Notes under the pieces: generated by a model
Database searches by the model: none
Seen by the model: only the letters and a program-made list of their open reading frames with translations
What the model was told of the DNA's origin: nothing
Part shown: positions 1 to 41,164 of the stretch, in pieces
Layout: each line of letters opens with the position of its first letter
Position numbering within the stretch: the stretch's first letter is position 1
Program-made: the position numbers and the translations under genes
IMG/VR virus record: IMGVR_UViG_3300044454_000105
Span: 1-41,164 of that record
Source of the DNA: a virus
Lineage: Duplodnaviria > Caudoviricetes
DNA: 41,164 bases
Strand: one strand, 5' to 3'

Positions 1-178
1 GCTGGGCGGTACGGGCATCAATCAGTTGCACCACAACCCAAATCCGGTCTTGTGCCGGTATTTGTTCCGCTTGCAGGATGTCTATCACCGTCCCCTGCCA
101 ATCTGCAGGCGCATACCGCTCCGGGTCGTAACAGGGTTCAAGTTCGCGGATTTCAGCTAACGTGATGGTGTTCATCAT
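1..178 (-). CDS. 5' part of Ala-repeat protein paralogue B (runs off the left end; likely continuous with 40668-41164)
   Basis: Translates MMNTITLAEIRELEPCYDPERYAPADWQGTVIDILQAEQIPAQDRIWVVVQLIDARTAQ; 1-127 is identical to 604-730; AAGGAG RBS upstream. Confidence 0.85.
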   Translation of the reverse strand, partial: MMNTITLAEIRELEPCYDPERYAPADWQGTVIDILQAEQIPAQDRIWVVVQLIDARTAQ

Positions 179-199
179 TTTTCTCCTTATAGCTCCCCA

Positions 200-781
200 C
201 TATTCCTGTAGCATCTCGATAAGATGTTGAATTTGCGCGTCCCTGGCGGCGTCCAAGGCGGCGGCCCTGGCGGCGTCCCTGGCGGCGTCCCAGGCGGCGG
301 CCCAGGCGGCGGCCCAGGCGGCGTCCCTGGCGGCGGCCCTGGCGGCGGCCCAGGCGGCGGCCAGGGCGGCGTCCATGGCGGCGGCCCTGGCGGCGGCCCT
401 GGCGGCGGCCCAGGCAGCGGCCCAGGCAGCATCCCCGGCAGCGGCCCTGGCGGCGTCCAAGGCGGCGGACCTGGCGGCGTCCAACTCATCCGCCGCCGCC
501 TGCCCGTTGGCAAATCGCTCTGCCACATCACAGGCGGCAATCGAGCGCGGGTCAGGATTATCAACCAGTTTCAGGGCTTCCCTGGCGCACCAGACCGCAA
601 ATAGCTGGGCGGTACGGGCATCAATCAGTTGCACCACAACCCAAATCCGGTCTTGTGCCGGTATTTGTTCCGCTTGCAGGATGTCTATCACCGTCCCCTG
701 CCAATCTGCAGGCGCATACCGCTCCGGGTCATAACACGGGCCAAGTTTGCGAATGTCAGCTAATGTAATGGTATCCATCAT
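200..781 (-). CDS. Ala-repeat protein paralogue A (Imm5-like helical domain plus AA[R/W/L/M][D/A] repeats), function unknown
   Basis: 193 aa; LFAVWCAREAL..DPRSIAACDVAERFANG resembles phage 'putative immunity protein' (Imm5-like) sequences; AAGGAG RBS. Confidence 0.8.
   Translation of the reverse strand: MMDTITLADIRKLGPCYDPERYAPADWQGTVIDILQAEQIPAQDRIWVVVQLIDARTAQLFAVWCAREALKLVDNPDPRSIAACDVAERFANGQAAADELDAARSAALDAARAAAGDAAWAAAWAAARAAARAAAMDAALAAAWAAARAAARDAAWAAAWAAAWDAARDAARAAALDAARDAQIQHLIEMLQE
239..478 (-). repeat. Coding tandem array, 20 x 12-bp units (GCCGCC-WKG-GMC consensus)
   Basis: Units such as gccgccagggac, gccgcctgggcc and gccgccttggac read directly on the minus strand. Confidence 0.95.
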
Positions 782-860
782 TTTTCTCCTTTTTCCCTAC
801 TCTGCCCCCGCCGCCGTTTCCCCCAACGTGAGCGGCGGGGGGCAGGTGTGGAATTGTCCC

Positions 861-1595
861 CTATGCCGGGGTTTTCCCGTCATTCGCCAGGGCTGCGGCT
901 TCGTCCGGCGTCTTGCCACCGTCGCGCCAGGCCCGGTAGTTCTTCGCCCATGCCACCACCTGCTCGAGGGTGCTGGTGGTTTCGTCCAGGTTGGATTTGT
1001 TGAGCATGCCGGTCGCATCAAAAGCGTTCTCTGCGTATTTGCTGGCGATGAGTTCTTTCACCCACACGCCGGGGTAGCTCTTGCGCTCAGGAGCGGCGGT
1101 AAGCTTGGCCTTGTACTTCGCCAAGAGTTTGGTCATCTCAGCCCCCCCAATGGTATCGGGCGGTTCGGGGATGTCTGAGCCTATCGCTTCAAACTGCGAT
1201 GCCAGGGTGTAGAACTGTTCCCATTGCTCCCCGCTGGCGGCGCTGTTGCCGTTACCGCCAACCGTCACGGGCTGGACCTGGGGGCTGCGAGTGCGTACCC
1301 GCAGGGACAGGGTTTGTTTCCCTTGGAAGTCAACCTCCGTAGCAAACACGGAGATTTTCTTGCCGGGCCAATTATCGGTTTCTGGGCCGTACATGCTGGA
1401 AATAGTAGTGGCATTGGTCTTGTTGAGTACCATGCCCTTCTCGATCTCGTGGAAGTACACCACGGGTTTATGTTCTTTGCTTTCGCCCTGCCCGATGTCT
1501 TCCACGGTAACATTTCGGATAGTCAGGATTAAATCCTGATCGTCAATATCACCGGACTTGAGATACTTGCTAGGGAAGCTGTTATTGATGTTCAT
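861..1595 (-). CDS. Conserved phage early protein, putative ssDNA-binding/recombination accessory
   Basis: N-terminal FPSKYLK..LVLNKTN..YG.ETD.W.GK-type pattern seen in phage early proteins; function inferred. Confidence 0.6.
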   Translation of the reverse strand: MNINNSFPSKYLKSGDIDDQDLILTIRNVTVEDIGQGESKEHKPVVYFHEIEKGMVLNKTNATTISSMYGPETDNWPGKKISVFATEVDFQGKQTLSLRVRTRSPQVQPVTVGGNGNSAASGEQWEQFYTLASQFEAIGSDIPEPPDTIGGAEMTKLLAKYKAKLTAAPERKSYPGVWVKELIASKYAENAFDATGMLNKSNLDETTSTLEQVVAWAKNYRAWRDGGKTPDEAAALANDGKTPA

Positions 1596-1646
1596 GCTGA
1601 GTTCCTTTTTGAGTGTGAGTAGGATTTGAGTAGGATTGAGTGTGAG

Positions 1647-1832
1647 TTAGGTGTTTTGGTTTTTGCGGTATGCCTCCTGTTGTTCTTCGTAGCTCTTCTG
1701 GAGCTGCGCCAGCGTGTTTTTCATGCGCCGGATCAGGTCTGGGTCGGGGTCAAGCTGGAGCGCCAATAGCTCCATCTCCCGTTTGAAATCTCGCCTCAGG
1801 ATGCCGGTCTGCGGCTTCGTTGTGTTGGTCAT
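1647..1832 (-). CDS. Hypothetical protein
   Basis: 61 aa, overlaps the stop of the upstream ORF. Confidence 0.65.
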   Translation of the reverse strand: MTNTTKPQTGILRRDFKREMELLALQLDPDPDLIRRMKNTLAQLQKSYEEQQEAYRKNQNT

Positions 1833-2032
1833 TTCATCCCTTCCTTTTGCAGCCGGTATAACTCCGACTTGGTGATCAGCCCCCGATCATAATAGCGGTA
1901 CAGTTCCAGCAGCAAAGCGACACAGTCATCTTCCATCTGCTGAACTTTGGCGGATGGGCGCTCAATCTTGCGGTTGTAGTCGTATGGGTGGCGGTTGGTT
2001 CGCATGGCTGCCTCGCTATACTGTGATGTCAT
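1829..2032 (-). CDS. Hypothetical protein, first gene of the left operon
   Basis: 67 aa directly downstream of a consensus leftward promoter. Confidence 0.65.
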   Translation of the reverse strand: MTSQYSEAAMRTNRHPYDYNRKIERPSAKVQQMEDDCVALLLELYRYYDRGLITKSELYRLQKEGMK

Positions 2033-2057
2033 GATGTATCTTATTCGTTACGATTTA

Positions 2058-2086
2058 AATATATCAAAATAGCGACTTCGTGTCAA
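2058..2086 (-). promoter_or_regulatory. Sigma70-type leftward promoter
   Basis: TTGACA-17 nt-TATATT on the minus strand. Confidence 0.75.
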
Positions 2087-2093
2087 GTAGCAA

Positions 2094-2137
2094 AACTAAA
2101 TAACTCCCTATCAGTTTCGATAAGGAGTTATTTAGTT
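2094..2137. terminator. Long hairpin, probable terminator between the repressor unit and the left operon
   Basis: AACTAAATAACTCC / GGAGTTATTTAGTT perfect 14-bp inverted repeat. Confidence 0.6.
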
Positions 2138-2227
2138 GTCGGGGTGTAATATATCTTGCGCTTAATGATACTTAAGCAAAGCTAATTGCAATGCCTATTA
2201 TATCACTTGTTGCTATAGGTTATTCGA

Positions 2228-2407
2228 TTAGTGAATGTGGCTCAGGAGTTGTTGGAGAACCAATATGAGCGCGGCAGCTGGCAAGAGCAAACTAATACCA
2301 GCAGCGCGTTTGTGCCTGATATATCTAACTATGCGGTTCTTCTGCTGGCCTGATAGTTTCCCCCAGCCCTGACAGAGTTCCAGAAATTCGTATTCCTGGC
2401 GTGTCAT
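2228..2407 (-). CDS. Small protein with hydrophobic C-terminus (59 aa, not in the ORF track)
   Basis: MTRQEYEFLELCQGWGKLSGQQKNRIVRYIRHKRAAGISLLLPAAALILVLQQLLSHIH; GAGGAG RBS; upstream TTGTTT-17-TATAGT. Confidence 0.55.
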   Translation of the reverse strand: MTRQEYEFLELCQGWGKLSGQQKNRIVRYIRHKRAAGISLLLPAAALILVLQQLLSHIH

Positions 2408-2496
2408 GCGATACGCTCCTCTCTACTATGCTGGCCCGACTGTGCCACTATAGCAGAGAGGAGCAATTTAAACAATCTAATTTATTGACAACTCTG

Positions 2497-2901
2497 TTAG
2501 GTATTCATTCCCGGCTCTGGCTCATTCGCCGCCGGTGGACAATCTTCCTGCTTGCGGATGATCGCCAGCAGCCGATCTCGCTCGGCTTCGTCCAGCGTCC
2601 CATCAAACCAGGCCGTTGCAACTTCCCAAAAGCGCGGATCATCGAAAATATTTTTGAGCATGGTCTCATACAGATCGCCATATCCGGCTGCCTGAAAGGT
2701 ATCTCTCCCGCCCAGCCGGGAACTGATCTTGACCAAATTTTCTAGGTTGGGTTCGCGCCCTGCCCCACGCATCCATTGGGACAAAGACGGCTGTGATACC
2801 CCCAGCCATAGGGCGTAATCACTCACCGAAGCGCGGCGTTTGACTACATCATGCTCATACTCAAAAAATTTCTTATTCAAAAATTCTGAAAAAGTTGTCA
2901 T
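2497..2901 (-). CDS. XRE-family HTH repressor (CI-like)
   Basis: YALWLGVSQPSLSQWMRGAGREPNLENLVKIS HTH; GGAGG RBS; divergent from a Cro-like gene. Confidence 0.85.
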   Translation of the reverse strand: MTTFSEFLNKKFFEYEHDVVKRRASVSDYALWLGVSQPSLSQWMRGAGREPNLENLVKISSRLGGRDTFQAAGYGDLYETMLKNIFDDPRFWEVATAWFDGTLDEAERDRLLAIIRKQEDCPPAANEPEPGMNT

Positions 2902-2969
2902 ACTCGCGACCTCCGTTTATTTAATTATATATCTATACTATCTTATTGATTGCGTGTAGATTTGGATAC

Positions 2970-2999
2970 TTGACAAATCATAACGAATGGTGTTATAAA
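2970..2999 (+). promoter_or_regulatory. Rightward early promoter, probably giving a leaderless cro transcript
   Basis: TTGACA-18-TATAAA with TGn extension; ATG at 3006 lies 7 nt after the -10 box with no SD. Confidence 0.65.
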
Positions 3000-3005
3000 T
3001 AACTT

Positions 3006-3305
3006 ATGATGACTAAAGTACAGGACGCACTCACACAAGGACGGAACCGGCTGGGTATCTCCCAGCGAGAGCTGGCCGCCCGATTGTCGGATGTGCTGGC
3101 GGCGCGAACTCTGCCGCCATTTGGCATATCCAATACCACTATTTCCCTCAACGAGTCGGGTACTTTTGTGCCGGAATCTTTGACCTGGGAATACATACGC
3201 GATCATGCTCCTGAGCGTGGACACGATGAGCTGGTGGAACTGGCTCAGGCGGTACTCGATGCCAGAATAGCAGACGAGCAAGCCCGGTCTACGCCTACCA
3301 AATAG
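3006..3305 (+). CDS. Cro-like XRE HTH regulator
   Basis: RNRLGISQRELAARL..ISNTTISLNESG..P. Confidence 0.8.
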   Translation: MMTKVQDALTQGRNRLGISQRELAARLSDVLAARTLPPFGISNTTISLNESGTFVPESLTWEYIRDHAPERGHDELVELAQAVLDARIADEQARSTPTK

Positions 3306-3315
3306 TGTAGCAGAA

Positions 3316-3621
3316 ATGAATACCCCTGTCATAAAGCGGAAGCAATTGACTGTTTTAGGAGGGCTGTTCGCCTTCGGTTGTGCCTATAACTACGCCTTCA
3401 ACCGCAGCAGGCCCAGGCTCACCGAACCCTACACCGCTGAATGGGTCATCATCGGCACGGCGGTGACGTTGGGCGGGGCTGCGCTGGCGGAGCCGTTTAC
3501 CCCCGGCTGGGTGCTGGCCTGCTTCGCCGCTTCCGGGCTGCCGATGGCGCTATGGGATGCAGAGCGGTTCGCGCAAAAGTGGGGACGGCTGACGATGTAT
3601 AAGCGGGGACGCCGTTTATGA
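3316..3621 (+). CDS. Hypothetical membrane protein
   Basis: Three hydrophobic segments; ATGA overlap with the next gene. Confidence 0.7.
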   Translation: MNTPVIKRKQLTVLGGLFAFGCAYNYAFNRSRPRLTEPYTAEWVIIGTAVTLGGAALAEPFTPGWVLACFAASGLPMALWDAERFAQKWGRLTMYKRGRRL

Positions 3622-3839
3622 CCCCTGTTCAACGCTGGCCCAACCACGCCGAGAACGCCCGAATGAAAGCGGTGTCTCTGGCGTACCGCATCCTGCGTGA
3701 GCTGGCCCCGCTGGATGATGCACACGAGTTGAGTTACGCTGAGATTACGCTGCGAGCCAGGACTGCCCAGGCTAAAGCGGCGCTGATTATTCAGGAGCTA
3801 AACGGAGCAAAAAACCATGATGGCAAACGGAAACCATAA
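3618..3839 (+). CDS. Hypothetical protein
   Basis: 73 aa, coupled ORF. Confidence 0.6.
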   Translation: MTPVQRWPNHAENARMKAVSLAYRILRELAPLDDAHELSYAEITLRARTAQAKAALIIQELNGAKNHDGKRKP

Positions 3840-3993
3840 CGCAAAAATTCAGGAAGAGAAAAAGCACCAGGCCGTCAAGGAACAGAAAGCTAAATGTATT
3901 CCTTGTAACGGGACCGGCATCACCCCCACCGGTGATTTCTGCGCCACGTGCGGGGGCACGGGCAAAGTCACCCTCACCATTTACCACAAATAA
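3817..3993 (+). CDS. Small DnaJ-type zinc-finger protein (58 aa, not in the ORF track)
   Basis: CIPCNGTG..CATCGGTG (two CxxCxGxG motifs); GGAG RBS. Confidence 0.7.
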   Translation: MMANGNHNAKIQEEKKHQAVKEQKAKCIPCNGTGITPTGDFCATCGGTGKVTLTIYHK

Positions 3994-4111
3994 AATTAAC
4001 TCTGGCCTGTGCGCGACTCATGCCCCCCACGCATGCGACGGCAGGCCGGAGCCTATTGGTAGGGGCAGCGGGTTATTCTCCTTTCCCGCTGCCCCAGGCT
4101 TGGAAACCCCT

Positions 4112-4330
4112 GTGATCGATTTCACCTGCCCCAAATGTAACCGCCACTACGACTACGCCGCCCAGATTGCCCAGGCTGGCGGGCACGTGGTCAACACCGG
4201 GCTAAAGCTCATCTTTGTCTGCCAATGTGGGCAACGGCTGCTGGAAAAGGATGTATTCGCACTCACCCCCCGGCCCGTCAACGTGCGGCTGGAACGGATT
4301 CTGGATGAGCTGGATAAGCGGCAGCGTTAG
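4112..4330 (+). CDS. Small zinc-ribbon protein
   Basis: GTG start; CPKC..CQC motifs; 3' part of ORF 3932-4330. Confidence 0.55.
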   Translation: MIDFTCPKCNRHYDYAAQIAQAGGHVVNTGLKLIFVCQCGQRLLEKDVFALTPRPVNVRLERILDELDKRQR

Positions 4331-4354
4331 TCGTGTTGTAATATATCTATGGTG

Positions 4355-4383
4355 TTGATATGATATACAAAAGTTGCTATAAT
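4355..4383 (+). promoter_or_regulatory. Strong sigma70-type promoter upstream of the replication gene
   Basis: TTGATA-17-TATAAT with TGn extended -10. Confidence 0.8.
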
Positions 4384-4410
4384 GGGACATGAACGAATAA
4401 CAACTCTGTC

Positions 4411-4525
4411 CGTGGCTGGACGAAGAAGGTAAGCAAACCAGACCGCTTGTCATCTGGCTTTTGACTCTCCCCGCTTACCGGGACAGCCACGAGCCGAAAG
4501 CCAGATGAGAGGCGGTTTGATTTTT
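4411..4525 (+). ncRNA. Structured leader or antisense-attenuator-like RNA
   Basis: 22-bp imperfect stem 4440-4461/4497-4518 followed by a T run; loop segments complementary to 4411-4418 and 4428-4434. Confidence 0.5.
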
Positions 4526-4541
4526 AAGGATTAGAAAACAG

Positions 4542-5318
4542 ATGAGTATCCGCGCAATGACGATTGTTTTTGATAGCAACGAGCCACCATCTAATAAGCT
4601 ACTTCTACTGGCGCTTACCGATTTTGGTAACGATGATGGGCTCTCGATTTATCCGTCTCTGAATACCCTTGCTAAGAAAACATCTTTATCCCGGCGGCAT
4701 GTGGTAAGGATTATTGCCGAACTGGAAGAACGGGGGATCGTAGCGGTTGACCGTGGGCAAACAAAGAAATCTAATCAATATCATGTCATCCTAAAAAAAC
4801 TGATGGGTAGTGACACCATGTCACCAGGGGTAGTGACACCATGTCACCACTCTAGTGACACCATGTCACCCGATCCATTACTTAACCATGATATTAACCA
4901 ACTACCTCTTGCGCCACAAACCGGCGCAAGGACACACAAAAATGGTCATCATCCTTTTTGGGAAGAGAGCATTTTACGATTAGCAGAAATCTTCGCAAAA
5001 GAGCGCGGGTGTTCCTTGCCCAATATCTCCCGTCCCGCGGATTTTGGAGAAGCGAAAGTACGATGGGTCAAGCCATTAGAGAAGATTCTCTCTCTTTGTG
5101 AAGGGGATGAGCAGAGGGCATCCCGATTGATCCAGTTATCCATCCAGCACATGATCGTCGATAGCCTGACCTTTTCCTATCCGCTCCAAATCCGGGATGT
5201 AGCTGAAAGCATGAACGCCGATCTATCCACGGGCAAGCTGCACGATGCCGGTCTGCAGCTCACCGAAGAAGAACAGACCGCCCGGTTTATTGCCAGCCTG
5301 AAGAGGGATTACGCATGA
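4542..5318 (+). CDS. Replication initiator with N-terminal winged HTH
   Basis: KLLLLALTD..IYPSLNTLAKKTSLSRRHVVRIIAELEERG; internal iterons. Confidence 0.85.
   Translation: MSIRAMTIVFDSNEPPSNKLLLLALTDFGNDDGLSIYPSLNTLAKKTSLSRRHVVRIIAELEERGIVAVDRGQTKKSNQYHVILKKLMGSDTMSPGVVTPCHHSSDTMSPDPLLNHDINQLPLAPQTGARTHKNGHHPFWEESILRLAEIFAKERGCSLPNISRPADFGEAKVRWVKPLEKILSLCEGDEQRASRLIQLSIQHMIVDSLTFSYPLQIRDVAESMNADLSTGKLHDAGLQLTEEEQTARFIASLKRDYA
4808..4870 (+). repeat. Three 18-bp iterons, probable origin of replication
   Basis: TAGTGACACCATGTCACC at 4808, 4831 and 4853; each contains the GTGACA-cca-TGTCAC palindrome. Confidence 0.85.
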
Positions 5319-5716
5319 GCATCCAACAATTACCCGAAAACCTGAAAGCTATCATCCGTAACGGGGTTAAGCTGATTGGGGAAGAATACCCCGCCTATCC
5401 CGGCATGTGCGAGAACTGTGGGGGGCTGGGGTATATCTATGCCTTTGCTATCGAGAGCGGGCCGTACCGGGATGTACCCGGCAACGTGCCCAAAGGCTCC
5501 GTGATTAAAAGCATCGATGACCCGATGACGGGCTGGGCCTGGTACATCGGCAAGACCGCCAGCGGCGCATGCCCGGTCTGCAAGACCATCGGACGGGTGG
5601 CGACGAATAAGCCGATCAAACAGTACAACACGGCAGGACCGATCCGGAGATTGGCGGAGCATCAGCCAACACCCGCCGCGCAGATTGTGGATGCCGAAAT
5701 GGAGAGTGTCGAATGA
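5315..5716 (+). CDS. Zinc-binding protein downstream of the initiator
   Basis: CENCGGLG..CPVC; ATGA coupling. Confidence 0.7.
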   Translation: MSIQQLPENLKAIIRNGVKLIGEEYPAYPGMCENCGGLGYIYAFAIESGPYRDVPGNVPKGSVIKSIDDPMTGWAWYIGKTASGACPVCKTIGRVATNKPIKQYNTAGPIRRLAEHQPTPAAQIVDAEMESVE

Positions 5717-5829
5717 CCTACGTCTATCTGTGCCTTATTCCTGTTCTGGTATCGCTTGTGTCGGCTGCGTTCCTGGGCTACGCCTGTTTGGTGGTGGGAG
5801 CCAGGGCGGACCGGCGGAACATCCATTGA
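5713..5829 (+). CDS. 38-aa membrane peptide (not in the ORF track)
   Basis: MTYVYLCLIPVLVSLVSAAFLGYACLVVGARADRRNIH; ATGA overlap; GGAG RBS. Confidence 0.55.
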   Translation: MTYVYLCLIPVLVSLVSAAFLGYACLVVGARADRRNIH

Positions 5830-5841
5830 AAGGAGCATCTT

Positions 5842-6090
5842 ATGGTTTGGATATTCGTGTTGAGTTTAACTGTCGCCGTAGCCTGCACCTACGCAATGGG
5901 GGCGTTGAAGCAGGAGCGGGGGCGGGTGATCGTCCATTACGCCGGGCGCGCGCCTGACGGTCGTGACAATGTTTTGGACGGGCTGGGCTGCGTTTACTCG
6001 ATAGCTCAGTTGGGACAAGTGCTGGCGCTCTTGTGCGCGTTTGGGTCGGTGATCGCCATCTACGCCCATCTGATTCAGAACTGGCATTAA
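5842..6090 (+). CDS. Hypothetical membrane protein
   Basis: AAGGAG RBS; two hydrophobic segments. Confidence 0.7.
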   Translation: MVWIFVLSLTVAVACTYAMGALKQERGRVIVHYAGRAPDGRDNVLDGLGCVYSIAQLGQVLALLCAFGSVIAIYAHLIQNWH

Positions 6091-6196
6091 CCGCCCTGCC
6101 CCCGCGGAGGTCGCCGACGGGGGCAGGGTTGCTAGCCTACAGGGGGAGGGCTGGCAAGGAACAGGATAGCAAAAATGAGCGAGAAAGTCAACACAA

Positions 6197-6958
6197 ATGC
6201 TTGCGCAGCGCACGGTAGGGGGCATAACCCCGGTAGGGGAGGGGGGGCCGGTGGATAGCCGCATCCCGCGTATTTTTGTGTTGGTGCTGTTCGCCTGGCT
6301 ATTCTGGGTTTGCGCCAAACAAATGCAGACCTGGAGCCGTGCGATGGTGGATGCGTCGGACCTGCAAGCCATGGCGGTGATCGGCGGTACGTTCTTCCTG
6401 GTGCTGGCGCTGCTGTGCATAGGGTGTGCGCTGATTTACAGCATCCAGGCGGCGACGGATTGGGGGATTGAGCGTTGGCGGGAGACAACCGAAATTGCCC
6501 AACAGTCGGGGCATCTGCGCATCATCCAGGCGATCTCGCATCTCACCGCGGATCAGGCCAAGCTGGCGCCGCACTACCAGTTTATCCAGACCGCCAGCCA
6601 GGTAACGGGGCCGGGGCATCGGGTGGAATATCTGATCACGCCCGAAGGTAATGTCAAGCTGGATGATGTGGTCATGTTCTTGAAGAAGTCTGACAACGTT
6701 TATGTGTATCACATCGGCTGGACATCGGACAAAACGGATGAGCGCGAAGCCATCCACGCGTTTACGTCCTGGTGTGTCTGGAACGGGTTTGCCGAGCCGC
6801 CGGCAGGCCCGCATGCGGCGCGCTGGGTGCTGCCGGAAAGCCGGGCGGCCTGTGCGGTATTTTTGGGGGTGAAGCTGTTGGAGGAATTGCCCCCCCACCC
6901 CACCTACACGGTGCGCCCGTCGCCCGTGGAAGATGACGACGAAGAAAGCGAGGATTGA
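6197..6958 (+). CDS. Hypothetical protein with two N-terminal TM segments (start may be GTG 6251)
   Basis: 253-aa ORF with acidic tail. Confidence 0.7.
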   Translation: MLAQRTVGGITPVGEGGPVDSRIPRIFVLVLFAWLFWVCAKQMQTWSRAMVDASDLQAMAVIGGTFFLVLALLCIGCALIYSIQAATDWGIERWRETTEIAQQSGHLRIIQAISHLTADQAKLAPHYQFIQTASQVTGPGHRVEYLITPEGNVKLDDVVMFLKKSDNVYVYHIGWTSDKTDEREAIHAFTSWCVWNGFAEPPAGPHAARWVLPESRAACAVFLGVKLLEELPPHPTYTVRPSPVEDDDEESED

Positions 6959-6959
6959 C

Positions 6960-7406
6960 ATGGAAGGAAGTATTGGTTTGGCGTTGATGGGGCTGGTGTT
7001 GTTGTTTTCGATTGGTTGGCTGGTGGTTCAGGGTATCCGGGTGACGATGCGTACCAACCCGCGCGTGCGCGTGCAGCCCTTGTGCGGGCCGCAATGTCAC
7101 GAACCTGCCTACAACCTGACCGGCTGGCAGCCGCAGCCACAAATACAACCCGCCAGGGTGCAGGAGAAAAAACATAAAGCCATCCCGCCCGCCCGTGTTG
7201 GTCAGCCCCAGCCGCTATACACGGAGAGCAACCCCCAGGTACAGACGGCGAGAATCCAGGCGTCGGTGGATGACCTGGAGCGCAGCGTGGCCCGCTGGCA
7301 GCGGCGGAACGTGCCCGCCCCTACCCCGTCCGAGCCGAGCGAAGTGTACGATGTCACCCGCGAGTTTCAACGGTTGGGGCGCAGCAAAGAACACAAATCA
7401 AAATAG
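6960..7406 (+). CDS. Membrane-anchored Pro/Gln-rich hypothetical protein
   Basis: GAGG RBS before ATG 6960; N-terminal TM. Confidence 0.65.
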   Translation: MEGSIGLALMGLVLLFSIGWLVVQGIRVTMRTNPRVRVQPLCGPQCHEPAYNLTGWQPQPQIQPARVQEKKHKAIPPARVGQPQPLYTESNPQVQTARIQASVDDLERSVARWQRRNVPAPTPSEPSEVYDVTREFQRLGRSKEHKSK

Positions 7407-7445
7407 CCAGCTACTAGCGTGTAGCCATCATGATAAGGAGCAACC

Positions 7446-7724
7446 ATGACACATACCATTCCCCACGTTACCGACACTCTACCCACCAGCAAGTTAAGCC
7501 CGGATGTTGAACGTTACAAGCAGGCGTTCAAGGAGCTTGAGATGCCGGACAAAATCAGCATTGATAATATCTGCGCTCTGTTTCAGGAAGTGCCTGGGAT
7601 GGGCGTTGTTACATCGTTTGAACTCGCCGGCAAGCTGGGGGAGTGGATTGTCGAATGGTGCGAGACCCATCCCAGGGACCGCAAAATCATCTACGGGCCG
7701 GGGCAAGACAAGGATGTTCCATGA
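7446..7724 (+). CDS. Hypothetical protein
   Basis: TAAGGAG RBS; ATGA overlap with the next gene. Confidence 0.7.
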   Translation: MTHTIPHVTDTLPTSKLSPDVERYKQAFKELEMPDKISIDNICALFQEVPGMGVVTSFELAGKLGEWIVEWCETHPRDRKIIYGPGQDKDVP

Positions 7725-8206
7725 AGCGCATACTGGTACTGGAGGGGGAACACCCCCTATCGTGGAATGAGTTATACAGCGGCAAACATTGGGCGCTCCG
7801 CCAGCAGCAAGCCAACCGCGCGCATGCGTTGGTGCGTGCGGCGCTGAACCCGGATGACCCGCTTTTTACCCGGCCTGTGACCATCAAATTTATCGTGTAC
7901 TTTGCCCACCATCCCCAGGACGCCAGCAATATTTGTAGCAAGGTTTATGAGGATGGGCTGGTCGGCTGGTGGCTTTTGGATGATGGGCCGCTGTACGTGC
8001 GTTCCATGACCACCGAATCCAGGGTCGACAAAGCCCACCCGCGCATCGTGATCGAATGCGAAGAGATTGCCGGGGATGAGCCGGAACTGCTCAACGGCTG
8101 CGTGTTCACCTGCGCCGGGTGCGGGCGCAAATACACGCAGCTCGCCCGGCTCTTGGAACACCGGGAGTCGGGCGAGTGTGGCGGGGATGGGCAGGAATGC
8201 GATTAA
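7721..8206 (+). CDS. rusA: RusA-like Holliday junction resolvase with C-terminal zinc finger
   Basis: PLSWN..DASN..K.YEDGL...LDD..V RusA-type acidic motif; CAGC..H..C tail. Confidence 0.7.
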   Translation: MKRILVLEGEHPLSWNELYSGKHWALRQQQANRAHALVRAALNPDDPLFTRPVTIKFIVYFAHHPQDASNICSKVYEDGLVGWWLLDDGPLYVRSMTTESRVDKAHPRIVIECEEIAGDEPELLNGCVFTCAGCGRKYTQLARLLEHRESGECGGDGQECD

Positions 8207-8253
8207 TCAATATCGCATAGCCGAATAAAACCCACGGGTTTGTTATCTATTAG

Positions 8254-8282
8254 TTGACGTATCATGGATTATTCGCTATGAT
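8254..8282 (+). promoter_or_regulatory. Sigma70-type promoter upstream of the endolysin and late genes
   Basis: TTGACG-17-TATGAT. Confidence 0.75.
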
Positions 8283-8320
8283 AGGGTAGGGGAGCGTCCG
8301 CGTTCGTGCAAAGGAGCAAT

Positions 8321-9058
8321 ATGACCTGGATATTCGGAATCGATAGCTGGGAAGGCAATCTCATCATCAACGAGCCGGAGCTAAAGTTGGGTGGGGTGTC
8401 GTTCCTGATCCCGCGTATGAACTCCATCTCCGGCGCTCTGCACATGGATGATACCTTTCTCACCCAATGGGCAGAAGCGGAACCATTTATCCATTTCCCC
8501 TACTATGTCTATACGCCGTACTCGCCCGGCGCGGTCAACTGGGCCTGGCTGAAAGCACATCTCCCGGCAGGGGTGAAGCGGATAGCGGTGGATATTGAAG
8601 TGAAGCGCCCGGATTACCCGGCATGGGCTTACGCCGCGCAGGTGTATCAATTTCTGGATGATGTACAGATGTACGGCCTGAAGCCGGTCATCTATACCGG
8701 GGCCTGGTTTCTGGATACCCTCGATAGCTGGCCGGCATACGTTGAATATTGGTGGGCAAGATACCCCTATGCGCTGTACCCGCCCGACAGCCAGCGCATC
8801 ACCTGGGCGGAGTTGCGCGTGAAGCTGGATGCGCTGGGGTGGAACCCGGCCTGCACCACCGGCACGTGCCACCTGTGGCAATGTTCAGGGGACCGCTACA
8901 AGCTGCCGGGGATGAATGACCGGGTGGCAGACATCAACGTGTGGGATGGAACGCTGAATGAGTTACGCGCCTGGGTCGGGGATAACGTAGAAGATGAGCC
9001 CACGCTGGAAGAGAAGGTTGAAGCGTTATGGATCTATCACCCCGAACTGCATCCGTGA
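8321..9058 (+). CDS. Endolysin, GH25-family muramidase
   Basis: GIDS, AVDIE (DxE), PVIYTG, LWQCS and VADIN motifs; AAGGAG RBS. Confidence 0.85.
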   Translation: MTWIFGIDSWEGNLIINEPELKLGGVSFLIPRMNSISGALHMDDTFLTQWAEAEPFIHFPYYVYTPYSPGAVNWAWLKAHLPAGVKRIAVDIEVKRPDYPAWAYAAQVYQFLDDVQMYGLKPVIYTGAWFLDTLDSWPAYVEYWWARYPYALYPPDSQRITWAELRVKLDALGWNPACTTGTCHLWQCSGDRYKLPGMNDRVADINVWDGTLNELRAWVGDNVEDEPTLEEKVEALWIYHPELHP

Positions 9059-9076
9059 TTGACGATTTCCGTCACG
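9049..9076 (+). repeat. 28-bp direct repeat, copy 1
   Basis: GCATCCGTGATTGACGATTTCCGTCACG. Confidence 0.9.
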
Positions 9077-9107
9077 GGCCTATCTATCCACCGAAAGGAC
9101 ATTAGGG

Positions 9108-9641
9108 ATGACATACGATTGCACCAATGATGTAAAAGAGCATATCGGGCGGGTTCAAAAATGGATGGGTGACTTCGCCCGTCAAATCGTGGACCGCTCG
9201 AAATGGCACGATAAAAGCAAGCTCGAAGACCCGGTAGAGAAAGCACTTTTCGACCATTGGACGCCTGAGCTGCGCCGCCTGACTTTCGGGAGCGATGAAT
9301 ATAAGGTTGCCCTGGATGGGATGGGCGAAGGCGTGAAGCGCCACTACAAGGCCAATCGCCATCACCCGGAGCATTACGAGAACGGGGTGAATGGCATGAC
9401 GCTGGTAGACCTGATCGAGATGGTTTGTGACTGGCAAGCAGCCGCGCAAGCCAAGAATACCAGCATCGATCTCCTTCATGCCGCCAAACGGTTCGGCTTG
9501 TGCGATCAACTGGTAGAGATTATTGCCAACACCCTCCGCGAGGATGACCTGTGGCGTATCGTCAACGGCGGCGCGGTGGACGGTGAATACTGCCCGCCTG
9601 AACTGCGAGATCGGCACGTGGAAGGATTTGAGCATCCGTGA
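9108..9641 (+). CDS. DUF5662-like HD-type putative phosphohydrolase
   Basis: HI..V..HDKSKL..HY..NRHHPEHY..GM.LVDLIEMVCDW. Confidence 0.75.
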   Translation: MTYDCTNDVKEHIGRVQKWMGDFARQIVDRSKWHDKSKLEDPVEKALFDHWTPELRRLTFGSDEYKVALDGMGEGVKRHYKANRHHPEHYENGVNGMTLVDLIEMVCDWQAAAQAKNTSIDLLHAAKRFGLCDQLVEIIANTLREDDLWRIVNGGAVDGEYCPPELRDRHVEGFEHP

Positions 9642-9659
9642 TTGACGACTTCCGTCACG
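9632..9659 (+). repeat. 28-bp direct repeat, copy 2
   Basis: GCATCCGTGATTGACGACTTCCGTCACG (one mismatch to copy 1). Confidence 0.9.
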
Positions 9660-9781
9660 AGCTGTACGCCAACCCGCCGCGCCTGTCTGCCCTGGTGACG
9701 GTGGCGCTGATCTGGTCATTTGGGTTCATGGCGGGGGTGCTGTTCGTGGGCGTGGTGCTGCTGTTGGGGAGGGTGTCATGA
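9638..9781 (+). CDS. 47-aa membrane protein (not in the ORF track)
   Basis: MIDDFRHELYANPPRLSALVTVALIWSFGFMAGVLFVGVVLLLGRVS; GTGA and ATGA overlaps on either side. Confidence 0.65.
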   Translation: MIDDFRHELYANPPRLSALVTVALIWSFGFMAGVLFVGVVLLLGRVS

Positions 9782-9978
9782 ATCACCCTATGCGTATAAC
9801 CGAATTGAGTGGAGTAGGGGGCTGCTACCAGCGCATCGCTGACCTGCGCCACCGCATTTACTACGATACGATGCTCGATGCGCTGGCGCTGGTGGATATG
9901 ATGAAAAAGACCCGGCTGAACAACGGCGCAAAAGCGTGCGGAATGTGGTCAAACCAGGTGTTTGTAGGAAGAAATTAG
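9778..9978 (+). CDS. Hypothetical protein
   Basis: 66 aa; GGAGG RBS; coupled. Confidence 0.5.
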   Translation: MNHPMRITELSGVGGCYQRIADLRHRIYYDTMLDALALVDMMKKTRLNNGAKACGMWSNQVFVGRN

Positions 9979-10002
9979 GCACAATATAACACTATTTATC
10001 AT

Positions 10003-10560
10003 GTGCCAAAGATGATTATGACTGAAAAGAACCCTACCCCCAAACAGCGCGCATTTATCGAGGCATACCTGACTTGTTGGAATGCTTCCGAGGCGGCGCG
10101 GCAAGCGGGGTATACAGGAAAGGCGAACGTTATCGGCCCGCGCTTGTTGGCAAATGTTAGCATCAAGGCCGCCATCAAACAACGCCTTGACGAAAAGGCC
10201 CTGGCTGCCAATGAGGTATTGGCGATTATCTCGGATCAGGCCCGCGGCGACATGGGCGAATTTCTCGATATTAGTTCGGTTGCGTTTCAGGTGAATCTCG
10301 CTCGCGCCAAAGAGAAGGGCTTGACCAAGCTGATCAAGAAGGTTAAGCAACGCACCACTACCACCCTATCGAAGGAAGGCATAGAGACTGAGACAAGTGA
10401 TATTGAGATTGAGTTGTATGACGCGCAGTCAGCAGCCGTTCACATGGGCAGGCATCACGCTCTGTTTACGGATAACCACGACGTTACCAGCGCGGGCCAA
10501 CCCATCACCATGATTGAAGTCATCAAAGACTATGGAACTGGTCAGACAGACGAACGGTAA
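10003..10560 (+). CDS. terS: Terminase small subunit
   Basis: PKQRAFIEAYL..WNASEAARQAGY..RLLANV; precedes TerL; start could be 10018. Confidence 0.9.
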   Translation: MPKMIMTEKNPTPKQRAFIEAYLTCWNASEAARQAGYTGKANVIGPRLLANVSIKAAIKQRLDEKALAANEVLAIISDQARGDMGEFLDISSVAFQVNLARAKEKGLTKLIKKVKQRTTTTLSKEGIETETSDIEIELYDAQSAAVHMGRHHALFTDNHDVTSAGQPITMIEVIKDYGTGQTDER

Positions 10561-11770
10561 ATTGACGCTTGGGCTTCATCCTGGGCAAACTCAAGCCTGG
10601 GATAGTCAGGCGCGCTTTACGTTTGTCGTGGCCGGTACGCAGTCGGGCAAGACTTCGTTTGGTCCCTGGTGGCTGGCGCGTGAGATCGACCGGGCGGGGG
10701 ATGGGGACTATCTCGCCGTGACCGCCACGTATGACCTGTTCAAACTCAAGATGCTGCCGGAAATGTTACGCACCTTTACCGGGATCTTGGGCGGCTGGAT
10801 CTGGCAGGCGTCCGACCGGGTATTGTACAAGGGCGAGAGTCGAATTGTGCTGAGAAGCGCCAATGCACCCGGAGGGCTGGAGTCTGCTACCGCAAAAGCC
10901 GCATGGCTGGACGAATGCGGGCAGGACGAATTCTCCCTGTCTGCCTGGGAAGCGGTACAGCGCCGGTTGTCTCTCTCGCGCGGGCGGGTGCTGGGCACGA
11001 CCACTCCCTATAACCTGGGTTGGCTCAAGAAGGAAGTCTACGACCGCTGGCGCGCCAAAGACCCGGATTATCGAGTGATCCAATTCAAAAGCACCATGAA
11101 CCCATCCTTCCCGATGGAAGAATACCGCCGGGCAAAGGCGACCTTACCCGCTTGGAAGTTCAACATGTTTTATAACGGCGAATTCACCAAGCCCGCCGGG
11201 ATGATTTATGACTGCTTCGAAGATGAGATCCATATCGTGCGGCCCATCCCCCTACCCCCCGAATGGCCGCGCTATTTCGGCAACGACTTTGGAGCGGTCA
11301 ATAACGCTTCGGTGTGGATTGCCGAGAACCCGAATAACAATACGTTCTACCTGTATCGAGAACGCAAAGCGGGCAGCCTATCCACCAACGAGCATGTTGG
11401 GGCGATCTGTGAATTGGAAGAGGGAGAACACATCGTAGCGCGGGCGGGCGGGGCCAAAAGCGAACAGCAGCAGCGTTGGGACTGGAGCGCGGCGGGGATG
11501 AGCGTGCAAGAACCCATCGTAGCAGATGTAGAGGCGGGAATTGACCGGGTGTACGCCCTGATCAAGGCCAAGCGCCTGTTTGTGTTCGACACCTGCGCGG
11601 GTGTGCTGGACGAAATCGGCACATATAGCCGGGAGCTGGATGATATGGGGCAACCGACCGAGAAGATCAAGGACAAAGAAACATTTCACTTCTTGGATGC
11701 CCTGCGCTATTGCGTGCAGCATATTGGTATGACCGCCGAAATGGTAGACGATCCTTTTTCTGACTGGTAG
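10532..11770 (+). CDS. terL: Terminase large subunit
   Basis: Walker A VAGTQSGKT, Walker B AWLDECG, TTTP motif, nuclease GNDFG and HFLDALRY. Confidence 0.93.
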   Translation: MELVRQTNGKLTLGLHPGQTQAWDSQARFTFVVAGTQSGKTSFGPWWLAREIDRAGDGDYLAVTATYDLFKLKMLPEMLRTFTGILGGWIWQASDRVLYKGESRIVLRSANAPGGLESATAKAAWLDECGQDEFSLSAWEAVQRRLSLSRGRVLGTTTPYNLGWLKKEVYDRWRAKDPDYRVIQFKSTMNPSFPMEEYRRAKATLPAWKFNMFYNGEFTKPAGMIYDCFEDEIHIVRPIPLPPEWPRYFGNDFGAVNNASVWIAENPNNNTFYLYRERKAGSLSTNEHVGAICELEEGEHIVARAGGAKSEQQQRWDWSAAGMSVQEPIVADVEAGIDRVYALIKAKRLFVFDTCAGVLDEIGTYSRELDDMGQPTEKIKDKETFHFLDALRYCVQHIGMTAEMVDDPFSDW

Positions 11771-11782
11771 GAGTGCTTAGAC

Positions 11783-13258
11783 ATGGGACTAATTGACAAT
11801 ATCAACGCATGGCTGAAATCTCGTATCGTGGGCTGGCTGGAAGGTGGCAACGACCCCACCTACGGAGACCGCTCGCAAAGCATGGCGAGCAGGCGCTATT
11901 ACCGCCTGGGCGCACAAAAGCGATTCCTGCGCCGTTCTCGTGAAGGCTACGATGATAACGTGGTGGGCAACTTCCTGGGCCTGGCCCTGGACCGGGGCAT
12001 CTCGCTTCTGTTCGGCAAGGAAATCGAGTTTGAGTGGGAAGAAGGCGTTGATGATGCCACCGTTGAATATATTGATGACATCTGGGAAGCTAACAATAAG
12101 CCCATCCTGTTACACAAACTTGCCATGTACGGCGGGGAAGATGGGACGGTGTTTGTCAAGTTAGTCCCCGATGAAGAGAAGGGCTGGCGCATTATTGCCC
12201 AAGACCCAATCTTCAAAGACATCCTGACCGACCCGGATGATGACGAAAAGGTGATCCGCTACGTCACCCAGTACAAGACCAGGGACATCGACGGGGAAGA
12301 AGTCGCCAAGCGGGAAACGATATTGGCGGGCAACTATGAAGACCTGACCCAACCGCTCACGCATTGGCTCATTCGCAACGAAATCAACAGCCGCAGCACG
12401 GGCGGTAAGTGGGTCATCGTGAGCGAGAACGTATGGCCCTACGTGCAAGCGCCGCTCATCCATTGGCAGAATCTGCCGATGGTGGGCACGGCCTGGGGGA
12501 TGCCTGATATTGCCGATGATGTGATCGAGCTTCAGGATAAGAGCAACTTTGCCATCTCCAACGTCAATCGGATTATTCGCCTGTTCGCCCATCCCTTCCG
12601 CTGGTCGCGTGGGTTTGGCGGGGCAAAAGTGGCAGGTGCAGCCAACGCAGAGATGGATACCGGGCCTGACAAGATGCCCAACGTGGATAGCCCAACTGCC
12701 GAAGTCAACCAGCTCCCGCCCGTGGGAGATGTGCCGGGGGCGGTGGGGCATGCACAAAACTTGCGCCAGATTATCTTTGACACCACCCGAAACACCGATA
12801 TCAGCAGCATGAAAGATAAAGTCGGAGCCTTGACCAACTTCGGCTTGCGGATTTTGTTCTATGATGCGCTGCAAAAGCTGGAAACCAAGCGCAACCTATA
12901 CGCATGGGGCATACGGGAAATCAACCGGCGCATCCTGATATTCTCGAATATGGAGCCGAAAGATTGCACGATCACGTGGAAAGACCCCTTGCCCGTGGAT
13001 GAGACGGCCTTGCGTACCAACCTGGAAGCGGATATGAGGATGGGCGTGGTGAGCAAAGAGACCATAGCCAAGCGGCTTGGCTATGATTGGGAGAAGGAAG
13101 AGAAGCTCATCGAAGAACAGCAGCAGGCAACGGATAATGTCGGGGCGCAGATATTGCGCGCTTTTGACCGCACAGGCGGGGCAATGAATGAACGCATGGG
13201 AGGGAACCAACCGAATGAGCGAATGCAGAATAAACAGCCGGCCAATCTTCGTACATGA
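11783..13258 (+). CDS. Portal protein (SPP1-like)
   Basis: 491 aa after TerL; G.PDIADDVIELQD, LTNFGLRILF and SKET..KRLG patterns. Confidence 0.88.
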   Translation: MGLIDNINAWLKSRIVGWLEGGNDPTYGDRSQSMASRRYYRLGAQKRFLRRSREGYDDNVVGNFLGLALDRGISLLFGKEIEFEWEEGVDDATVEYIDDIWEANNKPILLHKLAMYGGEDGTVFVKLVPDEEKGWRIIAQDPIFKDILTDPDDDEKVIRYVTQYKTRDIDGEEVAKRETILAGNYEDLTQPLTHWLIRNEINSRSTGGKWVIVSENVWPYVQAPLIHWQNLPMVGTAWGMPDIADDVIELQDKSNFAISNVNRIIRLFAHPFRWSRGFGGAKVAGAANAEMDTGPDKMPNVDSPTAEVNQLPPVGDVPGAVGHAQNLRQIIFDTTRNTDISSMKDKVGALTNFGLRILFYDALQKLETKRNLYAWGIREINRRILIFSNMEPKDCTITWKDPLPVDETALRTNLEADMRMGVVSKETIAKRLGYDWEKEEKLIEEQQQATDNVGAQILRAFDRTGGAMNERMGGNQPNERMQNKQPANLRT

Positions 13259-13769
13259 TTCGTCCAGGCTCACTCTAGCCAGGCTGTTTGCACAGATGGG
13301 CTATACCCGCGGCGTGGAAATCGGCACGGGCGGCGGCGTGTATGCGGAAGTGTTGTGCCGGAATATCCCAGGCTTGCGGCTGGTATGCGTAGACCTGTGG
13401 CGGCCCTACGATGGGTATATCGATTACACCAGTGTGGATTATCTGGAGCAGGACTACCGGCGCGCACAAGAGTTGTTAGCGCCCTGGTGTGTTGAGTTAA
13501 TCCGTAAAGAGAGCATGGATGCCCTGACAATATTTCAAGATGGGGAGTTTGATTTCTGCTACATCGATGCCAACCACCGCTCGCCCTGGGTAGACAACGA
13601 TATCTACTGGTGGTCCAAGAAGGTTCGCAGCGGTGGTATTGTCTCAGGGCACGATTATTCCAGGGAACATCTTGACGTAATGCAGGCGGTGGAACGATTA
13701 GCACCGGGAGATTTCTATGTGACGAGTACGACATCGGAGATTCCGTCCTGGTATTGGGGGAAACGATGA
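13215..13769 (+). CDS. Class I SAM-dependent methyltransferase
   Basis: VEIGTGGG, FDFCYIDANH, GGIVSGHDY. Confidence 0.88.
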   Translation: MSECRINSRPIFVHDSSRLTLARLFAQMGYTRGVEIGTGGGVYAEVLCRNIPGLRLVCVDLWRPYDGYIDYTSVDYLEQDYRRAQELLAPWCVELIRKESMDALTIFQDGEFDFCYIDANHRSPWVDNDIYWWSKKVRSGGIVSGHDYSREHLDVMQAVERLAPGDFYVTSTTSEIPSWYWGKR

Positions 13770-14695
13770 CCTGGCAGGACATCCCCGTCTTTGTCACCGG
13801 CGGTACTGGCTTTGTGGGCCAATACCTGATTCGCCACCTGCTTCATTCGGGGGCGTGCGTAACCGCTCTGGTGCGGGATGATGTGCTTACCCCCCTCCCC
13901 TGCCCTATCAACCGCATTCACGGAGATGTATGCAACCAAAAGCTGATCGAGCGCGTACTCAACGAATACAACATATCGACCGTGTTTCACCTGGCAGCGC
14001 AGGCAGATGTCACGTTTGCCAATGAGCATCCATCAAATACCTATGAGACGAATATCCTTGGCACGGTCTCCGTACTGGACGCCGTGCGGCGCATCAAGCC
14101 TGAGGCGATGGTGGTTATTGCCTCATCGGACAAAGCGTATGGGGATGCAGATACCCTACCCTACACGGAGGAAACGCCGCTGGTAGGGCGCAACCCGTAT
14201 GACTGCTCTAAGTCATGCGCGGACCTGGTGGCGCTGTCCTATCTCCATTCCTTCAACATGCGTATTGCCATTACCCGCTGTGGCAACATCTACGGCGGGG
14301 GCGATACCGACTGGAAGCGGCTGGTCCCTAATACGATTAGGCGCATCGTGCGCGGGCAGACGCCCGTTGTGTACGGCTATGGGGATGAGACACGGGATTT
14401 CTTCTATGTGGAAGACGTGGTAAACGCCTATCTCACTCTTGCCGAGAAAGACGCCCGCGGGCCGTACAATTTCAGCATGGGCCAACAGATCAGCGTGAGG
14501 GAGATGATTGAGACCATCTGTATATTGATGGATGAGCCGTGCCAGATTACGGCGCTTAACAATCCAAGGGGCATGATTAAGCACCAATGGCTGAACAGCA
14601 CGCGGGCGCGGGTGGAGTTGGGCTGGAAGCCGCTGTATACCCTGGAAGAAGGGCTGGCAGAGACAATCAAGTGGTATCGGGAGTATTTGGGATGA
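13766..14695 (+). CDS. rfbG: NDP-glucose 4,6-dehydratase, CDP-glucose 4,6-dehydratase-like SDR
   Basis: GGTGFVG, VFHLAAQ, SSDKAY, PYDCSKS (YxxxK), RCGNIYGGGD..RLVP. Confidence 0.8.
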   Translation: MTWQDIPVFVTGGTGFVGQYLIRHLLHSGACVTALVRDDVLTPLPCPINRIHGDVCNQKLIERVLNEYNISTVFHLAAQADVTFANEHPSNTYETNILGTVSVLDAVRRIKPEAMVVIASSDKAYGDADTLPYTEETPLVGRNPYDCSKSCADLVALSYLHSFNMRIAITRCGNIYGGGDTDWKRLVPNTIRRIVRGQTPVVYGYGDETRDFFYVEDVVNAYLTLAEKDARGPYNFSMGQQISVREMIETICILMDEPCQITALNNPRGMIKHQWLNSTRARVELGWKPLYTLEEGLAETIKWYREYLG

Positions 14696-15870
14696 ACGTC
14701 CCCGTACACGGCCGCATCGTGGGCGAGGAAGAGCGCGCCAATCTGTACGCGGTGGCGGATAGCGATTGGTACACCGCTGGCCCGTGGTGCGCTAAGTTTG
14801 AGAAGAAGCTGCGCGAATATTTAGGCGTGCGGCATGTGACCTTGTGCAATTCGGGTTCATCTGCCAACTTATTAGCGGTGTCTGCCCTGGAGCTAGAGCC
14901 AGGGGATGAAGTCATTACCACGGCGGTCAATTTCCCGACTACCGTCAATCCTATTCTCCAGGTGGGCGCTATCCCCGTCTTTATCGATGTCACCCTGCCG
15001 CACATGGTAGCAGACGCAAGCCAGTTGGAAGCGGCGCTATCGGACAAGACAAAAGCGGTCGTGCTGGCGCATACCCTGGGCTATCCGTTTGATGTGGCGG
15101 CGGTGGTGGATTTCTGCAAGGAATACAGCCTGTATTTAGTCGAAGATTGCTGTGATGCGTTAGGGAGTGAATATGATGGAGAGCGTGTCGGATCATGCGG
15201 GATTTTCTCAACCTACTCTTTCTATCCTGCCCACCAGATTACCACCGGAGAAGGGGGCGCAGTTGCTACGAGCCATCCTAGGCTGGATAAACTCGCTCGA
15301 TCTTACCGAGATTGGGGCCGTGATTGCTGGTGTGAACCCGGACACGACGATACATGTGGGCGAAGATGGTCAGGTGACTATGACCATAAATATACGTATT
15401 CGCATATAGGCTACAACCTGAAAATGGATGAGTTCGGCGGTGCAATAGGCGCGGCGCAAATGGATAGGCTACCTGAGTTTGTAGAAAAGCGCCGCCATAA
15501 CCACGCCTATCTTCTGCAACTGGCACAAGCGCAGGGATTACAGGATTATTTTGATTTGCCATTCCCTGAACCGTTCTACAACCCATCCTGGTTCGGCTTC
15601 TCCCTTATCAGCCGCGGCGAAGTGAACAGGAATGACATCTGCCGGTATCTCGATAGCGTCGGCGTGGGCAACCGGCCGGTGTTCGGCGGGAATCTCTTGC
15701 GGCAGCCCGCTTATGCCCACATCCCCCACCGCACCATCGGCAACCTTTATAACAGTAACGTGGTACATAACAATGCCTTTTGGATCGGCTGCTGGCCCGG
15801 TCTGGATGACCGCCAGTTGGAATATGCTATCGAAATGATTGTGAAATATATTGGGAGGGAACATGGATAA
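14692..15870 (+). CDS. rfbH: CDP-4-keto-6-deoxyglucose 3-dehydrase (E1/DdhC), DegT family
   Basis: NSGSSANLLA, EDCCDALG, SFYPAHQITTGEGG (His in place of the PLP Lys), GRDCWC..TC Fe-S cysteines, YDHKYTYSHIGYNLK. Confidence 0.9.
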   Translation: MNVPVHGRIVGEEERANLYAVADSDWYTAGPWCAKFEKKLREYLGVRHVTLCNSGSSANLLAVSALELEPGDEVITTAVNFPTTVNPILQVGAIPVFIDVTLPHMVADASQLEAALSDKTKAVVLAHTLGYPFDVAAVVDFCKEYSLYLVEDCCDALGSEYDGERVGSCGIFSTYSFYPAHQITTGEGGAVATSHPRLDKLARSYRDWGRDCWCEPGHDDTCGRRWSGDYDHKYTYSHIGYNLKMDEFGGAIGAAQMDRLPEFVEKRRHNHAYLLQLAQAQGLQDYFDLPFPEPFYNPSWFGFSLISRGEVNRNDICRYLDSVGVGNRPVFGGNLLRQPAYAHIPHRTIGNLYNSNVVHNNAFWIGCWPGLDDRQLEYAIEMIVKYIGREHG

Positions 15871-16600
15871 CGTCTTGATTACGGGGGGGTCGGGCTTCAT
15901 CGGTCATTGGCTGCAAGAGCGGCCCTTCGGCATGTGCGTGAGCCTGACCCACTACTTGTATGACCACTCAGAATGGATGGATGCCAAATGGCGCTATATC
16001 ATCCACCTGGCCCCCGTGCCCGTGGATGATGTGATCACCTGCGCCCGGCGCTCGAATGCCCATATCCTGTACGCATCCTCCGGCGGCGTGTATGACCGGG
16101 AGCCGGATGAGTATTTCCGCATGAAGCTGGAAGATGAGAAGAAGCTCTTGGCATCTGGTTTGAACGTCAAGATTGCCCGTATCTTCACCACCTGCGGGGC
16201 GCGGATGAAATGGGAGCGTTACGCCATTGGCAACTTTATCAAGCAGGCGGAGCGGGGCGGCCCGATCAACGTCCAATCCTACGGGCTGGTCGTGCGCTCG
16301 TACATGTACGGGTCAGACCTGGCAGAGTGGTTGTGGTGCATCTTATTAGATGGCAAGCCGGGCAGCGTGTATAACGTAGGTTCGGATGTGCCCCACTCCA
16401 CGCAAGAGTTAGCCTGGGAGATTGCCGGGCATTACGAACCCAAGCCGCAAATCAACATCATCCGCAAGATGGAGAACGAAGCGCGCCCATTTTACGTGCC
16501 GGATACCCGGCGCGCTGAGGATGAGTTGGGGCTGTCTATCAAAGTGCCGTTTGAGGATGCGATCAAGCGCACCGTGGAGGATTACCGCAATGAGAGATAA
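15863..16600 (+). CDS. NAD-dependent epimerase/dehydratase/reductase (compact SDR)
   Basis: LITGGSGFIG, YASSGGVY, YFRMK (YxxxK), RSYMY, VYNVGS. Confidence 0.85.
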   Translation: MDNVLITGGSGFIGHWLQERPFGMCVSLTHYLYDHSEWMDAKWRYIIHLAPVPVDDVITCARRSNAHILYASSGGVYDREPDEYFRMKLEDEKKLLASGLNVKIARIFTTCGARMKWERYAIGNFIKQAERGGPINVQSYGLVVRSYMYGSDLAEWLWCILLDGKPGSVYNVGSDVPHSTQELAWEIAGHYEPKPQINIIRKMENEARPFYVPDTRRAEDELGLSIKVPFEDAIKRTVEDYRNER

Positions 16601-17603
16601 ATGCCCCCTGTGCGGTAGTACCCGCCGCCTGGACGATTGGAAGATGGCATTCCTTGTGCCGGACGGCTGGCCCAACCCGACCACCAATACTATCTGTCTC
16701 TGCCTGGATTGCGGTTTGGTCTACTACGATAACGACATGACCCAGGCGGATTATGATGAGTATTATCGCAAATATTACGGCTATGATGGGAATGAGCATA
16801 GCATCAATAACGAGATTCGACTAGACGAGATTGCAGATCTGGCCGCCCAACATGCCGAAAAGGAAGATCTGATCGTAGACTTCGGTGGTGGTAATGGTTA
16901 TTTGGCAAATCGATTGCATCTTATGGGATACCGCGCTCAATCGGTCGAAGTCGGGCAGGCGTTACCCAAGAATATCGACCTGCTCATCTCTGCCCAAACC
17001 TTAGAACACCTGTACGACCTGCGCCCGATTGTCGATATGCTGGTGGCTGCGCTATCCTACAAAGGCAAGCTGCTGATCGAAGTGCCGAACTGCCTACGCA
17101 TGGCGAATATCACCACCATGCCCATTCTCGATTACCATCAGAAGCATGTCAACCACTTCACGCCGCAGACGCTAGATCGCCTGTTTGCGCTGTACGGCTT
17201 TGCGCCTGAGTACATCCATATTGGCGAGACTCCCTGCTATTTCGGGCAGCACTACCGGGCGCTGTATACCCGTCACCTACAGGAAGTGAATTACAAGCAG
17301 GCCATGATGACGGTGCATGACCGGGTAGAGAACAAGATTGCCAAGATGCGCCACATTGACGGCCCGGTGATTGTGTGGGGCTGCGGCGACCTGTGCTTGC
17401 ACATGCTGACCAAGGTTGACCTGGATATCGCCTATTACGTGGATAACGACCCGGCTTTCAAGGGTGCGACCATTGGCGGCAAGCCGGTAAGGGAGTTTGT
17501 CACCAACACGTACCCAATTGTGGTGATTGCCCAAAATCAGGCATCGGGGATACTCAAGCGCATCAAAGAAAGCCATTTGCCCAATGAGGTAATTGTCCTA
17601 TGA
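16590..17603 (+). CDS. Zn-binding class I methyltransferase (sugar methyltransferase-like)
   Basis: CPLC..CLDC N-terminus, VDFGGGNG, LEHL, IEVP, HVNHFT, C-terminal VIVWGCG. Confidence 0.82.
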   Translation: MRDKCPLCGSTRRLDDWKMAFLVPDGWPNPTTNTICLCLDCGLVYYDNDMTQADYDEYYRKYYGYDGNEHSINNEIRLDEIADLAAQHAEKEDLIVDFGGGNGYLANRLHLMGYRAQSVEVGQALPKNIDLLISAQTLEHLYDLRPIVDMLVAALSYKGKLLIEVPNCLRMANITTMPILDYHQKHVNHFTPQTLDRLFALYGFAPEYIHIGETPCYFGQHYRALYTRHLQEVNYKQAMMTVHDRVENKIAKMRHIDGPVIVWGCGDLCLHMLTKVDLDIAYYVDNDPAFKGATIGGKPVREFVTNTYPIVVIAQNQASGILKRIKESHLPNEVIVL

Positions 17604-18622
17604 GCCAACAAATCAAAGGTGTAACCCTGCGCAACCGGGACCGCGCCCCCTTGCACTCTATCGCACCATTGGATCACCCGCTGGTAATCTACCTGGAACC
17701 GACCAACGTGTGCAACTTCCGCTGCGTGTTCTGCCCGACTGGGGATACGAAGCTGGTCAAGCAGCACCGACCCGTGGGCATGATGGATTGGGAGTTGTGG
17801 AAAAAAGTCATCGACGATTTCAAGGCATTCGATAAGCCTGCTGAAAATGCCCATCTGTTCAAAGACGGCGAAAGCACCATCCACCCCCGCTTTCTGGATA
17901 TGCTGGGCTACGTGCGTGATAGCGGCATCGTCAAGAAGCTGTGGATCAAGACCAACGGCTCGAAGCTTTCCCCGGAATACAACGAAGGGCTGATCGCCAA
18001 CGGCCTGGATAACATCGGGATCTCTGTGGAGCACGTGCATGTCGAAGGCTATCTGGAACGCTCCAAGGTCCATTTTGATTACGAAAAGCTGAGGGAAAAC
18101 GTAGCAGATTTGTACCAGCGCCGCCGTACGTGCAAGGTCTACGTCAAAATCCCCTACCAGGGCTTGACGGAAGAGGAGATCGCCAAGTTCTACGCCGACT
18201 TCACCGACCGCTGCGACTACATTGGCGTGGAGAAGTATCACGGTTGGTCAACGCCTGAGCTGGCAGATTTTACCCTTGGGTATAACGTGAGTGATACCTA
18301 TGACGGCGACCCAAAGACCGACAAGATTGTCTGCCCCTGGACGCTGTTTGAGTTCACCGTCAACTGGAACGGGGCGGTATCCATGTGCCCGGAAGATTGG
18401 GCCTGGAAAACGATTGTGGGGGATGTCTCGAAAGAGCGCATCATCGATATTTGGAACGGGGAACGCATGTTTGCATTCAGGAAGATGCACCTGGAAGGGC
18501 GCAGGCGTGACAACATCGCTTGCCGTGGGTGCGATTTCATGAAGACGTTACCCGACAACGTTGACCCGTGGAGGGCGGAGATATTGGAGCGATATGAGCA
18601 ACGAATGTCTAATCATCGCTGA
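17600..18622 (+). CDS. Radical SAM enzyme with SPASM/twitch domain
   Basis: CNFRCVFC (CxxxCxxC); C-terminal CPW..G.VSMC.ED..GD..C..C. Confidence 0.92.
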   Translation: MSQQIKGVTLRNRDRAPLHSIAPLDHPLVIYLEPTNVCNFRCVFCPTGDTKLVKQHRPVGMMDWELWKKVIDDFKAFDKPAENAHLFKDGESTIHPRFLDMLGYVRDSGIVKKLWIKTNGSKLSPEYNEGLIANGLDNIGISVEHVHVEGYLERSKVHFDYEKLRENVADLYQRRRTCKVYVKIPYQGLTEEEIAKFYADFTDRCDYIGVEKYHGWSTPELADFTLGYNVSDTYDGDPKTDKIVCPWTLFEFTVNWNGAVSMCPEDWAWKTIVGDVSKERIIDIWNGERMFAFRKMHLEGRRRDNIACRGCDFMKTLPDNVDPWRAEILERYEQRMSNHR

Positions 18623-19430
18623 GATTGGCATCAACCATAACGGCAGCCTGGACACGGCCCTACAACTGATTGCCGCCGCCAAAGACGCCGGGTGCAATGC
18701 GGTGAAATTTCAAAAGCGCACCGTGGAATTGTGCTACACGGCGGAAGAACTTGCCCGCCCGCGAGAATCTATCTTTGGTCATACCAATGGCGACCTGAAG
18801 CGCGGGTTAGAGTTTGGCTATGAACAATACGCAGCAATTGACAATTACTGCCAGTCAATCGGGATGCTGTGGTTCGCTTCCTGTTGGGATGTGCCTGCGG
18901 TGGGGTTTATCGACCAATTTCACCCGCCCTATTTCAAGATTGCGTCGGCCTGCCTGACAGATGACCATCTCTTGCGGGCGGTGCGTGCCACCGATAAGCC
19001 CATCATCCTATCTACGGGCATGAGTACGCTTGCGGATATCGATCATGCCATTGACGTATTGGGACGCAATCGCTTGACCTTGCTCCATTGCGTAGCCACC
19101 TACCCGGCGTACAACGATGAACTCAATCTCAGGTGCATCCAGACTCTACGGGAGACCTACGGCCTGCCCGTGGGCTATTCCGGGCATGAGTTGGGGCTGG
19201 CATCCACCGTGGCGGCTGTGGCGCTGGGGGCGTGCATGGTGGAAAGGCATATCACCCTATCGCGGGAAATGTGGGGGTCTGACCAAGCCGCCAGCCTGGA
19301 GCCGCACGAACTGAAAGAGTTGGTGCGGGATATCCGCTTTGTGGAAAGCGCGATGGGTGACGGCGTGAAGCGAGTGATGGAAAGGGAAGTACCTGTCATG
19401 AAGAAGCTGAGGAGGGCGTATGCGCTGTAG
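18594..19430 (+). CDS. neuB: N-acetylneuraminate/nonulosonate synthase family, short form
   Basis: IIAEIGINHNG, AVKFQKR, KIASA, LSTGMS, GYSGHE, VERHITL. Confidence 0.92.
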   Translation: MSNECLIIAEIGINHNGSLDTALQLIAAAKDAGCNAVKFQKRTVELCYTAEELARPRESIFGHTNGDLKRGLEFGYEQYAAIDNYCQSIGMLWFASCWDVPAVGFIDQFHPPYFKIASACLTDDHLLRAVRATDKPIILSTGMSTLADIDHAIDVLGRNRLTLLHCVATYPAYNDELNLRCIQTLRETYGLPVGYSGHELGLASTVAAVALGACMVERHITLSREMWGSDQAASLEPHELKELVRDIRFVESAMGDGVKRVMEREVPVMKKLRRAYAL

Positions 19431-19923
19431 TGATGCCATTTGGGAGATTGTGAGCGAGTACTGCGATACCGTGTTCTTCGTGCCCGGCGGGCAGGCGGCG
19501 TTCCTGGTAGACAGCCTGGGGCAATCGGGCCTAAAGCATATCTCCATGCTCCATGAGCAAGGCGCTGGCTTTGCGGCGTGCGGCTATGCTCAGGCAACGG
19601 GCAAGCTGGGCGTATGCCTGACCACCAGCGGCCCCGGTGCGACGAATGCCATTACCCCCTGCTGGGCAGCCTGGGCGGATAGCATCCCGGTTCTGTTTAT
19701 CTCAGGGCAAGCCAACCTGAACCCAAATGAAGATTTGCGGGTAAGGGGAGTGCAAAGCGTGGATATTATCAGCATCGTGAAGCCGATTACGAAATGGGCG
19801 CACCAGGTCAGGCCGAATGAAATCATCGCCAGTATGACTACCGTCATCGTCGATGCATTTCAGGGCCGTCATGGTCCCTGCTGGTTGGATATCCCTTTGA
19901 GCGTCCAGGCGGAGGAGATATGA
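19420..19923 (+). CDS. ThDP-dependent enzyme (ALS/YerE-like), N-terminal PYR domain
   Basis: HEQGAGFAACGYA, TTSGPGATNA, WLDIPLSVQ. Confidence 0.88.
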   Translation: MRCSDAIWEIVSEYCDTVFFVPGGQAAFLVDSLGQSGLKHISMLHEQGAGFAACGYAQATGKLGVCLTTSGPGATNAITPCWAAWADSIPVLFISGQANLNPNEDLRVRGVQSVDIISIVKPITKWAHQVRPNEIIASMTTVIVDAFQGRHGPCWLDIPLSVQAEEI

Positions 19924-19924
19924 G

Positions 19925-20116
19925 ATGCTATCAAACGAAGAAATGGTTATGAATAGACTATATAGATATGAGTTTCCTGACGATGAAGGGTGTATTTTCT
20001 ACTGGTTGCTTGATGATAAGTATTGGTCTTTTATGGCTTTTGCAAAGGATGGTACGGGAAGTGCTGAACTTTTGAAGACTATGATAAACGCCTTCAACCA
20101 AGGCACTCAAGTATGA
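19925..20116 (+). CDS. Small AT-rich inserted hypothetical protein
   Basis: 63 aa; visibly lower GC than its neighbours; GGAGG RBS; TATGA on both flanks. Confidence 0.6.
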   Translation: MLSNEEMVMNRLYRYEFPDDEGCIFYWLLDDKYWSFMAFAKDGTGSAELLKTMINAFNQGTQV

Positions 20117-21186
20117 ACCGCCCTGTAATCCTGATTGGAAATGGCTTACGCAGCAACCCGGCGCTTTTGGAGTCTTTGGGAAGAATGAATATCCCCATCC
20201 TGACAACCTGGATGGCAGCCGATCTCATCCCTGAAGAACACCCCGCCTTTTGCGGGCGGCCTGGCATCCTTGGACAGCGCGCCGCCAATATCATCCAGCA
20301 AAAGGCGACCCAATTGTTCGTTTACGGTGCAAGGCTGGATGAGCAGCAGGTGTGCTACCGATATGACAACTTTGCCCCTCACGCCGCCCGCTATCTTTAC
20401 GAGATTGACCCGGAGGAGATTCATAAGCTTGGGGATGCTTTCAAGAGCATGGCGATTGCGCCTATCATCGACGATAACCCCGACTGGCTCAACTGGTGTA
20501 AGGCGCTGTACCACCAGATGCGCCCTGAGCTGGAAGGCGTAGAAGATATCGGATGGGTAGACCCGTTCCATTTTGTCTCTGCCCTATCCGACTACGCCGA
20601 ACCGGATGACATCATTATCGCCGGGGCGGGCAAGGCGGGCGAAACGTTGATGCAGGCGTTCAAAGTCAAGGCGGGGCAACGGCTCCTGACCATGAGTACA
20701 TCCGGCGCGATGGGCTATGACATCCCGCTATCCATTGGGGCTTGCATGGGTACGGGGCGGCGTGTGCTGTGCGTGACGGGTGATGGTGGCTTTCAACTCA
20801 ATATTCAGGAGTTGGAAGTCATCCGGCGGCTGAAGCTGCCGATCCAATTTTTCGTTCACTCCAACAATGGCTACGGCTCGATTCGCGCCATGCAGCGCAC
20901 CCGCTTCGATGGGCGGGTGGTGGGGGCGGACCCGGAAAGCGGCTTTACTATCCCGCGCCTGGCAGAGATTGCCGAGTGCTACGGGCTGGATTACCAATGT
21001 ATCCAATCACTAGACTCTCCCGTGGAGTTCACCGGGCAGTTGATTGAATTGATGGTTGACCCGGATTACCAGCAATATCCACGGGTGGCAACATCGCTTG
21101 TGGATGGGAAATGGGTACAGGATGATATGCAAAATATGATGCCCAAGATACCCGACCTGGATGAGTTGATGAGGTGGAATGGATGA
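20113..21186 (+). CDS. ThDP-dependent enzyme, central and C-terminal (PP) domains
   Basis: RPVILIGNG, GRPGILGQRAAN, GAMGY, GDGG..NIQEL..NNGY ThDP motif. Confidence 0.9.
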   Translation: MNRPVILIGNGLRSNPALLESLGRMNIPILTTWMAADLIPEEHPAFCGRPGILGQRAANIIQQKATQLFVYGARLDEQQVCYRYDNFAPHAARYLYEIDPEEIHKLGDAFKSMAIAPIIDDNPDWLNWCKALYHQMRPELEGVEDIGWVDPFHFVSALSDYAEPDDIIIAGAGKAGETLMQAFKVKAGQRLLTMSTSGAMGYDIPLSIGACMGTGRRVLCVTGDGGFQLNIQELEVIRRLKLPIQFFVHSNNGYGSIRAMQRTRFDGRVVGADPESGFTIPRLAEIAECYGLDYQCIQSLDSPVEFTGQLIELMVDPDYQQYPRVATSLVDGKWVQDDMQNMMPKIPDLDELMRWNG

Positions 21187-22202
21187 CCGAACCAACGCAG
21201 AATGAGATCATCCGCATCGTGGAGCAGTACCGGGCCGCGCTTGCCCGCCGGGACGCGGCGGCGCTCAGCCGCCTGACAGATGCCTATCAGCGCCTATACG
21301 GGCGGCTGAAAGATAAGATTGACCTGTTGGTAGTTGAGTTGGAGAAAGGCCCGTTGACCCAGGGGCAGTTGACCCGCATGGCACGTTACAAATCGCTCAT
21401 GAGCCAGATTGAGACAGAGTTGACCGATTATCAGGTCATCTTGCGAAATGAGATATCCGTGGTGAGTTCCCAGGCGATTGCCAACGCCGGGCAGGACGCG
21501 GCAAAGCTGGCGCGCATCCTGGCCGGCACATCTGGGGTAAATGTCATGTGGAACAGGCTCCCCGCGGATGCAATCAAGGCGCTGCTAGGGTTCTTATCCG
21601 AGGATGGGCCGTTATACGCACGCATCCAACAACTCGCCGGGGTGAATGCAGAGAAGGTGGCACAAGCCATCATAGAAGGCGTGGGCCTGGGCAAGGGGCC
21701 ACGGGAGATTGCCGGTCTCATCCGTGACAGCCTGGGCGGGGGGTTATCGGATGCGTTGCGTATGACACGCACGGTACAGTTGTGGTCATATCGAGAATCT
21801 ACCCGTGCCAACTATCTCAACAATAGCGATGTGGTGCAAGGCTGGATTTGGTATGCGGATTTAGCAGGTGATCCGTGCATGGCTTGCATCGCTCAGCACG
21901 GCACAATCCACGGGCTGGATGAGATTTTGGACGATCATTACAACGGCAGATGCGCCATGATCCCGATTGTGCCGGGGATGGATAACCCCGTCGAGCAGGG
22001 CGGCGAAGATTGGTTCTCGCAACTGCCGGAAGCCAAGCAGCGCGAGTTGATGGGACCGGAAAAGTACATCGCCTGGAAAGGGGGAGCGTTTGACTTCTCC
22101 GCCCTGGCGGGTAAGCATAACGATAGCGTGTACGGCGACATGACCATCGAAACACCGCTGTGGGAGTTGTTGGGCGTGGAGCCACCCACAAGGACACAAT
22201 AA
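21183..22202 (+). CDS. Minor head morphogenesis protein (MuF/SPP1 gp7-like)
   Basis: RMTRT, W.W...PCMACIAQHG..HYNGRC. Confidence 0.88.
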   Translation: MTEPTQNEIIRIVEQYRAALARRDAAALSRLTDAYQRLYGRLKDKIDLLVVELEKGPLTQGQLTRMARYKSLMSQIETELTDYQVILRNEISVVSSQAIANAGQDAAKLARILAGTSGVNVMWNRLPADAIKALLGFLSEDGPLYARIQQLAGVNAEKVAQAIIEGVGLGKGPREIAGLIRDSLGGGLSDALRMTRTVQLWSYRESTRANYLNNSDVVQGWIWYADLAGDPCMACIAQHGTIHGLDEILDDHYNGRCAMIPIVPGMDNPVEQGGEDWFSQLPEAKQRELMGPEKYIAWKGGAFDFSALAGKHNDSVYGDMTIETPLWELLGVEPPTRTQ

Positions 22203-22387
22203 TGCACATCATCACCACCGGAACTATTACAACACCTTGCACAGATGCGAGCATGTTGCAATCTATAGAAAGTTATGCTACACTCGATAACAGAACGCGG
22301 ATGCTACTCATGACCTTGCGCCGCGCGCTGATCATGGTGCTGGCTGCCTTGGAAGATTATCTCCAAATGGAGCGCAGCATCAAATAA
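22202..22387 (+). CDS. Small hypothetical protein
   Basis: TAATG coupling with the MuF stop; AAGGA RBS. Confidence 0.5.
   Translation: MHIITTGTITTPCTDASMLQSIESYATLDNRTRMLLMTLRRALIMVLAALEDYLQMERSIK
22256..22284 (+). promoter_or_regulatory. Putative promoter for scaffold and capsid genes
   Basis: TTGCAA-17-TACACT with TGn. Confidence 0.45.
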
Positions 22388-22439
22388 CAAAACGCCCGCG
22401 CCATTTGGCCCCGGCAAAACCGACGAACCGCCGCTTATG

Positions 22440-22470
22440 CGCCCGTTCCGAAAATGGAACGGGCGTTTTG
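22440..22470 (+). terminator. Intrinsic terminator-like hairpin with an alternative pairing partner upstream
   Basis: CGCCCGTTCC-gaaaat-GGAACGGGCG-TTTT. Confidence 0.65.
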
Positions 22471-22495
22471 CATTTTAACCACAGGAGATGACGAG

Positions 22496-23074
22496 ATGTC
22501 AGAACCAGTACAACCCGAAGCGGTAGTCCAGGTGACAGCCGCCCAAACCCCGGAAGCTGAGACAGTCGAGGGGGAAAAGTACGACGCCGCCCGCGCAATG
22601 GCTTTGATTGAGAAGTTGCGCGCAGAAATCAAGGAACTCAAACCCAAAGCAAAACAGGCCGAAGAGTTGAGCCAGGCAGAGCAGAAACGCAAGGAGGCCG
22701 AGATGACCGAAATGCAAAAGCTCCAGGCGCAGCTTGAAAAAGCTAATGCCGACCTGAAAGCCACAAGGCTATCGGACCTCCGGCGCCAGGCCGCCATTGA
22801 CGCGGGTTTGCCCCTTGCGTTTGCCGATAGGCTCAAAGGTGAGACGCCCGATGAGTTGAAGGATGACGCAAAAAAGCTGCTGGCAGCCATACCAGCACCC
22901 AAGCCGCCAAACCTGAGCGCGACTAATCCCGGCGCTGGCGCAAGCCAGGGGGAAACACCCGCACAAGCGTTGGCGAGAATCCACGGTCAGAGTGTCAATA
23001 TTTTCGATCCCCGCTGGGTGAAAGAACATGGCGGTGGGGTCGTTATCAAGGACAATCTGACCGCTAAGGAGTAA
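22496..23074 (+). CDS. Capsid scaffolding protein
   Basis: Coiled coil; A..AGLP..FADRLKGETPDELKDDAKKL; AGGAG RBS; precedes the capsid gene. Confidence 0.85.
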   Translation: MSEPVQPEAVVQVTAAQTPEAETVEGEKYDAARAMALIEKLRAEIKELKPKAKQAEELSQAEQKRKEAEMTEMQKLQAQLEKANADLKATRLSDLRRQAAIDAGLPLAFADRLKGETPDELKDDAKKLLAAIPAPKPPNLSATNPGAGASQGETPAQALARIHGQSVNIFDPRWVKEHGGGVVIKDNLTAKE

Positions 23075-23079
23075 TTAAT

Positions 23080-23922
23080 ATGCCTCCCAATACTGAAGCC
23101 GACATCGCAACCTTTATTAACACGGTGTGGGCGGATGCTTTACTGGTTGCTCGCGAAAATCAAGTTATGACACCACTCGTTACCACGTTTGGTGATCGGC
23201 AAGGATTAGCCGTACGCAAAAACGCAAAATACGGCACGATCGTGTTCAACCAGATTGCAGAAACCGATGATCTAACATCGCAGTCTCTTACCCCCTCAGT
23301 AGATCAGACCTTAACGCCGTATGAATACGGCGCTCAAGTCTTCATGACCGATAGCCGAATCGAAACCGATATTTATTCATATCGGGAAGATTGTATGCAG
23401 GAGTTCGGCGCGGCTTATGGTCAGAAACTTGATAGTTACCTGGCTGGTCTATTCTCCAGTTTCACTGGGGGTACAGTCGGTGGAACAACCACCAATATGA
23501 CCTGGGCCACCTTCTTGGCTGCTCGTACCAAGATGCAGAGGGCGCTAGCCCCCCAACCCTGGCGTTGTGTTTTGACACCTGAGCAATACATGTGCCTCGG
23601 CACAGCGATTGCTCCTGGTGTTACCGTAACCAACGCCCCAGAGCTTCAGGATGAGTTTATTCGCCGGTACTATGTAAATACCATTGGCGGAGTCGATATT
23701 TTTGTCGATGGGAATATTACCGCAGCCGCAACTGTAGCCGGTGGCATGTTCAGCCCCAATGCAATTGCACTCGATATGCGCCGCCCGCTCAGGATCGAGC
23801 CAGATCGAGATCCGTCAAAACGGGGTGTCGAGTTGAATGCCTCATCCGTTTATGCGTACGGCGTTTGGAGACCACAGTACGGCGTGGTTATCCTAACCGC
23901 TGGTACTGCTCCAGTAGCGTAA
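23080..23922 (+). CDS. Major capsid protein (HK97 fold)
   Basis: 280 aa after the scaffold; strong RBS; IEPDRD..ELNASSVYAYGVWRP C-terminal pattern. Confidence 0.88.
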   Translation: MPPNTEADIATFINTVWADALLVARENQVMTPLVTTFGDRQGLAVRKNAKYGTIVFNQIAETDDLTSQSLTPSVDQTLTPYEYGAQVFMTDSRIETDIYSYREDCMQEFGAAYGQKLDSYLAGLFSSFTGGTVGGTTTNMTWATFLAARTKMQRALAPQPWRCVLTPEQYMCLGTAIAPGVTVTNAPELQDEFIRRYYVNTIGGVDIFVDGNITAAATVAGGMFSPNAIALDMRRPLRIEPDRDPSKRGVELNASSVYAYGVWRPQYGVVILTAGTAPVA

Positions 23923-23935
23923 GGGAGAGAATAAT

Positions 23936-24346
23936 ATGTCTCAACTAGATGGTTTGAACGCAAGCATCACGATCCCCCTGGGCGCTGGCACAGTAAGCGC
24001 AGGCACATCCATCAGCTTGATCATGTCTATCCCTGGAACGCTTTACGGCGGCGGTATCACCATCAAGAAAATCTGGTACTGCGCCAATAAAGCGGTTGCC
24101 GCGGGTTCGGCTCCCTCGCTTGCAATCCTGGGGCTGACTTCCGCCGGCGGGACCGCTGCCACCTACAGCACGAATGGATCTGCTGCGCTGACTGCCGGTA
24201 CTCCCATCGCCGGGACGATTGACACCGCTTGGGTTCCTGGAACGGTATCGTTCCTGGGACTCAAGTACGGGCATGAGAACCTGGCTGCATCCAGCACCCA
24301 ACTGACCTGTAACATCGTATACGCCATCGGGCGCGGCAGCGCTTAA
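23936..24346 (+). CDS. Putative capsid decoration protein (Gly/Ala/Ser/Thr-rich)
   Basis: 136 aa, beta-rich, directly after the capsid gene. Confidence 0.6.
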   Translation: MSQLDGLNASITIPLGAGTVSAGTSISLIMSIPGTLYGGGITIKKIWYCANKAVAAGSAPSLAILGLTSAGGTAATYSTNGSAALTAGTPIAGTIDTAWVPGTVSFLGLKYGHENLAASSTQLTCNIVYAIGRGSA

Positions 24347-24367
24347 TGGTGTGCCACTAATGGTAAA

Positions 24368-24448
24368 AACGCCGGGCTTGGGCCTGCATCCCTCCGCAGG
24401 CCGACAAGGGGCTGCCGCACCCCGCCCGGCGTTGTGCGGCGGGAGGGA
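24368..24448 (+). ncRNA. Three-way-junction RNA element upstream of the glycosyltransferase
   Basis: 10-bp closing stem, two internal hairpins, loops complementary to the downstream RBS region. Confidence 0.5.
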
Positions 24449-24452
24449 ATGA

Positions 24453-25592
24453 ATGCGTATCATGTGGCTTTCTAACGCCCCGTGGTCGCCCAGCGGCTAT
24501 GGGCAGCAGTCGGGAATATTTCTCCCCCGGCTGGCAGACCTGGGGCACACAATGGCGGTAACGTGCTTTTATGGGTTGGAAGGCGGGCAAGTCAACTTCG
24601 GTAAATTTATCTGCTTTCCTAAAGGTGGTCATCCCTATGGCAACGACATCGCATGGCAGAACGCAAAGATCGGGTTCGGCGCGGATATCATGATTTCCTT
24701 GATGGACACTTGGGTAATGAACCCGGAAGAATATCCGCCCGGCTTCCGCTGGGTTCCGTGGTATCCGGTAGATTCTGACCCCATGCCGCCGATTATCAGG
24801 GGTAAATTGTCGCTTGCCCACAAGCGCATCTCGATCAGTATGCACGGGGTCAAGATGACGCACAACGCCGGGCTGGACTGCTATTACATCCCGCACGGGA
24901 TTGAAACCAAGCTGTTCAAGCCGATGGACAAGAAAGAGAGCCGGGCAAAGTTGGGACTGCCTCAGGATAAATACGTGGTAGGAACCGTGGCGATGAACAA
25001 AGGCAACCCTAGCCGGAAGTGCTTGGCAGAGATGATGGAAGCCTTTGCGCGTTTTCACAGGCGACACCCGGACAGCCTGTATCTGTTGCAATCCGGCACG
25101 GGCGAGAACCAAATGGATTTGGTCAACCTGCCGGAGCTGGCGCGCGTCCTGGGCTTGCAAGTTGGGGTGGATGTGATCTTTCCCGATCAGTACGCGCTCT
25201 TCCTGGGCTTCCCGCAAGACATGATCGCCACCGTCTATAACTGTATGGATGTGCATCTCATCACCACGCGCGGCGAAGGGTTTGGCATCCCGATTTTGGA
25301 AGCGCAGGCTTGCGGCGTGCCGGTCATCACCGGCGACTGGACGGCATGCAAAGAATTGTTTTGGGCCGGGCAGCTCCTTGACAAGGAGAAAGACGCAGAG
25401 CGCGAGTACACCGGGCTTGCCAGCTACAACTTCCGCCCGCATATCAGCGCCATTGACGCGGCGCTTGAAGAAGAATACCGGAACCCATCCGATACCCAAT
25501 GGGCGGTGGAATGCGCTAGGAACTACGATGCTGATCTCGTCACCGAGAAATACTGGAAACCCACCCTGGCAGAAATCGAGGCGTCGCTATGA
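24453..25592 (+). CDS. GT-B glycosyltransferase (GT4-like)
   Basis: MRIMWLSNAP..SGYG, IPHGIET, EGFGIPILEAQACGVPVI (Ex7E). Confidence 0.92.
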   Translation: MRIMWLSNAPWSPSGYGQQSGIFLPRLADLGHTMAVTCFYGLEGGQVNFGKFICFPKGGHPYGNDIAWQNAKIGFGADIMISLMDTWVMNPEEYPPGFRWVPWYPVDSDPMPPIIRGKLSLAHKRISISMHGVKMTHNAGLDCYYIPHGIETKLFKPMDKKESRAKLGLPQDKYVVGTVAMNKGNPSRKCLAEMMEAFARFHRRHPDSLYLLQSGTGENQMDLVNLPELARVLGLQVGVDVIFPDQYALFLGFPQDMIATVYNCMDVHLITTRGEGFGIPILEAQACGVPVITGDWTACKELFWAGQLLDKEKDAEREYTGLASYNFRPHISAIDAALEEEYRNPSDTQWAVECARNYDADLVTEKYWKPTLAEIEASL

Positions 25593-26248
25593 AGCCGAAG
25601 CCGAAAGACGCCGTAATCTTGCAACAGGGCTGGCCCGAAGCCGGGCCGTTTGCCGATATGATGCGCCTGACCTACCAGCGCCACGCCGCCTATGCAATGG
25701 CGCACGGGATGGAATACTGGGCGGTCAACGCCTTTATCCAGCCTGACCTATGGCCCGGCGGGTGGGGCAAGATATGGTTACTCCGCCAGTTATGTGATCA
25801 GCATTACGAGCATATCTTTTGGGTGGATGCAGACGCAGCCATTATGGATATGGAATGTGACCTGAGAAGCGCCCTGCCGGAAGGCAAGCTGATCGGCGCA
25901 TGTGAACATTGGGCAGAGTGGTTCCCATCGCTGGATATCCCCCGCCATTACAACGTGGGGGTGTTGTACTTGCGGAACGACCCGCGCACGCGTGAATTCT
26001 TGGATGAGTGGTACGCTGCCTATCCGGGGCATCCCCGCTGGTTGGATCAGGGCAGCTTCAACGAAATGGTAACGGGCAAATATGCCAGTATCTTTGCCAG
26101 CCTGGACGCAAGATGGAACGCGACCTATCGGGTAAACGAGTGTGAAAGACCTTGTGTCCAGGCATGGCATGGAGTCATGCCGGAAGCCAAGCGCTTCGGC
26201 ATGATGTCAAATTTATTACGAGATGACTTCTTGAGATTTAGAGTATAG
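25589..26248 (+). CDS. GT-A glycosyltransferase (GMA12/MNN10, GT34-like)
   Basis: WGKI, FWVDADA (DxD), NVGVLYLRN, WLDQGSFN, RWNA. Confidence 0.8.
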   Translation: MKPKPKDAVILQQGWPEAGPFADMMRLTYQRHAAYAMAHGMEYWAVNAFIQPDLWPGGWGKIWLLRQLCDQHYEHIFWVDADAAIMDMECDLRSALPEGKLIGACEHWAEWFPSLDIPRHYNVGVLYLRNDPRTREFLDEWYAAYPGHPRWLDQGSFNEMVTGKYASIFASLDARWNATYRVNECERPCVQAWHGVMPEAKRFGMMSNLLRDDFLRFRV

Positions 26249-26257
26249 GAGTAGACA

Positions 26258-26635
26258 ATGGCTAAATGGGCTTACAACGGGATTGCAGATTACGGGCTGA
26301 ATGGTGGATTTCAACAGGTGGCAAATCGGGTTTGTATTGCCACAGCGCAGCCTGCGACTTATGCGAACTTTGGCGCGTATGCAGTCGGTACCCTGGCATG
26401 TGCAAGCGCGAACTTTACGCTTGGCACGGGTGACACCAACGGGCGAAAACTGACCTACGGCCCGGCTACCATCGTGGTCGGCACAACCGGCACAGTCACC
26501 AATATCTGTTTCGCAGCCACGACCGGGAGCGGTACGCTGGTCTTCGTGGGCACATGCGCCCCGACCGCCGTGACCGCCGCGGGTACGGTGGTTCTTGCGG
26601 CCTGGGATGTAGACGAGATCAACGACCCGACTTAG
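26258..26635 (+). CDS. Putative virion structural protein
   Basis: 125 aa Thr/Gly/Ala-rich; AGGAG RBS; within the head-neck module. Confidence 0.7.
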   Translation: MAKWAYNGIADYGLNGGFQQVANRVCIATAQPATYANFGAYAVGTLACASANFTLGTGDTNGRKLTYGPATIVVGTTGTVTNICFAATTGSGTLVFVGTCAPTAVTAAGTVVLAAWDVDEINDPT

Positions 26636-26641
26636 GCGAAT

Positions 26642-26947
26642 ATGGCAAAAGCAGTCGCAATGAGCATCGGGATACCGGGAACGGAAATCTCGATTAATTA
26701 CAACACTTCCAATCTGCGGATCACCTCCGTAGATTGGTCTATCCCGCAATCGGGGATTGTGGCGCGTGCGCGCATTTGGGACGATGGCAACCTGGTTTAT
26801 GACCGGACGGTCGCCGGTCCTGCTACCGGCAGTGAAAATGTTCCCGGTCAATATCGCGTGCGCCAGGTGACAGAAGATGGGCAGACTTTTTTTGACTTAC
26901 CCGCTAGTCTGACTTATACCATCAATGTAGAAACGATAGGCGGGTAG
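26642..26947 (+). CDS. Hypothetical protein, probably structural
   Basis: 101 aa, beta-rich, in the late operon. Confidence 0.65.
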   Translation: MAKAVAMSIGIPGTEISINYNTSNLRITSVDWSIPQSGIVARARIWDDGNLVYDRTVAGPATGSENVPGQYRVRQVTEDGQTFFDLPASLTYTINVETIGG

Positions 26948-26955
26948 GCGGGTAA

Positions 26956-28959
26956 ATGGCCCCTGTTCATGTCCAAACCCAAGTTGCCAGCGGAACCGCC
27001 GCGCTTGGAACCCTCACCTACAGCAGCTTCGCGGTAGGAAGCGGCTCTAATCGCTCGCTGGTTGCCTATGTGCTTTGGCGTGATGACACAGGAGTAGCGC
27101 CTCCCACGGTTTCATCGGTTGTCTTTGGGACAGCCGCGCTCACCTACCGGAATCGCAGCCGCCTGAATTATGCGGGCGATAACTATCTAACCGCTGAAAT
27201 CTGGACGTTGGACAACCCCGCCAATACTACTGCGAATGTTCAGGCAGTTCTTTCTGAGACCATAGACGCGCAAGACGGCGCGGCAATGGTGGTGAGCGAA
27301 TATACCGGGGCGAATAGTGGCGTAGGAACGGCTTATGGAGCCGCAACGGGAAGCGGCACGGCCCCGCTGGTAACATTCTCTAGCACAACGGCTACCGGGG
27401 TGATCCTGGCAGGCATCGCCCAGGCATACGGCAACCCCGGATCTTATACCGCTGGGGCCAATACCACAGAGCGAGCAGATGGGCAAGTTGGCGCGGGCGG
27501 TCTGGATTACTTCGCCGGGGAAGAGCCATCCTGGGGAGTATCCACCGCAGGAACGATTGATGCTACTCATACAGACAGCACCCGTTGGGCCATCGTAGCC
27601 GTAGAGCTTTTGGCCGCGGCGGGCGGGCCAACGAGTATCACCGTCACCGACAGCAACCAGGCGCAGAGAAGTGATGCTGCCGGATTGACCACCATCCTCC
27701 AGCCCGCAGAGGGCGCGCAGGCGCAGACCAGCGATCCGGTATATTTGATTGTTTTCCTATTGCCTGCCGAAGCGGTCCAGGCGCAGAAATCCGACGTCGC
27801 GCCCATTGCGGCGATATATGCCATTGCTACGGCGGAGAATAGCCAGGCGCAAACTTCCGATGCGGCAGTAGTTAGTTTCAGCGGTGGCGGTGCGCTGTTT
27901 AATATCACCCCGACAGACGCCGCACAAGGGCAAGCGAGTGACCCGGCGATATTGGGAGTCTTTACCCCGATTGCCCCCGCTCAGGCCAATCAAGCGCAGG
28001 CGAGTGATCCATCGTCCTTTGGCGTCGTCCACCCGTTAGCCGTGTCGCAAGCAAACCAGGCGCAAGGCTCGGATGCGGCAATATTGGGAGTCTCCACTCC
28101 CATCACCGCAGACCAGGCCAACCAAGCCCAGGCAAGTGACGCGGCGGGGATGGGGGTATACACGCCCATTGCTCCTGACCAGGACTATCAGGCCCAGGTA
28201 AGCGACGCATCGACATTCGGGGTTATTCACCCGATTTCCCCCGCGCAAGCAAACCAGGCCCAGGCCAGCGATTTAGCCACGCTTACCCAGGCGGGCGAAA
28301 CGGGCATTACCACCGCTCAGGCAAACCAGGCGCAGGTAAGCGACGCCGCCACCCTTGCGGCGGTCTATCCGGTCACGGTCGACGAAGGTCACCAGTCCCA
28401 ATCGAGCGACCCGGCGGTACTCGGAGTCTTTACCCCTGCCACGGTAGCCCAGGCCAATCAAGCGCAAACCAGCGATGCAGCGGGCGTCACCTTCTTTAGC
28501 GGCGGCGGGACGTTCAATATCACCGTCACCGATAGCTGGCAGGTGCAAGGCTCAGACTCCGCAAGCATCACGGCGATCTCTCCGATTGCCCCGGATCAGG
28601 ATTACCAGGCGCAAGTGAGTGACGCCGCGCCTATCAGCGCACAGGGGCCGACTGCTACCATTGCCGTAACCGATGCAAATCAGGCGCAAGCCTCGGATGC
28701 GGTAACTCTGACGGTGGTGTACCTGCTCACCACCACGGGCGCATGGCAGGCGCAAATGAGCGATGCGGCTTCGCTATCCATCGGCGGGTTGATTGACCAC
28801 GGCACGCGCAAGCTGCACGCCCTCCCGGTGCGCGGAAATAGCGTCTTTGCTGCACGTCCCACCCATGCCACGAACACCCGCGCCGATAGCGTCTTTGCCG
28901 CCCGCCCCACGCATACACCAGGCACACGCACGGATTATGAGGTAGACGATGGCGATTGA
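26956..28959 (+). CDS. Fibre-like protein: N-terminal globular domain plus 17 QxQxSD repeats of 20-27 aa
   Basis: Repeats counted in the translation; position between head and neck genes. Confidence 0.75.
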   Translation: MAPVHVQTQVASGTAALGTLTYSSFAVGSGSNRSLVAYVLWRDDTGVAPPTVSSVVFGTAALTYRNRSRLNYAGDNYLTAEIWTLDNPANTTANVQAVLSETIDAQDGAAMVVSEYTGANSGVGTAYGAATGSGTAPLVTFSSTTATGVILAGIAQAYGNPGSYTAGANTTERADGQVGAGGLDYFAGEEPSWGVSTAGTIDATHTDSTRWAIVAVELLAAAGGPTSITVTDSNQAQRSDAAGLTTILQPAEGAQAQTSDPVYLIVFLLPAEAVQAQKSDVAPIAAIYAIATAENSQAQTSDAAVVSFSGGGALFNITPTDAAQGQASDPAILGVFTPIAPAQANQAQASDPSSFGVVHPLAVSQANQAQGSDAAILGVSTPITADQANQAQASDAAGMGVYTPIAPDQDYQAQVSDASTFGVIHPISPAQANQAQASDLATLTQAGETGITTAQANQAQVSDAATLAAVYPVTVDEGHQSQSSDPAVLGVFTPATVAQANQAQTSDAAGVTFFSGGGTFNITVTDSWQVQGSDSASITAISPIAPDQDYQAQVSDAAPISAQGPTATIAVTDANQAQASDAVTLTVVYLLTTTGAWQAQMSDAASLSIGGLIDHGTRKLHALPVRGNSVFAARPTHATNTRADSVFAARPTHTPGTRTDYEVDDGD

Positions 28960-29857
28960 TATCAATGCAACCCCGCAAGCTACAACCGAAAAGCGCACGC
29001 ATTTTATCGACTTCACTAAGGATTTACCGGACGGGATCACGGTTTCGAGCGCCGTGGCCGGAACGGTCACATTTCCTACCAGCGGCACGGCAGCCCTGGC
29101 GGTGGGGGCGATTGCATCCAATGTAGTGCCCCTGACCGTGACCAACCCCGCGCCCGCAGGCGAGTACGTGGTATCGGTGACGGCGACTCTCTCCGATGCG
29201 GAGACGGTTGTCGCCTATCTGCATATCCCGGTAAGCTGGAAAGCCACCCGCGCCGGGATGGAATATTTGATCGCAGAACTGAGGGGCATGACCGATACCG
29301 GCTTCGATGATTTCAAAGTGGCAGGCGTACCGTATTGGAGTGACAAACATTTGCAAGATGCCCTGGACAAACATCGCAGCGATTTTATCGAGGAGAACCT
29401 TTACCCGGTGCAACAGTCCCGCCTTGGCACGGCTTATTATCTCGATTACAAATCACAGTATGGCAACCTGGAGACGGTGGATAGCGGCACGGCGATATTT
29501 AAACTGGATAACGCCGCGGGGACCAACATGCCGGGGACCATGTGGGCAGCCGATTACCAGCGCGGGGTAGTGACGTTCAACGCCGATACCTTAGGGTCAA
29601 GCATGATCCTGACCGGGCGAAGTTATGACCTGAACGCAGCCGCGGCGGATGTCTGGCGGTACAAAGCCGCCAACGCCGCCAAGATGTATAGTTTTAGCGC
29701 GGATGGGCAATCGTTCCAGCGCAACCAGTTCTTGCAGGCCTGTTTGCAGATGGCAAGTTATTACGAAGGCCAGGCGGCGCCCACCAACATTTCGACCTTC
29801 CGCGGGGATGTCAACCCGGTGGGATTGGAGTATCACGATGAGCAACTATCTGACTGA
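28949..29857 (+). CDS. Head-tail adaptor-like protein with an extra N-terminal beta domain
   Basis: LIAELR..YDLNAAAADVWRYKAA..YSFSADGQSF adaptor-like pattern; gene position. Confidence 0.7.
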   Translation: MAIDINATPQATTEKRTHFIDFTKDLPDGITVSSAVAGTVTFPTSGTAALAVGAIASNVVPLTVTNPAPAGEYVVSVTATLSDAETVVAYLHIPVSWKATRAGMEYLIAELRGMTDTGFDDFKVAGVPYWSDKHLQDALDKHRSDFIEENLYPVQQSRLGTAYYLDYKSQYGNLETVDSGTAIFKLDNAAGTNMPGTMWAADYQRGVVTFNADTLGSSMILTGRSYDLNAAAADVWRYKAANAAKMYSFSADGQSFQRNQFLQACLQMASYYEGQAAPTNISTFRGDVNPVGLEYHDEQLSD

Positions 29858-30203
29858 CGCAGAGTTGGCATCCATGCGCGCCAGTCTAGAAGATGTGGCC
29901 CTGCCGGACGTGTGCAACATTTTGAGCGTCACCCGCACCCCTGACGGGCAGGGCGGGTTTACCGACTCCTGGGGTACGGCAAGTACAAGCGTCCCTTGCC
30001 GGTTGCACTACTCGCAGGGGGTAGAGACCGTAGCCGGGGGCGGGCTGAAAGCGTTTTCGGGTTGGGTATTGACCCTGCCGTATGCCACGACCATCAGCGC
30101 CGCCAACCGGGTAGAAGTGGGAAGCGATACCTACTCCGTGACATCGGTAGACAGCGGCAAGAGTTGGTCAACCTGCATCCGGGTAAAGCTGGCAAAACTA
30201 TGA
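29838..30203 (+). CDS. Head closure protein
   Basis: PDGQGGFTDSW..VPCRL..LTLPY..V...Y.V. Confidence 0.8.
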   Translation: MSNYLTDAELASMRASLEDVALPDVCNILSVTRTPDGQGGFTDSWGTASTSVPCRLHYSQGVETVAGGGLKAFSGWVLTLPYATTISAANRVEVGSDTYSVTSVDSGKSWSTCIRVKLAKL

Positions 30204-30580
30204 GCGTAGAATTTCAACTCGATACCCGCAAGCTGGATCAGATCATGAATCAACTCGACTACAACACCGATCAAGTAGTCGGTTGGCTGGCGAAGCAGGT
30301 AGAAGCGCAAACGAAAGTGAATATTGCGCAAATCCCCCTGATTGACACCGGCGCGCTATGGAATTCGATTACGGCAAAACAGCAACATTTGGGAGTGTGG
30401 GATGTGTATGACGGTGTGGAATACGGGATATTTTGGGAGTTAGGGCATCGCACCCGTGCGTTTACGAAAAGTTTCGGGGCGCAAAACTGGATACCCGCCC
30501 GCCCATTTATGGTCCCCGCCTGCGAGAAAATCGCCCACGACCTGAACAGCGGGCGCACCTGGGAGCGTCTATTCAAATGA
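30200..30580 (+). CDS. HK97 gp10-like tail completion protein
   Basis: DTGALWNSI..YG.FWELG..PARPFMVPA. Confidence 0.85.
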   Translation: MSVEFQLDTRKLDQIMNQLDYNTDQVVGWLAKQVEAQTKVNIAQIPLIDTGALWNSITAKQQHLGVWDVYDGVEYGIFWELGHRTRAFTKSFGAQNWIPARPFMVPACEKIAHDLNSGRTWERLFK

Positions 30581-30996
30581 GCATCTTATCGAACACGGCA
30601 GCGGCGTTATACACCACCCTGGCGGGCGGAACGGCTTTGACGGCGCTCCTGAGCAATGGAACCGCCGGCATTTACGAAGGCGCACCCTACGAAGGGGCGG
30701 CCTACGATTACGTCATCTACCACCACCAGGGCGGCGGGCCAGACAATATCAACCCGTCCGACATGGAAAATAACGTGTGGGCGGTGCAATGCTTCTCTGC
30801 CACCAGCGCCAAGGCAGCCGGGGCCATCTTCGACCAGGCAGATGCGCTCTTGCACAAAAAGACGCTGACGATTGGCTCTGCCGTCAATATGTGGACGGTG
30901 CGGGAGACAAATATCAAACTGTTGGAACATGCCCCGGACGGGCGCATCGTATGGCGCGCCGGGGGCATTTATCGAATCCGAACAACTGGTACATAG
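30577..30996 (+). CDS. Tail terminator protein
   Basis: ALY..L..IYEGAP..YDYVIY; position before the tail tube gene. Confidence 0.75.
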   Translation: MSILSNTAAALYTTLAGGTALTALLSNGTAGIYEGAPYEGAAYDYVIYHHQGGGPDNINPSDMENNVWAVQCFSATSAKAAGAIFDQADALLHKKTLTIGSAVNMWTVRETNIKLLEHAPDGRIVWRAGGIYRIRTTGT

Positions 30997-31005
30997 GAGA
31001 TAACA

Positions 31006-31419
31006 ATGGCTAATAATGAGTTTATTGGTTCAAGTTTGTGGGCGCAATGGGTTTCATCCGGCGGAACGGTGCAACTGGATACCGAGTATCGCAATTTCCA
31101 GTACACCCCTTCCCTGGACACGGTAGACGTTACCGCCGGGGCAGATTCCGGCAAACGTTGGATCAACTCTTTCAAATCCGGCAACGCCAAGATTACGATG
31201 ATGATGCAGAACGACATGGGAACGGCCTGGCCTGCCCTGTGCGCTGAAGGCATCATGGGAACCCTGACTTGGGGCGAAGCCGGGACCGCGGCGGGCAAGG
31301 CAAAAGTCACCTTACCGTCAATGTGCCTGGGCATGACCCGCACCATCGTTTACAACGACGCCGTATCGGTGGAAATCAACTGGGTACAGAACGGTGGACG
31401 GACAGACGGGACATTCTAA
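31006..31419 (+). CDS. Major tail tube protein
   Basis: 137 aa; DTVDVTAG..KRWI pattern; AGGAG RBS; position. Confidence 0.78.
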   Translation: MANNEFIGSSLWAQWVSSGGTVQLDTEYRNFQYTPSLDTVDVTAGADSGKRWINSFKSGNAKITMMMQNDMGTAWPALCAEGIMGTLTWGEAGTAAGKAKVTLPSMCLGMTRTIVYNDAVSVEINWVQNGGRTDGTF

Positions 31420-31420
31420 G

Positions 31421-31651
31421 ATGAGTGATGTCACGTTATCTAGCGGCAAAGAGATAACCTTTGACCTATATCAAATGTCGGTTCGGGAGTGGGACAGGCT
31501 GATCGATCCCGCACAATCCAAGCAAGAAGAGCGCGCAATCCTGGCAAAGGTGAGTAGCTTGACGGTGGATGAGATCGAAAGCCTGCCCTATCCCGATTAC
31601 CACAAGATTACCGCTGCATTTGTGGAGCGATGCCGGAACCCTTTAGCGTGA
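31421..31651 (+). CDS. Tail assembly chaperone (G)
   Basis: Short ORF before the tape measure gene, ending at a slippery heptamer. Confidence 0.78.
   Translation: MSDVTLSSGKEITFDLYQMSVREWDRLIDPAQSKQEERAILAKVSSLTVDEIESLPYPDYHKITAAFVERCRNPLA
31639..31645 (+). other. Programmed -1 ribosomal frameshift site C CCT TTA
   Basis: X XXY YYZ heptamer in frame just before the G stop; the -1 frame is open to 31833. Confidence 0.8.
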
Positions 31652-31833
31652 CCGCGTTCCCGCTGGCGATTTATGAACACCTGAAATTTGGTGCGCCAGC
31701 GCCGGGGCGCTATCTCTATTGGCTGCTGGCAGAGCGCACGGGCTGGACGCTGGAATATATTGAAAGCCTGCCGCTCGGAACGTTCCACGAATGGCTGCAG
31801 GTGATGGACGCACGCGGAAAGGCAAGTAAATAG
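31639..31833 (+). CDS. Tail assembly chaperone frameshift extension (GT)
   Basis: LAERTGWTLEYIESLP pattern; -1 frame of G. Confidence 0.75.
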   Translation, partial: PFSVTAFPLAIYEHLKFGAPAPGRYLYWLLAERTGWTLEYIESLPLGTFHEWLQVMDARGKASK

Positions 31834-33774
31834 ATGGCGACTGAAGTTGCATCGATGTATGCCACGATTGGCGCAGATACTTCCGATCTCCAAAAGGGAC
31901 TGAAAGATACCAAGGCGGGCCTGAAAGACCTGGATGCACAGTTTGAATCCTTGGGCAATGAAGTCAAGAAAGCAGAAGATGCCCAAAAGGAATATGCCCG
32001 CGCCCAAAAGGAAGTCGATGATCAGATGCGTAAGAATCAGGCGGCGGCGCTGGCGGGCATCGGGCTTCTGATCGCCACGGGCAAGGCGCTTCTAGATATC
32101 ACCAACGAGACCGCCGCATATAATCAGCAAATTCGTGAGATGGCAGCCGCCACCGGAATGGGCGTGGAAGAAACATCACGCTTGATCCAACTGGCGGATG
32201 ATTACAAAATCTCATCCGATGAGATGCAGCGCGCTATGCAAATGGCGGTTAAAAACGGCTTTCAGCCGGGCGTGAAGGGGCTTGCAGATTTAGCCGATAA
32301 GTACAAGGCAATCCAAGACCCCACCGAGCGCGCCGCCATGCTGAGTGAAATCTTCGGGCGCAATTGGGCTAAGATTGTGCCTTTGATGGAACAGGGCGGG
32401 AAAGCCGTTAAGGATCAGGCCGCCGCAATTGATGACAGCCTGGTAGCCACGGAAGCCAATGTCAAAGCCAGCCGGGATTTTGAGATCGCCGTGGATAATC
32501 TCAATGACAGGCTCATGGCAGAAAAGTACGCCATTGGAAACAGCCTGATCCCGGCCCTGACCCAACTGGCAAGTACCACCGCAACCACTTTCGACATCTT
32601 CAACAACGCTGTTGGAGGTGCGAAGGGAGGGGCGCTTTCCCAAGGTTCCGCGCAAATTCAAGGCATGTTCCTATTGGCGCAAGCAGCCGAAGAAGGCAAG
32701 ATCGGGCTTAGGGATTTGGCGCTTTATAGTGTGCTGTTCAATAACACGGCAGGCGATCAGATCAAAACCCTGGCATCCCTAAAAAGCCAGATTGCGGCGA
32801 ATACTGCCGAAACCGGAGGCTACGCGGATGCTACTGACTATGCCGCAATCGGCGCATACCAACTTACATCCGCCCTGGGAGACCTGGACAAAGCCAATTA
32901 CAAGGCCGTGAATGCTGAGAAAGCCGCTACCCACCAGCGTGATTCCGCCATCGGCCCGTTGGAAAACGAGCGCCAATTAACGCTGGAACTGGCAGACGCA
33001 GAGCGTGAAGCCGCCAGCGCCGCTATGACCGCCGCCAACACGGAGCGGGCAGCCGATAAGCGCCGCCTGGAACGCCTGAGCATACTTGACCAACTCAAAG
33101 GCGCTGAACAGCGTCTAGCCGAACAAATGAAGGATTGGTCAAGAACCCTCGGGCAGGATGTGGCGGAAGGGCTACAGAAAGCGAAACTATCTGCCCAGCA
33201 ATATCGCCAAGCGTTGACCTTGATTGATGAAACTCTAGGGACCAATCTAGGGCAGCAGCAAGATTATAAAGATGCCCTGGCAAACCTGATCAAGACCTAT
33301 GACCCCAACAAACCGGAAGAATTCAAGAAGGCGCTTGCCGGACTGAAAGAAGCCTTTGCCCCGATGAATGATGGCATCAAAGAGACCATGCAGTTAATTG
33401 ATGACCTGGAAGCACAATACCAGGCGCTTCAAGGCCGTTCCGTTTCTATGTACGTAGATGTCTATCTCCGCGACCACACCGGGCAGATGGGCGGGGGCAA
33501 TTCCGGTGGAAGCGGCAATGCTCCCGGGAACCATCCCCCAGGCAAGCGCGCCGCGGGCGGGCCTGTCACCACAGGGCAAGAGTACATGGTAGGCGAAAGC
33601 GGGCCTGAGCTATTCGTGCCTAACAGCAGCGGGAAGATTATCCCCAATAACCGGCTTACCGGGTCATCCAATACGTTTGTCCAGAATTTTTATGACCGGA
33701 GCGCTGCCGCATTGGGTCAGGCGCAAATCCGGCGCCTGAGACAATCGGCGCTGAACGCGTCGATGGGAGGCTAG
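31834..33774 (+). CDS. Tape measure protein
   Basis: 646 aa helical, Ala-rich; ATIGADTS N-terminus; RAAGGPV..YMVGESGPELFVP C-terminus. Confidence 0.92.
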   Translation: MATEVASMYATIGADTSDLQKGLKDTKAGLKDLDAQFESLGNEVKKAEDAQKEYARAQKEVDDQMRKNQAAALAGIGLLIATGKALLDITNETAAYNQQIREMAAATGMGVEETSRLIQLADDYKISSDEMQRAMQMAVKNGFQPGVKGLADLADKYKAIQDPTERAAMLSEIFGRNWAKIVPLMEQGGKAVKDQAAAIDDSLVATEANVKASRDFEIAVDNLNDRLMAEKYAIGNSLIPALTQLASTTATTFDIFNNAVGGAKGGALSQGSAQIQGMFLLAQAAEEGKIGLRDLALYSVLFNNTAGDQIKTLASLKSQIAANTAETGGYADATDYAAIGAYQLTSALGDLDKANYKAVNAEKAATHQRDSAIGPLENERQLTLELADAEREAASAAMTAANTERAADKRRLERLSILDQLKGAEQRLAEQMKDWSRTLGQDVAEGLQKAKLSAQQYRQALTLIDETLGTNLGQQQDYKDALANLIKTYDPNKPEEFKKALAGLKEAFAPMNDGIKETMQLIDDLEAQYQALQGRSVSMYVDVYLRDHTGQMGGGNSGGSGNAPGNHPPGKRAAGGPVTTGQEYMVGESGPELFVPNSSGKIIPNNRLTGSSNTFVQNFYDRSAAALGQAQIRRLRQSALNASMGG

Positions 33775-35118
33775 ATGGCAGCGATCCACAGATTGACCGA
33801 CACGGCGCAAGCCTCAGGAAAAACGGTAGATTTTATCGCCGGGCCGCTGAAACGCAGGGCGGGCGCATGGCAGATTATGCCCACCGGCGACGGCTATGTT
33901 ACAGAAACGTTTGGCCTGACCGCCAACGGCACGGAATCCGCCATCATGGGGGAAGTCCAAAAGTTATCCGAGTTGATTGAACAGAATCGGCTCTATTGGG
34001 AAGAAGCCAGCTACCGTGATCCGGTATGGTACGAATGCTCGACCACCAGCGAAAGCGCCGCAAAGCGCGCCCTGGTAGTGGAGATCGGGCTAGTGCCGAT
34101 TACAGAAGAACGGCTGGCGACTCCACTCCTGGGCGGGACGGATGCGCTTTTCGAGATCACCATCACCCGGCTAGAAGAATGGGAAGACACGGCGGGCAAT
34201 TACCCGGCGACCAATGTCACCTTATCCACGATTGGCGGGGCGCTTGGCATGGCGGCGGTATCGGGCAGCTATCCATCCCGAATTGATTATATCGACTTTC
34301 AGGATACCAACGCCGGAACGCTTTACAAGGTGTGGGCGGGCATCCGCCCTACCGGGTCAGGCACAGCATCTTTCAGCCCCGTTTGGGCGCTCAATAAAGG
34401 ATCAATGGCGAATGACGCTGCCACGGAAGCCGACAGCGCCGGTTATAACGGCACAATCGTCAAGATTACGTTTTCCGGCACAAGTACGATGGCAGATCGG
34501 GTGTCGGTCTCTGTCGGCTCGATTGCCGCCAACAACTCCTATGACCATTTCGCCGGGCGTTATCTGGTACTCTCGCGTTGTTACGTCAACACGGGGACGG
34601 CTACGATCCAGATGAAATCAGGATACGGCACGGTGCTTGCCCCATCTGATTATCGAGAGATCACCAATACGACTTACAAATACACACCGTTGGGGGAAGT
34701 GCTGATCCCCCCGATGGGCAACTATGTTAACTCGCCCTTTAGCGGATCGGCAATCAATAAGACGTTCCGAATCGCCATGTATGCGGAGCGCAACAGCGCC
34801 GCCGGGTCTCTGTATCTGGACTGCCTGGTAATGATTCCATCCGACCATTACACCGTTTCCATTGGCAATACGATAGGCGTGGATAACAGCGGTTACACCC
34901 AACATTACACCTTTGAAGACGGCAAGCATGCCGCGGTTGCCCTGGATGCGAGCAGCAACCCCAACGCTAATCTGGAAGTGGGATTCCGCAATTGGGAGAT
35001 GCCCATTGGCGGAGGCCTGCTGGTAGTGGCGGCGGAACGGGGGACGGCGCAAGTCAAAACCGACACGTTTGAGGTGACGATCCATACCATTCATCGCCAC
35101 AGGTTCTATAATGATTAG
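33775..35118 (+). CDS. Distal tail protein-like, with inserted domain
   Basis: Position after the tape measure gene; 447 aa, beta-rich. Confidence 0.6.
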   Translation: MAAIHRLTDTAQASGKTVDFIAGPLKRRAGAWQIMPTGDGYVTETFGLTANGTESAIMGEVQKLSELIEQNRLYWEEASYRDPVWYECSTTSESAAKRALVVEIGLVPITEERLATPLLGGTDALFEITITRLEEWEDTAGNYPATNVTLSTIGGALGMAAVSGSYPSRIDYIDFQDTNAGTLYKVWAGIRPTGSGTASFSPVWALNKGSMANDAATEADSAGYNGTIVKITFSGTSTMADRVSVSVGSIAANNSYDHFAGRYLVLSRCYVNTGTATIQMKSGYGTVLAPSDYREITNTTYKYTPLGEVLIPPMGNYVNSPFSGSAINKTFRIAMYAERNSAAGSLYLDCLVMIPSDHYTVSIGNTIGVDNSGYTQHYTFEDGKHAAVALDASSNPNANLEVGFRNWEMPIGGGLLVVAAERGTAQVKTDTFEVTIHTIHRHRFYND

Positions 35119-36259
35119 CGATTATTCGCTCATGCTGTACTCGTCTGCCAAAGACACCAAAGCGCCACGCGGCGATATTACCGGGATGGTTAGTAGCTGG
35201 CGGCGCTCGATCCGATTGCAAGGCGGGTTCTGGACGGGCCAATTCACCATCGACACAGAGCCGCTATCGGTGGTACAGCAAATCTATTACGAGAGTTTGT
35301 TTGACCACTTCACGGAGCGCACCGGGGGCGATGTCACCTGGGAAGGTTTCGTTTATGACATGGATTTGGATGACAACAAGAGCGCCCCGCGTTTGGATGT
35401 CACCGTTTGCGGGTATGTGTTCGGGATGCAATGGCAGATTGTCAGCGCCGGGGATGCCACGGTGGGGGATGCGTCTACGTGGATTCGGGATATTATCACC
35501 ACTAACGCCGATTCCCTGTTCGTCACGCCGGGGAGAATCGATTCCAATACCCTACAGGTTTACCGGGATACCGAACTGGAGCAATACGCCTGGGATGAGA
35601 TTCAGAAAATCACCGCCTTAGGGGATGCGAATGCGATGCCCTGGCAATGTTACGTTGACACGGGCCAAAAGGTGCATTACCGGCAGATTCCCAACACCCC
35701 CCAATATCGCATCGTGGGCGGGATGAAACGCAGGCGCAGCGCCGATGAGATGTTCAATAGCGTGGTCGGAACCTACACCAGCAACGCCGGGAAAGCTACG
35801 GCGCTGACGGAACTCACCAACGCCTCCAGTATTACCCGCTATGGCAAGCGCCAATTCTATCTGGCCCTGGACGGCGTTACGGCTGATGCCGCCGCCGCAA
35901 AGCAAGCTGCGATCTTGAAGGAATCCGCTTTCCCCCGTTCTCGCACGGTGGGATCATCTGACCTGGAGTTGTTCAGTTTATCCGGGGAAACGATGCTGTA
36001 CTCGCCCTGGCGCATCCGGCCCGGCGTGTACCGGGATGCTCAATACCCGGATAAGATGGCAGACTTACAAGCGACAGACTGGCTCACCAATACCGCCGAT
36101 TTTGTGGTGGATGAGGTGGAAGTATCGGATGGGCAGATCACCTTGAAAACCAGCTACTACACGGAAGCGGATATCTTGGAAGCCCAGGAAGAGTACCGGG
36201 AAGAATACAAAAAAGAGTTCCGCAAAGCGAAGAAGAAGAAACGCAGGAAACATAAATGA
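35111..36259 (+). CDS. Tail tip/baseplate hub protein
   Basis: VTWEGFV and SITRYGKR motifs; position. Confidence 0.65.
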   Translation: MISDYSLMLYSSAKDTKAPRGDITGMVSSWRRSIRLQGGFWTGQFTIDTEPLSVVQQIYYESLFDHFTERTGGDVTWEGFVYDMDLDDNKSAPRLDVTVCGYVFGMQWQIVSAGDATVGDASTWIRDIITTNADSLFVTPGRIDSNTLQVYRDTELEQYAWDEIQKITALGDANAMPWQCYVDTGQKVHYRQIPNTPQYRIVGGMKRRRSADEMFNSVVGTYTSNAGKATALTELTNASSITRYGKRQFYLALDGVTADAAAAKQAAILKESAFPRSRTVGSSDLELFSLSGETMLYSPWRIRPGVYRDAQYPDKMADLQATDWLTNTADFVVDEVEVSDGQITLKTSYYTEADILEAQEEYREEYKKEFRKAKKKKRRKHK

Positions 36260-36260
36260 A

Positions 36261-37886
36261 ATGAGTATCAGACGCTTAGGAATCGGCGGGATCAATCGGG
36301 ACGCAGCCACCTTGCGGGCGATGCTGGCAGGCCTGCCGGAACCCGTGGATGCGGTTGACGTTGCCGATCTGATCGATACCGCTTATGGGCTGGAGAAATC
36401 CCCCACCAATAAGATTCGCATCAACGCCTCTACCGGATTAGAGTTTCTAGGGACCGCTTCCGCCGATCCGGGCGCGATTGTGATCGATCAGGATTTTACA
36501 CCCATCTGGACTGCCTTACATACGTTTGGATCGGATGTACGCATCGGGCAGGGTCTGTACGTGGGTGGGACTGCCACCGACCCCGCGCCGGGACAAATCA
36601 CCGCCTACAACGCCGGAACTGTGGCATGGGTCAAGGCGCAGGAAGGCGACGGGGCATCCGTCCTCATGGAAGCCGCTGATACGTTTGGCTTGGTTGGATG
36701 TGCATCCAATCATAGTTTCCAAATCTACGCCAATAACGCCGGGAAGATGACCGTCACCCCCGCCGGGCTGGTGGGTATCGGGGAAACAGATGATAGCAAT
36801 ATGACCGTAGGGCTGACCATCAACCAGGGGGCCAACGATGATACTATCCTGTCCCTGAAATCGTCGGATGTGGCTCACGGGATCACCGGCGTAGCAGAGA
36901 CCGATACCTACGGGTTCATGAAGAAAATCGAAGCCACATCGGGCGGCCTGCGTATCACCGGGCTAAAAGACGCAGACGGCACTAACGCCTATGCCCTATA
37001 CCTACAGGGCGAACTGGCGGAGAACGCCGATACGACCAAATCTACAAGCGGCCTGGGCATTATCCACATGAGCGCGGCAGTTGCCAGCGGCACGGGAGGC
37101 GGTACAGCCAACACCAACGGGAATCTCCTGGCTGTGGCGAATTATGGATCGACAGAGATGATACTGGATGCTGAGGGGGATCTCTGGCTGAATGGCGGGA
37201 TGAGTATCGGCGGCGGGTGGGTCAAAGATGCCAACTGCGATTATGGCCTGACTATCGACCAAAGTGCGGCGGATGATTGCGTGCTGGTATTCAAATCATC
37301 GGATGTGGCGCACGGCATGACTGATTATGCCGAAACCGATAGCTATGGGCGGTATTTGAAATATGACGGCACGGCGGGCGGGCTGGATATGGAAGGCTAC
37401 TCCGAGAATCAGGTTGGAATATTTCTATCCCCGCGCATCACCAATGACGATACTACCAAGTCAATCTCCGGCCTGGGGGCCGTCACCCTGGAGACGTATA
37501 AGAAAACCGGGACATCCATCGGTCCGCAGGCGACAAACGCCAACTTATTCGCCGTGCGGAACAGCAATAACTACACCCGCTTTATTTTGGACGCTGACGG
37601 CGATTCCCATCAGGACGTTGGCACGGTCTGGACAAACTTTCATGGGCATGATGATATTGCCCTGCTCAATACCTTATCTGCCCACCTGACCGCACCGGGA
37701 GACCCGCTGAAAGCTACGTTTGGGGATTGGCTGGAAGCCAGCCGGGAACCGTTGGAGCGGGCAAGATTGGTGACGTTCAACCCGGACGGGCATAACTTTG
37801 TCAATTGGAGCAGGATGCACATGCTCGAAATCGGGGCGGTGTTGCAACTGGCAGAACGGATCGAACAATTGGAGAAACGTCTATGA
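36261..37886 (+). CDS. Tail fibre/receptor-binding protein with an internally duplicated domain
   Basis: G.VGIG fibre motif; two GLTI.Q..KSSDVAHG..AETD.YG modules; C-terminal coiled coil. Confidence 0.75.
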   Translation: MSIRRLGIGGINRDAATLRAMLAGLPEPVDAVDVADLIDTAYGLEKSPTNKIRINASTGLEFLGTASADPGAIVIDQDFTPIWTALHTFGSDVRIGQGLYVGGTATDPAPGQITAYNAGTVAWVKAQEGDGASVLMEAADTFGLVGCASNHSFQIYANNAGKMTVTPAGLVGIGETDDSNMTVGLTINQGANDDTILSLKSSDVAHGITGVAETDTYGFMKKIEATSGGLRITGLKDADGTNAYALYLQGELAENADTTKSTSGLGIIHMSAAVASGTGGGTANTNGNLLAVANYGSTEMILDAEGDLWLNGGMSIGGGWVKDANCDYGLTIDQSAADDCVLVFKSSDVAHGMTDYAETDSYGRYLKYDGTAGGLDMEGYSENQVGIFLSPRITNDDTTKSISGLGAVTLETYKKTGTSIGPQATNANLFAVRNSNNYTRFILDADGDSHQDVGTVWTNFHGHDDIALLNTLSAHLTAPGDPLKATFGDWLEASREPLERARLVTFNPDGHNFVNWSRMHMLEIGAVLQLAERIEQLEKRL

Positions 37887-38146
37887 CCTTCACGCCTGCA
37901 CAACCTCGCACCCCCACCGCTATCGGTTCGGTGGTGATTATCTTGAAAGATCGACCCGCAATGGAGAGCCAGCCCGCATCGAAGACCGTGTCTTATGACG
38001 TTGCCGTGTTGGATCAGGATGGGCGGCGCATGGATGTTCCTCAGGATACCGGCAACCTGGCCCCGCATTTGACCCAGGCACAAATCAACGCTCTGATCCA
38101 GTTTATGACGGATATGAGAGCCAAGGCGGAAGCGGAATTGTTATGA
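37883..38146 (+). CDS. Hypothetical protein, possibly fibre-associated
   Basis: GGAG RBS; ATGA coupling. Confidence 0.7.
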   Translation: MTFTPAQPRTPTAIGSVVIILKDRPAMESQPASKTVSYDVAVLDQDGRRMDVPQDTGNLAPHLTQAQINALIQFMTDMRAKAEAELL

Positions 38147-38469
38147 GTGAGCCGGTAGATATCCTGATCCGCTATGACCCCCAGGCAGACCGGATTGTGA
38201 TCAAGACTATCCCCGATGCAAATAGCCCCGATTTGTTATTTGACATCCTCCACGGGGCAATGATGCAAATCCGCAAACAGGAGCTAGCGCAAGTTCAGCA
38301 CTTGGTTGACGATCAACGTCGCCCACAACGCAGCGAGGATGATCCCGGCTCCCAGTCCAATCACGCCGCCGGCCAGGAGCCAGGAGCGGGTGTTAGTACT
38401 CTTGCGGATAACGAGCAGCAGCAGCAAGCCGATGAACAGCAGGACGAAACCATAGGCATCCATGCGTAG
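38143..38469 (+). CDS. Hypothetical protein; C-terminal half overlaps an antisense ORF
   Basis: ATGA coupling. Confidence 0.5.
   Translation: MSEPVDILIRYDPQADRIVIKTIPDANSPDLLFDILHGAMMQIRKQELAQVQHLVDDQRRPQRSEDDPGSQSNHAAGQEPGAGVSTLADNEQQQQADEQQDETIGIHA
38284..38463 (-). CDS. 59-aa two-TM membrane protein, antisense (not in the ORF track)
   Basis: MDAYGFVLLFIGLLLLLVIRKSTNTRSWLLAGGVIGLGAGIILAALWATLIVNQVLNLR. Confidence 0.6.
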   Translation of the reverse strand: MDAYGFVLLFIGLLLLLVIRKSTNTRSWLLAGGVIGLGAGIILAALWATLIVNQVLNLR

Positions 38470-38493
38470 ATTATCGCGCCAAAATCGGTATTG

Positions 38494-38522
38494 TTGACAT
38501 CCGGCTATAAAATCGATACACT
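38494..38522 (+). promoter_or_regulatory. Sigma70-type promoter upstream of the holin-like genes
   Basis: TTGACA-17-TACACT. Confidence 0.7.
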
Positions 38523-38562
38523 ACGAATGGAATAATCGATAACGAATAGAAAGGAAAACACC

Positions 38563-38859
38563 ATGACACCTGAACAACTCGCCGCCCTCGCCGGGGTAAT
38601 TCTCTCCCTGGCATTTTCGTATGTGCCCGGTTTGAAGGACTGGTTTGAGAAATTGGATGGCAACTACAAGCGCCTGATCATGTTGGGCGTGATGGCTGCC
38701 GTCGTGCTGGTTATTTTTGGCCTGAGCTGCACTCGGCTTCTCTCCACGTTTCAATGTAGCTGGCTCGGAGCCTGGGATATGCTGTACCTGCTCATCCTGG
38801 CAGCCGTTGCCAACCAGACCGCCTACAGCCTGACGCCGCGCGCCAGGCCGCTGAAGTGA
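38563..38859 (+). CDS. Holin-like membrane protein
   Basis: 98 aa, about three TM segments; AAAGGA RBS; after the tail genes. Confidence 0.7.
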   Translation: MTPEQLAALAGVILSLAFSYVPGLKDWFEKLDGNYKRLIMLGVMAAVVLVIFGLSCTRLLSTFQCSWLGAWDMLYLLILAAVANQTAYSLTPRARPLK

Positions 38860-39134
38860 CGCCTTGCTTTGTGATCGTCACCGCCTGGCTTACGGCTGGG
38901 CTGGCGCTGGTGGTGACTTATCTCAAGCTGCACTACGTCTACCGCCACCGCAATAGCCGGAAGCGATTTATTCGTGCGGTGGGCGGGCTGGTATCGCTGT
39001 ATATCGCCGTGCTATATATCTTCCTGGGGTTGGGATGGTTACAAATCTCGTTTCTGTCTGCTTCGCTGGGCCGGGTCGCAATCCTGTTATTGTTGTCAAT
39101 CCTGGCGGCGGAAGTGATTATGGATAAACCATGA
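38856..39134 (+). CDS. Three-TM membrane protein
   Basis: GTGA overlap; hydrophobic segments. Confidence 0.65.
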   Translation: MTPCFVIVTAWLTAGLALVVTYLKLHYVYRHRNSRKRFIRAVGGLVSLYIAVLYIFLGLGWLQISFLSASLGRVAILLLLSILAAEVIMDKP

Positions 39135-39550
39135 CCGCTATTGAGATCGCCGCCATTATTACCGCCATCGGCTCGATTATCATTGCCGTCCTGACCAACC
39201 GTTCAGCGGCTACGAAAACCGAAATCGAATCATTGCAGGCGACCATCACCCTCCAGCGCCAGGAGATCGATAAACTGTGGAGCGATAACCGGGCGATGCG
39301 AAAGTGTATCGACGATTTAGAAAACGAGAATACCAAGCTAAAAGCCGAGATCAATAAAATCATCGTCAGCCGGGAAAACACCGCAATGGACAATGAAAAG
39401 CTGCGATTACGAGTAGTGGAGCTGGCGGCGGAGAATGACCGCCTGAAATCGAATATCTCTAAGCTGGAACAGGAGATTGAGCGGCTGAGAACGATGGTGC
39501 TGGAGTCGGGGGGAAAACTGGATACAGGGCCGCTGACGCAGAAAAAATAA
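39131..39550 (+). CDS. N-terminal TM plus coiled-coil protein, possible lysis accessory
   Basis: IAAIITAIGSIIIAVL followed by long heptad repeats. Confidence 0.75.
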   Translation: MTAIEIAAIITAIGSIIIAVLTNRSAATKTEIESLQATITLQRQEIDKLWSDNRAMRKCIDDLENENTKLKAEINKIIVSRENTAMDNEKLRLRVVELAAENDRLKSNISKLEQEIERLRTMVLESGGKLDTGPLTQKK

Positions 39551-39553
39551 GAG

Positions 39554-39578
39554 AAAGCCCCGGTTATACCGGGGCTTT
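39554..39578. terminator. Bidirectional terminator between convergent operons
   Basis: AAAGCCCCGGT-tat-ACCGGGGCTTT. Confidence 0.8.
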
Positions 39579-39992
39579 ATATTCTTCCCTATGTTCTAAT
39601 TTCCATTTCAATACCCGTATTGGCATATCGAACAACCCATGATATACCCGCAAGCGTGGGCAGGTTTTGCGGAGATGAACCACGCCGCACCTGATACAAA
39701 CTGGTGCAGATTCCAGGGCTGGCAACCGTAGCAATACCCGCTTATGTGGGTCTTTCGGTTCATAATCTGTTTCAGCAATCCGGCATAAAGTACCAGGGGG
39801 AATTTGCCATTCAACAGCCACCGCCCGCCAGTTTCCCAGGCGCTTATGATCGCCTAGTAACTTCTTCCGCAATTGCGCGATTGTCAATTGTACGGGCTTC
39901 TGTTGGGACTTTTTCTCGCGAGGTCTTATGATACGTGTTGGCATACTGCGTTTATCCTGGGCCTTCCTGGTGACTGTCACGAGTTGTGACAA
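39564..39992 (-). CDS. Hypothetical basic protein with CxxC..H..C motif (start may be 39944)
   Basis: 142-aa ORF; possible HTH plus zinc finger. Confidence 0.6.
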   Translation of the reverse strand: MSQLVTVTRKAQDKRSMPTRIIRPREKKSQQKPVQLTIAQLRKKLLGDHKRLGNWRAVAVEWQIPPGTLCRIAETDYEPKDPHKRVLLRLPALESAPVCIRCGVVHLRKTCPRLRVYHGLFDMPIRVLKWKLEHREEYKAPV

Positions 39993-40176
39993 GGGGTTCG
40001 CCCACCGTATTTGCCAGATACCAGCGCACGCTCAAATAATAGGGCTTGCCGTGCTTGCGCTGCTCAAACGTGGGGTAGTACACCCGCACCGAACAGAGCA
40101 GCTCGGAGCGGTCTGGAGAGATGCCGTAGTAGATGCCCTCCCCGTCCGGGGTGACAACTTCCTGGTTGCATCTCAT
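39952..40176 (-). CDS. Hypothetical protein
   Basis: 74 aa; ATGA-coupled to the upstream peptide. Confidence 0.6.
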   Translation of the reverse strand: MRCNQEVVTPDGEGIYYGISPDRSELLCSVRVYYPTFEQRKHGKPYYLSVRWYLANTVGEPLVTTRDSHQEGPG

Positions 40177-40259
40177 GGCAGGTGGGTGAGCAGATAAAGC
40201 AGCAACCCGCAGGCGAACCCGGCCAGGGCCAGGATGGTGTAATACGTGAGGCGTTTCAC
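40173..40259 (-). CDS. 28-aa membrane peptide
   Basis: MKRLTYYTILALAGFACGLLLYLLTHLP; GTGA and ATGA overlaps on either side. Confidence 0.55.
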   Translation of the reverse strand: MKRLTYYTILALAGFACGLLLYLLTHLP

Positions 40260-40333
40260 GGCTTCACCGCCCAACTAAAATACACGACCACCAGCAGCGC
40301 CAAGCCGAACAGGAAGATGAGCCTAGCTTTCAT
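40256..40333 (-). CDS. 25-aa membrane peptide
   Basis: MKARLIFLFGLALLVVVYFSWAVKP; overlaps both neighbours. Confidence 0.5.
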   Translation of the reverse strand: MKARLIFLFGLALLVVVYFSWAVKP

Positions 40334-40658
40334 GGTTTACCAGCTTTCGGCAGCGGGGGCATAAGACCATACGAGTACCAGCCACTAGGGTTTTATGATC
40401 GGGAGTAACAATAACTTCTATCAACTGAACAACTTTCAGGTGGCGGGCGCTGCGTGTTCCCGCCTGCGTTTCGGAGTACCGCCCGCAATACTCGCAAGCT
40501 TTTCCGGCCCGGCGCATGAGTTCGTCATCCGATACCGGGCGCTCCAGGTGTTCTCCCGCTTCGGGGTAGGTGATGACCTGCTCAGGATATGCCCGCTCCA
40601 GAATAGAGCGGATCGCTTTCAGTTCTTGCAAGAGTTGGTCTAACTGTGTATTCCACAT
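40323..40658 (-). CDS. Hypothetical zinc-binding protein (loosely HNH-like)
   Basis: RRAGKACEYCG..VLCPRC; GGGAG RBS. Confidence 0.6.
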   Translation of the reverse strand: MWNTQLDQLLQELKAIRSILERAYPEQVITYPEAGEHLERPVSDDELMRRAGKACEYCGRYSETQAGTRSARHLKVVQLIEVIVTPDHKTLVAGTRMVLCPRCRKLVNHES

Positions 40659-40667
40659 AGCTCCCCA

Positions 40668-41164
40668 CTATTCCTGTAGCATCTCGATAAGATGTTGAAT
40701 TTGCGCGTCCCTGGCGGCGTCCAAGGCGGCGGACCTGGCGGCGGCCCTGGCGGCGGCCCTGGCGGCGTCCAAGGCGGCGTCCAAGGCGGCGTCCATGGCG
40801 GCGTCCATGACGGCGTCCATGACGGCGTCCCAGGCGGCGTCCATGACGGCGTCCCTGGCGGCGGCCCTGGCGGCGTCCCAGGCGGCGTCCAAGGCGGCGT
40901 CCAAGGCGGCGTCCAAGGCGGCGTCCAAGGCGGCGTCCCAGGCGGCGGCCCTGGCGGCGTCCCAGGCGGCGGACCTGGCGGCGCAGGCGGCGTCCCTGGC
41001 GGCGGCCCAGGCGGCGTCCAAGGCGGCGGCCCTGGCGGCGTCCCAGGCGGCGGCCAAGGCGGCGTCCATGACGGCGTCCCAGGCGGCGTCCCTGGCGGCG
41101 GCCCTGGCGGCGTCCATGGCGGCGTCCAACTCATCCGCCGCCGCCTGCCCGTTGGCAAATCGCT
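40668..41164 (-). CDS. 3' part of Ala-repeat protein paralogue B
   Basis: Frame is open to the window end; RFANGQAAADELD and AQIQHLIEMLQE are identical to paralogue A. Confidence 0.85.
   Translation of the reverse strand, partial: RFANGQAAADELDAAMDAARAAARDAAWDAVMDAALAAAWDAARAAALDAAWAAARDAACAARSAAWDAARAAAWDAALDAALDAALDAALDAAWDAARAAARDAVMDAAWDAVMDAVMDAAMDAALDAALDAARAAARAAARSAALDAARDAQIQHLIEMLQE
40707..41123 (-). repeat. Coding tandem array, 35 units (34 x 12 bp plus one 9-bp unit)
   Basis: Same unit family as 239-478 but different number and order. Confidence 0.95.

Follow-up and report, generated by a model that had tools for sequence, protein, structure and literature searches.

The window, the whole 41,164-nt stretch analysed here, comes from an uncultured 41-kb tailed phage that carries an enzyme island (positions 13215-21186) between its portal and MuF genes, inside the head-gene block. 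The best reading of this island and of two glycosyltransferase (GT) genes behind the capsid gene is O-glycosylation of the virion, capped with a branched sugar. We put its probability at roughly 0.6; the glycan itself is predicted from the genes. The reading is supported on comparative grounds, by a fixed GT4 gene behind the capsid and a cement-like gene, the link between the island and a GT34-like gene, a comparable arrangement in a second capsid lineage, the soluble nature of the enzymes and Gly-Thr enrichment in outer proteins only. The initial annotation had proposed virion glycosylation with the phage's own unusual sugar. Comparative evidence favours the first part; the second has to be narrowed, as early steps depend on the host, and the product is now predicted to be a C4-acyl-branched 3,6-dideoxyhexose of yersiniose/erwiniose type. 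We found no published description of such a branched-sugar virion coating for phages in the literature.

Layout and enzymes of the island

All features described here are on the + strand, and the ORFs of the initial annotation are present at their places: eight enzyme ORFs, roughly a fifth of the genome (7,972 nt, 19.4% of 41,164), fill the portal-MuF slot. The island is flanked on the left by an SPP1-type portal gene (11783..13258; PF05133, E 5e-20), which overlaps the first island gene by 44 nt, and on the right by a MuF-like minor head protein gene (21183..22202; phrog_115, E 3e-14) with an ATGA overlap. The overlapping start and stop codons noted before were borne out, with 10 of the 11 portal-to-MuF junctions overlapping by 4-44 nt and the remaining one being a 1-nt gap. 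In composition (GC 0.52-0.58, GC3 0.60-0.76), the island matches the structural genes. Depth is flat (19.4), with no joints across 9000-28500, on one public contig that maybe derives from the source sample and is not independent. Because divergent relatives (35-75% portal identity) have the same junctions, chimeric host sequence, which would have overturned the proposal, is excluded. In all island genes, including both ThDP pieces, dN is 0.09-0.54 against near-saturated dS; the island genes are under purifying selection and make up an intact, coupled set.

A terminator-like hairpin (22439-22466 plus a T-run, feature 22439..22476; first-listed match, 12 pairs) lies just 5' of the scaffold start, where region 22375-22500 has a z of -3.35; similar hairpins occur in 15 of 19 relatives, a count without shuffle control. 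It splits portal-island-MuF from scaffold-capsid-GTs. Because of this hairpin, the single late transcript proposed earlier is uncertain.

Profile annotation (Pfam, NCBIfam and PHROG), as had been suggested, assigned families to the island and GT genes. The RfbG/DdhB-like NDP-glucose 4,6-dehydratase (13766..14695; PF16363, E 5e-60) contains the motifs GGTGFVG, SSDKAY and YDCSK; it scores 182 bits with TIGR02622 and 197 bits with TIGR01181, both below cut-off, and is 43-49% identical to rfbG-like genes in most cellular clusters. It is followed by RfbH/DdhC (E1), an NDP-4-keto-6-deoxyglucose 3-dehydrase (14692..15870; NF011936 of NCBIfam, 502.6 bits, cut-off 423). In E1/RfbH enzymes, a His replaces the aminotransferase Lys and cysteines bind iron-sulfur. 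The window protein matches PDB 3bcx with an E of 1e-118, and its PAHQI, EDCCD and DCWC stretches align with 3bcx, with the histidine of PAH and the cysteines of CCD and CWC retained; by this signature, it is a true E1 family member. RfbH was matched in just 16 of 401 genomes from the likely host phylum. The extended SDR (15863..16600; PF01370, E 2e-13; YxxxK retained) adjoins RfbH and ThDP genes in most related loci, a context that makes it a candidate YerF-like side-chain reductase.

Three further enzymes appear to be accessory. The class I SAM methyltransferase (Methyltransf_24, 13215..13769; PF13578, E 6e-15) is confined to close relatives and likely O-methylates the glycan. The Zn-finger class I methyltransferase (16590..17603; PF13489, E 2e-9; CPLC and CLDC motifs) is common yet optional in islands, and takes the same slot in two cellular clusters, L223 and L224. 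The radical SAM/SPASM enzyme (17600..18622; PF04055, PF13186) is 75-89% identical in relatives and is predicted to perform an optional tailoring step. No RfbF, E3 reductase or CMP-sugar synthetase was detected in the window by Pfam, PHROG and NCBIfam profile searches, so the DdhA/RfbF and DdhD/E3 components of the CDP-yersiniose A pathway are lacking and the island needs host steps; RfbF occurs in 2 of the 11 related islands listed. Since NDP-glucose and the E1 reductant have to come from the host, synthesis by the phage itself is limited to the late steps.

The ThDP enzyme is encoded in two pieces. The first (19420..19923; PF02776) contains the PYR domain with its HEQ glutamate, and the second (20113..21186; PF00205, PF02775) the middle and PP domains with the GDG...NN motif, so that all three domains, the catalytic Glu and this motif are present across the pair. 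The best PDB matches are 5ahk for the PYR piece (E 2e-30; 109 bits vs 92 for AHAS) and 8rph for the other (151 bits vs 96 for AHAS); we take 8rph and 5ahk to be JanthE and PpYerE, respectively. AHAS models all score far below cut-off on the pieces, and the pair is predicted to be a YerE-like carboligase, nearer to YerE-like enzymes than to AHAS. The enzyme is split in 58 of 71 phage rows, solely at two domain linkers; all five complete cellular copies are single chains. An enzyme of the window's kind occurs in 54 of 80 viral RfbH loci, and a transketolase-like pair in 5 more. Deoxy-keto-sugar genes together with a ThDP enzyme and a reductase are, in the available text of PMC9306805, the signature of acyl-branched sugars. 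At the split point lies an AT-rich 63-aa ORF (19925..20116; GC 0.38), missing from the earlier listing, which has no Pfam, PHROG or NCBIfam match.

A short SAF-less NeuB-family PEP-dependent synthase (18594..19430; PF03102, E 4e-79) adjoins the ThDP gene or lies one gene away in the window's phage family, and once, in L007, lies between the two pieces. We infer that it may provide the ThDP enzyme with a long 2-keto acid as donor, in which case the branch may exceed two carbons; there is published precedent for neighbouring aldolases that make long keto-acid donors (PMC9306805, available text). In a variant that differs in this step only, with somewhat less than an even chance in our estimate, NeuB would make a second sugar, a Kdn-like ulosonic acid activated by a host CMP-synthetase, and the ThDP branch would come from pyruvate, yersiniose-like. 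Consistent with the variant, NeuB is missing from most islands, and cellular kin of the window NeuB mostly adjoin CMP-synthetases, with a CMP-synthetase or phosphatase motif within ~1.5 kb in 11 of 16 cellular homologues. However, these motifs occur in none of 13 phage NeuB loci, no sialyl- or Maf-type transferase that would complete a nonulosonic set of NeuB, NeuA and transferase was found in the window, and both the gene adjacency and the published donors favour a link with the ThDP enzyme. The window NeuB is only 28-30% identical to NeuB proteins encoded beside ThDP genes in cells.

Capsid, transferases and the Gly-Thr motif

Downstream of the scaffold gene (22496..23074; phrog_233, E 3e-16) lie the genes for the major capsid protein (23080..23922; PF25209, phrog_267), a candidate acceptor with five Gly-Thr, and, directly 3', a jelly-roll cement/decoration-like protein of 136 aa (23936..24346), the main candidate acceptor with seven. 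The model of the latter (pLDDT 83.5) has Pam1 capsid chain 7eel_H as its best Foldseek match (TM 0.62); position and fold fit a cement type, although its VIA Z scores of 8-9 to KHP40, BPP-1 and Pam1 chains are tied with those of unrelated jelly-rolls. As the initial annotation had it, two transferases follow: a soluble GT4-family (GT-B) enzyme (24453..25592; PF00534, phrog_2170; EX7E motif), predicted to be the priming enzyme, and a soluble GT34-like (GT-A) enzyme (25589..26248; PF05637, 34 bits, cut-off 23), whose profile matches xyloglucan xylosyltransferases (E 9e-9) and which is predicted to add the island sugar. Accessory head/neck, adaptor, closure, neck, tail completion and major tail proteins (26258..31419) come next; several are Gly-Thr-enriched, candidate further acceptors.

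The synteny search proposed earlier found both the portal-island-MuF layout and relatives without the island. The layout is family-wide, recurring in dozens of uncultured siphoviruses, and is not rare. GT4 lies behind the capsid gene in all 70 scoreable long capsid loci and is fixed in the family. The slot behind it is hypervariable in the manner of a serotype locus, and the coat therefore probably differs from phage to phage. Among 40 scoreable loci, island and GT34 are both present in 18 and both absent in 22, with no discordant case; the 22 island-less loci carry other second transferases. On the capsid tree, the island changes state six times, at least four of them forced. When loci are collected by GT34 instead, 5 of 34 scoreable ones, from three phages (two complete), have neither RfbH nor ThDP, which suggests that GT34 can work without the island.

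In an unrelated HK97-type lineage, the order is island-capsid-small gene-transferase-adaptor, and the RfbH proteins of both lineages interleave in phage-only clades. Its post-capsid transferase has a GT-A fold that matches STIV A197 best. In about 23 podovirus-like loci, RfbH with ThDP or transketolase lies within the replication genes and the GTs are different ones; the pathway by itself is therefore no sign of a virion target.

In the window's shell proteins, Gly-Thr was observed 27 times vs 11.7 expected (rank 1), and the median enrichment over 34 family loci is 2.1-fold, compared to 0.3-1.0-fold in portal, MuF, scaffold, terminase, chaperone and tape measure. The counts are 33 vs 33.6 expected in 19 capsid homologues from GT4-less elements, and 9 vs 9.5 in Pam1. 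We counted its absence in three cultured phages with distant GT4 homologues (see below) and the ratio of 1.91 in L5 against an acceptor role. The enrichment was seen in a single lineage and could instead stem from a beta-turn preference; Gly-Thr, about twofold enriched in outer virion proteins, is a candidate acceptor motif.

In the proposed mechanism, the RfbG-like enzyme would dehydrate host CDP-glucose or another NDP-glucose at C4/C6, and RfbH would strip the C3 hydroxyl, a host reductant standing in for E3. The two ThDP pieces would reassemble and put an acyl branch, from pyruvate or a longer NeuB-made keto acid, on C4; after reduction of the branch by the SDR, tailoring would fall to the methyltransferases and the radical SAM enzyme. 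While the particle is assembled in the cytoplasm, GT4 would attach a host sugar to the threonines of Gly-Thr pairs as a primer, and GT34 would then add the branched sugar, giving a short capped glycan on threonines outside the particle. Counting against this scheme are the missing RfbF, E3 and CMP-synthetase, the few RfbH matches in the likely host phylum, the low identity of NeuB to its ThDP-linked cellular counterparts, the hairpin between island and GTs, and the GT34 loci without an island.

Alternative targets of the sugar

The sugar could instead be placed on a host envelope glycan or S-layer, masking a receptor or excluding superinfection, which we consider improbable. Such sugars are known in cell-envelope glycans (PMC12247030, available text), clusters L223 and L224, from the likely host phylum, have the order rfbF-rfbG-rfbH-SDR-MT-ThDP-neuB-GT2, and the phage encodes a cI-like repressor. 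However, profile annotation of the window recognised no integrase, promoter-like sites are at chance level (12 vs 13.4), the island genes are fused into the packaging/head genes, and GT4 stays behind the capsid throughout. GtrABC-type serotype conversion requires a membrane flippase, a bactoprenol transferase and an integral membrane GT; no GtrAB-like or flippase match was found in the window, and no island or GT protein has a membrane-spanning stretch (max hydropathy 1.57), so the window does not match this system.

It also appears quite improbable that the modules are linked by position and not by chemistry, the GTs using host sugars on the virion and the island sugar serving another target or topping up a host pool. 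The three phages with GT34 alone, the hairpin and the podovirus-like loci would agree with such a separation, but GT34 accompanies the island in 18 of 18 scoreable island loci, this association spans at least four changes on the capsid tree, and profile annotation found no other transferase in the window.

In DNA glycosylation of T-even or TET type, a base hydroxymethylase or dioxygenase supplies the acceptor. The sugar might go onto bases of the phage DNA and shield it from nucleases, perhaps at packaging beside portal and MuF. The island's position, a weak match of GT4 to PF20706 (GT4-conflict), below cut-off, and the recombination and polymerase genes adjoining the podovirus-like pathway would fit this, yet it is very unlikely. 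Annotation of the window, in which many small ORFs could be placed in no family, recognised neither a base hydroxymethylase or dioxygenase nor a DNA polymerase; the transferase genes lie beside those for cement-like and adaptor proteins, and Gly-Thr enrichment is confined to outer proteins. Passenger DNA, either a decaying captured host cluster or an assembly chimera, would explain the split ThDP gene with its foreign ORF and the missing early genes, but is largely excluded by purifying selection, splits at domain linkers only, phage-like composition, the joint-free contig and the conserved junctions.

Relation to known systems and implications

The mycobacteriophages Che8, Corndog and Myrna glycosylate their virions, capsid and tail tube, with their own GTs (PMC11256854, PMC12363180, available text). 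Like them, the window phage is tailed and encodes several GTs (GT4 and GT34-like), and the targets shown there are predicted here. Unlike the window's GTs, which lie inside the head module, the Che8 GTs are at the right genome end, with no sugar-synthesis genes annotated beside them, and GT4/GT34 family profiles do not match Che8 gp108-110 (best scores below zero bits). The pathways of CDP-yersiniose A (DdhA-D, YerE, YerF), erwiniose, caryophyllose and gastriose, as far as covered in PMC9306805 and PMC12247030, likewise cluster a 4,6-dehydratase, E1, YerE-like ThDP enzyme and SDR, and have an aldol-type enzyme close by that may supply the donor. The window pathway differs in being phage-borne, in lacking RfbF and E3, in its two-polypeptide ThDP enzyme, in having a NeuB-type synthase in place of pyruvate aldolase, and in its predicted target, the virion instead of the cell envelope. 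Megavirinae fibril glycosylation clusters (PMC10117803, available text) also combine virus-encoded nucleotide-sugar pathways with transferases, rare bacterial-type sugars and clade-specific content; those, however, belong to giant eukaryotic viruses and make amino sugars, compared to a branched dideoxy sugar predicted from about a fifth of a 41-kb bacteriophage genome here. The HK97-type transferase resembles in fold STIV A197, a small soluble GT-A enzyme from an archaeal tailless virus. A197 (PDB 2c0n) has a proposed role in capsid glycosylation.

The phrog_2170 GT4 is also found, in or near the head module, in the cultured phages Mae-JY09, phiPsal1, S-CBS4 and TJE1; the stretches of these four that were examined have no annotated RfbH/ThDP island, and the second GT of S-CBS4 does not match the GT34 profile. 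The three distant phages phiPsal1, S-CBS4 and TJE1 have no Gly-Thr enrichment (0.72-0.89), whereas in Mae-JY09 (portal-MuF-scaffold-capsid-132 aa-GT4-second GT-SDR-adaptor), whose GT4 is 45% identical to the window's, it is 1.83-fold. The core of the proposal is testable in this cultured, island-less relative.

In the literature found, the tailed phages with reported virion glycosylation are mycobacteriophages, and the viruses reported to make rare sugars are giant eukaryotic ones. If our reading is true, small environmental siphoviruses do both. Its fullest form, doubtful as a whole, is a large environmental siphovirus family with serotype-like surface glycosylation. In it, a fixed GT4 would prime a Gly-Thr sequon in all outer virion proteins and a hypervariable slot would extend the glycan; a new long-branched dideoxy sugar would come from a mobile island exchanged between unrelated capsid types, where a NeuB-type synthase would feed a thiamine enzyme in two pieces. 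The analysis provides a predicted acceptor motif and a soluble priming transferase, and the naturally split, predicted ketone-accepting ThDP enzyme is of biocatalytic interest. If the reading holds, the variable coat could govern adhesion, decay and recognition, and the 'LPS', 'acetolactate synthase' and 'sialic acid' auxiliary genes of viromes would often serve the particle.

Organization and maintenance of the sugar-enzyme island

The sugar-enzyme island occupies positions 13215–21186 of the window, from the portal gene to the MuF gene. As proposed in the initial annotation, this gap is filled by enzyme genes: it contains nine enzyme ORFs and one AT-rich ORF of 63 residues. The near-universal overlap of start and stop codons was likewise confirmed; 10 of the 11 junctions overlap, and the remaining one is a 1-nt gap. 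The GC and GC3 values of the island agree with those of the structural genes. For each island gene compared between the window and four relatives, dN is 0.09–0.54 and dS is above 1 or saturated.

The initial annotation named reads showing chimeric host sequence as a refutation of its proposal. One single contig, possibly from the same source sample as the window, covers positions 9000–28500 without any joint; on this evidence, purifying selection, matching composition and the split pattern of the ThDP gene, both a chimera and decaying passenger DNA were rejected. The island is an old gene set that is adapted to the phage and maintained.

The proposed wiring of the island into the late structural transcript is uncertain: a hairpin with a T-run is located immediately upstream of the scaffold start, and 15 of 19 relatives have a comparable one, so the island and the transferases may differ in expression level. 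A dedicated island promoter was rejected, as promoter-like sites occur at chance level.

Among 71 rows (some contigs counted twice), the phage ThDP gene is split in 58, whole in 8 and represented by a single piece in 5. It is split behind the PYR domain, behind the middle domain, or at both sites; stop/start overlap is frequent there, and a homing endonuclease or NeuB sometimes fills the gap. In all five cellular copies that are complete, the enzyme is one chain. Because selection acts on both pieces, they likely reassemble.

Predicted sugar chemistry

By its sequence, RfbH is a true E1. The SDR upstream of RfbH is a 4,6-dehydratase; it scores below the cut-offs of the RfbG and RmlB models, so the nucleotide is not fixed. 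The presence of RfbF in 2 of 11 related islands points to CDP as the probable nucleotide. The ThDP pieces match PDB entries 8rph and 5ahk, which we take to be JanthE and PpYerE, better than AHAS. The available part of one source lists JanthE and PpYerE as solved YerE-like enzymes and gives no PDB codes (PMC12247030). According to another, yersiniose, erwiniose, caryophyllose and gastriose are made by way of deoxy-keto-sugar genes combined with a ThDP enzyme and a reductase, and aldolases beside branched-sugar genes supply longer donors (PMC9306805). A YerE-like ThDP enzyme is present in 54 of 80 viral RfbH loci, and a transketolase-like pair in 5 more.

The island product would be a C4-acyl-branched 3,6-dideoxyhexose. 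The earlier claim that the phage makes its own sugar stands for the late steps alone: RfbF, E3 and CMP-synthetase were not found in the window, so NDP-glucose and reductant must come from the host. Cellular clusters of nearly identical gene order were observed at two loci (L223 and L224); RfbH was matched in 16 of the 401 genomes of the phylum sample in which they occur.

NeuB is optional in the family of siphovirus relatives, and it adjoins the ThDP gene or sits one gene away. A CMP-synthetase or phosphatase motif lies nearby in 11 of 16 cellular kin loci compared to 0 of 13 phage loci, which favours NeuB feeding a donor to the ThDP enzyme. This role is weakened by the low identity (28–30%) between the window NeuB and cellular NeuB adjoining ThDP, leaving its odds near even.

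Transferases and the proposed link to the particle

The capsid alignment search listed 80 of 182 relatives; among those listed, GT4 is present in all 70 loci reaching far enough past the capsid gene. The slot behind GT4 varies, holding GT2s, formyl-, acetyl-, methyl- and sulfotransferases, galactopyranose mutase or GT4-FkbM fusions. In island-less relatives it was observed to hold a PF01973 protein, UDP-galactopyranose mutase, formyl- and sulfotransferase-like genes and GT4-FkbM fusions (L136:12831–13541; L126:4882–5901; L108:12523–14648; also L110, L118, L122 and L152).

The search for related viral loci suggested by the initial annotation recovered relatives with and without the island. The cultured relative Mae-JY09 (PP395641) has GT4, and no island is annotated in the stretches covered. 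Of 95 capsid loci, 40 were scoreable for island and GT34, the other 55 being too short to score; 18 carry both island and GT34, 22 carry neither, and none carries only one. Merging at 90% capsid identity left 18 with both (window included) and 20 with neither, and the island changes state six times on a quick capsid tree, at least four of these changes being forced. Perfect coupling held in this capsid-first sample and was broken by the GT34-first search (79 loci), in which the island is present in 29 of 34 scoreable family loci and absent in 5. The five represent three phages, two of them complete; neither the RfbH nor the ThDP family has a match in them. In one complete phage (L275), the stretch separating MuF from scaffold (4035–5728) encodes an SDR and a likely oxidoreductase; no cement-like gene was called in this phage. 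The island implies GT34 in every case seen, not the reverse. The S-CBS4 'galactosyl transferase' is not supported as a GT34 homologue, as it does not match the profile, and profiles give no kinship to the Che8 glycosyltransferases. The search of cultured phages for the major tail protein gave no match.

The 136-residue protein behind the capsid is a jelly-roll, and its best Foldseek match is a 140-residue Pam1 capsid chain, the length of the annotated Pam1 cement. The cement-like assignment rests on Foldseek and re-alignment of its matches, in which phage cements tied with other jelly-rolls; a look-up in ESM Atlas assigned the protein to no family.

Gly-Thr, the candidate acceptor motif, is the top-enriched dipeptide in the outer proteins of the window (62 versus 32.4 expected; 18 versus 24.3 in non-virion proteins), with p-values that are post hoc because the motif was first noticed by eye. 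Family-wide, at homologous and hence non-independent sites, the observed/expected ratio is 1.5–2.8 for capsid, cement-like, adaptor, closure, neck, tail completion and tail tube proteins, and 0.3–1.0 for portal, MuF, scaffold, terminase, chaperone and tape measure. All 46 cement-like proteins carry 3–9 copies each, spread over 29 alignment columns; the effect concerns Thr (2.16) and not Ser (1.04). In seven control phages without this GT4 the ratio is 0.90–1.41; L5 gives 1.91 and Che8 1.58; Pam1 has 9 copies versus 9.5 expected, and capsid homologues without GT4 have 33 versus 33.6. In three cultured phages whose GT4 homologues are distant, the ratio is 0.72–0.89. Gly-Thr as a general mark of the GT4 family was rejected, being absent in phiPsal1, S-CBS4 and TJE1; the acceptor motif is a lead, restricted to one lineage.

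The best reading, to which we assign a probability of roughly 60%, is virion glycosylation capped with a branched sugar. The window also encodes, at 26956–28959, a 667-residue protein rich in short QAQxSD-type repeats, found only in close relatives and possibly a head or neck fibre.

Other lineages, the host and known systems

In a second, HK97-type capsid lineage, the order is portal, MuF-like gene, island, capsid, a 140–160-residue gene, one or two phrog_1574-like genes and adaptor. The phrog_1574-like protein is predicted to fold as GT-A, with STIV A197 as top match. RfbH sequences from both lineages are intermixed within two clades made up of phage sequences, containing 0 of 11 cellular sequences (FastTree, small cellular sample); thus, the island has moved between capsid types and remained in the head module. 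In about 23 podovirus-like loci, the same chemistry lies among replication genes, which counts against a head-module rule.

Most of these podovirus-like loci have the LPD38 giant protein; GT10, GT2, phrog_1574 GT-A, RfbH and a YerE-like enzyme or transketolase-like pair lie amid recombination or polymerase genes (L015, L025, L028, L033–L036, L038–L040, L042–L049, L058, L059, L075, L078, L079). Larger phages (L024, L031, L051–L054, L076) carry rfbF-rfbG-rmlC-rfbH, several glycosyltransferases and methyl-/sulfotransferases, without a ThDP enzyme, immediately upstream of neck and tape-measure genes. In a further phage type (L006:4493–15657), methyltransferase, radical SAM, split ThDP, rfbF, rfbG, rfbH, a NeuB-cupin fusion, SDR and GT4 form a single block. 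In the HK97-capsid lineage (e.g. L003:13393–13833), the small post-capsid protein, next to another transferase, is enriched 2.8-fold in Ser-Gly, not Gly-Thr, possibly another acceptor motif.

At 41,164 nt, the window is a virus record classed as complete; it encodes terminase, SPP1-type portal, MuF, scaffold, capsid, connectors, major tail protein and a 646-residue tape measure; since this head and tail set is present and family profile searches matched no sheath protein, the phage is siphovirus-like by gene content. The matching public contig is 39,986 nt. The window ends (40668–41164 plus 1–178, minus strand) join in frame into a diverged second copy of the 193-residue DAARAAA-repeat gene at 200–781 (minus strand); the copy is a tandem duplicate, or else the assembly combines two strain variants.

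The run search found the window in one sediment metagenome and in no RNA sequencing run. The host is probably in Chloroflexota, favoured by a family member on a Chloroflexi MAG contig and by Anaerolineae among NeuB homologues (3 of the 6 carrying an organism name); against it, Microcystis is the recorded source of one cultured family member. The first capsid search of genome contigs gave no host prophage, and a later one gave one Chloroflexi contig. The remaining 23 phylum capsid matches were rejected as prophage relatives, as they belong to a different, GT4-less element. This distant capsid homologue occurs once each in 23 of 400 sampled genomes of the phylum of G001; in the ten stretches examined (L196–L205, from G180, G162, G072, G367, G024, G303, G343, G359, G311 and G036; GC 67–74%) it is part of a compact block of terminase, portal, capsid and tail genes that may be a domesticated or gene-transfer-agent-like element.

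The system likely operates in the mode of mycobacteriophage virion glycosylation, but its enzymes belong to other families. Megavirinae sugar clusters are alike in logic (PMC10117803). Within the titles and abstract beginnings searched, an incomplete coverage of the literature, we found no earlier account of virions bearing a branched sugar that the phage makes. The feature is real and conserved, a variant of a kind already known and new in detail; what the window contributes is the connection from pathway to transferase to particle, together with a cultured relative.
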